Assembly: GCF_006345805.1 (NCBI RefSeq)
Contig: NC_043003.1
Location: forward strand, 31,000,001-31,064,000
Reading direction: 5' to 3'
DNA: 64,000 nt
From: Octopus sinensis
Lineage: Eukaryota
Numbering within the stretch: the stretch's first letter is position 1; every line of letters starts with the position of its first letter. Positions 1 through 64,000 of this stretch are shown here, piece after piece. The notes beneath the pieces are model-generated. The model saw only the letters and a program-made list of their open reading frames with translations. It made no database searches and was not told the origin of the DNA. The position numbers and the translations under genes were made by a program.

Positions 1-886
1 AAAAAAATTTATCTTACTATATTTTTTATTCGTTGTTAATACGTTTATTCATACACTGTTACGAAAATTTAACCTTTTTTAGGATACTTTCAAGCCTTCG
101 CCATAACTTGATTTATCTTCTATCTCTCTCTCTACAATATTTAACCGCAGCTGCCTCAAGCGGAATCCCATCTTTTCCCATCTTTCAGTCATTGCGGTCT
201 TCTTTTTCCTCCTCTTCTTCTCATATGCTAAAACTTGAAAACGCCATTACTATTACTATTACGATTCTGCAATTTAAATTCCCAGTTCAACTACTTTCTT
301 CTTCAATTTCAACTCCCGCTCGATGACCGCAGCAAGTTTTAAAAAAAATTTATCTTACTATATTTTTTATTCGTTGTTAATACGTTTATTCATACATGTT
401 ACGAAAATTTAACCTTTTTTAGGATACTTTCAAGCCTTCGCCATAACTTGATTTATCTTCCTATCTCTCTCTCTACAATATTTAACCGCAGGCTGCCTCA
501 AGCCGTAATCCCATCTTTTTCCCATCTTTCAGTCATTGGCGGTCTTCTTTTTCCTCTCTTCTTCTTCATATGCTAAAACTTGAAAACCGCCATTACTATT
601 ACTATTACGATTCTGCAATTTAAATTCCCAGTTCAACTACTTTCTTCTTCAATTTCAACTCCCGTCGATGACCGCAGCAAGTTCTTAAAAAAATTATCTT
701 ACTATATTTTTTATTCGTTGTTAATACGTTTATTCATACACTGTTACGAAAATTTAACCTTTTTTAGGATACTTTCAAGCCTTCGCCATAACTTGATTTA
801 TCTTCCTATCCTCTCTCTACAATATTTAACCGCAGGCTGCCTCAAGCCGTATAATCATCTTTTCCCATCTTTCAGTCATTGGCGGT
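1..886. repeat. ~345-bp tandem satellite, ~2.5 copies visible (runs off the window start)
   Basis: Unit 'aaaaaaatttatcttactatattttttattcgttg...gatgaccgcagcaag' restarts at ~1, ~341 and ~690; the third copy stops at 'ggcggt' (886) where RTE-associated sequence begins. Confidence 0.85.
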
Positions 887-1424
887 GCGCCCGCCCCCCC
901 ACCCCCACCACCAATACCGTTGAACACTGTTCTCACCCCCACCACCAATACCGTTGAACACTGTTCTCACCCCCCCCCCCACACAATACCAGTATACCCC
1001 GTTCTCTCTATCTACACCGGATACACCTTACTCATCTACACTGGGTACGCCCTACTCCCTCCTCCTCCTCCCATACCACTTCTCCTCATATGCTTAAGAC
1101 AAGCTGCTAGCGCCATAGCTCATCAACTGCCCACCGATCTTACGCTTCCTCCTGACACTGCCTCAATCCGACCATCCCCTTTTAGTACCCTCCCGCCTCG
1201 TCAATCCGACCATCCCCTTTAGTACCCTCCCGCCTCGTAATATCCTACGTTTTTATTTCTTAGGAACCTACACCAACCCTTCCTGCCATCGTTCCTCCTT
1301 ACCCCAACCTTCCCCACTGGTTGCTCCCCTATATTACCCGCCTCAACTGGACCTCCCCAACTCAACTCTAGAATATCTGTATTTCTTTCCTCTACCTAAT
1401 TACGTTACTCAGAGACGATAACAA

Positions 1425-4400
1425 ATGTCCACTGCTAACACCAGCTCCTGCCCACGGCGTGGTCAGGTTGGAAGAGAGATCAAAAGAAAAATACCACGAA
1501 AACTAGCCACCACCACTACAACCCTCCTCTTCTCAGGCGCCGAATCCCCCCTGTCCCCCCCACATCTCCTTCCCAGTTTTCAGAGTTGGCACTATCAATG
1601 TTGGTACATTGACAGGCAAGTCTAGTGAGATTGTAGAGATGCTAGAGAGAAGACAGGTTGATGTAGCTGATACAAGAGGTAAGATGGAGAGATGCTTCGG
1701 CTAGGGTCCTCACGGGCAAGGCACTTAGATACAAACTCTACTGGCAAATGGTAACGCGGAAGGTGTAGGGGGGTTGTAGGCATTCTCCTTGCGGAGGAAT
1801 GGGTGGATAAGGTATAGAGGTTGTCAGGGTTTGTGATAGAGTGCTTAAGCTCAGGTTGGTCCTACAGAGTGGCACAGCTATGATTATCTCAGCCTATGCC
1901 CCACAAGGGGACTACCAAATGATCAGAAGGACAACTTTTATGATACCCTTCTGCAGGCTACTTCAAAGACAGTAACAAGGACCTCATCTTTGTAGGTGGA
2001 GATTTTTTAACGGGCATGTTGGGGGGAATCGGGTATCTTCACTGGGGTACATGGTGGATATGGTATTGGCACCAGAAACGATGAGGGAACTAGACTACTG
2101 GAATTCTGTGATGCATGTAACCTTTCAATCTGCAACACTAACTTCAAGAAGCCAGTCTGCCACCTTATAACTTATCAGTCAGGAGACTCCGCTAGCCAAA
2201 TAGACTTCATCCTCACCAGACAACGGGATGCGGGGTGCTCTTGAATAAAAAGTCCCTCCCGGGTGAAGAATGTATCCCTCAGCATAGACTAATCATCAGT
2301 GACTTTAAGCTTGAGGCCAGAAGGACTCCAGAAACAAACCAATCCAGAAAAGAAGGATTTGGAGGTAAAGAACCCTTCGCCATGTCAGAAATTTAGGGAC
2401 ATACTCATCAAGAAATTTGATGAGAGGGAAGAGGAGCTTCAGATGTCAGACATAGAAGGTAGCTGGGAATTCCTACGGGACAGCTTGTTGAGTGCCACAG
2501 ACAAGTTTGTGGATGGTGCAAAGTCCCTTCCAGACCTAGAATTACGTGGTGGTGAATAGTGCAGTAGATAAAGCCATCTGTGAAAAGAGACGAGCCTGGA
2601 AAGCCTGGAGGAGGGGGGCAGCAGGGAACTGTACCAGATAGCCAAAAGGGAGGCTGGGCGGCAGGTATACATTGCCAAAGATGTAGCAGAAAAAGAAGAA
2701 GTTTGCCAATGTCCAGCGTCGCGAGGATCAAAGAGCTGAAGTATTTCGGATTGCCAGACAGTGTGTCAGAGAAAATAGCGATGTTATAGGAGAGAAATGT
2801 GTCCGCATGGATGATGGGGCACTTGCTTTTTACTAGTGAAAAGAAAGAGGCTTGGAGAAGCCATTATGAAAGACTGCTAAATGAGGAGAATGAATGGGAG
2901 GAGGAGAGCCTGCCAAATGTTGACCCAGTAGAGGGACCAGCTACCCGAATAGACAGCTCCCGTGTAGATAAGGCAATTAAGGATATGAAACCAGGCAAAG
3001 CCCCTGGCCTATCAGGAATCACTGCTGAGATGCTTAAAACAGCTGGCTATGTGGGCCATGCCATAGTCACCCGCATTGTAAACCAGGTAGTTCACAATGG
3101 AGCCATACCCAATGACTGGTGCAGCAGTACCATAGTCAACTGCTACAAGGGTAAGGGTGATGCTTAGATAGAAATAACTACAGAGGTATCAAAATGTTGG
3201 ACCAGGTGATGAAGGTCTCAGAGAAGGTCATAACCAATCTCATTAGGGAGAGAATTTGTTAGATGAAATGCAGTTCGGTTTTGTACCAGGTAGAAGCACC
3301 ACTGATGCTATATTCCTGGTCCGACAACTGCAGGAGAAGTACCTAGCTAAAGATAAACCCCTCTACATAGCTTTTGTAGACTTGGAGAAAGCCTTTGACA
3401 GGGTTCCCCGTTCCCTTATCTGGTGGTCGATGCGGAAACTGGAGATTGAAGAATGGCTAATAAGGGCTGTACAGGCTCTATACAGAGAGGCTGTTAGCAA
3501 GGTTAGGATTGGCAACGAATATAGTGAAGAATTCCGAGTAGAAGTAGGTGTGCACCAGGGCTCAGCCCTCAGTCCCCTTTTGTTCATCATAGTACTTCAA
3601 GCAATAACAGAGGAATTCAAAACGGGATGCCCCTGGGAGCTCCTCTATGCCGATGACCTAGCTCTCATAGCAGAATCACTACCGGAACTAGAAGAGAAAT
3701 TTCGGGTATGGAAGCAAGGGTTGGAATCAAAGGGCCTTAGAATAAATGTAGCAAAGACCAAAGTATTAGTAAGCAGCAAGAGGTACTCAACACACATCCC
3801 TCGGGTAGGTGGCCCTGCTCAACCTGTAGGAAAGGTACAGGTAGAAACTCCATAAGATGCACCCAATGTAAGTTATGGACATAAGAGGTGCAGCAACATT
3901 AAAGGGAAATTAACAGATAAGATAGCTTTCATGTGCGGCAGATGCACAGGGACAATAGACACAACAGACACTCAGAAAACAGATTCCATCACACTCCAGG
4001 GAGAGAAACTAGAAGTAGTTGATAGTTTCCGCTACCTGGGAGACCAAGTTAGTAGCGAGGTGGATGCACAGAGAGTATCACCACTAGAATACGAATAGCC
4101 TGGGCAAAGTTCAGAAAGCTCCTACCCCTACTGGCAACAAAAGGCCTCTCCCTCAGAGCAAAAGGTAGATTATATGATGCATGTGTGCGAACTGCCATGC
4201 TTCACGGTAATGAAACATGGGCTGTGACTGCAGAAGACATGCGTTAGACTTGAAAGAAATGAAGCTAGCATGATCCGTGGTGGTAGTGTCAGTGTGCACG
4301 CAAAACAGAGTGTAAGTATCCTGAGAGAAATGCTGGATATAAGAAGCATCAGATGTGGTGTGCAAGAGCGACGCTTGCGATGGTATGGTCATGTGCTGCG

Positions 4401-4626
4401 GATGGATGAAGAGAGATGTGTGAAGAAGTGCCACTCCCAAACAGTTGAAGGTATCAGGGGGAGAGGTAGACCCAGGAAGACATGGGATGAGGTGGTCAAG
4501 CATGACCTCAGAGCATGGGGCCTCACTGAGGCAATGGCGAAGGACTGAGATCTCTGGAGATATGCTGTGACTACAAAGACCCGGGCTGCTTTCTGCAGCA
4601 ATTCCACATACCCCTACCCATTCTAA
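1425..4626 (+). pseudogene. RTE ORF (APE endonuclease - RT with inserted PHD finger), broken by single-base frameshifts and a few stops
   Basis: ORF-track pieces 2799-3167, 3256-3855 and 4270-4548 join into one APE-RT protein when single-base indels are corrected. Confidence 0.85.
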
Positions 4627-4766
4627 GTACCCCCCTACCCATTCTAAGTACCCCCTTACCCATTCTAAGTACCCCCCTACCCATTCTAAGTACCCGGATC
4701 CCCAAAGTACCCGGATCCCCAAAGTACCCTGGATCCCCAAAATACCCCAATCCCCAAAGTACCCGG
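4608..4766. repeat. Two adjacent minisatellites in the RTE 3' UTR (21-bp x4, then ~17-bp x4)
   Basis: 'ccccctacccattctaagtac' x4 followed by 'ccggatccccaaagtac' x~4. Confidence 0.9.
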
Positions 4767-5138
4767 ACCTCGTTGTCCCCGTGCCGCTGACACGTTAAAA
4801 TGCTCGAATCCGATCGTGACGATGCCGGACCTCGGCCCCTGTGCAGGTGGCACGTAAAAAAAAGCCCCAATCCACTCACGGAGTGGTTGGCGTTAGGAAG
4901 GGCATCCAGCCGTAGAAACTCTGCCAGATTCAGACTGGAGCCTGGAGCGGCCCCTGGCTTCCCAGACCCGGTCAAACCGTCCAACCGTGCTAGCGCGGAA
5001 AGCGGACGTTAAACGATGATGATGATGATGATGATGATGATGATATATATAATAAAATATATGTGTGTGTATATATGCACGTGTGTGTGTGTGTGTGTAT
5101 ATATATGTGTAATATATATATCTACTTTTCTGTTTTAG

Positions 5139-5342
5139 ATATGTGAAGAACTGATGACAGCCTGTCTGGCTCCTGATTGTAACATGGGTGGTCTTGGCTG
5201 TGACAACATGACCGTTGTTCTTGTTTGCTTTCTACATGGAGGGACATATGATGAATTGGCCAAGAAATGTGCTAGACCAGTAACTCACTCTATAAGTGCT
5301 CTTCACAATGATAACTCTTTAAATTCTTTAGACTTGAAATAG
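5139..5342 (+). CDS. Terminal coding exon of a PP2C/PPM-family Ser/Thr protein phosphatase; upstream exons lie outside the window
   Basis: Acceptor 'cttttctgttttag' at 5125-5138; phase-0 translation ICEELMTACLAPDCNMGGLGCDNMTVVLVCFLHGGTYDELAKKCARP...LDLK* contains the PP2C motif GCDNMTVVLV. Confidence 0.9.
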   Translation: MCEELMTACLAPDCNMGGLGCDNMTVVLVCFLHGGTYDELAKKCARPVTHSISALHNDNSLNSLDLK

Positions 5343-6064
5343 TAAGACTGACACCCATAGCCTAGTAGTTGTTGTTGTTAACATTGATGTTAATGTTGTT
5401 TTGTTGTGTTGGACATTGTTAATAAATACATTGAAATGTTGACATTTCTCTCCCCCAACTGAACACCCACCCAGTTCCTCCCTCACCTTCCACAAGACCT
5501 CCACCCCACTCTGGTCCACTTCCCAGTATGAATACCATTAACCACTAACATCACTACTACCACCACTGCCACCACCACCACCACCACTACTACTGATTCC
5601 ACCACAGCCACCATCACCAGCTTTTGAAGGGAATAAACATGAAAAAGAAATTAAAAAATGAAAACAAGGAAAAAGGGGATAGAAAGAGAAATATGAAATA
5701 AAAAAAAAGATATTTAGTTTATTTAATGAACTTTGATAAACAAACAAACAAAAAACAAATAAGTCATTCTACCTTCAATAGTAATAATAATAACAATAAT
5801 TATGATGATGATGATGCTTCTGTTACTCCCATCCTCTCACCAAAATAAATATTCTTGTTCTGTCTTTAATTTAAAAAGCTGTAAATTTCTGTGTCTGTAT
5901 GCATGTGTGTGTGTGTGTGTGCATATGTGTACGTGTGCACATATGCATCATAATATACTGCAAGTAAAGGCAAGTGCTTGTAACATGACTGAGACTTTAC
6001 AGAATGCAACTGCGTCGTGTTGGTTACTGTAGCAGAAGTTTTGTGTCCAAAAAACAAATATATA

Positions 6065-6099
<35 letters not shown>

Positions 6100-6505
6100 T
6101 AAGAAAAGTAAAAAGTAACAACAAAAGAACAAGACAAAAAAGTATTAAAAATTAACCAAAAATATGCAACCCACTTTTCTATCTCACCTGCAACTCTTTG
6201 AACTCACCTGAAATTATTATCATTACAAACATGCACTTAAAGTACCATGTTATTGCTAAGGTAAGAAAATGTTACAGCAGTGGTATGGCAAATGAAATCC
6301 CATCTAAGCCCCCATCTCTTTCCAAATGTCCCCACAACATATTCTGGATTATTCTTTTTCTTCTTCCTTTTTTTTTTGCCCCTTTCACTCCACTCTGGTT
6401 CAACCCAGAACTCATTGGTTTTTCAAAAGAACGTTCATATTTTTCTTGCAAATCTGTAATTGAAAATAATTGTAATACATATCTATCCAAATATACATAC
6501 AATTA

Positions 6506-6552
<47 letters not shown>

Positions 6553-6572
6553 TAACTCTGTGTACATAGGAA

Positions 6573-6611
<39 letters not shown>

Positions 6612-7399
6612 TAAATATGCATAGTATTCAGAATGTTATATTTTCTTATATCATGTCTATGTTTTTATTGTTTAACTGTATATATGTATGCATTTGAAAT
6701 ATATTTGCACATGCACCCACATGTATATGTAAATGCATACTTATGCATATGTATGTTTTTGTGTGTATATATACATCAAAATCTATGGATGATTTAGTGG
6801 TACACACACTCACTCACACATACACACACATAAATGTATTACATGTATTTATATATGTTTATATTTATCTTTAAATATATATTTATATATTCATGTGTGT
6901 ATATATTCTTTTGTGTTTCAGCCAGATGGCTGTGGTTATGCTGGAGCACCACTATGTATATATATATGTATATATCTATATACATGTATATATATTTATA
7001 TATGTGCGTATATATAAATATATATGTATATATATATATATATATATAAGTAAATATATAGATATTTGTAAATATATATACATTACTTATCTATATAGTT
7101 TGCGTACAATATATATTTATACATTCATACAGAAATGACTGTTGACTTGTCCAAATGACTGCAACTGGCTATGCATTGTGAAATAGCAGAATACTGAAAT
7201 AGTATGCTACTAACACCCACTACTTATCTCTATTTGTCTGTAAGCATATCTTTTAATAGTCTATCTTTCCCTTGTTGCAATACAGTGTCTAATCTCTGGT
7301 TAAGTAACTGCACAGCATCATGTACATATATGTATATGCATAACTATTAGCACATACATACCTCTATTTATGTATGTGTAATTGTGCATATAAAAATAC

Positions 7400-7631
7400 A
7401 CATACATCCCCGCAGCACAAGTATGTAGATATACATATGTATGTATATAAACATATATGTATGGATAAACATGTGTGTATATAAGCACACACACACATAC
7501 ACAAGCATATATACATATATATACATTTGTATTTTTATATTTGTGTGTGTGTCTACATATATATTTATGTATATATGTAATATATATATGTGTATATATG
7601 TATGTGTATATATATATATTATATATATATG

Positions 7632-7682
<51 letters not shown>

Positions 7683-8310
7683 GGTATATATATATATATG
7701 TATATATATATATGTATATATATATATGTAATATATATTGTATATATATATATGTATATATATATATGTATATATATATATGTATAGATATATTGTATAT
7801 ATATATATGTATATATATATTGTATATATATATATGTATATATATATATGTATATATATATATGTATATATATATATGTATATATATATATGTATATATA
7901 TAATGTATATATATATATGTATATATATATATGTATATATATATATGTATTATTTATATATGTATATATATATATGTATATATATATATGTATATATATA
8001 TGTATAAATGTATATATGTATATATATATGTATATATGTGTATATGTATATGTGTATATGTATATATATATATGTATATATATATATGTATATATATATA
8101 TGTATATGTATATATGTATATGTATATATGTATATATTAGTGTATATTATATGTATATGTATATATTATATGTATATATATGTATATGTATATATATGTA
8201 TATGTATATATATATGAATATATGTATGTATATGTATATATATGTATGTATATATATATGTATATGTATATGTATAATATATGAATATATGTATAATATG
8301 TATATATATG

Positions 8311-8399
<89 letters not shown>

Positions 8400-8415
8400 G
8401 TATATATAATATATG

Positions 8416-8446
<31 letters not shown>

Positions 8447-8461
8447 GTATATATATATATG

Positions 8462-8492
<31 letters not shown>

Positions 8493-8790
8493 GTATATAT
8501 ATCTTATATGTTATATATATATATGTATGTATATATATATATGTATTATATATATATATGTATATATATATATGTATATATATATATGTATATATATATA
8601 TGTAATATATATATGTATATATATATATGTATATATATATGTATATATTATATGTATATATATATATGTATATATATATATGTATATATATATATGTATA
8701 TATATATGTGTAATATATATATGTATATATATATGAATATATGTATATATATATGTATATATATATATATGTATATATATATGATATATG

Positions 8791-8821
<31 letters not shown>

Positions 8822-9981
8822 GAATAATGTATATATATATATAATTATGTATATATATATGAATATATGTATATATATATGAATATATGTATGAATATAT
8901 GTTGTATATATATATATATATATATGAATATGAATATATGTATATGTATATATATATATATATGAATATATGAATATATGTATGTATATATATATATATA
9001 TATGAATATATGAATATATGAAATATGTATGTATATATATATATATATATGAATATATGTATGTGTATGTATATATATAGTATGAATATATGTATGTATA
9101 TATATATATATATATATGAATATGTATGTAATATATATATATATATATGAATATATGTATGTATTATATATATATGAATATATGAATATATGTATGTATG
9201 TATTATATAATATATATATATATGAATATATGTATGTATGTATATATATATATATATGAATATATGAATATATGTATGTATATATATATATATATATATG
9301 AATATATGAATATATGTATGTATATATATATATATATATATATATTATATGAATATATGTATGTATATATATATATATATAATGAATATATGAATATATG
9401 TATGTATAGATATATATATATATATATATATGAATATATGTTATGTATATATATATATATATATATATGAATATATGAATATATGTATGTATATATATAT
9501 ATATATATGAATATATGAATATATGTTATGTATATATATATATATATATATGAATATATGAATATATGTATGTATATATATATATATATATGAATATATG
9601 TATTATATATATATATATATATGAATATATGAATATATTTATGTATATATATATATATATAATGAATATATGAATATATGTATGTATATATATAGGATAT
9701 ATTATGTATATATATATATATATGAATATATGTATGTATATATATATATATATTTATATATAATGATATGTATTATATATATATATATATATATGAATAT
9801 ATGTATGTATATATATATATATATATATATATAATATGAATATATGTAGTATATATATATATATATATAATGAATATATGTATGTATATATATATATATG
9901 AATTATGTATGTATATATATAATATATATATATATATGAATATATGTATGTATATATATTATATATATATATGAATATATG

Positions 9982-10017
<36 letters not shown>

Positions 10018-10031
10018 TATATGTATGTATG

Positions 10032-10065
<34 letters not shown>

Positions 10066-10135
10066 GAATATATGTATGTATATATATGTATGTTATATAT
10101 ATGTGCGTGTGTGTGTGTGTGTTTATATATATACA
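7400..10135. repeat. ~2.7-kb compound microsatellite (TA)n / (TATATG)n / (TATGAA)n
   Basis: Direct reading; source of the YI/MY/CI pseudo-ORFs. Confidence 0.97.
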
Positions 10136-10157
10136 CAAACACGCATATACATATGCA

Positions 10158-10734
10158 CGCAGATCTGCAAGAAGTAAGTACAAACCTTTAATTTTTGAAA
10201 TCTTTTATTTGATATTAATTGGTTGAAGGAGAGGTTTTCTTATACCTGCTCATGCATAATACCCAAGTTTATGCAGCTATGTAACACATGTTCCTGGACT
10301 AACTTCTAGCTGTTTTGAAATGTCAGAAGCCTTTGAATGGGGTTCATTTTCCACAACTCTCTTCAAACAGAAAAGCTTTGTTTCCGACGACCCATGTTGG
10401 CCGGGACGAGAATCTGTTGATTCTTTTCCTTGGGCTTGAATTGCACTATAATTCTATTTACAGTAGCAAGAGGAATTTGAAGATTTTCGGCAATTTTTCG
10501 CTGGCAAAGACCAGCCTCAGATTGCCCAACAATACAACCACCTTGAAAATCTGACAGTTCTGCTGAATTTTTTGTGCGAGGCATAGTTACTTTTTGCAAA
10601 TGTTTAATATAATGGCACCTGGAATGAAAAAGAATAATTGCATTGTAAATTCTACACTGCTAAAACCATATTAAGACGCTTAGATCAGACATTTTGAAAA
10701 TTAAAGGTGTCTATTTACTTCCTGCAAGTCTGTG
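10158..10734 (-). mobile_element. Internally deleted Tc1-family DNA transposon (both TIRs, N-terminal DNA-binding region only)
   Basis: ~45-bp imperfect TIRs (cgcagatctgcaagaagtaagtacaaacctttaattt / aaattaaaggtgtctatttacttcctgcaagtctgtg), TA on the right flank; minus strand [46 protein letters not shown] then [16 protein letters not shown]...LHKLGY...RKPLL with stops; no DDE domain. Confidence 0.85.
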
Positions 10735-11290
<556 letters not shown>

Positions 11291-12123
11291 CAAATATTAA
11301 CACATTTACGATGTCTGTACAGCTGAATATAAGTTTTTTGTTTCAGATGAGATACCTATATGAGCTAAGGTTTTATTTTTCTCTTTCACTCATTTTTCTC
11401 CTTACCTTCTTCCTAATATAACTGATGTTGCTGCTGGGTGCATAGATAAATGTGTATGCATGCATGCATACATGTGTGCATGTCTTCTCTTCACCTTTCT
11501 CACATCATTAGAGATAGTGAGAAAAGTAGATTGGATTATAACTAATTTTGGAACTGTGAATTCATGAATGCATCACACATGCCATACTGCACTCAGTTGC
11601 ACAGTGAACTGCACTCAATATTTGCAGGATTCATTTGTTGTTGACAAGGCAAGAACAAATGAAAACAGCGGCAACAGCAACATTTTGAACACCACCAGAA
11701 GCTACTACAACAGAAGAAATAAAACTCAAACAAAAATTAAATAAATGCCAGAAAAACAATAGAATTTGTATATCAGTTACAATTTGCTTACAAAGTTTTT
11801 ATGTATATAGATGCATGTGTGTATATTTATTTGCATATATGTGTATGTATATATAAATATATATGTATGTATATATATATATATTATATATATATATAAA
11901 TGTATGTGTGTGTGAATGTATGTATGTGTATAAACAAAGATGTATACATACATGTCATGGCTGACATATACACTAGTTTGGGGAGGACTTGTCTGAACAT
12001 ATATGTATATATACACTCACACACACACATATGCATATATATATATATACACAGAACACACACACATGCACATATATACAAGTATGAATATATAAACACA
12101 TGCATCCAATATGAATGTATGTT

Positions 12124-12158
<35 letters not shown>

Positions 12159-12623
12159 TATATTCACATATCTAGATATATACATTTACATGCATACTCA
12201 CACACAATTATATGTATAATAATTTAAGCATTTTGCTGGAATAAAATTGAAAGTTTATATTTTACCAAGAAAAACAAAACATTGAAGCAAAATAAATAAA
12301 AAAAAACATCACAAGCCAAAAAAAAAATTAAAAGAGAGAAACTTCAAAGACATGTCTTTTTGTTGCTTGTGTAATATTGTATTGAATATGATTCCTTCAG
12401 AGTTCTTCAATAGTATCTCAACAATATTTTGCTAGTGTTAGTATCTGATGATGCTCTATTGAGATATTATGGTGTGACAACTTTTATTGTATTTTTGTTT
12501 TGCATTGTTGCTATCAGTAATTCTTGTGGCTCATGGTCTCAATCTAAAGTTATTATTATATTATTATTATTATTATATTATTATTATTATTATTGCTGCT
12601 GCTGCTACTACTACTACTACTAC

Positions 12624-12838
12624 TAAGGCATCAATCTAGCAGAATTGTGAGCACACCAGGCAAAATGCTTAGTGGCATTTTGTGTGTCTGCATGACCAGA
12701 GTTCAAATTCTGCTGAGGTTGACTTTGCCTTTCATCCTTTTGGGGTTGATAAATTAAGTACCAGTGAAACACTGGGTTGATGTAATCGACTAGTCCCCTC
12801 TCCACAAATTTCAGGCCTTGTGCCTTTAGTAGAAACAA
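12624..12838 (+). mobile_element. tRNA-derived SINE, family A (core 'gtcgactttgcctttcatcctttcggggtcgataaa'), CpG-decayed copy
   Basis: A-box-like 'ctagcagaattgtgagc', B-box 'gagttcaaattc', core matches the copies at 24931, 51353 and 56136. Confidence 0.85.
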
Positions 12839-13606
12839 TTATTATTCTATGTTTGACTTTTGCTTTATGTCTGTGCAAGTTGGCTCCAAGTCTCACCCAG
12901 AGACCTCAAGAGACAATAAGTTGGAAGTTCACGTTGTTGTTATGCCTAGTGTGCCATATATTTGTTTTTTTTTTTTTTTTGTGTTGTACTAGTGAATGTC
13001 TAATACATAAAAAAAAAAAAAAAAGGTTGTTTTAAACCTTGAGATTACATAGAGAGTATTTTGCGTAGGATATGAGCAGTTCCCATGAGCACTATCTTTT
13101 GAATTTCTGCCATTTTGGGGTTTCCTGGTATCTGAGTTAGCTAGCAATCAGCCTCTTTCGCTATCATTCCCAGGGCATCTATGACAACAGGTATTGTTTT
13201 AGTTTTCAGCTTCCACATTTTTCTGATTTCTATTTCAAGATCTTTATATTTGCTCAGTTTTTGGTAGGTCTTGACAGATATGTAGGTCTTGACAGTCATA
13301 TCAATGAGGAGGCATGTTCTTTGTCTGAAGTATTTCAATATGATGTCTGGCCTATTTGCATTTATCTTTCTGTCAGTTTGAATGGTGAAGTTCCAGAAGA
13401 GTGAGATGTGGTCATTTTCAAGCACTGGAGGTGGATTGTGTTGCCACCAGTTTTTTTCATAGGGCAAATCCAGGTTTTTGCAAATTACTCAGTGAATATA
13501 TTGTGCAGCTGTATCATGCCTGTTGAGATACTCTGTAGGCGCTAGAAGGCTGCACTTGGCGACAACATGATCAATGGTTTCATTTTGCTGTTGACATAAA
13601 ATTCAC
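12839..13606 (-). mobile_element. 3' end of an R4/Dong-type (restriction-like endonuclease) non-LTR retrotransposon
   Basis: Minus strand CQQQNETIDHVVAKC (CCHC knuckle), EYLNRHD, WNFTIQTDRKINANRPDII...LIDM...QKLSKYKDLEIEIRKMW...TIPVVIDALG (PD-(D/E)xK RLE), then 3' UTR and short (AAT) tail at ~12840. Confidence 0.88.
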
Positions 13607-16600
13607 CTCTTTAAAATATTTGTAGGAAATAACTTTTTTAACGTTATTCATATTGATGACGCCTGGGAACAATTTGTCCATTCCAATACAGTTATGTAAC
13701 CTCGTTGAAAGCTCTGTGACGTCGGTCATGTTCGGTTTAAGATGTTCTCTATACCATGTTATCAATTGCTGGCAACTCATATCTTTTACTTTGAACTGTG
13801 TCAGTACCATCACGGAAATTGTTGTAGGATTAACTACGTCAATAAGGAGCGAAGAGAGATTTGAATAATTGAACAGAAAAAACAGATTGGAAGTTCTTGT
13901 TGGTGTTATGCCTAGTGTGCCATATGTTTGGTTTTGTACTTAGTGTTGTACTAGTGAATGTTCCCACCAGTTTTTTTCATAGGGCAAATCCAGGTTTTTG
14001 CAAATTACCCAGTGAATATATTGTGCAGCTGTATCATGCCTGTTGAGATACTCTGTAGGCGCTAGGTGCTGCACTTGGCGACAACATGATCAATGGTTTC
14101 ATTTTGCTGTTGACATAAAATTCACCTCTTCAAAATATTTGTAGGAAATAACTTTTTTAACGTTATTCATATTGATGACGCCTGGGACAATTTGTCCATT
14201 CCAACACAGTTATGTAACCCCGTTGAAAGCTCTGTGACGTCGGTCATGTCCGGTTTAAGATGTTCTCTATACCATGTTATCAATTGCTGGCAACTCATAT
14301 CTTTTACTTTGAACTGTGTCAGTACCATCACGGAAATTGTTGTAGGATTAACTACGTCAATAAGGAGCAAGAGAGATTTGAATAATGAACAGAAAAAAAC
14401 AGAGATGGAAGTTCTTGTTGGTGTTATGCCTAGTGTGCCATATGTTTGGTTTTGTACTTAGTGTTGTACTAGTGAATGTTCCCACCAGTTTTTTTCATAG
14501 GGCAAATCCAGGTTTTTGCAAGTTACCCAGTGAATATATTGTGCAGCTCTATCATGCCTGTTGAGATACTCTGTAGGCCTAGGAGGCTGCACTTGGCGAC
14601 AACAGATCAATGGTTTCATTTTGCTGTTGACATAAATCACCTCTTAAACTATTTTAAATTGTAGGAAATAACTTTTTTAACGTTATTCATATTGATGACG
14701 CCTGGGAACAATTTGTCCATTCCAACCAGTTATGTAACCCCGTTGAAAGCTCTGTGATGTCGGTTCATGTCCGGTTTAAGATGTTCTCTATACCATGTTA
14801 TCAATTGCTGGCAACTCATATCTTTTACTTTGAACTGTGTCAGTACCATCACGGAAATTGTTGTAGGATTAACTACGTCAATAAGGAGTGAAGAGAGATT
14901 TGAATGATTGAACAGAAAAAACAGATTGGAAGTTTGTTTGTGGTTTATGCCTAGTGTGCCATATGTTTGGTTTTGTACTTAGTGTTGTACTAGTGAATGT
15001 TCCCACCAGTTTTTTTCATAGGGCAAATCCAGGTTTTTGAAAATTACCCAGTGAATATATTGTGCAGCTCTATCATGCTGTTGAGGTACTCTATAGGCGC
15101 TAGGTGACTGCACTCTGAGACAACATGATCAATGGTTTCATTTTGCTGTTGACATAAAATTCACCTCTTCAAAATATTTGTAGGAAATAACTTTTTTAAC
15201 GTTATTCATATTGATGATGCCTGGGAACAATTTGTCCATTCCAGTACAGTTATGTAACCCCGTTGAAAGCTCTGACGTCGGTCATGTCCGGTTTAAGATG
15301 TTCTCTATACCATGTTATCAATTGCTGGCAACTCATATCTTTTACTTTGAACTGTGTCAGTACCATCACGGAAATTGTTGTAGGATTAACTACGTCAATA
15401 AGGAGCGAAGAGAGATTTGAATAATAGAACAGAAAAAACAGATTGGAAGTTCTTGTTGGTGTTATGCCTAGTGTGCCATATGTTTGGTTTTGTACTTAGT
15501 GTTGTACTAGTGAATGTTCCCACCAGTTTTTTTCATAGGGCAAATCCAGGTTTTTGCAAGTTACCCAGTGAATATATTGTGCAGCTCTATCATGCCTGTT
15601 GAGATACTCTGTAGGCGCTAGGAGGCTGCACTTGGCGACAACATGATCAATGGTTTCATTTTGCTGTTGACATAAAATTCACCTCTTCAAAATATTTGTA
15701 GGAAATAACTTTTTTAACGTTATTCATATTGATGACGCCTGGGACCAATTTGTCCATTCCAACACAGTTATGTAACCCCGTTGAAAGCTCTGTGATGTCG
15801 GTTATGTCCGGTTTAAGATGTTCTCTATACCATGTTATCAATTGCTGGCAACTCATATCTTTTACTTTGAACTGTGTCAGTACCATCACGGAAATTGTTG
15901 TAGGATTAACTACGTCAATAAGGAGTGAAGAGAGATTTGAATGATTGAACAGAAAAAACAGATTGGAAGTTCTTGTTGGTGTTATGCCTAGTGTGCCATA
16001 TGTTTGGTTTTGTACTTAGTGTTGTACTAGTGAATGTTCCCACCAGTTTTTTTCATAGGGCAAATCCAGGTTTTTGAAAATTACCCAGTGAATATATTGT
16101 GCAGCTCTATCATGCCTGTTGAGGTACTCTATAGGCGCTAGGTGACTGCACTCTGAGACAACATGATCAATGGTTTCATTTTGCTGTTGACATAAAATTC
16201 ACCTCTTCAAAATATTTGTAGGAAATAACTTTTTTAACGTTATTCATATTGATGACGCCTGGGAACAATTTGTCCATTCCAACACAGTTATGTAACCCCG
16301 TTGAAAGCTCTGTGATGTCGGTCATGTCCGGTTTAAGATGTTCTCTATACAATGTTATCAATTGCTGGCAACTCATATCTTTTCTTTGAACTGTGTCGGT
16401 ACCATCATGGAAATTGTTGTAGGATTAACTACGTCAATAAGGAGTGAAGAGAGATTTGAATGATTGAACAGAAAAAACAGATTGGAAGTTCTTGTTGGTG
16501 TTATGCCTAGTGTGCCATATGTTTGGTTTTGTACTTAGTGTTGTACTAGTGAATGTTCCCACCAGTTTTTTTCATAGGGCAAATCCAGGTTTTTGCAAGT

Positions 16601-19600
16601 TACCCAGTGAATATATTGTGCAGCTCTATCATGCCTGTTGAGATACTCTGTAGGTGCTAGGAGGCTGCACTTGGCGACAACATGATCAATGGTTTCATTT
16701 TGCTGTTGACAGAAAATTCGCCTTCGTTATCTCTTTAATAATTTTGTAGGAAATAATTTTTTAACTGTTATTTACATTATTGTTGACGCCTGGAATTTGT
16801 CCATTCAACACAGTTATGTAACCCGTTAGAAAGCTCTGTGACGTCGGTCATGTCCGGTTTAAGATGTCCTATACATGTTATCAATTGCTGGCAACTCATA
16901 TCTTTTACTTTGAACTGTGTCAGTACCATCACGGAAATTGTTGTAGGATTAACTACGTCAATAAGGAGCGAAGAGAGATTTGAATAATAGAACAGAAAAA
17001 ACAGATTGGAAGTTCTTGTTGGTGTTATGCCTAGTGTGCCATATGTTTGGTTTTGTACTTAGTGTTGTACTAGTGAATGTTCCCACCAGTTTTTTTCATA
17101 GGGCAAATCCAGGTTTTTGAAAATTACCCAGTGAATATATTGTGCAGCTCTATCATGCCTGTTGAGGTACTCTATAGGCGCTAGGTGACTGCACTCTGAG
17201 ACAACATGATCAATGGTTTCATTTTGCTGTTGACATAAAATTCACCTCTTTAAAATATTTGTAGGAAATAACTTTTTTAACGTTATTCATATTGATGACG
17301 CCTGGGAACAATTTGTCCATTCCAATACAGTTATGTAACCCCGTTGAAAGCTCTGTGATGTCGGTCATGTCCGGTTTAAGATGTTCTCTATACCATGTTA
17401 TCAATTGCTGGCAACTCATATCTTTTACTTTGAACTGTGTCAGTACCATCACAGAAATTGTTGTAGGATTAACTACGTCAATAAGGAGCGAAGAGAGATT
17501 TGAATAATAGAACAGAAAAAACAGATTGGAAGTTCTTGTTGGTGTTATGCCTAGTGTGCCATATGTTTGGTTTTGTACTTAGTGTTGTACTAGTGAATGT
17601 TCCCACCAGTTTTTTTCATAGGGCAAATCCAGGTTTTTGAAAATTACCCAGTGAATATATTGTGCAGCTCTATCATGCCTGTTGAGGTACTCTATAGGCG
17701 CTAGGTGACTGCACTCTGAGACAAATGATCAATGGTTTCATTTTGCTGTTGACATAAAATTCACCTCTTTAAAATATTTGTAGGAAATAACTTTTTTAAC
17801 GTTATTCATATTGATGACGCCTGGGAACAATTTGTCCATTCCAATACAGTTATGTACCCCGTTGAAAGCTCTGTGACGTCGGTCATGTCCGGTTTAAGAT
17901 GTCTCTATACCATGTTATCAATTGCTGGCAACTCATATCTTTTACTTTGAACTGTGTCAGTACCATCACGGAAATTGTTGTAGGATTAACTACGTCAATA
18001 AGGAGCGAAGAGAGATTTGAATAATAGAACAGAAAAAACAGATTGGAAGTTCTTGTTGGTGTTATGCCTAGTGTGCCATATGTTTGGTTTTGTACTTAGT
18101 GTTGTACTAGTGAATGTTCCCACCAGTTTTTTTCATAGGGCAAATCCAGGTTTTTGCAAGTTACCCAGTGAATATATTGTGCAGCTCTATCATGCCTGTT
18201 GAGATACTCTGTAGGCGCTAGGAGGCTGCACTTGGCGACAACATGATCAATGGTTTCATTTTGCTGTTGACAGAAAATTCGCCTCTTTATAATATTTGTA
18301 GGAAATAACTTTTTTAACGTTATTCATATTGATGACGCCTGGGAACAATTTGTCCATTCCAACACAGTTATGTAACCCTGTTGAAAGCTCTGTGACGTCG
18401 GTCATGTCCGGTTTAAGATGTTCTCTATACCATGTTATCAATTGCTGGCAACTCATATCTTTTACTTTGAACTGTGTCAGTACCATCACGGAAATTGTTG
18501 TAGGATTAACTACGTCAATAAGGAGCGAAGAGAGATTTGAATAATAGAACAGAAAAAACAGATTGGAAGTTCTTGTTGGTGTTATGCCTAGTGTGCCATA
18601 TGTTTGGTTTTGTACTTAGTGTTGTACTAGTGAATGTTTCACCAGTTTTTTCATAGGGCAAATCCAGGTTTTTGAAAATTACCCAGTGAATATATTGTGC
18701 AGCTCTATCATGCCTGTTGAGGTACTCTATAGGCGCTAGGTGACTGCACTCTGAGACAACATGATCAATGGTTTCATTTTGCTGTTGACATAAAATTCAC
18801 CTCTTTAAAATATGTAGGAAATAACTTTTTTAACGTTATTCATATTGATGACGCCTGGGAACAATTTGTCCATTCCAATACAGTTATGTAACCCCGTGAA
18901 AGCTCTGTGATGTCGGTCATGTCCGGTTTAAGATGTTCTCTATACCATGTTATCAATTGCTGGCAACTCATATCTTTTACTTTGAACTGTGTCAGTACCA
19001 TCACGGAAAAGTGTGTAGGATTAACTACGTCAATAAGGAGCGAAGAGAGATTTGAATAATAGAACAGAAAAAACAGATTGGAAGTTCTTGTTGGTGTTAT
19101 GCCTAGTGTGCCATATGTTTGGTTTTGTACTTAGTGTTGTACTAGTGAATGTTCCCACCAGTTTTTTCATAGGGCAAATCCAGGTTTTTGAAAATTACCC
19201 AGTAATATATTGTGCAGCTCTATCATGCCTGTTGAGGTACTCTATAGGCGCTAGGTGACTGCACTCTGAGACAACATGATCAATGGTTTCATTTTGCTGT
19301 TGACATAAAATTCACCTCTTTAAAATATTTGTAGGAAATAACTTTTTTAACGTTATTCATATTGATGACGCCTGGGAACAATTTGTCCATTCCAATACAG
19401 TTATGTAACCCCGTTGAAAGCTCTGTGACGTCGGTCATGTCCGGTTTAAGATGTTCTCTATACCATGTTATCAATTGCTGGCAACTCATATCTTTTACTT
19501 TGAACTGTGTCAGTACCATCACGGAAATTGTTGTAGGATTAACTACGTCAATAAGGAGCGAAGAGAGATTTGAATAATAGAACAGAAAAAAGATTGGAAG

Positions 19601-20718
19601 TTCTTTTGGTGTTATGCCTAGTGTGCATATGTTGGTTTTGTACTTAGTGTTGTACTAGTGAATGTTCCCACCAGTTTTTTCATAGGGCAAATCCAGGTTT
19701 TTGCAAGTTACCCAGTGCAGCTCTATCATGCTGTTGAGATACTCTGTAGGCGCTAGGAGGCTGCACTTGGCGACAACATGATCAATGGTTTCATTTTGCT
19801 GTTGACATAAAATTCACCTCTTATAATATTCGTAGGAAATAACTTTTTTAACGTTATTCATATGATGACGCCTGGGAACAATTTGTCCATTCCAACACAG
19901 TTATGTGTAACCCCGTTGAAAGCTCTGTGATGTCGGTCATGTCCGGTTTAAGATGTTCTCTATACAATGTTATCAATTGCTGGCAACTCATATCTTTTCT
20001 TTGAACTGTGTCAGTACCATCATGGAAATTGTTGTAGGATTAACTACGTCAATAAGGAGTGAAGAGAGATTTGATGATTGAACAGAAAAAACAGATTGGA
20101 ATTCTTGTTGGTGTATGCCTAGTGTGCCATATGTTGGTTTTGTACTTAGTGTTGTACTAGTGAATTTCCCACCAGTTTTTTTCATAGGGCAAATCCAGGT
20201 TTTTGCAAGTTACCCAGTGAATATATTGTGCAGCTCTATCATGCCTGTTGAGATACTCTGTAGGCGCTAGAAGGCTGCACTTGGCGACAACATGATCAAT
20301 GGTTTCATTTTGCTGTTGACATAAAATTCACCTCTTTAAAATATTTGTAGGAAATAACTTTTTTAACGTTATTCATATTGATGACGCCTGGGAACAATTT
20401 GTCCATTCCAATACAGTTATGTAACCCCGTTGAAAGCTCTGTGATGTCGGTCATGTCCGGTTTAAGATGTTCTCTATACCATGTTATCAATTGCTGGCAA
20501 CCCATATCTTTTACTTTGAACTGTGTCAGTACCATCACGTAAATTGTTGTAGGATTAACTACGTCAATAAGGAGCGAAGAGAGATTTGAATGATTGAACA
20601 GAAAAAACAGATTGGAAGTTCTTGTTGGTGTTATGCCTAGTGTGCCATATGTTTGGTTTTGTATTTAGTGTTGTACTAGTGAATGTTCCCACCAGTTTTT
20701 TTTATAGGGCAAATCCAG
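13444..20718. repeat. Composite tandem array, 14 full units of ~518 bp plus a partial unit
   Basis: Marker 'ccaccagttttttt' at ~13444, 13964, 14482, 15003, 15520, 16040, 16559, 17083, 17603, 18120, 18640, 19155, 19668, 20169, 20689. Confidence 0.97.
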
Positions 20719-20877
20719 AGTTTGATTTTCCTTTTCATTTTTTTTTGTTTTGGTGGTGGGGAATGTAAAAAACATATTTGTCAAGTATTGGGGTCAGTGC
20801 ACTCAGCTAGTCCTCTCCCTATAACTTCAGTCCTTGTGCCTATAGTAGAAGGGATTATTATTATTATCATTATTATT

Positions 20878-21512
20878 AAGGTGGTGAGCTTGCAGACTTG
20901 TAAGCATGCCAAACAAAATGCTTAGCAGCATTTCATCGGTTCCTACATGCTGAGTTCAAATTGTGCCAAGATCAACTTTGCCTTTCATCCTTTCAGAGTT
21001 GATAAATCAAGTACTAGTGAAACAATGGGGTCAGTGTAATCGACTAGTCCCCTTCCTCAAACATTTCAGGTCTTGTGCTTTTAATAGAAAGTATTATTAT
21101 TCATTAGTGGTGGATGGAAAAATCAACAGGACTAAAATACTTTGTAGACTAAATTACTTTGTGGTGTTTAGTTTGATCTTTTTATATTTGAAGACCAAAT
21201 CCACCAGGTTATATTTTGCCCTTCATCTTTTGGGGGTCAATAAAATAATGTAGCACTCAAAGACCGGGATCAACATGATCAACTCCCACCAAATTTCTGG
21301 CCTTATGTATTTGTAATAATATTAATGATTTCAAATTTTGGCACAAAGCCAGCAGTTTTTGAGGGAAGGGGTAAGTCAATTTTATTGACCACAATAGGAT
21401 AGACGGCAAAGTCAACCTCACCAGAATTTGAACTCAGAACATAAAGATGGGTGAAATACCACTAAGCATTTTGTCCATCATGCTAACAATTCAGCCAGCT
21501 CACTACCTTAAT
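20878..21512. mobile_element. Cluster of decayed family-A SINEs (+ at ~20878-21090 and ~21180-21320; - at ~21330-21512)
   Basis: 'gagttcaaatt...actttgcctttcatccttt' on +; 'ggcaaagtcaacctcaccagaatttgaactc' as the reverse complement. Confidence 0.75.
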
Positions 21513-21988
21513 ATTAAATTATAGTAATTATTATTATCATTATTTTAATAAAAGTCTAAGATTTGTTATTAATGTGTGGGCATATTTATATACTCAAGAT
21601 TTTCCGTACATGTAAATATCTATTTTTGACAAGAACAATTCCTGGAACATTAACATTTATATATATTGTAAAAGAGAGGCACAGTAGCTTTAGAGTTAAG
21701 ATGCTGGCCTGTAAACGAAGTGGTCATCAGATAACCCATTGTGTTGTCAACTAAGGAAAAGTATAGTGTTTCATTGAGCCTATTCTTTCTAGCCAAAGAC
21801 TCTCCAGATCTTTCTTGACAGTTATGTGATTGATCAGAGGCTAGGGAAGACACCCAGCTCCAAAGTAAATGAAAGTGATTGAATTTATTGTCTGTTTGTG
21901 TGTGTATAGTTTATATTATATTATACACACATACATATATGTCTATATGTGTATTGTATAATGTATACATATGCTTATATAAGTATAT

Positions 21989-22030
<42 letters not shown>

Positions 22031-24243
22031 TGCACATGTATTATATTGGTGTGTGTGTGTGTATATATAATATATATGCATTTATTTGTGTAATATATAT
22101 GTATTTTATATACACATTACTGTAATTTTAAGCAACTGCATTCAAAACTCATATCTCATCTCTAAGATTGTAAGAAAGTTATGGAAACTTGGATATCTTA
22201 AGATATACTTTGACCAAACTTATTAATATAGAATTACTGTACTAGCATCACCAATATTAGATATTCCTGTCAAGCATCAAAGCCTTTGAATGCTGTTGCA
22301 TTATATTCTACGCTCAATATAAGGTATTTTATATGTCTAGAGATTTGATAGCAGTATTCTTGTTTTTTTGTTTTTTTCCTAACCATTGATTCCGTCCCTG
22401 AAAGAATTAAGTTTCTACAGCTAGGTTCAAAGATGGTTCAAAAAGACGCAAAATAAAATGAAATAAAATAAACTAAAATGAAAATAAACATACAAAATGG
22501 AAATATTCTTAAAATATACATCCTATTTTCAAACTATATTTTCTTGTAGTGGTCTACCCAATTCTTGCCATTTACACAAAAGGGAAACAGTCACTGATAT
22601 TATCAGAAGCATTTTCTTTTTAATATTGTGCCCTTTATATTAGTGTTTGGTATCTTTTAAAAGGTGTTTTGATCCCATGAATGATGGTGTGGTACCAAAT
22701 GTTCACAAGTCGAATGTCAAGTATTTACTTCCTTCTCATAAAAATCACATTTTGTGGTATACGTTTTATATATTTTTTTTTTTGTAATTTATTCAATTTG
22801 GAAGTATTTTTTTTTCCATAAAATAGAAATGTTTTAACTCTTAATCTTTGTCAACAACTTAAGAAAGAAAAAAAAAAAATGAAAGTATTTCAGAATCTCA
22901 CTCTATTTTTTTGCTTCATGGAAAACAAACTACTTCTCTTTTTTCACATCAAGTAATTTCTAGATAACTAAGAAAGGGAGAATAAAAGATAATTCTCTTG
23001 TTTTGGAGGATTAAATATATTATCTATCTGTGGGGTGTTATTTTTATTATATTTACTATAAAATGAATTGTAAATATCTGGTAATCATTAATGGGTTGTT
23101 GGGTCTTCATTTAATGATCTCATCTTCATGGTAGTGTTGGAGTGCAAATCTGTCTGGCATAGTTTATGCCTCTTTTGGCTTTTGCCTACTGCCAGGAATT
23201 ACAGGTATATGGCATGAGAATTGAACCCATGTCACTGACTTGGTTTGCTGGAAGCTTATTCTCCTGTGTGTATGCCACTATATCATTTATCAAAATGGAA
23301 AACCTATTTTTCTCTCTTTATAAAAGAAAATCAAATTATCAAATATTGTAAAATCTTTTTGTGCTGTAGTCATAGAAATAGTAGTAGAAATATTATAATA
23401 ATAATAATGATGATGATGTCTTTTTCATTGAAACCATGCATAACAGCACATTCTTACAAGTCTCACATTTCAGTCTGAGTATTTATTGCTGTATGTTCTT
23501 CTAATATCAGATAGTTTTTTTTCTTTTTGTTGTTCCCAATTTAACTTGTCTCCCATTCTCTATTATTAAATTATTTTGTAAAAAAAAAAAAAGTCAGTTT
23601 TCTCTAAGTTTAGGCGAATATTGCACCTGTATATACCATTGAGTCCATTATATCTTTTAGAATGTGATGCCCTACCTTCCTATTTTCTGTGGAAAAGGGA
23701 ATTTTGGGGTTCTAAGACATAACAATATCATATGGTTCTTGAGGTATAACAAATTTGTTTTGTAATTTGTCCAGATCTGATTGAACAACTTCAAATTGTC
23801 CTGTTCATCTTAAATTGTTCTCCTGGGAATCATGCATTAAGAAAAACTGTGACTTATTGTGACTTATTATCTCCAATTGCCTGTCCACTCATACCTATAA
23901 TATGTTGTCAGTATAATGCTTCCAATATGACAACAACCAAGCTGTATGTTTATATTCTAACTGCGATTTTTTTCTCCCTTTGGTGTTTAAGCATAATATT
24001 CCACAGTGTATTTCAGTAAGAAATATTTTGATTGTAAATGCAACCTATTGGACATCAATTTCTTGTAACTATTTAACAGATTCATGACGTCCTGACAGAG
24101 GGCTCTGCCAGGGCATCGGGTGTAAGGTAAGAACCATTTAGTTGCATAATTTCAACCTAAAAGTAAAGGTGGATTTGCTGGAAGCTTTGGTACTGGAGAA
24201 TACTTTTGGTACACCTTCCTCATTAAGAGCTTAATAGACCTAA

Positions 24244-24461
24244 CTCTTTAGCATTTAAAATGGCCCTATCTGGCCAAAATATTTCACTTGCTTTATGTTT
24301 AAACTGGCCAAATCTGGCTCCTCACACCTACTCTACATTGTCATTATAAAAACAAACTACTACGTCGCTGAAATCTTGAAGCTACAAGATAATTCATGAT
24401 TTATTCTAAATAATGTGAATAAATAAGTATTACATTTGACAGTAATCTGAATGCTAAAGGG
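24244..24461. mobile_element. piggyBac-like MITE (CCCTTTAGCATT-type TIR)
   Basis: ctctttagcatt ... aatgctaaaggg termini with degenerate TTAA flanks; homologous to 35409-35627. Confidence 0.7.
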
Positions 24462-24930
24462 TCAAAGTCCAAGTGTGGAAAAAATCCAGTTTCTGAGAAA
24501 TCCGCTTTTATTATTTTATGAAATAATTCTTCTAAAGCTTTAAGGCTAGAGTTTTATAAATGGTATGAGCTATTGGAACATCAAGCTTTTGGCTATAATA
24601 ATTTGTGAAATTATTCTCCCAAATCTTCAAGCCCAGGGCTTTGGAAATGATACAAGGCATTGGAACATCAAGCTACTGGCTATTATTTTATGATGTGTTG
24701 AGAGAAATAGTAAAATAAAATATTCCAATTTCAAGTGAGTTTGGTTTTATCCATTTATGACATTGAATGCCTAGCACAGTCTTAAATACACACACATGCA
24801 TATATACATGAGAGAGAGGATAATGAAACTGACATCCATCCTTATGTATATTCACGCAAACACACACACATGAGAGAGAGAGGAAAAAGAGCACAATGAG
24901 ACTGACATCCATAAATATATATATATATAT

Positions 24931-25163
24931 ATTTCTTTATTGCCCACAAGGAGCTAAACATAGAGAGGACCAACAAGGACAGACAAAGGGATTAAGTCGG
25001 TTACATCGACCCCAGTGCGAAACTGGTACTTTTATTTATCGACCCCGAAAGGATGAAAGGCAAAGTCAACCTCAGCAGAATTTGAACTCATAACATAACG
25101 ACAGACGAAATACCGCTAAGCATTCCGCCTGGTGTGCTAACGTGTCTGCCAGCTCGCCGCCTT
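24931..25163 (-). mobile_element. Young full-length family-A SINE
   Basis: Reverse complement of the 51353 copy, CpGs largely retained. Confidence 0.88.
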
Positions 25164-26460
25164 ACATGAGAGAGAGAGAAAAGAGGATAGTGAAATTGTG
25201 ACACAAATTATATATATATATACACACACAGATACAAGAGAGAAAAAGAGGATGATAATGAAATTGACATCCAAACATTTCTTAATGGAATTAGCACCAC
25301 AGACTAGAAAATGGATTTTGGCTACTATTTCCTGTTCTTTGAAAGTTTATCTCCTCTACTTGGTTTACCATGTCTTGTGACAAATATTACCTTGCTTGGA
25401 AATGGGTAAGGGTTGGTGTATCTGGCCATTGAAGATCTGCCTGAATGAACTTTGTCTGACCCATGCAAGCGTCAAAAGTGGCGATAATGATGCTGGATGA
25501 AATGTCTGCAACTATACTGGTTTTAAGGCCTTGATAGCTAAGTATAGTTTGGATGTAGTGGTCTCATAGTTTGATGACTAGCCCCAGCTGTTAGCACCTT
25601 GGTGGTATTTGAATTTGGAATACAAAGAACCAGAACAGATAATGCAAGACCTTTCATTTGATGCTCTCACAATTCCACTAATCTATTGCTCCGGATTACT
25701 ACTTTATTCATCAACCCCAAAAGGATGACAGGCCTTGGCAACATTTGAACTTTGATCACAGAAGGCCAGATTGACTTTTGCAATATATTCAGTCCCATGC
25801 TCTTACAACTCTGTTAGTTCATTGCCTGTTGTGTTGAATACATATTCCAGACCAAATGGAACACCCATCAATTACATTGTGTCTCCACCTACAGTAGTGA
25901 TTTCTACCTCTATACATTTACCTATTTTTACTTGGGAAGATAGATGGATCTAGTAATGGAAGTCTTTTCTTCTCATTGTATGATTCTTGTATCATCATAA
26001 CAGCAGGCACTTGAGAAGGCAAAAATCATATAGCCAGTCTGCTGTCATAGTGACAGTTAACTGGTTTGCTCATCGCTGGTCATTAAAATACTTCATCATG
26101 GGATGTTTCTTGTGAATTCAATGAAGACTGAGTGGCCAACTATGATTACAACTCTCTTTTGTTAACTACTTCATTTATAGTCAGAAAGATATCAGGACTG
26201 GATTATTGTCTTTGATTTTTTTCTTCTAATTTAATGGTTCTTAGAGATCTTATTCTCAAATAGGAAGTAAGCATATATATTGCCATCCTTTCTCTTCTCT
26301 TTATTCATGCATTTAATATACATATATATTATAATATTATATATATATATATATATATACCACACACACATGATATATATATATATACTATATATATATT
26401 ATATATATATATATATAACACACACACACACACTTATATATATATATATATATATTATAT

Positions 26461-26493
<33 letters not shown>

Positions 26494-26597
26494 CACACAC
26501 ATACATATATATATATATATACACAACACACATATATATATATATATATATATATTATAATATATATATATACAACCACACACACATATATATATAT

Positions 26598-26845
26598 CAT
26601 CATCGCATCATCATCATCATCGTTTTAACGTCCGTTTTCCCGCGCTAGCACGGGTTGGACGGTTTCGAACGGGGTCTGGATAGCTCGGGATGCCCCAGGT
26701 CCAGTCTAGTTCTGGCAGTGTTTCTACAGCTGGATGCCCTTCCTACGCCAACCACTCCGCGAGTGTAGTGGGTGCTTTTTACGTGCCACCTGCACAGGTG
26801 CCAGAGGGTCGGCATCGGCCACGTTCGGATGGTGCTTTTTATGGG
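26598..26845 (-). mobile_element. RTE 3'-terminal fragment with (CAT)n tail
   Basis: Reverse complement of the 4830-5044 RTE 3' UTR. Confidence 0.85.
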
Positions 26846-26878
26846 GGATATATAATATATACACACCACACACAACAC

Positions 26879-26949
<71 letters not shown>

Positions 26950-27015
26950 ATACACACACACAACACACATCATATATATATATATAATATATATATATAT
27001 ACACCACAACACCAC

Positions 27016-27072
<57 letters not shown>

Positions 27073-27123
27073 CACCCACATACATATTTATATAATCTAT
27101 ATATATATATATATATATAATCA

Positions 27124-27172
<49 letters not shown>

Positions 27173-27202
27173 ACATATAATATATATATATATACACACA
27201 AC

Positions 27203-27249
<47 letters not shown>

Positions 27250-27378
27250 ATATATATATATATCATATATATATATATATATTATACCACACATACTATT
27301 ATATATATATATTATATATATATATATATTACACACCACACATACATATATATATATACACATACATATATAATATAC

Positions 27379-27411
<33 letters not shown>

Positions 27412-27457
27412 TATATATATATATTATATATTATATATATATACACACACACACACA

Positions 27458-28472
27458 CATCATCATATCATCATTTAGCGTCCGTTTTCCATGCTAGCAT
27501 GGGTTGGACGGTTCTACTGGGGTCTGTGAAGCCAGAAGGCTTCATCAGGCCCAGTCAAATCTGGCAGTGTTTCTACGGCTGGATGCCCTTCCTAATGCCA
27601 ACCACTCCGTGAGTGTAGTGGGTGCTTTTTACGTGCCACCCGCACTGGTGCCAGACAGAGCTGGCAAACGGCCACGAACGGATGGTGCTTTTTATGTGCC
27701 ACTGGCACGAGGGCCAGGCGAGGCTGGCAACGGACACGAAACGGGGCGGTGCTGGCAACGGTCGCGAAATGGAAAGTTCTCTTACATGCCACCGGCACTG
27801 GTAACACATCTGCAATTTCCATTGATCGATTTCCATTGATCGATTTCGATTCTGATCCTCACTTGCCTCAATGGGTCTTCACAAGCAGAGTTTCGACATG
27901 CCACCGGCACTGGTAGCACATCCGCAATTTCCATTGATCGATTTCGATTCTGATCCTCACTTGCCTCAACACGTCTTCACAAGTAGAGTTTTGTGTCCCA
28001 AGAAGGGAAGGTATGCATATGTAGGCTGGCTCCATCCATGTAGAAGGCCACGGTTGTGGACTCACTTGTCCTGCCGGGTCTTCTCTCGCACAGCACACTT
28101 CCAGAGGTCTCGGTTTCTAGTCATTTCCTCAGTGAGACCTAAAGTTCGAAGGTCGTGCTTCACCACCTCGTCCCAGGTTTTCCTGGGTCTGCCTCTTCCA
28201 CAGGTTCCCTCAACCGCTAGGGTGTGGCACTTTTTCACACAACTATCTTCATCCATTCTCGCCACATGACCATACCAGCGCAAACGTCTCTCTTGCAACC
28301 ACAACTGATGCTTCTTAGGTCCAGCTTTTCTCTCAAGGTACTTACACTCTGCCGAGTGTGAGTACCGGCATTACACATCCATCGGAGCATACTGGCTTCA
28401 TTTCTAGCGAGCTTACGCATATCCTCAGCAGTCACGGCCCATGTTTCACTGCATGTAGCATGGCTGTTCGTA
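27458..28472 (-). mobile_element. 5'-truncated RTE LINE (C-terminal ORF and 3' UTR)
   Basis: [25 protein letters not shown]...[23 protein letters not shown]...GRGRPRKTWDEVVKHDL; (CAT)n tail at 27458. Confidence 0.9.
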
Positions 28473-28509
28473 CACATATATATATATATATTATAATATA
28501 TATATATAT

Positions 28510-28726
<217 letters not shown>

Positions 28727-30024
28727 ATACACACACACACATATATATATATATTATACACACCACATATACATATATATATATATACACACACACATAC
28801 ATATATATATATATATTATATATATAACACACATACATATATATATATATATATTATACACCACACATACATATATACATATATATATATATACACACAC
28901 ATATATATATACATATATATATATATACACACATACATATATATATATGAGCATTCTTGTGTGTGTATGTGCATATATTTTAAGTGTGTTTATGACTTGT
29001 GCACAAGTATATCTCATGTACATACACACAGACACACAAATATATAGTACTTTATGAGATGTTTCTTGTGAATTAAATGGAGATTGAGTTAACAGCTATG
29101 ATTACAGTTCTCTTTTGTTTCTATTCAAAAAAAGATATCAGGACCAGATTATCATCTTTGATCCTTTTCTAATTCAATGGTTCTTGGAGATTTTATCATT
29201 TCCACCTCCATTGCTTCTCCACAATACTGATGCATCAATTACTTTCCCCACTACAATAAACCTTTTTCATGCATCAAGGTGGCTCTCTTTCATCTTGCAA
29301 GCTGCAACGCAACCCCACTAATTTGATATCTGCCCTGCCCCTCCAATAGCACTTAAGAAGTTGGTAAATTGAATTGAGTATTAACAATGCATAACTTAAA
29401 GGGATTCTTTTGTCTTTCCAGTAGCAAGGCAAGGCAATCTCTCTAATAGTGAGGCCACAGGAAGAAAACAAAAGCACCCAGTAAACTCTATAAATCAGTT
29501 GGTGTTAAGAAGTGACCCCATGTGTAGAAACCATAAAAACTGTTGAAGAAAGATATAAATGGATGATAATATCAATAATAGGTATAGGCATATCCGTGTG
29601 GTTTAGAAATTTGCTTTGGAACAACTGTGGTTCAAGGTTCATTCCTACTATCAACTGCTGTCTTCTAGTTTAGCTGTGACTTGACCAGTGCCTTTTGGTT
29701 GAAATTTTGTAACAGAAACTGGAAGTTCGTGTGTGTGTGTGTGTGTGCATATGTGAGTGAGCATACTTCTTGTCTTGACATTATGCCTCTTTGCTTGGCA
29801 TATGCATGTCAATTATAAACAAAGCATCACTGTTCATACAAATGAGGTTATTTATTTACAATCCTCCATGAGAGCATGCCTGAGTTGTTCAATAGATGGG
29901 AAGAAATATTACTTTGCTTGGAAAAAACTTTGGATTGATGACAGGAAGAGCATCTGCTTGAACAAAGTTTTGTCTGCCTCATGTAAAGAGAAAAGAGGGG
30001 ATTAAAATGATAATGGTGATGATA

Positions 30025-30056
<32 letters not shown>

Positions 30057-30060
30057 CAAA

Positions 30061-30414
30061 GCAAACAAGTAACAAGAATGTCAAAGTATTAATGCAATAC
30101 AGCCATTTCAGGTGGCTTCATCTACTCAAAACACGCAAGCATTACATCTATTTGAAATACAGCACCATCTTCAGTTACAAAATATAAATTTTCAGCAGTC
30201 AGGAATTCTCCATGCTGGAATTCTCTCCTTCGCTCTGATGAAATATTTGCTAAAAATTATAATTGAATATCCTGACTGTTGAAAATTTCTGTTTTGCAAC
30301 TGAAGAAGATGCTGTATTTCAAACTGATGTAATGCTTGCATTGTTCGATTAAATGGAGCCACCGGAAATGGTCATATTGCCTTAATACCTTGACATCCTT
30401 TGTTACTTATTTGC
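30061..30414. mobile_element. Foldback/MITE-like palindromic element, ~150-bp arms with ~55-bp spacer
   Basis: Left 'gcaaacaagtaacaagaatgtcaaagtattaatgcaatacagccatttcaggtggc...' matches the reverse complement of right '...gccaccggaaatggtcatattgccttaataccttgacatcctttgttacttatttgc'. Confidence 0.8.
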
Positions 30415-30629
30415 CTTTTATTCACCTTACTTTGAGCCTTGTGAATAATACCAGACTAGCTTGGTGCATCAACTTATGTACCTTATTCAACTGAATCTTA
30501 ATTATTTCTAAATATATATGTATGTGTGTGTAATGGTGCTATTTGTAAAAGGGCCTCTTGTATTTAACAAAAAAAGTTTTTGAAAGAAAAATTGTATATT
30601 TAGCAGTGTTCTGTTATGGTAATTTTTAA

Positions 30630-30851
30630 TCTTTTGATACCAACTCCCTTGAAACTGTTCCTGATCCTCTAATACAAACTTCATGATTTTAAGTGATCTA
30701 AATTAAAATCTTCCAGACAAAATTTCATGTTAATTTATGATCCAAACACCAGCTAAATACTGACAAACTTCTTTTACTAAATTCTTCATTATTTTCAAAA
30801 TTGATGGAAACAAAGGCAGCATATTTCAAGAGGAATTTAGTAATAAAAGAG
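30630..30851. mobile_element. piggyBac-like MITE, second family
   Basis: TTAA at 30626-30629 and 30852-30855; imperfect TIR tcttttgatac / gtaataaaagag. Confidence 0.65.
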
Positions 30852-31172
30852 TTAAATATTCATAATACTTGAAGTGTTGTTGTGCTGCTTAGAACAACTT
30901 GATTTGGTTGTAGTATGTTTGAGTAAAGTTACTCTGGTTGAGGGGTCTTCTTGAGAAATTTGGCTAGACAACAAGGCTGCATGCTGGAAGTGTGTAGATG
31001 TGGGATTTTGAGAGAAATCTAGCAGAGAGTCTTGAGCCCTCCTTAACTTTCCAAATCATTTTTTGTCTCTCTGGGTCCTAGTTAAACTCCTCCTTTTAGG
31101 TCCTACCTGTTCAACAGAATCTTGTCTCCAATCTGTGACACTGGCACAAAAGTTGTTTATATATTTGTAATT

Positions 31173-32265
31173 CATCATCATCATCGTTTAACGTCTGTTT
31201 TCCGTGCTGGCATGGGTTGGATGGTTCGACTGGAGTCTGGGAAGCCAGGCGGCTGCACCAGGCTCCATTCTGATCTGGCAGCGTTTCTACAGCTGGATGC
31301 CTTTCTTAATGCCAACCACTCCATGAGTGTAGTGGGTGCTCTTTATGTGCCACTGGCACAGTGGCCAGAGGAGGCTAGCAATGGCCATGATTGGCTGGTG
31401 CTTTTTACGTGCCACTGGCACGGAATCCAGTCAAGGTGGCGCTGGCATCGGCCACGTTCGGATGGTGCTTTTTACGCGCCACCGACACAGGTATCACAAC
31501 TACCATTTCCATTTGATTTTCATTTTGATGTTGACGTACTTGACTCAATAGATCTTCTCAAGCACAGCAGGTCACCCACAATCCAAGGTACTTTTGAATG
31601 GGCTGGGGCTGGTTATGTGAAACTGGTGTAAGATACAGCCGTGAACTCACTTTATTTGCCAGGTCTTTGCAGTCATAGCATATCTCCAGAGGTCTCGGTC
31701 TTTTGTCAATGCCTCTGTGAGGCCCAATGTTTGAAAGTCGTGCTTCACCACTTCATACCATGTCTTCCTGGGTCTACCTCTACACCGGATTCCTTCAACT
31801 GTTTGGGAGTGGCACTTCACACAGCTCTCTTCATCCATCTGTAGTACATGACCATACCAGCGCAAATGTCTCTCTTGCATACCACATCCAATGTTTCTTA
31901 TGTCTAACATTTCACTCAGGGTGCTTACACTCTGTTGTGTGTGCACACTGACATTACACATCCAGCGGATCATGCTAGCTTCATTTCTTTTGAGCCTACG
32001 CATGTCCTCCACAGTCACAGCCCATGTCTCACTACCGTGAAGCATTGCTGTTTGCACACATGCATCATACAGTCTACCTTTCACTCTGAGCGAGAGGCCC
32101 TTTGTCACCAGCAGGGGTAGAAGCTTTCTAAACTTTACCCAAGTTATTCTTATTCTAGTGGTAACACTCTCAGAGTATCCACCTCCACTACTAACTTGGT
32201 CACCTAGGTAGCTGAAGCTTTCAACTACTTCTAGTTTCTTCCCCTGGAGTGTGATGGAATCTGTT
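31173..32265 (-). mobile_element. 5'-truncated RTE LINE
   Basis: ORF 31647-32108 (KGLSLRVKGRLYDACVQTAMLHGSETWAV...RGRPRKTW), preceded by EVVESFSYLGD-like sequence; (CAT)n tail at 31173. Confidence 0.9.
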
Positions 32266-32569
32266 TTCTAATTGTACATTTGTTTTTGTATGAAAGAATA
32301 TATTTTATATTATGAAACATTCTATTAAAAAAAAATGCCCTCCACCTCTCTTCATTAAAAAGAAAAATCATAACAGAGTATTGTAAATTTTAGAGCTCTT
32401 TATAAATTATATATCTAGGTAGATAGATAGCTGCATGGGTACAAAGTTTGCTTTTGGGTCAATCCCACTACGTTGTTCCTTGGGCAATTCTCTTCTACTA
32501 TATACCAGGCTGAACAAAGCCTTGTTAGTGAATTTTGGGAGGTGGAGGCTGAAAGAAGCTCATATATTG

Positions 32570-32745
32570 TCATCATCATCATTTAACATCCATTCTTCAC
32601 TGGCATGGGTTGGACAGTTTGACAGGAGCTGGTCAGCTAGAGAGCTGCCTGGGTTCCATTTGTCTGTTTTTTGCATGGCTGGATGTCCTTCATAATTCCA
32701 ACCACTTTACTGAGTGTACTGGGTGCTTTTAACATGGCACTGGCA
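32570..32745 (-). mobile_element. Decayed RTE 3' tail fragment
   Basis: catcatcatcatttaac...gcatgggttggacagtttgac...ggctggatgtcc...ccaaccactttac. Confidence 0.7.
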
Positions 32746-33430
32746 TGTGTGTGTGTGTGTGTGTTTGTACCTCCTTGTCTGACATCGTGAAAGTTGTAAA
32801 CGAATGTCATACGAATAAGTCTTGTTTTTAATCTTTCATGAAACCATGCCTGGCCATAGGGAAATATTACCTTTCTTGAAAACTAATAAGGGTCGGAAAC
32901 AGGAAAGCCATCTGGCCATAGAAAGTCTGCCTCAGTGAATTCCTTCTGACCTACACGTGCTTGGGAAAGGGGACATTAAAATGATGATGATAATAAAGAT
33001 ACATATTTCTAATTGCTAATTATTTTCATATAATCCTTATGAGAAGTATAATTTTCAGATTTCTCTGATTCTTCTGAGTTTTGCAAAAGAAACAGTATCA
33101 GAAATCATTTAATATCAATGACATCCAGATTTAGATCTTAGTACAGCATGTTGGCACTCAGAGAATTTAGTACAAGAGTTGTCTTTAACAAAACTACTTA
33201 GAAAACCAGTAGCTGCTGTTTCTATAGTTACCAAACGTTGAGTCATCTAGTTAGGATTAAAGAGAATTTTTTTATATCAATTATGTTTTCAACTGGAAGT
33301 TTCCAAATCATTCATTCATTCATTCATTGTGTTTGCAAGACAGATAAATGTCAGTACTGACATAGTCTCAATGTGATTATTCAACCTTGCTAGAAATGGC
33401 AGCCTATATATATTTATATATATATATATG

Positions 33431-34308
33431 CGTGGTCTGATCAACAAGTATCTGGAATGTTGCTATAGTAACAAAGCTACGACACACAGAGTAAAGTCAC
33501 TTGGCACATACTGACTTTCAACTCTGCTGTGCATTAAGTTTTAATGTTCTAGTTCACTTCCACTGTTTACAGCAGTGCTTGGAAGGAAGGTGTGTAGTGT
33601 GTGATCATTGCATTGACTATGACAGAAAGTTGAACAGAGAATCTGCATCAAATTTTGCCTAAAGCTTGGCAATACCTGCTCAGAGGCTTATGCAAAGTTT
33701 CCAAAAAGTTTTCATCATTTTTGACACAATCAAGGAGATCTTGTACAACTGAAACCCCGAGTGTCTTTTTGGTCAACTGAAAGTAGTTTTGGCACAAATT
33801 TGGCAGACACGCATCTCATACCTAAATCTTCAATGATAATGGACTGAACTGAACCATAACTAATCTGCACAACTGATAACTCACTGATGGTGATTTGACG
33901 ATTTCCCATCACAGCTGCACGCACATCTGCGATGTTTTTCTCAGTTCTGCTTGTTGCTGGTCACCAATATTGACATTTTTTCAGCCATCTTGGAAACGTC
34001 TGAACCACCCGTACACTTGTGTGCAGTTCATACACTTCTCTCCATACTCTCTCTGCAACTTTGCATAGGCCCCTGAGCAGGTATCGCCTTCACAACTTTC
34101 TCTGTCATGGTCAGTGCAATGATCACATGCTACACACCTTCCTTCCAAGCACTGCTGTAAACAGTGGAAGTGAGCTAGGATGTTAAAACTTGGTGCGCAT
34201 GCATAGCAGAGTTTAAGGTCAATCTGTGCCAAGCAGCTTTACTCTGCATGCTTTAGCTTCTTTACTATGGCAACAGTCCAGGTACTTACTGATAAGATCA
34301 GGTGCATA
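33431..34308 (-). mobile_element. Non-autonomous mariner derivative with two copies of the 5' end forming ~260-bp inverted arms
   Basis: Minus-strand remnants CSGAYAKLQREYGEKCMNCTQVYGWFRRFQDG and ITISELS...GSVQSIIIEDLGMRCVSAKFVPKLL (mariner HTH and VP(K)LL linker); 33431-33690 is the inverted copy of 34060-34308. Confidence 0.85.
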
Positions 34309-34976
34309 ATATCTATGCATATATATATATATGCATATATAGATATTATGCACCTGATCTGATCAGTAAGTATATATATATATTAAATGGATTAATCAAG
34401 GGAAAAAAATGGCACCCATGACCTTTCTTGGCCTTCAGAGACTGCTCAGATGCAGGGGGTAAATTACTCTCAGACTGGAGATCTGCTCTAGATGTTTGCC
34501 ACAGAATGGGCTTACACTGAACATGCACAAGAATCAGGTGGTGATGTTAAACTGGTTGATAAATTTGCTCAATAGTATGGCACTGTGTGCCATCACAAGG
34601 TCTAGTCCTTATTGTGGTGTGCCTCAAAAGACCCTGACATCTGTGCCATTTGAGTACAAGCTCCTAAAAGGGCCTTCCAATTTTGGACAGATATAAGGAT
34701 TGAGTCCAGACGAATTTAGACACCTGTTCCCAGAAGTCAAAATGGATTTGTGTTGGACCAACACCTTTTACTTGTTTCAGTCATTAAACTGCGGCCATGC
34801 TGGGGCACTGCCTTGAAATTTTAGTCAAATGAATTGACTCCAGTACTTATTTTTTGTTAAGCCTGGCCCTTATTATAGTGGTCTCTTTTGCCAAACCACT
34901 AAGTTATGGGGCTGTAAAATCATCAACACTGGTTGTCACTCCTACCTTGAACAAAAAAAAAAGTTACAGAGGTGCA

Positions 34977-35143
34977 GGAGTGGCCATGTGGTAAGTAACT
35001 TGCTTACCAACCACATGGTTCTGGGTTCAGTCCCACTGTGTGGCACCTTGGACAAGTGTCTTCTACTATAGCTTCGGGCCGACCAAAGCCTTGTAAGTGG
35101 ATTTGGTAGATGGAAACTGAAAGAAGCCCGTCGTATATATGTA

Positions 35144-35174
<31 letters not shown>

Positions 35175-35402
35175 GTGTGTGTGTGTGTATGTTTGTGTGT
35201 CTGTGTTTATCCCCCAACATCGCTTGACAACTGGTGCTGGTGTGTTTATGTCCCCGTAACCTAGCGGTTTGGCAAAAGGGGCCGATAGAATAAGTACTAG
35301 GCTTACAAAGAATAAGTCCTGGGGTCGATTTCTTCAACTAAAGGCGGTGCTCCAGCATGGCCGCAGTCAAATGACTGAAACAAGTAAAAGAAAGTAAAGA
35401 GT
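34977..35402 (+). mobile_element. Full-length tRNA-derived SINE, family B (CORE-like centre); other fragments at ~34765-34940 (-) and ~40995-41480 (-)
   Basis: Head 'ggagtggccatgtggtaag...gggttcagtccc', centre 'ccttggacaagtgtcttctactatagc', tail 'gactgaaacaagtaaaaga'. Confidence 0.85.
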
Positions 35403-35408
35403 ATGCAT

Positions 35409-35627
35409 CCCTTTAGCATTTAAACCAGTCATATCCATTCCTGATATTCTACCCGTTCTATGTCTAAATTGGCCAGATCTGCCATCTCACCCCTCCCTAC
35501 AATGTCATTCTAAAAATAAACAGTCAGATCATCAAAATCTCCAAGCTTTGAAATAAGGTTTGATTAATCCAGATCGATGAAAATGAATAAGCTTTACATT
35601 TGACAGAGTAATCTGAATGCTAAAGGG
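35409..35627. mobile_element. piggyBac-like MITE (same family as 24244)
   Basis: ccctttagcatt ... aatgctaaaggg followed by TTAA. Confidence 0.75.
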
Positions 35628-35748
35628 TTAAAATTAACAAGATCAGCTAGAAGACCTCTCAGGGAAACGTGAGGTGGTACAGCAAAATCTGAAAGGAAGC
35701 TGCAAGGATCCAAGTGGAGAGAAGCAGTAAAGACATTCTAGAATCAAG

Positions 35749-36162
35749 GGATCTTTTCGGTTTGAATGGCAGTTTTTAACATAATTTCTAGGTAACTAAA
35801 AAATTTTAAACTTCGTATACTGGTAGAATGTGTTTATAAAACATCTTTTTCTCTTGGCTTTATTGAGAAAATTCTATAGTTTGTAAGATTTTTGTTGTTT
35901 TTTTTCTTCAATTTCTGCAATTTCAACCAATCAGTGAAGTGTATTGAGGTAAAAAACATTCTGTGCCCTATGAATATGTCCCTCGTTTAAGAAACAGATT
36001 GGGTTTATTTACATTTGTGAAGAAAAAAGATACCCTCCCCCACCCTAACCCTAACCCTAAAACAGATTGAAATGCAATAGATCGATACTAGGGTCATAAT
36101 TATGGGTGGCAATTTCATATGACACCGCTAGAAAAAAACTGCCGTTCAAACCGAGAAGATCT
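35749..36162. mobile_element. 414-bp MITE, ~28-bp TIR, 8-bp TSD (Merlin-like by GG termini)
   Basis: TIR ggatcttttcggtttgaatggcagttttt / aaaaactgccgttcaaaccgagaagatct; TSD GAATCAAG at 35741-35748 and 36163-36170. Confidence 0.9.
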
Positions 36163-37954
36163 GAATCAAGAACTGTGGCGAAAAGCTGTTGATGGCCTTC
36201 ACTTCTACAGGAAGTAAAAGGATTAAGTAAATAATGGAACAGTATGACTATAATTGATGGAATACCATTCCATGATTTTCTATTGAGAATAATAAGCTAC
36301 TAACACATTTCTCTTCTGTTTAAATATGACTCCTAGGCCTGAGGTGATTGTCATACATTAGGAAGATGAGATGTACATGAGGAATGTTTGAAGGATCTTG
36401 GGAATAGGAAGTTCGCTAGCGGTCCCCAGCCGCAAATATATCCCTGTTGGGAGAACATCTTGTTTGCCTTAGATTTTCCACAAATGCATGGACAGGACAG
36501 GCTGAAGCCGCCGGTTGACGGATCAGGCTCTTCTGTTCACCAGAGCCCCATTAGCCGGGTGTGGCCCTGATACTGCTGGGTGTCAGAACAATCCGCCTTG
36601 GGTGGCCCTACCAGAAACCGAAGTCTCCAACAGCATAGCTCTGACACTCCCGTTTCACCCCCTTACCACGATGAGGAGGGGTTGGACTTTAGGGGGTCAT
36701 TGGCCTCAAATCGCCAGGCCTGGTTGGCTTTGTGAGAGATGCAGCATTGAGGATGAATGAAGCCAGCTCAACCCACTCCAAGCCAATGCTGTCTCAAGAA
36801 CAAGAACAATATACATTAGGAGATGCAGGGGGTAAATTACTCTCAAACTGGAGATCTGCTCCAGATGCTTGCCACAGAATAGGCTTACACTGAACGCACA
36901 CAAGAATCAGGTGGTGATGTTAAACTGGTTGGTAAATTTGCTCAGTAGTATGGCACTGTGTTTTCATCTAATCCAGATTCTCTAGTCTGGAAATATCCTT
37001 TAATATTTTCTGTCTGTGAAAGGTGGCGTGCTGGCACAATTGTTAACACACTGGACAAAATGCTCAGCAGCATTTCATCTGTCTTTATTTTTTGAGTTCT
37101 AATTCTACCAATGTCGACTTTGCCTTTCATCCTTTTGAGGTCATTAAAATAAGCACCAGTTGAACTCTTCTCCCACAAAATTACCAGCCTTGTTCCAAAA
37201 TTTGAAATCAGTAGTTTTAGTCTGTGAAAGGCGGTGAACTAGCAGAATGGTTAGCACACCAGGAAAACTGCTTCATGGCATTTTGTCCGTCTTTACATTC
37301 TGAGTTCAAATTTTACTAAGGTCAGTTTTGCCTCTCATCCATTCAGGGTTGATGAAATAAGTACCAGCTGATTACTGGGGTTGATGTAAGCGACTTAAGC
37401 CCTTCCCTTGGAATTGCTGGCTTTGTGCTATAATTTGAAATCTATATTTTAGTCTGTGAGAATCTTTCAATTCAAAAGTGAAATGCAGTTGTTGCTGCTG
37501 CTGCTGTTGTTGTTGTTGTTGTTAAGCAACAAGACGGGTAAGGGTGATGGTCTAGGGCTTAGGGGCGGGAGACCCCGAACCTTGGAAAAAAAAACTTTGG
37601 TCATCTTGTTGTAGTCGAGGGCTCTTCGTTGACACCTGACACCACTGGGAGGTGGCCCTCGAAGTCGCTGGAAATGGAGATCTCCAGGTCCAAATTCTTG
37701 AACGTCTGCTGCTGTTGTTGTTTAGCCCAGGTCAGTTCTGAGTGAGCAAAAAGTCACTGCTCCTACAGATGGGGTCATTTGCTTACAATCCTCCATGAAA
37801 GCATAGTTGAGGTGTTTGTTATTTGATAGACTTGAATAAATATTACCTTGTTTGGAAACTGTTGAGGATTGATGACAGGAAGAACATCTGGCTACAGAAA
37901 AATTTACTTTAATAAAGCTTTGTTATTATTAAACTTTTACCAGGAAAGCGTTGA

Positions 37955-37996
37955 TAGTAACTTCGAAGTTTCGGCTTTCTTGCATTTGTCAGACTA
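37955..37996 (-). ncRNA. Degenerate type I hammerhead-like motif (Penelope type)
   Basis: Minus strand tagt CUGACAA a ugc aagaaa gcc GAAAC uucgaa GUU acua; stem I 4 bp, palindromic stem III, G8A and stem II mismatch. Confidence 0.4.
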
Positions 37997-38116
37997 AAAA
38001 GCATTGAGTTATCCTTCAACTTAAAACTTAAATTGTTTTTATGTATAATTGTTTTTATATATAATTGTTATATAATTGTTTTTTTATATTATATAAAAGC
38101 AAACATTGATATATGT

Positions 38117-38629
38117 CAGGGGTGGGGAAACCCATACCCGCGGGTGCAATTGTCCCCACAAACCCATTTTATATTGCTCGCAGGCTAATATACTCATATG
38201 TACAAAATACGGTAAATTTATACAATATTCATATGCCTATTTGTAACAGGTTGTGTTTCCACTACGACTTAAAATGGTTAGACTCGAACAGAAAATTGTC
38301 CGGTAATTGCCATTTGAATAGAAATTTTGTTTTCACTATAAAACACATATTGCTAGGTTTGTACTACCCCCTTGAGACCCAACTATGATCTAGCTGAAAA
38401 ACATAGAATTCCTCATAAGTAATATAAATGTCCTTAATTCAGTAGCAGTGTTAATGAAAATGTTATGTGTTAGTTGAATGTTTTAAACTTATCTTTATTA
38501 ATGTATATCGAATTATACATAGATATATACAAGGTCTTCACAGATATAAGACTTAGAACTTGTGATCCACCCATGGACTTTTTTCTTTGGAAATTTTGCC
38601 CGCTGCTCTAAGAAGTTTCCCCACCCCTG
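38117..38629. mobile_element. hAT (Charlie-like) MITE, 513 bp
   Basis: Perfect 15-bp TIR caggggtggggaaac / gtttccccacccctg; 8-bp TSD ATATATGT at 38109-38116 and 38630-38637. Confidence 0.92.
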
Positions 38630-38785
38630 ATATATGTGGATGGTGAATTGGCATTATCAATAAAGTGTCAGGAAAAAAAATGCTTTTTGGCATTTGTTCC
38701 ATCACTTTACATTGTGAGTTTTAAATTCTTTCAAAGTCAACTGTACAGTTCTATATTTAAGAGATGATGAATTATGTACTTTATA

Positions 38786-39060
38786 TACATTTGACGGATA
38801 TCTGTCCTCATCTTGTTTGTTGTTAACACAGCGTTTCGGCTGATAGAGTGTGGGCTACTAACCCCAAGATCCGAGTTTGATTCCAAGCAGTGACCTGAAC
38901 AATAATAATAATAATGATAATAATATCATCGAAAAATACCTTAGGAATGAGAACCCAGGTTCGAAATTTCCCAAAGACATCTGATGAAGGCTGGAGGGTA
39001 TATCAGCTGAAACGTTGTGTTAACAACAAATAAGATGAGGACAAATATCTGTCAAATGTA
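38786..39060 (+). mobile_element. Short element: inverted copy of its own 3' end, tRNA-like segment and Penelope-like hammerhead tail
   Basis: 59-bp inverted arms 38786-38844 / 39002-39060; tRNA-like 'gagtgtgggctactaaccccaagatccgagtttgattcc' at 38846-38884. Confidence 0.75.
38976..39021 (+). ncRNA. Minimal type I hammerhead ribozyme motif
   Basis: gacau CUGAUGA a ggcug gaggguauau cagcu GAAAC GUU guguu: stem I gacau/guguu, stem II ggcug/cagcu, palindromic ACGU stem III. Confidence 0.6.
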
Positions 39061-40134
39061 AATAATGTAAGTCAACTGTGTTTTTCATCTATCCAGGGGT
39101 TGATGAAAATAAAGTACCAGTCAAGTACTGGGGACAATAACATCAATCAACTCAATTCCTTTAAAATTTCTGGTATTGCATTTAAATTTGAAGCAATTTA
39201 CTGTGGGTGCATGTTAATTTGAAACAAAAAAAAAAAAGCAAAAAACAAAATCAAGACCTTATCTTTTATTCAGTCTCTGATGGTTAAGCTACACAAAACC
39301 TGATAGCATTTAGCATTCAGAATTGTTTTTCTTTTTTGTTTATTTGCTGACTTAGCCAGAGGAATCAAGGCAATGCTCATGATTACATTGTTTCAGGAAT
39401 TCCAAGACTATTTGAGGAAGTTATCTTCAGACCACAGATCTAACTTGAATACTTGCAATAGAGTAAGATACCCAAAAGACATTTGGCTGCAAAAACTGTT
39501 CTACAGGCAATAATTTTTGGTTTTCATTTTTGCATAGAAAAAATTCATTTTCATTTATCATATAGAAAAGGAAGGTGGCAAGCTGGTGGAATTGTGAGCA
39601 ACTTGGACAAAATGCTTGGTGATGTTTCTTTCAGCTCTTTTTGTTACAGGTTCAAATTCTGTCACGGTTGACTTTGCCACTGAAACTGGGGTTGATATAA
39701 TCAACTTACTCCATTCCTTAAAATATATATATATATATATATGACTGGCTTCTCAAGGTGTCACACAGTGGAGCTGAACCAGAAACCTTGTTGCTCTAAA
39801 GTGAACACCTTAATTACACAGCCATCTCCATGCTAAGTACATTAAAATAAATATCCTTTGAATTTTTGTATGTTTTGCAAGTGATTTCAAGGTTTATATA
39901 ACAATGGGTATAAAAGTGCATGTCATCACCCAGGAAGCAAAAAGTTTACTCCAGTTACATGTGATATTTGAGAGTAGGGCGAAGAGAGAAGAGTGATGTC
40001 AGGGCAGTGGGAAAGAGAGATATATAGAGAGAGGTGTGAAGAGCCGTGGGGAAGTGAGATGAGATAAAGATGGGGAGATCACTTTTAAAGCATGTGGTCG
40101 TGTGTATGCATGTATGCATATAAGTACATATATG

Positions 40135-40755
40135 TGTAGTGGGTATGATTCTTGGCCACTACTTCTGGTCTGATCTGAGGGTAGCCCTTAAAAGGACGGT
40201 TATCGCAATTAGATCCGATCCAAGAATAGTCCTAAAAAGGACTGTTATCGCAATTAGATCGGATCTGAGAGTAGTCCTAAAAAGGACGGTTATCGTAATT
40301 AGATCGGATCTGAGAGTAGTCCTAAAAAGGACTGTTATCGCATTCAGATCAGACTTGAATTAGCCCTGAAAAGGACTGTGGTCGTAATCAGCAAAACTGG
40401 ACAGACGAAAGCAGTAGTTGAAATGACGAGCAGACAAGAGGTGTAAGTTTATACAGCGATTTATTTCAGGTGTGAAATAGCAGTACAAAGGTTCGAAGTG
40501 GCGAGCGTGGCAGGCGAGAGGGACACGATTTACATCCGTCGAGTGCCAAAAATCCAACTGCCTTTACAGCGATTTATGATGTCTATTTATACAAAAATAT
40601 CAGCAGTGATGTTTAGCCAGTGTCCAATAGAATGGCAGGTAGGTAGCTTTTGGCATGAAAGGTCAGGCAAGTCGCTGGGGGTAGTTGCTTTGTTTTCTCT
40701 GGTGATGGCAGATGTATTTCCGGTGTCCGTGCAAGTTACTTCCGGTGACTGTACA
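40135..40755. mobile_element. Probable solo LTR (621 bp) with an internal 45-bp tandem repeat
   Basis: TGTA...TACA termini, 4-bp TSD TATG (40131-40134 / 40756-40759), AATAAA on the minus strand at ~40455, 'gatctgagagtagtcctaaaaaggacggttatcgcaattagatcg' x~5 at 40170-40390. Confidence 0.7.
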
Positions 40756-40902
40756 TATGTGTGTGCGTATCATCATCATCATCATCATCATTTAGCGTCT
40801 ACTTTCTATGCTGGAATGGGTTAGACAGTTTGACTGGAACTGGTAAGCTGGAGAGCTGTACCAGGTTCCAATCTGATTTGGCAAGGTTTCTATGGCTGGA
40901 TG

Positions 40903-40948
<46 letters not shown>

Positions 40949-41589
40949 AATGCTGGGCAGTGGGTGCATGCAGAATATTAGCTATCTTAAATTTTACCTG
41001 TTTCAGTCATAGACTGTGGCCATGGTGGGGAACTACTTTGGAAGGATTTTAGGTGAATGAATCAACCCCAGTACTTACTTTTAACCTTGATACTTATTCT
41101 AGCAGCCTCTTTTGCTGAACAGCTAAGTTATGGAGACATAAACAAACCAGTATCAGTTGTCAAGTGGTTGTTGGAAGACAAACACAATTTTATACACACA
41201 CATAGACACATGCACACACACAATGGCAGTACCCCAGCATGGCCACAGCTCTTGAGCTGAAACTAGCAAAAGAGTATATATTTATACTATATATATATAT
41301 ATATTTATATATACACGCACACACACAATGGGATTCATTCAGTTTCTGTCTACCAAGTCCACTTATAAGGCTTTATTCAGCCCAGAGCTATAGTAGAAGA
41401 CATTTGCCCTAAGTGTGACACAGTGGGACTGAACTGGAATGGTGTGGTTGGGAAGCAAACTTCTTACCTCACAGTCACACCTGCTAATTCCTCATTCATG
41501 GTGAGGGAAGTACCGATGGCAGAAGAGCCCAACCAGCTTGCTAATATATACTTGTGTTCAAGAGGGAAGGAGAAAAGAAATTCAATTTT

Positions 41590-41900
41590 AAAGTTCAGGT
41601 AGGCCCTTGTGTGGAATGAGCTTTTCAGTATAATTCTTTACTCTGCTCAACAGAGTCTCTACTTCTGTCAAGGGAAGGTCTGTACTTTTCCATCAGTCTT
41701 TATTTGATGTTATATTGTGCAGTGTTTTCTTTCAACAGCCATATGTGTTTTGCTAGCTTTGTGATGTTCAATATTTATACCAGATTTCTTCCAACCACCC
41801 TGCATTCTATTAAACTCTTTTGCCTCACTCCAGATTTCACTTCAGAATGACTCTGTATCTTTCTGGGAAGGAGCTTCAGTGACATTTACTGTTTGTCCCC
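41590..41900 (-). mobile_element. Ancient R4/Dong-like LINE fragment
   Basis: Frameshifted EAPSQKDTESF*SEIWSEAK.EFNR.AGWLEEI resembles the pre-RT region of R4-type ORFs. Confidence 0.4.
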
Positions 41901-42010
41901 TTTTGTCTTTGTTGATAGCTTATTGGTTTCAATTGAATTTCATGTCAATTATTTTATTTTCACCTACTCTCTTCTCATCCCAAAGTTTTTCACTGAGGGC
42001 ATTTAGTTTT

Positions 42011-42230
42011 ATGAATGAATGAATGAATGAATGAATGAATGTATGTATGTATGTATGTATGTATGTATGTATGTATGTATGTATGTATGTATGTATGTAT
42101 GTATGTATGTATGTATGTATGTATGTATGTATGTATGTATGTATGTATGTATGTATGTACGTATGTACGTACGTACGTACGTACGTACGTACGTACGTAC
42201 GTACGTACGTACGTACGTACGTACGTATGT
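42011..42230. repeat. Compound tetranucleotide repeat (GAAT)n-(GTAT)n-(GTAC)n
   Basis: Direct reading. Confidence 0.97.
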
Positions 42231-42241
42231 ACGCACATATA

Positions 42242-42445
42242 CACAAGGGGTTGCTGGAAAGTTCCTGGTTTTAAGGTTATCGTGAAAGGCCTGGTTGGAG
42301 GCCCAACCTTCAGAGTAATTTTACAGGACCTAGAAGAACTGAAGGACTGCTGCAATAAGTGAGTGAATTGGAGAAAATCATACTTAGCTGACCCTCCTGT
42401 ATTTTCTTTTACCCAAATCCAGGAATGTTCCAGCATCCCCTCATA
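42242..42445. mobile_element. Mariner-type MITE (~200 bp)
   Basis: TIRs caaggggttgctggaaagttcctgg / ccaggaatgttccagcatcccctca, TA flank on the right. Confidence 0.65.
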
Positions 42446-42659
42446 TGTATATCATTGATCGGTTTTATTTCAAGATTTCTTGCCAATAGAGAAAGAGCCG
42501 CTTTCTAATCTAAATCCAAGGCTCCTTCATTGGAATTTAAACATCAACAACAGGGTGGGTAGGTATGTATGTATGTATGTATGTATGTATGTATGTATGT
42601 ATGTATGTGCAGATTTGTATGTATTCTCATGCATATAGTTGCATAAATAGACATGCTCA

Positions 42660-44875
42660 TATATATTTAAATGATAAACCTCTGGAAAGTTTTACAGATT
42701 ATATTAGTTTCAGTGATGGATTGGATCTGTAGTCCTCGAATTACCTTTCTCCTTTCTGGTTTTGAGAAGCCTAATTTTTCAAGATTGGTATTTAGACAGT
42801 GTGTTATATATCCCAGGGCCCCAATAATTACAAGTATAAACCTGAACTTGTAATTTGGATAGAGTAACTGCAGATTTTTCAATAGTTCAGCATAGGTGTT
42901 CTCTTTTTCACTGATCTTCAGCTTTATGTTAACATCAGCTGAGCAGCTAATTTCCACAACTGAGCACAGTTTCTCTTCTCTATCTCAAATCATTATATCA
43001 GGTTTGTTGTGCTTACATTTTATTGAAGTCTTTGCTGGGACATTCCACCAGTACTCCTTTTTATTATGAGTGTCTATAGCTTCTACCATACTGTAGGTTC
43101 TTACTTCTTTGTCCTTGGGGTTATCTTTCTAATGGATTTCATTATAGAGTGTATTTCATCATATCCATGCATAGTCTTCTGCTCATATAGGCTCATCTTA
43201 TCTGATGTTACATTGCAGTAGATTTGTGCAACTTCTTTGGGCATGTATTCTAGGTTATCAGACAAAGAATGTTGCTCTAGCAGCTGCCTTCCAAGTCTTA
43301 TGATGTTATCAGCCTCATGTATGCAAACTTGGTCAAGGGATGCATTTTTAACACTTGGTGGTTAAAAGATGTTGCCAAAGGGATATGATATGACATTCAA
43401 AGGCATTTTGGATCGATGTTAAGCCTCTGCTGCTTTGTTTTTGTTTTAGGTAGAGGTAGTCTACATCATTGTTTATGTGGAGATTGTGTGCTTGTTAGTA
43501 TTTTTCAGGTTTTCACATCAGTGTCTTGGATCTCATCAAGCGTCCAATCAAGCAGCCCAAATATTGGTATGGGTATTGGCACTGCAAACACATTGCAATT
43601 GTAAGATATGCTTTCAACCACCCCTAAATACTTTGAAAATGTTGTAACTAGGTCAAGGCTCTTTTTTATCTCATGCATATTCTTAGCATAAAGTTTTAAG
43701 TTATCCACAAAGAAACAGTGTGTAAATTTGGTATTTCTGTTACCTTGTGAACCAGTGAGATATCCTTTAGACTTCCTTAACATGAATGGTACTCACTTTG
43801 TTGTTTTGGTTTTGTTTACTTTTTGAATGTCATTCATGTATTGCTTTGCAGTAATAGCCAGAGCATATAGACAGACGTTAATCTGCCAGAATGTGGGTTC
43901 ATCACACTGCTGTAAATACACATCACCAATTTTGTTAACAACTTTTAATACCGTATCTGGTGGTTTTCTACTTACTGTGGTAGAGAATACTCTCTCTTCG
44001 AGAGAATACTTCAAAGCCAAAGTTATTTTTCCTCGGAAAATTTCAGTAAGGGCACATTTCATCGGTATGTAATCCTGACTACCACTACTACTACAATAAT
44101 TGTTGTGGTTGTGCTTGCTATTAACCATAGTCGTAGTAGGGGGACAATGTTCAGTTACTTGAGCCAGTAATGAGGTTTGGCTGGCAGGCACTATGGAATC
44201 TATTGGAATGTTGCTAGCTGCCAAACCACGTGATGGTCTTACATCATTTACGTTTTTGCTTTTGCTTAAAGTGTTGGGAAGAAGGTTATTAATCTTCTTC
44301 CTATGTTCTACAAATGTTGCTTGTTGGCGTAGTTGCTTTGCAGTAAAATGATTTAATTCTGGATGTAGTTCATCCCAATATGACTTCAGTCAATTCTTAT
44401 AGCTAACAGTAGGGTTTTGTTTCACTTTTTTTTTGTAGCAGTTAAATAGATCAATATTCAATTCATAATTCCAAGAGAAACAAGTTTTGTAATTACGGTT
44501 TCTTTTATAGCTACAATTTAAACACCATTAAACATACATGCTCATGCACTTATTAATGATTAATTCGTTAGCCAGCATTGCTGAGTTGAAATCTTCATAT
44601 CCTCATAAGAGCTACTTGAAGACAGTGTCTTCTGATGAATATACCTCAGTGTCTCTCAGCCTTCTTATTGAATCCAGATTTTTTTCATAACTATATAATG
44701 GCTAAAGTACTATGGTGCACCTTATATTTAAGAAAGCCTTTCATTAGTTGAAAACCAATATGTTTCTAGGCATACTTTCTTTCTTGCTTTCAATCATACC
44801 TTATCTTCCATTTTCCTTATTCTTGTGTTTCTTATTAATCTTTGCTTCTATTCTTTGAGTCAGGTTATTCTTATC
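42660..44875 (-). mobile_element. Decayed, internally deleted R4/Dong-type LINE
   Basis: RT remnant FTHCFFVDNLKLYAKN...KYLGV (43505-43783); RLE C-terminus EISCSADVNIKLKISEKENTY...VIIGALG (42667-42957); N-terminal part 43793-44224. Confidence 0.8.
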
Positions 44876-45408
44876 GGAATGCTCTGCTAAAGAACCTCCC
44901 TGTACCTGTACCTCTTGCCGCATCTAAGACCACGGATTCTGCTACCCGTGAAGTTATTGTCATTGGGGTGCCAGAAGACATGGCTGATCTTCAGGCATTT
45001 GCTGCCAACTCAGCCAAAGACCTAGGCTGCGTTCCCCCAACAGGTGCTCTCCGCCTTGGACGACCTGGCCCAAAACCCAGGCTCATCAAGCTGTCTTTTC
45101 CAGACCACGCTGAGGCAACCGCATACCATCAGGCCTCAGTTAAAGCTGGGCGTGAAAATCGGACGACCCTCCGAACACGCCCAGGCTTACCATCCGATGT
45201 ACGTCCGAAGCTACGTGTAGCGGCTTCCCTGAACCGGAACTCAGCTCTACAGGAAAGCTTCAGTCTTCGTGAAGATGGACAAATCTGGAGATTTGTTAAG
45301 ACGGGTGAAACGTGGAAGAGAGATAACAGCTGGTCTGAGTGCTCTCTACCCACAATGACTGACACTGAAAAAAAAACTAAAAAAACTACAGCAACTCAGG
45401 GAAACTAA
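44876..45408 (+). CDS. CR1 ORF1 C-terminal portion (5'-truncated)
   Basis: EVIVIGVPED...LRLGRPGPKPRLIKLSF is typical of CR1/L2 ORF1 RRM-like regions; stop directly before ORF2. Confidence 0.6.
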
Positions 45409-45410
45409 AC

Positions 45411-48229
45411 TTGAACAACCTGCCATCCTCTACACACCATCATAAACTGCAAGCAGGGTACAAATTGTTGTCCTTAAATGCTCGCAGTTTGTGCAACAAA
45501 ATTCATTTGTTCAACGCCTACGTTGGAAGTATTGACCCTGACTTCATCACTGTCATGGAAACATGGGCGCATTCCTTACTCTGTGATGGGGTTTTCAACA
45601 TCACTGGGTACAACCTCTTCCGCAAGGACTGCATTAACCGCCGTGGTGGTGGTGTGATGGTCTACGTTCGTTCAAATTTTTCAGTAATTCCTTGTGCCGA
45701 TTTGAACGAATCACAAGAAGAAGTTTTTTCTGTGATGTACGTATGACCATGTCAACACTCCTGCTTGGTGTTGTTTATCGTCCCCCAAATTACCATCGGG
45801 ACACACAGCTTTGCGATATCCTCCGAGCTGCTGCCAGGAAAACAGCCACTTATGTTTTCATTGCAGGCGATTTCAATCATCCTGAGATCAATTGGGAAAC
45901 CTTCCATTGGCCACAGAGTGCAAACGATTTTGTTGAGCTTGTACTGGACTCAAACTGGTCACAAGTAGTCACCTCTCCAACAAGAGGCGACAACACCTTG
46001 GACCTGCTCTTCACCACAACTCCTGAAGCGGTTATCAATTGCACTACGGAGGAACCTCTAGGTGACTCTGATCATGCTATGATCATCGCCAATCTGGCTC
46101 TTGCGGGCAACAAAAACCTGAACCATCTCCTAACTGCTTCCTTCGATTGGAAGAGAGCAGATTGGAACCTGTACCACACTGAACTACAGCACCCAAACTG
46201 GCGTGAATTCTACAACTCTGGAGATGTGAATACTATACTCCAGAGTATCCTGGACTCAATATGGGCAGCATGTGCAGCATCAGTGCCATGTAAACAGAAA
46301 AAGAAGAACCGTCCCAAAAGTGCAATTTGGGAAACTTCAGCGGTCCGACTTGCCAGGAAGGAACATCGAACTGCCGAACGGGATTACAAGTTGCATAAAT
46401 CAGACACCAACAGGAAGAAGCGGAATAAATCTTCCAACCATCTCAAGCAAGTGACAAAAAAAGCAGTGCTTGAATTTGAACAGTGCATAGCAGCCAATCC
46501 TGACAGCAAGGTTTTCTGGAAATATGTGCATTCGAAGCAGAGACCTCACTCTCCAGTGGGCCCTCTTCGCAACCCTCACACAAACCAGATCACTGACGAC
46601 CCCAAGGAATGCGCAGAACTCATTGCCGAGTGCTATGCAAACATATTCACTGTTGAAAGTCAAAATGTACCATCTTCACCATCTCTAACAGCAAATTCCA
46701 TAACAACTATGGAATTTACACCTGCAATGCTGCGACGGCACCTTCAAAATAAGCGCAACTATGCCTCCCCTGGTCTTGATGGAGTTACATACCTGCTTCT
46801 CAAACGTGGCAGGTACTTCCTTTTACACCAGCTCTCTACTTTCTTCCAGTACTGTCTCAACAATGGTGCTACTCCGGAACAGTGGAAAACTGCCAGTGTC
46901 ATTCCTCTGTTCAAGAAGGGCGACCGCACATCACCTGTCAACTATCGCCCAGTCAGTCTCACTAGCTGTATTGCGAAACTGATGGAATCGTGTGTCAGAG
47001 AAACACTTTGGAACTTCTGGAGCTCACACAGTCTCATCCGACCCTCACAATATGGATTTGTCCCTAACTCCAGCTGCAGTGATCAGCTTGTCGAGTTCCT
47101 TGAGGACATTACTCAGATCACTGACAGTGGCTCATGGGTGGATGTTGTCTACCTTGACTTTGCTAAGGCTTTCAACTCTGTGCCACACAAAAGGCTTATG
47201 GTGAAACTCTCTGCAATGGGTGTGAGGGATGACTTTTTTAACTGGTTGAAGTCCTTCATTCTCAACCGAAAGGAGGTAGTCACAGTTCTAGGACAGCATT
47301 CTACACCATATGAGATGTCATCGGGTTGTACCACAGGGATCTGTCCTTGGTCCCCTCTTGTTTGTGGCATACATTAATGACATAGATGCAAATTTAAAGA
47401 AGCCACAGTATTAAAATATGCAGACGACATCAAGCTGTACCTTGAAATCAAGAGGACAGATCCTGTTGTCTACAGCTCTTTCCTGCAATCAGACCTGGAC
47501 ACAATGCAGCAATGGATCACAGACTGGCAACTGAAACTGGCTGTGGACAAGTGTACCACCATGCATTTTGGGAGAAAAAACCCTGCGTCCACATACTCCC
47601 TCCACAACTCTGATATCAAGAAATCCTCTTGCAAGCGTGACCTAGGCATCACACTGTCAGCAGTGATTTGCGTTGGACAAGCATATCTCTAAAATTGTCA
47701 AGAAGGCCGAGGGTGTCTTGGCATCACTCAGCAAGACTTTTGTTAGCCGCTCTCCAGCCATCTATTTAAAACTGTATACAGCTATGGTATGACCACACTT
47801 GGAATTCGCATCATCAGTTTGGAACCCCTATCTTGCTCAGAACATTGACCTCCTGGAATCTGTTCAGAGACGTGCAACCAACGCATACCCTCCATCAGAC
47901 ACCTACCATATTCTGAGCGCCTTGTTTCCCTGGGCATGGATTCACTGAAGCTCCGGCGTCTGGCGACGGACTTGGTAAACGCCCACAAAGTTGTCAACCA
48001 CCTCACCAATAACAATACTGAACACCTTTTTGATCTCCATGTGTCTAACACACGTGGACATGCCTACAAAGTCAGAAAACAACACAGCTCCCATGACTTT
48101 CGGAAACATTTCTTCACACTCAGAGTTGCTGAAGCATGGAATAAACTGCCTGCGTCAGTTGTTGACTGCCATGACACTGCATCCTTTAAGGCCCTCATGC
48201 TTTCCGAAATCCGTCGAAACTACACCTGA
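45411..48229 (+). pseudogene. CR1 ORF2 (APE-RT), nearly intact, with ~4 frameshifts and 1-2 stops
   Basis: ORF-track 45411-45746, 45692-47377, 47504-47692 and 47936-48229 join into one protein ending ...FFTLRVAEAWNKLP. Confidence 0.88.
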
Positions 48230-49135
48230 TTATATATACACTTTCGATGAGTTGTAGTGCACCTGAGCACTGTACACAATGTTTATTATTATTATTATTT
48301 ATCTTGCAGTGCCATAGATAAGAGTTGTAAGCTGGCCAAGATCAGTTAGATGTCAGACTTCTGACCGAAGGGTTCAGGATTTTTATCTTGTTAGTGGTGT
48401 TAACGAGACCTTTATCTCTTGATGACAGAAACCTAGATCGAAGTATATATTTTCAGGCAGATATATTACCGTGCTACGTACTATTGCAGCAGTAGCTACA
48501 ACAGCGATATTGCATATTGAAGAGTTGCATGTAGATTTGGTTTATACTAGAAACATTGGAATTTCACACACACACTATTTAATGTCAAAGGTGTTGTAAC
48601 CACAATGAAATTTAATTGACAGTTGACGAAGGGAATTTATGTGTTTCTCCTACTTTTTTTTTCTTTTTACATCTTTCTGAATAAACTTTATTTCTTCTTG
48701 CAATTCATGCCTTGTTGGAGCTGAACGACTATACGCATTCTTTGGCTTAGCTTATCAGTTACTAACCTGCTCTGTAAATTTTACGCATTCATTTCTTGTT
48801 TTGTCTTATTTTTATGTTGTTCTGTTCAACATTTTGGTGTGTGTATACGTGTGTATGTATATGTACACACACACTTTAAATGAGGAAAGCTGAGTCAAAT
48901 TGCCATCATAACTGTTTCCATAAATGGACCATATCAAACTCTTGCATTCGCAGATTTCGAACTGAAAGACAGGAACCAGTAGTAATATCAACACAACCCT
49001 GATCATTACATCACACTATTAAACATGTAAGTGGTCGTTCATCCTATTAGATATCGCAGCAAAGTTTCTGAAATCAAACTCTTCCCTTGAAAAGAAGCAT
49101 TTGATTATTATCTTACATGCTACAACGACAGGGTA

Positions 49136-49570
49136 GTGGAGGTTCAATGGCCCAGTGGTTAGGGCAGCGGACTCGCAGTCGTAAGAGCACAGTTTCGATT
49201 TCCAGACCAGGTATTGTGAGTGTTTATTGAGCAAAAACACCTAAGCTTTCACCACAACTTTCTCTCACTCTTTCTTCCTACTTCTGCCACAAAGCAGAGG
49301 AACCATTGTGTAACCCACTATGGTGTGGTAAACTTTCAGCCCCTAGTCTAGATTGCGAATCCTTTGTACCCCAGGATGGTTCAGCTCTCCACCCCTGTTT
49401 ACGGAATGAGGATAACAACATAGCTTTTGTGCCCATGCAACTGCCAGTCTATCGCGTGTGGTGGGTGGATCTTCAAGTTGCCACATGCATTTTTAGTAGC
49501 TTAGAGTAGGCTCAAATTAGAGATTATTCTTTGTGGCTAATGTCGTGAGTCCTGATTGGAAGAAGAAGGA
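49136..49570 (+). mobile_element. tRNA-headed SINE family C with short (GAA)n tail
   Basis: Head 'ggaggttcaatggcccagtggttagggcagcggactcgc...gtttcgatt'; body colinear with 59279-59760. Confidence 0.85.
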
Positions 49571-49716
49571 GACAAGGACAGGGTTGTCTCTGGATGGAAT
49601 ATCTTTGAATATAGCTTTACTTGACTTGGCATTAAACAACAAGATCAGATACCCTTCACTTCGTTCACACCAGACTTCCTGATTTCCCCTGTATTTGTTT
49701 TTGTACTTGTTTTCAT

Positions 49717-50137
49717 GGATCTTTCCGGTTTGAACAGCAGTTTTTTCTCGTGGTGTCATATGAAATTGTCACCCATAATTATGACCCTAGTATCGATCTA
49801 TTGCATTTCAATCTGTTTTAGGGTTAGGGTTAGTTAGGGTGGGGGAAGGATATCTTTTTTTCTTCACAAATGTAAATAAACCCAATCTGTTTCTTAAACG
49901 AGGGACATATTCATACGGCACAATGTTTTTTTTTTTACCTCAACAGACGTCACTGATTGGTTGAAATTGCAGAAATTGAAGAAAAAAACAACAAATATCT
50001 TACAAACTATAGAATTTTCTCAATAAAGCCAAGAGAAAAAGATGTTTTATAAACATATTCTACCAGTATACGAAGCTTAAAATTTTTTAGTTACCTAGAA
50101 ATTATGTTGAAAACTGCCGTTCAAACCGAAAAGATCC
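49717..50137. mobile_element. Second copy of the Merlin-like MITE, opposite orientation to 35749
   Basis: TIR ggatctttccggtttgaacagcag / ctgccgttcaaaccgaaaagatcc; 8-bp TSD GTTTTCAT (49709-49716 / 50138-50145). Confidence 0.92.
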
Positions 50138-51352
50138 GTTTTCATTGATGCTGGAGAGATGAAAGAGTTACGTGGGATTAGACGATGCGTAAGTAACCTT
50201 TTTGTAGAAGCATGTCGCACGAGACGTGACTTACCATTAGGTGGGCTGCAAAACTACGAAATTCAAGGTAATTTTTGATTAGGCCAGCTACTCAGAAAGT
50301 TCCTCGGTCCACAGTTTGCCCGTGACCAGTTTTGACATGTTTCTTATTTGTAAGTAATCAAACAATCCAGATGAGTTACCTCCCTTCCATAACAGGAGCG
50401 AGTATATCTTCTTTGACAATGTCAGAGTTATTTCCCTTAGATCAGAACATCTACCTTCATTTTTGACTGAAATCTCTATTAAAATAAAAATTTTAGTTAG
50501 AGGATCGAAGACATACTTCATGTCACTTTGTAGGGCCTCCGAGATTGATGTAATGATGGGAAGAAGAAAGGAAGTTACCTACTGGCCAGAGAGTTGCTTA
50601 GATACAATTCTGTCGCAATTGAATAATAATGGTTTAAAATTTTGGCACAAGACCAGTAATTTTAAGAGTATGGGATAAGTCGATTACCCCAGTACTTGAG
50701 ACTGGTACTTTATTTCATCGATCCTCAAAGGATAAAAAAGCAAAAATGATCTCGTCGTTATTTGAACTCGGAATGTTAAGAACCGATAGAAATGCCGCTA
50801 AGCATTTTGCTTGACGTGTTAACAGTTCTGCCGGCTCGCTGCTTTAATTTCTACTATAGGCACGGGGCCTAAAATGTTGATAGTGGAGGCTATTCGATTA
50901 CATCGACTCCAGTGCTCAATTGGTATATATTTTATTGACCTGAAATGATGCAAGGTAAAGTCGACCACGATGGAATTTCTACTCAGGATGTAAAAGAGTA
51001 ATATTTTTGTAAAATTTTAGAATGGGATTTGAGGGAAACTTAGTTGCTATTTTTAGTAGTAGAAAACTCACTTATAACCTTGCTCATTGATTCGTGTTGT
51101 TACTTAACGATATAACAACTATTCTCTAGGTGTTGTAAAAAATATTTTCTCCGTGGCTGACTGCATCATAGACAACTTGTAAGACGTCTTTGATAATAAG
51201 AACATCAGCCTTTCTTAAAAGGAAGACCTCCCCACTCGCACCTGTTACTTACTTTGGCGACCTCACTTCACTGTTAGAGAGGAAGATTGAAGGCACAGAA
51301 GTGAAACGTAATCGTCACTGTTCGGAGAAGCGAGAAAAGTGGCACACATAAA

Positions 51353-51586
51353 GGCGGCGAGCTGGCAGAAACGTTAGCACGCCGGGCGAAATGCCTTGCG
51401 GTATTTCGTCTGCCGTTACGTTATGAGTTCAAATTTCCGCCGAGGTCGACTTTGCCTTTCATCCTTTTGGGGTCGATTAAATAAGTACTAGTTACGCACT
51501 GGGGTCGATGTAATCGACTTAATCTCTTTGTCTGTCCTTGTTTGTCCCCTCTATGTTTATCCCCTTGTGGGCAATAAAGAAATAAG
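51353..51586 (+). mobile_element. Near-consensus family-A SINE
   Basis: ggcgagctggcagaaacgttagc (A box), gagttcaaatt (B box), CpG-intact core, tail 'gggcaataaagaaataag'. Confidence 0.9.
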
Positions 51587-52119
51587 TAATATATCTAATC
51601 TCACTAACCAAGTATTTGTATATCAAAGATTGGGATTCACAGTCATCGAAAAACTCATAAATGTAGAAAAAAAATAAAGAAAAGGCAACCATAGCTTTTG
51701 CTTATATATATATATATATATATATATATAAGTGGCGTGCAGCGACACACACACACAAGCAGACTTCCCTTATTTCCCCTTCTCTCACGTACATTCTCAT
51801 TCACATCCATACAACTACATAAATATAGAACCAAAATATAGAAGTATGAGTCATTGAAGAGGTCACGAACAGCGATGAAAGGACGTTGACAATACAGTGA
51901 AATAGAACCAGTGTGCGCGTTTATTACTGGCATTATAACTACTCTCCTGAGATAAACTGAGATTTAAATACGGACGTGAATAAAAACAACAAACAAAACT
52001 CTTTGACTTGTGAACTATGTCCTTTAAATATTTGTTCTGCATTGATTTACATATCGTTACAATCAGAAATAAAATGTAACAATTGATACGGTGGAAACAT
52101 AGCCAAAGGGACTTTTTTC

Positions 52120-52469
52120 ATAGAATATTCTGAGACCCCCTTCGGTCACGATACAGACCATGGGATTGCACCTAGAAAGTTACCCTCCCAGGCACAAGTC
52201 CGGACAAGGTTGTATATGGAAGACCAGCAGTCGCCCATGCATATCAGCCTCCCCTCTTCACGCCACCAGTGTTATCCAAGGGAAAGGCAAAGGCTGATAC
52301 AGCTTGGCACCTGTGACGTCACAACCCATTTCTATAGCTGAGTGAACTGGAGCAACGTGAAATAAAGTGTCTTGCTCAAGAACACAACACGCAGCTCGGT
52401 CCGGGATTTGATCTCACATCCTCACGATCGTAAGCTCGACGCTCTAACCACTGAGCCATGCGCCTTCAC
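52120..52469 (-). mobile_element. tRNA-headed CORE-like SINE, family D
   Basis: Minus strand gtgaaggcgcatggctcagtggttagagcgtc...gatcaaatcccgg, then gttcttgagcaagacactttatttcac. Confidence 0.8.
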
Positions 52470-53034
52470 TAGAATATAATATAAGTAAATAAAGTAAATT
52501 TCGGCTCCTAGCATTGTAATGAAATGACTAAATTGTGTGACAGAGATTCAGAGCATTAAGTTTTTGCTTCTGTATGAATACGGTAGGCATGTGTGAGTAT
52601 TTTATCTTAAAGATCCATGTATCTTGAAAGAGGGAATGGACTTTGGCGGGATTTGAACTATGTATGTAAAAAGATTTAATCAAATAAGGGAAGGTATTAT
52701 ATTTTCGAGGCTGACGCAAATCTGCAGACCGTATTTATTCAGGGGAGATAACCCATACTTGAAGCTCTCTACTTTCAATTTAAGGGAGAGAACCGATGTT
52801 CGGCTAAAGGTGTATAGAAAATTATCGCTGACGTAAATGTCACAGATGTGGACACAGCAAAATTTAAAATGGTCATTGTACGTTAATTTTGGAAGTGTGT
52901 TTCCTTTTATATATTGTATGTGAGAGATAAACTGGGATTACATTATCCGCATCGCGGTTTCGGTCATTAGGAAGCAGTGAAAGCGAGAATTACTGTAAAA
53001 ATTTCAAATGTGCACGTGTAACTCACACGCTCGT

Positions 53035-53092
<58 letters not shown>

Positions 53093-53349
53093 ACACACAC
53101 TTATAAATCTGTGAATTCTCGACCTCATCTCTCAATCCACATACGCATACATGGACGAGGACACACATACACACAAATATACACGCACAAACACACACGC
53201 ATAATATCTGTGTGTGTATGTGTGTGTGTGTTTTTGCGCGCGCGCATGTGTGTATGTGTGTAAATAGAGTTAGATAAATAGAGAGAGAAAGAGAGAGAGA
53301 ATCTATAGATTCATAAATGTGTGTGTATGTGTGGATGTTTCTATTCATT

Positions 53350-53391
<42 letters not shown>

Positions 53392-53429
53392 TATATTATA
53401 TATATATATATATTATATATATATATATA

Positions 53430-53640
53430 ACGGGAAGCTTTATGAAAATAGACAAAAGACGAAGGCAGGTGGAGTACAAACAAACAATTGTATTAGTATG
53501 GCGCTCAGGAATATAATAAAACAAGTCTTTTACGTTTCGAGCCTACGCTCTTCAACAGAAAGATACACAGAAAAAAACACAGAAAGAAACAAGGAGAGAA
53601 AAAAAAATGCGTGCAGAGGCTAGCGAATCAACAGGGCGTA
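53430..53640 (-). mobile_element. Penelope-like terminal-repeat fragment abutting (TA)n; related to 55440-55610
   Basis: Shares a 34-nt identical ribozyme block and a diverged 'actaataca..tgtttgtt...cacctg.c.tcgtcttttg' tail with 55440-55610. Confidence 0.6.
53526..53563 (-). ncRNA. Minimal type I hammerhead, CUGUUGA core variant
   Basis: ucuuu CUGUUGA a gagc guag gcuc GAAAC GUA aaaga: 5-bp stem I, 4-bp stem II, GUA cleavage triplet. Confidence 0.6.
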
Positions 53641-53670
53641 TATATATATATATATATATATATTATTATA

Positions 53671-53755
<85 letters not shown>

Positions 53756-54193
53756 AGGGGAGGAGAAGGTGAGAGAGAGATATACAAAGAAAGATGGACG
53801 GATAGATAGGGAGAAAGACAGAGAAAGAGGGGAGAAGCGAAAGAGAAAGAGAGATAAAGAGAGAGAGAGAAAGGTTTAGTATGGTATGTATACATATATA
53901 TATACATACATATATATGTACATTATAATACTAATGTGGTGCAGGTAACATATTTCATGTAGAGAGTTGAAAAAATTGTTTAATAAAATGTCTCTATAAT
54001 GCTAACGAGGAAGAAAGATTAACTTATGTGATTAAGTCTGCTCGTAAAAAGCCGTAATGTCTAGTGAAGGGGGACAACTCCGAAATCCAGATTAGAATGA
54101 GGGCTTGCAGTGTGTTTGTGAATGTGATTTACCTCAGATTAGCTCGTTTGCAGAAAGAGGAGTCGTGTTGTTCTGGTAACACACACACGCACA

Positions 54194-54226
<33 letters not shown>

Positions 54227-54232
54227 ACACAC

Positions 54233-54272
<40 letters not shown>

Positions 54273-54448
54273 CACACACACACGTGTAGTGAATGTGTGT
54301 GTGTGTACTATCTGTCTGTCTGACGAATCGCCTGTAGCACTGGAGTGGTACTTCATAAATCTCCCCCAGCATGATGAGCGGCAAAGAAGAACTCGGTGGA
54401 ATTTGAACTTAACTCAGAGCGCAGAGTTAAGGTTGCAAGCTATTATAA

Positions 54449-54517
<69 letters not shown>

Positions 54518-54573
54518 TGTGTGTTTGTGTATGTAAATTAATAAGATATACATTATAAGATATATACTTTTAT

Positions 54574-54661
<88 letters not shown>

Positions 54662-54779
54662 CACGTGGCTCTACATAAGCACCTACCATGCCTATAGTAG
54701 ATTTGTGACTATCCTATGACACAGAAGTATTTTTGACTTCCATTTTTAGCGATGTAGGTGCTCATGTAGTGCCCTCGTG
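54662..54779. mobile_element. 118-bp mariner-type MITE
   Basis: cacgtggctctacataagcacctac versus the reverse complement of gtaggtgctcatgtagtgccctcgtg; TA on the left flank. Confidence 0.65.
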
Positions 54780-54919
54780 TGTGTGTGTGTGTGTATGTAT
54801 GGAACCAATTTTGACGTCATTGCTTATAACGGATTATTTTAAATAAATTCTCATTATCACTGTGGAAACCATGTAGGCAGTCATTAAGAAGCTTTTGTTC
54901 GTCTTGAGGCTGATAGAGG

Positions 54920-55018
54920 TTCCTTGTATTTCCTGATGAGAAGACGGCATAATGCAAACTTCATTCCTTCGGAATTAGGAGTATGCAGTCTTCGAAACAT
55001 ATGTCGAAAGTAAAGGAA
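54920..55018 (+). ncRNA. Canonical type I hammerhead ribozyme with extended stem II
   Basis: CUGAUGA 54933-54939; stem II GAAGAC/GUCUUC (6 bp); GAAA 54994-54997; stem III AC-AUAU-GU; GUC triplet 55003-55005; stem I uuccuu-gua-uuuc / gaaa-gua-aaggaa. Confidence 0.8.
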
Positions 55019-55212
55019 TTTTTTTAAAATCTTCGTTCGACTCCATTCTTTTCATTTATATATATATATATAATAATATAATTTAGAGAAAAGCCTCTAT
55101 TAAACATTTCAATAGTGAAAGACGTTATTCGCACCATATAGGAAACATATACTATAAAAACCTTATTCTAAAAATCAATGAAGTACATAAACAATAAATA
55201 GTAAATAGTAGT

Positions 55213-55365
55213 AAAACGTCTACGCGCGTTTCGTGGCTATATTTTCAAATAGATAATAATAATAAAATCAATTCGATTTTAAACCTAAATCTTATAATGT
55301 ATGTATGTATTTTATTAATTTGCCTGTACGGCTGATAATTCGCTTGCCACTCGTGATGATATTTT
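55213..55365 (-). ncRNA. Decayed type I hammerhead with ~108-nt loop II
   Basis: Minus strand aaaauauc AUCACGA guggc [108 nt] gccac GAAAC gcgc GUA gacguuuu; core differs from CUGACGA at 2 positions. Confidence 0.45.
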
Positions 55366-55393
55366 AATAATACCACCCCTTCTTAAATTTATG

Positions 55394-55437
<44 letters not shown>

Positions 55438-55439
55438 CT

Positions 55440-55603
55440 AGTCTTTTTTATTCTCTCTGTGTATATTTTCGCATATTCCTTTCTGTTGAAGAGCGTAGGC
55501 TCGAAACGTAAAAGACACTCTCACTTTCCCGAGTGTGAAGCTAATATACCTGTTTGTTGTTCATACACCTGTCTGCGTCTTTTGTTTTCTGTAAAATTCA
55601 ACA

Positions 55604-55610
<7 letters not shown>
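55440..55610 (+). mobile_element. Penelope-like terminal-repeat fragment between (TA)n tracts
   Basis: Related to 53430-53640; flanked by (TA)n on both sides. Confidence 0.6.
55479..55514 (+). ncRNA. Minimal type I hammerhead, CUGUUGA core variant
   Basis: cuuu CUGUUGA a gagc guag gcuc GAAAC GUA aaag. Confidence 0.6.
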
Positions 55611-55637
<27 letters not shown>

Positions 55638-56135
55638 ATTATAAATGTAGTCCTACTTAACGTACACTCCCGAACACATATTCATACACATAAAGAAATA
55701 ATTACATAATTACATACACGGTCACACAGACACATACGTACGCACACACGCACAAATATATGGAAACGCATGCAGTAAGTTGCAAATTTTGTTTTTAAAC
55801 CAACCAAATCTATTTGAAATACGACATACAAGCATGAAATATATAACAACTTGACGAACCAAAGAGGCAGTGTGTAGTTAATAGCTTTTGTTGCTAGAAA
55901 TAGCAGCCAAATCTACCTGAAACTGGTTTTAAATTTTGGCACAAGTCCAGCAATTTTCAGGAGGAGATAAGTCGATTACAAGTCGGCGGAATTAATACCC
56001 AGAACATAAAGGCAGACGAAATGCCACTAAGCATTTTGTTAAGTGTGCTAACGATTCTGCTTACTCGCCGCCCTATATAATTTTAATAATGGCTTCAAAT
56101 TTTGCCACAAGGCCAGCAATTGTAAAGTGGGTGGG

Positions 56136-57030
56136 AGATGTCGATTACATTGACACCAATGTTCAACTGGTGCTTATTTTATCGAACCCGAAAGAATGAA
56201 AAGCAAAGTCGACCTCGGCAGAATTTTAACTCACAACGTAGCTGCAGACGAAATACCTATTTCTTTACTACCCACAAGGGGCTAAACACAGAGGAGACAA
56301 TCAAGGACAGACAGACGGATTAAGTCGATTATATCGACCCCAGTGCGTAACTGGTACTTATTTAATCGACCTCGAAACGATGAAAGGCAAAGTGGACCTC
56401 GACGGAATTTGAATTCAGAACGTAGCGGCAGACGAAATACCTATTTCTTTACTACCCACAAGGGGCTAAACACAGAGGAGACAATCAAGGACAGACAGAC
56501 GGATTAAGTCGATTAAATCGACCCCAGTGCGTAACTGGTACTTATTTAATCGACCCCGAAAGGATGAAAGGCAAAGTGGACCTCGGCGGAATTTGAATTC
56601 AGAACGTAACGGCAGACGAAATACCAATTTCTTTACTACCCACCAGGGACTAAACACAGAGAGAGGACAAACAAGGACAGACAAAGGGACTAAGTCGATT
56701 ACATCGACCCCAGTGCGTAACTGGTACTTATTTAATCGACCCCGAAAGGATGAAAGCAAAGTCGACCTCGGCGGAATTTGCACTCAGAACGTAGCGGCTA
56801 CGAAATACCAATTTCTTTACTACCCACAAGGGGCTAAACACAGAGGCGACAAACGGATTAAGTCGATTACATCGACCCCAGTGCTTAACAGGTACTTAAT
56901 TCATCGACCCCGAAAGGATGAAAGCAAAATCGACCTCGGCAGAATTTGAACTCAGAGCGTAATGGCAGACGAAATACCGCTCAGCGTTTTTCCTGGTTTG
57001 ATAACGATCCTGCCAGTTTTCCGCCCTAAC
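56136..57030 (-). mobile_element. Head-to-tail concatemer of 5 family-A SINE units
   Basis: Junction 'gaaatacc|(t/a)atttctttactaccca' repeated at ~56258, 56440, 56625 and 56808; only the outermost unit has the A-box head. Confidence 0.9.
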
Positions 57031-57259
57031 ATCTGCTTGAAATTACACCCTAACGCTTGTTTTTAGAAATCAAAGGACACACTTGTGAGAGATGTACTAT
57101 AAATAAAAGATGAGAGGGACATGGTTGTAACGCGTTTAATGATAGATCTGCTAGGTTAGGGTTTCTTTGGAATTAAACAATAACAGTAGGCTTTGAACTC
57201 GTCTAATGATAAGGCTTTGGACTCGTATAATTTGACACGTACAGAATTGGCCAACAGAA

Positions 57260-57313
57260 AGCTTCAGCACCAACAGTAGCAGCAACAGATTCAACACCGA
57301 CTACAACACTAGT

Positions 57314-57353
<40 letters not shown>

Positions 57354-57722
57354 CAGCAGCAGCAGCAGCAGCACGAAATTAGCACCAACATCAGTAGTTG
57401 CAGCAACATTAGCAACAACGGTAGCAACAATAGCAACAGCAACGGCAGCAGTAGCGGCAACTATAACAGCAATAACGAAATCAGCGGCAGTAGCAGCGTC
57501 AGCAGCTGCAGCAGAGGTAGAAATACGAGCCGCAGCAGCATGTAGCAGCAGCAGCAGCAGCAGCAGCAATTGCAGCCGTTGAAAGAAAACTAGCAGCGTC
57601 AGCAGCAGTAGCAGCAGTTTTAGCTGTAACAGCAACAGCAGCATTCACAGCAACATTAGATGCAGCAATAACAGAAACAGCTGCAATAACAAGTGTGGCA
57701 TTATCAGCAACAGCAGCAGCAA
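57260..57722. repeat. Degenerate (CAG/CAA)n trinucleotide tract
   Basis: Direct reading. Confidence 0.9.
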
Positions 57723-58550
57723 TACATACATACATGCATGCACGCATGCATGCATACATACATACGTACGTACATACATACATACATACATACATACATA
57801 CATACATACATGCATACATACATACATACATACATACATACATACATACATACATACATACATACATACATACATGCATACATACATACATACATGCAGA
57901 GATACATACATACATACATACATGCATGCATACATACATACATACATACATACATACATGCAGAGATACATACATACATACATACATACATGCATTGCAT
58001 ACATAATACGTACACACATACATGCACACATACATGCATACATGCATCCATGCATACATACATACATACATACATATATACATACATACATATATACATA
58101 CATGCATGCATACATACACACATGCATGCATACATACATACATACATACATACGTACGTACATACATACATACATGTACATGCATGCATACATAATACGT
58201 ACACACATACATGCATGCATATATACATATATACATATATACATATATACATACGTACATACATACATGCATGTATGCATACATACCTACGTACGTACAT
58301 ACACGTATATGCATGCATACATAATACGTACACACATACATGCATACATATATACATATGTACATACATACATACATACATACATGCACGCATGCATACA
58401 TACATACATGCATGCATGCATACATACATACGTACGTACATACATACATACATGCATGCATACATAATACGTACATTCACACATGCATACATACATATAT
58501 ACATACATACATATATACATATATACATACATACATAATACATGCATAAA
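57723..58550. repeat. (TACA)n/(TGCA)n tetranucleotide microsatellite
   Basis: Direct reading. Confidence 0.95.
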
Positions 58551-58924
58551 CCACACACACACACACACACATACACACACACGTGTATATATATATATAT
58601 ATTATATATATATGCTTTCCAACGAGTGACCATGTACCAACGTGAGAACCTCTATGTGGTTGCTTGATCTACAAGAAATAGTAACCAAATCTCCCTCAGA
58701 TCATACACTCACCGTCTTTAAAGAAGAATGGATTAGATAATGTAATTCTAGTTAGAATTAAAGAAGGCAAGATGATGAAGATTCTGACCATATTTTATAT
58801 CTGATTCATTAGGGTTGACCAAGAACTAAACAACAACAACAACAGCAAGACTACCAATACCGCCACTACCGCCACCACTACCGCCACCACTACCGCCACC
58901 ACTATCACCAGCAGTAGCAGCAAC

Positions 58925-59275
58925 AGTAGGAGGATCGCGGTTTCGATTCCCAGACCGGGCGTTGTGTGTGTTTATTGAGCGAAAACACCTAAAGCTCCAT
59001 GAGGCTCTGGCAGGGGGTGGTGGCGACCCCTGTTGTACTCTTTCGCCCCAACTTTCTCTCACTCTTTCTTCCCGTTTCTTGTCCCCGACTTCCTACGCCA
59101 CCGCTGAGCCTATATGCGCAGTCATCCATCCGTCGATGCTCTCGGTGTCGGGGGTTGACCTGCTTTCTCTTCTGCAGGTCTTACGAATAGCAAAAGGACC
59201 ACGTTTCGGACTTCTCCCATCTTGCAAGCTCTGGGACGAAGACCCAGCTCAACAGAAGCAACAGTAGCAACAGCA
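58925..59275 (+). mobile_element. Head-truncated SINE related to family C with a different 3' tail
   Basis: 'ggatcgcggtttcgattcccagaccgggcgttgtgtgtgtttattgagcgaaaacacctaaagctcc' matches the family C head, then diverges. Confidence 0.7.
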
Positions 59276-59278
59276 GCT

Positions 59279-59760
59279 GTGGAGGCGCAATTTCCTAGTG
59301 GTTAGGGCAGCGGACTCGCGGTCGTAAGAACGCGGTTTCGATTCTCAGACCGGGCATTGTGAGTGTTTATTGAGCAAAAATACCTAAGCTCCACGAGGCT
59401 CCGGCGGGGGTGTTGGTGAACCCCGCTGTACTCTTTCACCACAACTTTCTCTCACTCTTTCTTCTTACTTCTGCCACAAAGCAGAGGAACCATGGTGCAA
59501 CCCGCTACGGTGTGGTAAACTTTCAGCCCCTAGTCTAGATTGCGAATCCTCTGTAGCTCAGGATGGTTCACCTCTCCACCCGTTAAAAGCCACCGTTTAC
59601 GGAATGAGGATAACAACGTAGCTTTCGCTCCCGTGGAACCGCCAGTCTATCGCGTGTAGTGGGTGGATCTTCAAGTTGCCACACACATTCTTAGTAGCTT
59701 AGAGTAGGCTCGATTATTCTTTGTGGCTAATGGCGTGAGTCCTGATTGGAAGAAGAAGAA
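59279..59760 (+). mobile_element. Full-length family C SINE whose (GAA)n tail is expanded
   Basis: Colinear with 49136-49570; ends 'gagtcctgattggaagaagaag'. Confidence 0.88.
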
Positions 59761-60205
59761 GAAGAAGAAGAAGAAGAAGAAGAAGAAGAAGAAGAAGGAG
59801 GAGGAGGAGGAGAAGAAGAAGAAGAAGAAGGAGGAGAGGAGGAGGAGGAGGAGGAGAAGAAGAAGAAGAAGAGAAGAAGAAGAAGAGAAGAAGAAGAAGA
59901 AGAAGAAAAGAAGAAGAAGAAGAGAAGAAGGAGGAGAGGAGGAGGAGGAGAAGAAGAAGAAGGAGGAGGAGGAGGAGAAGAAGAAGAAGAAGAAGAAGGA
60001 GGAGGAGGAGGAGGAGGAGAAGAAGAAGAGAAGAAGAAGAAGAAGAAGAAGAAGCAGAAGAAGCAGCAACAAAAGCAACAACAATTGTAGCAGCACCAAC
60101 AGCAGCAACAACAGAAGCACCAACAACGGTAACAACAACAATAACAACTGCAGCAGCACCAACAGCATGAACACACAGCAGCAACAAGAGCAGCAGCAAT
60201 AACAG
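59749..60205. repeat. Polypurine (GAA/GAG)n tract grading into (CAA/CAG)n
   Basis: Direct reading; pure purine on + to ~60050. Confidence 0.95.
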
Positions 60206-60344
60206 CAGTCAAATAAATTTAGTATCGCGGATTTCAATGTATAACTGAATGTATTTTGCTGCTGTTGTTGCAGCCGATGTGCTGCTACCTCTGCTGCTGT
60301 TTTTGTGGTTGCTGTTATTGACGTGCTGTCATAAATCGGTAAAA

Positions 60345-61410
60345 GGTTAGTGGAATGGCAGAATCGCTAGAGCTTAGCGACATTTGTTCCAAGTCTGAGT
60401 TCAATTCCGAGTTCAAATCCCGCTGAGGTCAAGTTTGCCTTTCATTTCTCCGTTATCGAAGTATCAGCGTCTATCGGAGTCGATGCTATTGGCTAGGCCC
60501 CTCCTCTTAAAATTTCTGTGTTTTTTTGAATCTAAGTCAGAAATCATTATTACGAGGTGGTGAGTTGAGAGAATATTTGAGCATTGGAAAAAAAATGTTT
60601 GTTCTAAGTCTTTAGTCGCTGAGTTCAATTCTCACTGAAGCCAACTTTACCTTTCATCACTTCGCAGTCGATAAAATAACGTACCAGTGAAGTACTGAGA
60701 TCGACTGTATTAATTAGCCCCTTCTCCCCAGCTATGCTAGCCTTGTGGTTAACATAGAAAACGTTAATAAGTCGATAGGTATTAAGAATCGTTAGCACGT
60801 CGTACAAGGCTTAGCTGTATTTCACCCGTTCTGACTTCAAGTTCTACCGAGGTCGACTTTGCCCTTCATCTTTTTTAAAGGCAGAAAGCTGGCAGAATCG
60901 TTAGCATGACGTACACGATGCTTTTGTCCGTCTTTATGTTCAGAGCTCAAATTGTGACGAGGTTGATTTTGCCTTTTATCCTTTTAAAGGTGGCAAGCTG
61001 GCAGAATCATTAGCACACCATGCAAGATTCTTAGCAGCATTTCGTCCGTCTTTATGTTTGAGTTCAAATTCTGCTGAGGTCAACTTTACCTTTCATCCTT
61101 TCGAGATAAATAAGTACTAGTTCAGCACTGGAGTCAATGTAATCGATTTACTTCTTCCTCTGAACTGCTGGCTTTGCGCCAAAATTTGGAACCAATAAAT
61201 AGATGGGTAACAAATTGGTAGAGTCGCTAGAGCATCAGACAGAATGCTTGGCAATATTTGTTTCAGCTCTTTACATTCTGAGTTCAAGTCCACAGAGGCC
61301 AGCTTTACCTTTCATCCTTTTACAGTCGATAGAATATAGTATGAGTGAAGCATCAGAGCAGATTGTATAAATTAAAACCCTCCCGCAAATTTCAGATTTA
61401 GTGTCTATGC
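60345..61410 (+). mobile_element. Cluster of ~6 decayed family-A SINEs, same orientation
   Basis: Repeated 'gcagaatcg(t/c)tag...gagttcaa...gactttgcc.ttcatc'. Confidence 0.8.
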
Positions 61411-61544
61411 TTCAAATGATTGCTTTACACTAGTGTAAGAAGATCTAAACTTTGTAAAGGAAAGGTAAAGCTAAATGCCACAGGTTTCAGCCTATGATTC
61501 TAGGATTGGTATTTTATCAATCATCCTTTGTGAGATGATAAGCG

Positions 61545-64000
61545 AAGTCAGGTGTAGCTCAGAATCGGGCGGCGGGGTTGCACTGCTGGCAGTCTTTTTC
61601 GACCTGGATGGTAAGTTGGTAGTCCTATACGTGAGTGGCTGAGAAAGTGGCGTCTTCAGATTGGTGACCATTTTGTCCCGACAGTGCTGGAAGGCCAGAT
61701 TTCTTCAGATGTTTAGAGAATTCTTGGGAATGTCTCGCTCTATAGTACTAGTAGGGGACAGGATGCACACTGTAGTAGGGGCTAATACATTGTAGTAAGA
61801 GGTGCAAAAGCTTTGAAAACCTGCTCTGGAACTTCCAGCGTGGGCATGGAGCAACATCAGCGGATCATCCAGATCGTATCCAGAGTATTTGTTAGGTCAG
61901 TGGATAGGGTTGTGTAGGTTGTCGATAGTTCAAATTAGCCGGCTACACGGACGATATATTTGCGATCTGCTTTGTCGATTTAGATAGGACTCGTAGACAG
62001 GGACCAGGTTACCAGAAGTTCTTACTGGTATGCAAGAACTACACGGATCGGATTAGTGAACTAGCTAAGCGGCAGTGGACGAGGGCAATCATCAAAAACA
62101 GGTGATGGGTCACCCTGGAGAGGGTGATTAGAATAGAATCAATAGCGTTTAGCAAAGAACTGGCAAAACAAATAAATATATTAGGAGAACTAGTTAGTAA
62201 CTTAGAAGAGACGATTGGTAAAAGCATCGTGATCGACGTACCAGTGGAGAGAATGGCCCCTGACCATTTCCTTGAGGCAAAACACGAAATCTGCGTTGTC
62301 AAAGCTAAGGTCCGTGCGCTCAAACGCGAAGGAACTAAAGTCATCCGATGGAGACAAGATGAGGCAACAAAACTATGATTAGGTCTTTGAGAGGCCGAGG
62401 CGGGCGGGTACTTCTCGGTTCCGAACAGGTGTGTGCGACTTTCCAGCAGCACTTCGCACGATTGTTTGGGGAGGGTGATGAGTCGGTGACAGCAGGGGAG
62501 TTTAGTTCGTACCTAGACAGCTTGCCATGTCTCGGCAGTGGGCGCGAGTTTCTACGAAAAGTCAATAACAGTCGCTTAAATATAGGAGGCAATGAGCGGT
62601 TGCACATGTTGCAAATCGCCCGGTTTTGATGGTCTGCACCATGAATTCTCGAGTTCATGCCAGCCTTGTACGGTGGCCTCTTGGTAGACACTTACCGTAA
62701 CTGAAAGCAGAACAGGAGAATTCTTAGTGTTGTTAGCCAGGGTGTGGTAACATCGCTGAAGAAAGTCGCTTACGAAGGGGATGTGCTAGGTAATTTTCGG
62801 CTGATAACTCTGCTAAACATGGTGTTTAAGATTTTGGCTTTGGTGTCCGTGAAAATGTTGGTGCTTGTTTTCGGAGACTGGTTGGGAGAGCGCAAACATG
62901 CGCTATCCAGAACAGGACTATCCACGACAACCTACATTTTATGCGATTCATCACTGAGAGGGCTAGGACAAAAGTTGACTTCGGTGGGGGTCCTGATCAA
63001 TTTGGGTCAGCCTGAAGCATTCGATAGGGTCGACCATCGTTACTTGGAAGCCATCGGGGAACTGGCCGGCTTCGGACCCGTTCTCAGAGGTTGGGTTACT
63101 GTAATACACAGCGGCACCTGCTTAGTAGTCAAATAAAGGGAACCGTTTCGTATCACACGCTTGGTCCGTCAGGGAAGTTCGCGCTCGCCTCTCCTGAACG
63201 TGTTGGCTCTCGAGCCAATGCTGCGGAAGCTGGAATAGTTGAGGAACATCCCACTCGAACCGGGACGCGAGAGGACAGTGTAAATGTACGTGGACGACGT
63301 CACCATCATGAACTCGACCGACGTCACCATCATGGACTTGAACAACTCTGAAGAGAAGGCAGTTTGTATCATTATAAAGGAATACGAGTTAGTGGCAGGG
63401 GTAAAAACCAACGCAGACAAGTTGGTAGGCTGGCAGCTGGGATCCTGAGAGACAGGTCTATGCCGTCCGGCGCCGTTGTTGGATGCTGGACTAACGGACC
63501 CGTTAAACTGCTTGGGATCTCGTTCAATCTCGACCTCCAGGTGGCTAAGAACTGGGACTAAATGACAAAAAGGTGGCTAGTATTACCCATAAATCGATAG
63601 AAAGGAAGCTGTACTTGAAAGGGGGGTCAGAAGTGGCGAATGCTTACATCATCATTTATCGCTTGACCGTCGTGCCTTGCCACAGCAACGTCTTGATCAA
63701 TTTGGAGCATATGTTATTTAGCTTCCCGTGGAAGGGACGAATTCCAATGGTCATGCAGTCAATGTGTTGTTAGCGCCCTCTGCATGGCAGCTACAACATG
63801 CTATTGCTGCTAATGCGCAGAGCGCTCTTAGGCTGCGCCACCTGCAACGATTCCTAGAAATTTAATCGTGTGTGGCACCGTTCGTGTGATACGTTTTTCC
63901 GTAGGTCGTCTCCTTGACGGAACTGCAGATCTTAGTGAATGAAAAATCAAGACTGGGAGACTGGCTCCTAGAGTGTCGTCAGGCGCTCACAGTCCTCTAT
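61545..64000 (+). mobile_element. Decayed Tx1/L1-clade LINE ORF2 (continues past the window end)
   Basis: APE remnants (SGGGVALL, FRLVTI, SIVLVGD); RT remnants KSPGFDGL, NFRLITLLNMVFKILA, AFDRVDHRYL, VRQGSSRSPLLNVLALEPMLRKL, YVDDVTI; many stops. Confidence 0.85.

What the first reader, a model, noticed from the sequence alone, without database searches (positions are those of the whole stretch)
13444..20718. 14x composite satellite: R4 LINE zinc-knuckle piece + R4 3' UTR piece + unknown ~290-bp cassette
Seen (minus strand), each unit is: R4 CQQQNETIDHVV..C...EYLNRHD...PYEKNWW, fused directly to ~75 bp of the R4 3' UTR (the same sequence occurs at 12920-13000), then non-R4 sequence. Only the last unit continues into the full RLE domain and tail. 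Inference: an internally deleted R4 copy captured foreign sequence and was amplified in place, by unequal exchange, rolling circle or RT template jumping. It could be a source of antisense/piRNA against R4.
Basis: partly seen in the sequence, partly recalled or inferred. Interest (0 to 1): 0.7.

Follow-up and report, generated by a model that had tools for sequence, protein, structure and literature searches.

The report
Tandem array of LINE–EB1 gene chimera
In an octopus-type genome, a 520-bp unit made of two pieces of a Dong/R4 jumping gene plus the first 71 codons of a microtubule-protein (EB1-like) gene has been copied head-to-tail 14 times; it is a tidy example of how mobile elements capture host gene pieces and seed new repeat arrays, but both processes are already known.

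Summary
Window ~13439-20718 (minus-strand sense) holds 14 head-to-tail units of 502-524 bp. A short partial unit precedes them, and the last unit runs on into an undeleted LINE 3' half. Each unit has three parts. The first is 86 nt from inside the LINE 3' UTR. The second is a ~274-nt foreign cassette. The third is ~155 nt encoding the LINE zinc knuckle.

The cassette is not LINE sequence. An independent copy of the same LINE subfamily (L005, 85.5% identical) loses homology exactly at the cassette/zinc-knuckle junction and carries the normal ORF there. The cassette is the 5' end of a cephalopod EB1/MAPRE-like gene: a 61-nt leader plus codons 1-71 of the calponin-homology domain (E 4e-11 to a cephalopod-type paralogue, 4e-6 to human EB1 structures).

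The LINE is an R2-like zinc-knuckle plus restriction-like-endonuclease element with a (TAA)n tail, which fits Dong/R4.

Units differ by 3.4% on average. They form two haplotypes with mosaics and multi-unit block duplications, which indicates amplification by unequal exchange. The EB1 fragment shows no coding constraint.

The most likely history is a template-switch LINE/mRNA chimera, then an internal deletion and tandem duplication, then DNA-level amplification. This is a new member of known kinds and of moderate-to-low interest. A small-RNA role is untested.

The parts
20683..20718 (-). 5'-most partial unit: the last ~36 nt of the zinc-knuckle (ZK) piece (..CTGGATTTGCCCTATAAAAAAAACTGGTGGGAACAT). 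Degenerate similarity may extend to ~20724. This is the upstream edge of the array.
   Evidence: Sequence read compared with the unit consensus.
13958..20682 (-). Thirteen complete short units, U1-U13 (502-524 bp). Each is a U piece (86 nt of LINE 3' UTR), an EB1-like cassette (61-nt leader plus codons 1-71) and a ZK piece (~155 nt).
   Evidence: coordinates and alignment; divergence and haplotypes.
13439..13957 (-). Fourteenth unit, U14 (U + cassette + ZK). Its ZK is not followed by the deletion but continues into the RLE domain.
17511..17596 (-). Example unit U7: the U piece, an internal segment of the Dong/R4 3' UTR. It is homologous to window 12996-12908 and to L005:1415-1500.
17450..17510 (-). 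Example unit U7: 61-nt non-coding leader upstream of the EB1-like ATG. It is a putative 5' UTR of the donor gene and has no similarity to the LINE.
   Evidence: The 5' UTR reading is an inference.
17237..17449 (-). Example unit U7: codons 1-71 of an EB1/MAPRE-like calponin-homology domain (MVLTQFKVKDMSCQQLITWYREHLKPDMTDITELSTGLHNCIGMDKLFPGVINMNNVKKVISYKYFKEVNF).
   Evidence: Exhaustive phmmer; tblastn of P0124 residues 1-72, E ~1e-16 in every unit; alignment A2; PDB EB1 hit, E 4.4e-6; Pfam CH, weak.
17077..17236 (-). Example unit U7: ZK piece of the LINE ORF (LCQQQNETIDH...PYEKNWWEH). It is one base out of frame with the EB1-like ORF.
   Evidence: Family HMM positions 176-233, E 2.5e-27; 90.6% nt identity to L005:811-970.
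13045..13438 (-). Terminal copy only: RLE domain and C-terminus of the LINE ORF (NPPPVLENDH...RPDIILK...LLIDMTV...KYKDLEIEI...AHILRKILSM*). It is degenerate: a frameshift near 13143 and a small deletion in the PxD region.
   Evidence: Homology to L005. Fold of a relative matches the R2 RLE.
12847..13044 (-). Terminal copy: complete LINE 3' UTR. It contains the U segment at 12996-12908.
   Evidence: 85.5% identity to L005 through to the tail.
12838..12846 (-). (AAT)3 tail of the LINE. The same 9 bp is the (ATT)3 tail of an oppositely oriented SINE (12640-12837).
   Evidence: L005 and L001 end in (TAA)7 and (TAA)5.

Best explanation
The array is non-coding, neutrally decaying DNA. Its 520-bp monomer is a three-part chimera.

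Shown:
- Two parts come from one Dong/R4-type LINE, an R2-like element with a zinc knuckle, a restriction-like endonuclease and a (TAA)n tail. They are ~155 nt of ORF encoding the zinc knuckle and 86 nt from inside the 3' UTR.
- These two parts are joined by a ~440-nt deletion with 3-4 nt of microhomology (AACA).
- The third part is the first ~274 nt of an EB1/MAPRE-like gene: a 61-nt leader plus codons 1-71. It lies in the same orientation as the LINE ORF and is fused directly to the 5' side of the zinc-knuckle piece.

Inferred history:
(1) While copying LINE RNA at a (TAA)n target, here the tail of a SINE, the LINE reverse transcriptase switched template. It moved from the LINE RNA, at the start of the zinc-knuckle region, onto an EB1-like mRNA and ran to its 5' end. 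The product was a chimeric retrocopy: EB1 5' end + 5'-truncated LINE. The last unit plus the terminal copy still has exactly this structure.
(2) An illegitimate tandem duplication occurred, with breakpoints in the 3' UTR and at the start of the EB1 leader. A deletion also removed the RLE and proximal UTR. Together these produced the short monomer. Their order is unknown.
(3) Repeated unequal sister-chromatid or homologue exchange and gene conversion amplified and partly homogenised the monomer to 14 copies. The single-copy RLE/UTR end was left to diverge alone.

No function is required. Any small-RNA output is untested.
For: Array and unit anatomy.

LINE identity:
- The best protein hit is Octopus bimaculoides A0A0L8FXY1, 80% identical.
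- The family profile hits the ZK piece at E 2.5e-27.
- The AlphaFold model of the relative (pLDDT 85.7) matches the ZK+RLE module of R2 structures 9dou and 8gh6, E 1e-6 to 1e-5, TM 0.60-0.65.
- (TAA)n tails occur in L005 and L001, and AATAATAAT in the window.
- Dong belongs to the R4 lineage and sits in TAA repeats (PMC3774820). Dong-R4 LINEs are abundant and recently active in octopus (PMC13282606).

Cassette is foreign:
- L005 homology (85.5% over 767 nt) starts exactly at the cassette/ZK junction.
- L005 has the canonical ORF upstream, HMM E 1e-130.
- The family HMM does not see the cassette.
- The cassette has no nucleotide similarity to the rest of the LINE.

Cassette is the EB1-like 5' end:
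- Exhaustive phmmer gives E 4e-11 to P0124, with the match from Met1.
- P0124 matches the EB1 CH domain in the PDB at E 2.7e-25.
- The cassette ORF alone matches EB1 at E 4.4e-6.
- Relatives are named MAPRE1-like in Octopus vulgaris and Argonauta hians.
- tblastn hits every unit and nothing else in 64 kb.

Junctions and microhomology.

DNA-level amplification:
- Mean divergence is 3.4%.
- There are two linked haplotypes, A and B, in an irregular order.
- U9 is a mosaic unit.
- U3 and U6 are identical in substitutions although three units apart.
- Divergence is lowest at lag 3 (BBA|BBA, then BA|BA).

Neutral evolution: 3 synonymous against 31 non-synonymous variant events, 7 of 14 frames broken, and equal variant density in all parts.

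The array's U is about 9% diverged from the terminal U outside the A-run, against 1-2% within the array. This fits old founding events followed by later homogenisation.

Template-switch chimeras with this layout are documented for LINEs (PMC2104539).
Against: - The donor EB1-like gene was not found. The closest protein is only 44% identical, so the leader cannot be shown to be a 5' UTR.
- Capture from RNA cannot be proved over capture from DNA. The one octopus paralogue examined is intronless.
- No target-site duplication can be seen, because the 5' edge of the block is a truncated unit. This truncated first unit is not predicted by the simple history and needs a later deletion at the edge, or retrotransposition of a whole array transcript.
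- In classic template-switch chimeras the 5' part is a full-length RNA copy. Here only the 5' ~274 nt are present.
- Part of the single-base indels may be read errors.
- Read support for the array was not available.
Confidence: 0.7

Rival explanations
1. The LINE inserted into, or next to, a pre-existing EB1-like gene or retro-pseudogene. On this reading the cassette is ordinary flanking DNA of the insertion site, not part of a chimeric cDNA. Duplication and amplification followed as in the best explanation.
For: Cephalopod EB1-like paralogues can be intronless (P0129), so an intron-free cassette does not prove an RNA origin. The orientation and the direct junction fit an insertion equally well.
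Against: No trace of the rest of the CH domain, its more conserved half, exists anywhere in the 64-kb window. The LINE tail abuts the (ATT)n tail of a SINE, the expected Dong-type (TAA)n target, so the target was the SINE tail and not an EB1 coding region. Under this model the EB1 fragment would have had to end at codon 71 already, right at that SINE tail.
Confidence: 0.17
2. The whole array was made in one reverse-transcription event, either by serial template jumps of the LINE reverse transcriptase or by rolling-circle copying of a circular chimeric RNA. A variant is that the block is a 5'-truncated retrocopy of a transcript from an array located elsewhere.
For: The first unit is truncated inside the ZK piece, as in LINE 5' truncation. 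The block ends in a complete LINE 3' UTR and a (TAA)-type tail in a Dong-type target. The junctions show short microhomology. Double template switches by LINE RTs are documented (PMC2104539).
Against: One-step synthesis predicts initially identical units with only private mutations. Instead there are 24 parsimony-informative sites, two linked haplotypes differing at ten or more sites, mosaic units and multi-unit block duplications. Three identical jumps per unit, repeated 13 times, is unparsimonious. No target-site duplication is seen. The retrocopy variant is not excluded.
Confidence: 0.08
3. The array is a tail-to-internal LINE tandem formed by repeated insertion of 5'-truncated copies into the tail of the previous copy. 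This is the double-insertion model.
For: Dong/R4 elements target (TAA)n, which is also their own tail. Non-LTR elements commonly form tail-to-internal tandems (PMC5932611).
Against: Tested and not met. The inter-unit junction (U to cassette) lies about 80 nt upstream of the true LINE 3' end as defined by L005, and there is no (TAA)n at any inter-unit junction. Every unit also shares the same internal deletion and the same host-gene fragment.
Confidence: 0.02
4. The array is an assembly artefact, an over-expanded or mis-joined repeat.
For: Many single-base deletions between units suggest noisy long-read consensus. No reads were available.
Against: Units carry structured, shared variants including shared indels, which assemblers do not invent. 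The flanks and the terminal undeleted copy are coherent.
Confidence: 0.03

Closest known systems
LINE template-switch chimeric retrocopies (U6/L1 and mRNA/L1 in mammals; WEIRD/MGL in Magnaporthe; PMC2104539)
   Same: A copy of a cellular RNA is fused directly, in the same orientation, to the 5' side of a 5'-truncated LINE that keeps its own 3' UTR and tail. The last unit plus the terminal copy has exactly this layout.
   Different: The LINE here is an RLE-type Dong/R4 element, not an APE-type L1 or MGL. Only the 5' ~274 nt of the mRNA are present, not a full-length copy. Target-site duplications cannot be seen. The chimera was later turned into a tandem array.
Transposon-derived tandem arrays and satellites (R1, Bari1 and hobo arrays in Drosophila, PMC5932611; reviews PMC9659126, PMC12628747)
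   Same: A piece of a mobile element became the monomer of a head-to-tail array that grew and was partly homogenised by unequal exchange. The copy number (~14-16) is like the hobo expansion described there.
   Different: The founding junction is not tail-to-head or tail-to-internal from a double insertion. It is an internal-UTR-to-host-gene junction. The monomer contains a host gene fragment and an internal deletion. Only one 7.3-kb locus is known.
Short internally deleted derivatives of R2-group LINEs (SIDEs; from my own knowledge of Eickbush and Eickbush 2012, not checked here)
   Same: An R2-superfamily element has lost its internal coding region by deletion while keeping 3' UTR sequence.
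   Different: The units lack the true 3' end and the 5' end or ribozyme, so they should not be mobile. They carry host sequence and are tandem, not dispersed.
Stellate / Su(Ste) repeats of Drosophila melanogaster (from my own knowledge, not checked here)
   Same: They are tandem repeats that combine a host-gene-derived segment with transposon sequence.
   Different: Su(Ste) is known to produce piRNAs that silence its parent gene. No expression or small-RNA data exist for this array, and the host fragment here is only 71 codons.

Membership tests
Dong/R4 clade of non-LTR retrotransposons (the LINE-derived parts) | Cys/His zinc knuckle followed by a PD-(D/E)XK restriction-like endonuclease, C-terminal to the RT | tested here: met
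   The CxxC...H....C motif and RPD...D...K(Y)K motifs are present in the terminal copy and its relatives. The profile matches at E 2.5e-27 and E 1e-130 for L005. The model of P0001 superimposes on the R2 ZK+RLE, E 1e-6, TM 0.65. An RVT_1 domain lies upstream in relative L001.
Dong/R4 clade of non-LTR retrotransposons (the LINE-derived parts) | (TAA)n 3' tail and residence in TAA repeats, as for Dong | tested here: met
   L005 ends in (TAA)7 and L001 in (TAA)5. The window copy ends in AATAATAAT, shared with a SINE (ATT)n tail. The Dong/TAA link is from PMC3774820.
Dong/R4 clade of non-LTR retrotransposons (the LINE-derived parts) | No N-terminal AP endonuclease | tested here: inconclusive
   The ORF fragments upstream of the RT in L001 have no Pfam endonuclease hit. 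However, the copy is fragmented and its 5' end is not defined.
Dong/R4 clade of non-LTR retrotransposons (the LINE-derived parts) | RT-domain phylogeny groups it with R4, Dong and Rex6, not with R2, Hero, NeSL or CRE | not tested
   No reference RT set was available. The window has no RT of this element. Published repeat annotation reports Dong-R4 as abundant in octopus (PMC13282606, PMC8967140), but this subfamily was not matched to those libraries.
EB1/MAPRE (RP/EB) family (the cassette) | N-terminal calponin-homology domain of EB type | tested here: met
   The cassette ORF matches cephalopod EB1-like proteins at E 4e-11 and EB1/EB3 structures at E 4.4e-6. The Pfam CH hit is weak, E 0.004. 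The alignment runs from Met1 to the conserved NF.
EB1/MAPRE (RP/EB) family (the cassette) | Complete CH domain plus a C-terminal EB-homology coiled-coil domain, that is, a functional gene | tested here: not met
   Only residues 1-71 are present. Nothing in the window matches residue 73 onward. There is no coding constraint and 7 of 14 frames are broken. It is a gene fragment, not a family member.
Template-switch chimeric retrocopy | Cellular RNA copy fused directly, in the same orientation, to a 5'-truncated LINE that keeps its tail | tested here: met
Template-switch chimeric retrocopy | 5' part is a full-length RNA copy, and the chimera is flanked by target-site duplications | tested here: inconclusive
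   Only the 5' ~274 nt of the mRNA are present. Whether the cassette starts at the transcription start is unknown. The 5' flank is overwritten by the array and no duplication is seen.
Tail-to-internal LINE tandem (double insertion) | Inter-unit junction joins the element's 3' terminus or tail to an internal position | tested here: not met
   The junction lies ~80 nt before the 3' end and has no (TAA)n.
Satellite DNA in the strict sense | Long arrays, high genomic copy number, often at several loci | not testable with these tools
   Only 14 units (7.3 kb) are seen, with no other copy in the window. No eukaryotic genome-wide DNA search was available. The exact cassette ORF is absent from the protein collections.

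The most novel reading that the evidence does not exclude
The array could be a small-RNA (piRNA-type) source. Because each unit joins Dong/R4 sequence to the 5' end of an EB1-like gene, its transcripts could silence both an active LINE family and members of the cephalopod-specific EB1-like gene family. That would be an octopus analogue of Su(Ste)/Stellate. Separately, the monomer could have been multiplied by the LINE reverse transcriptase itself, through serial jumps or copying of a circular RNA. That would be a new RT-driven route to satellites.
Probability: 0.07. Interest if true: 0.7.

Novelty: new member of a known kind. Interest (0 to 1): 0.33.

Why it matters
This locus preserves in one place three steps that are usually seen separately. 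They are capture of a host gene's 5' end by an RLE-type LINE, internal deletion of the chimera, and conversion of the product into a tandem array by unequal exchange. The undeleted founder-type copy still sits at the end of the array.

LINE/mRNA chimeras are documented mainly for APE-type LINEs, so an example from a Dong/R4 element in a mollusc extends the range of elements involved. Octopus genomes have abundant, recently active Dong-R4 families (PMC13282606). Octopods also carry a divergent EB1-like gene family, of which the one locus examined is intronless. Together these hint that retroposition has shaped that family.

If the array proved to be transcribed into small RNAs it would become more interesting. 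As it stands it is a well-resolved but unsurprising piece of repeat evolution.

Tried and rejected
- TRF did not report the array because its period limit is 500. The repeat finder and an anchor search were used instead.
- I first suspected the cassette was the diverged LINE ORF just upstream of the zinc knuckle. MAFFT and BLASTP gave a collinear but weak match, LST...G...G.I..NN.KKVIS, E 0.14. I also saw a resemblance of its 5' half to the RLE core, LLID..KYKD..W, E 0.83. Both were rejected. The family HMM scores the cassette at -2 bits. There is no nucleotide similarity to the terminal copy. L005 shows the real upstream ORF.
- The word-indexed protein search with the cassette ORF found nothing. 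The same search with an EB1-like alignment also found nothing, so the parent gene was not identified.
- An exact look-up of P0001 and of the 77-aa cassette ORF found no contigs.
- A sequence search of the RLE region against the PDB found nothing. A fold search was needed.
- Rfam and tRNA scans of 12-22 kb gave only sub-threshold microsatellite-type miRNA hits and no tRNA.
- A literature search for the two SRA run numbers found nothing, so the species of L004 and L005 is unknown.
- P0121 and P0131 are repeat-peptide artefacts and were ignored.
- No target-site duplication was found at the block edges.


Full report
**1. Is the array there?**

Yes. TRF missed it because its longest period is 500. 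The repeat finder reports families of 11-14 copies at spacings of 502-524 bp between about 13.4 and 20.8 kb. A 15-nt anchor occurs 14 times in the array and once more at 12981 in the downstream UTR.

I cut the minus strand at the anchors and aligned the 14 units. Thirteen are complete short units, U1-U13, at window 20682-13958. The fourteenth, U14 (13957-13439), is identical in layout, but its last part runs on into ~600 nt that the others lack. Upstream of U1 there is a ~36-nt partial unit ending near 20718.

Nothing similar exists elsewhere in the 64-kb window. The window itself is AT-microsatellite-rich eukaryotic DNA full of SINEs and LINE fragments.

**2. The LINE-derived parts**

On the minus strand the terminal copy reads as follows:
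- a zinc knuckle, LCQQQNETIDHVVAKCS..APTEYLNRHD..AQYIHW..C;
- ...PYEKNWWQH;
- an RLE-type domain, NRPDIILK...CLLIDMTV...KLSKYKDLEIEI;
- a C-terminus, ...AHILRKILSM*, reached after one frameshift.

A search of 5.8 billion proteins gives 332 hits. The best is an Octopus bimaculoides protein, 80% identical. The rest come from cnidarians, echinoderms, tunicates, crustaceans and metagenome assemblies. Long relatives carry an RVT_1 domain upstream. A profile built from 40 long relatives hits the unit's zinc-knuckle piece at E 2.5e-27.

Sequence search of the PDB found nothing. An AlphaFold model of the octopus relative (pLDDT 85.7) superimposes on the zinc-knuckle plus RLE module of R2 cryo-EM structures (9dou, 9nl3, 8gh6; E 1e-6 to 1e-5, probability 1.00, TM 0.60-0.65). 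The next matches are generic PD-(D/E)XK nucleases.

An independent copy of the same subfamily is L005, a 1585-nt Logan contig. It is 85.5% identical over 767 nt to window 13598-12838 and ends in (TAA)7. A distant relative, L001, ends in (TAA)5. The window copy ends in AATAATAAT.

Dong, a member of the R4 lineage, resides in TAA repeats (PMC3774820). Dong-R4 LINEs are abundant and recently active in octopus (PMC13282606, PMC8967140). So the 'R4' label is reasonable in the sense of Dong/R4, but I did not test it by RT phylogeny.

**3. The three junctions**

*(a) ZK to U.* The units read CTGGTGGGAACA|TTCACTAG. The LINE ORF reads ...GGTGGGAACA|CAAACC, and the UTR reads ...TAAACA|TTCCC (L005) or AGACA|TTCAC (window). 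This is a ~440-nt deletion with 3-4 nt of microhomology.

*(b) U to cassette.* Homology to the UTR runs 86 nt and stops about 80 nt before the true LINE end. The U piece is therefore internal UTR, and no (TAA)n lies between units. This rules out a tandem made by repeated insertion into the previous tail (PMC5932611 model).

*(c) Cassette to ZK.* L005 homology begins within a few bases of ...AATTTT|ATGTCAACAG.

**4. What is the cassette?**

It is open in one frame for ~119 codons, one base out of frame with the zinc knuckle. My first idea was that it is the diverged LINE ORF just upstream of the knuckle. That rested on weak pairwise matches and failed for three reasons:
- The family profile does not detect it.
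- It has no nucleotide similarity to the LINE.
- L005 carries the true upstream ORF...ETEVFIIAAKDQCLPTRNYQANILKNNSSPTCHI|CQQQNETIDH, with profile E 1e-130.

An exhaustive HMMER scan of 1.84 billion representatives then found real relatives. These are P0124 (E 4e-11), P0122, P0123, P0126, P0127, P0128 and P0129. In five of the seven (P0124, P0126, P0127, P0128, P0129) the match lies at the N-terminus; in the two-CH-domain proteins P0122 and P0123 the best match is to the second CH domain.

They are RP/EB (EB1/MAPRE)-like proteins. Their sources name them so in Octopus vulgaris, Argonauta hians and Drosophila serrata. P0124 hits EB1 CH-domain structures at E 2.7e-25. The cassette ORF alone hits EB1/EB3 structures at E 4.4e-6, with all of the top ten being EB1 or EB3.

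tblastn of P0124 residues 1-72 hits every unit at E about 1e-16, and nothing in the window matches later residues. The alignment runs from the initiator Met to the conserved Asn-Phe.

The cassette is therefore a 61-nt leader plus codons 1-71 of an EB1-like gene, in the same orientation as the LINE ORF. The parent gene was not found: the best relative is 44% identical, and the indexed searches found nothing. The one octopus paralogue I could inspect is an intronless 1110-bp ORF, so the absence of introns in the cassette does not settle RNA against DNA capture.

**5. How did the array grow?**

Pairwise substitution divergence averages 3.4%, with a range of 0-6.7%. There are 24 parsimony-informative sites. 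They define two linked haplotypes:
- A: U1, U2, U5, U8, U10, U12.
- B: U3, U4, U6, U7, U9, U11.
- U13 and U14 are intermediate.

U9 is a mosaic, with an A-like 5' part and a B-like 3' part. U3 and U6 are identical in substitutions although three units apart. Divergence is lowest at lag 3, which fits a BBA|BBA block followed by BA|BA.

This is the signature of repeated unequal exchange and conversion. It is not the pattern expected from one burst of copying, which would leave only private mutations.

Variant density is the same in U, leader, EB1 codons and ZK, at 12-20 per 100 nt. In the EB1 codons, 3 of 34 variant events are synonymous, and seven of fourteen units have a broken frame. The sequence therefore evolves neutrally.

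One caveat applies. Of 43 indel events, 32 are single-base and most are deletions. Some are shared by related units and so are real. Others may be long-read errors.

**6. Most likely history**

The last unit plus the terminal copy has the layout EB1 5' end + 5'-truncated LINE + full UTR + tail. That is exactly the layout of LINE template-switch chimeras (PMC2104539). Its tail sits in the (ATT)n tail of an inverted SINE, which is a Dong-type target.

I therefore infer three steps:
- (i) A template switch from LINE RNA to an EB1-like mRNA occurred during target-primed reverse transcription.
- (ii) A tandem duplication with breakpoints in the UTR and at the leader, together with the RLE/UTR deletion, created the 520-bp monomer.
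- (iii) Unequal exchange amplified it.

Steps (i) and (ii) are inferred. Step (iii) is supported.

The truncated first unit is unexplained by this simple history. It needs an edge deletion, or the block may be a 5'-truncated retrocopy of an array transcript.

The rivals are scored in the report sections:
- insertion into an EB1-like gene;
- one-step RT-driven array formation;
- double insertion, which was tested and not met;
- an assembly artefact.

**7. Verdict**

TE-derived tandem arrays and LINE/mRNA chimeras are both known, and this locus combines them for a Dong/R4 element in an octopod. It is a new member of known kinds and of moderate-to-low interest. It would gain interest only if small-RNA or transcript data showed the array to be active.

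Noticed in passing
window 56140-56978: A 184-bp-period tandem of 4.6 copies (88% matches). Its unit looks like the same octopod SINE that flanks the array (GTCGATTACATCGACCCC...GAATTTGAACTCAGAACG). This is a second transposon-derived tandem repeat in the window.
   Followed up: no
window 12640-12846; also 20880-21100, 20785-20870, ~21380-21500: SINE copies of one family flank the block. The SINE at 12640-12837 is in plus sense, and its (ATT)3 tail is the same 9 bp as the LINE's (AAT)3 tail. The LINE therefore seems to have used the SINE tail as its TAA-repeat target.
   Followed up: partly
L003:10001-11110 (Octopus vulgaris OX597832.1); proteins P0122, P0123, P0127: Octopods carry a family of divergent EB1/MAPRE-like proteins. 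The O. vulgaris member is an intronless ORF with a TGACGTCA motif ~140 nt upstream. Two members (one from Argonauta hians, one of unknown source) have two CH domains in tandem. This could be a retroposed, lineage-specific gene family.
   Followed up: partly
L003, frame +1, residues 279-387 (about nt 840-1160): Another fragment of the same LINE family's zinc-knuckle region (profile E 2.6e-17) lies 9 kb upstream of the O. vulgaris EB1-like gene.
   Followed up: no
window 7507-10102: An impure (AT)n microsatellite of 2.6 kb with G+C of 9.5%. There are several further (AT)n tracts of 0.2-0.6 kb (10735-11281, 26316-27443, 28476-28948).
   Followed up: no
window 1-886: A 345-bp-period tandem of 2.6 copies (96% matches) lies at the edge of the window. 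It may continue beyond the edge.
   Followed up: no
window 45692-47377 (+) and 3256-3855 (+): ORFs of 561 aa and 199 aa look like endonuclease/RT parts of other, unrelated LINE families.
   Followed up: no
window 13020-13035 and 12965-12980 (minus strand): The terminal LINE 3' UTR contains a T16 run and an A16 run flanking 'ATGTATTAGACATTCACTAGTACAACAC'. The A16 run replaces the 'TAAGTACAAAACCAAA' of the array units, and L005 has neither run. The origin is unknown; it may be slippage or a small insertion.
   Followed up: no
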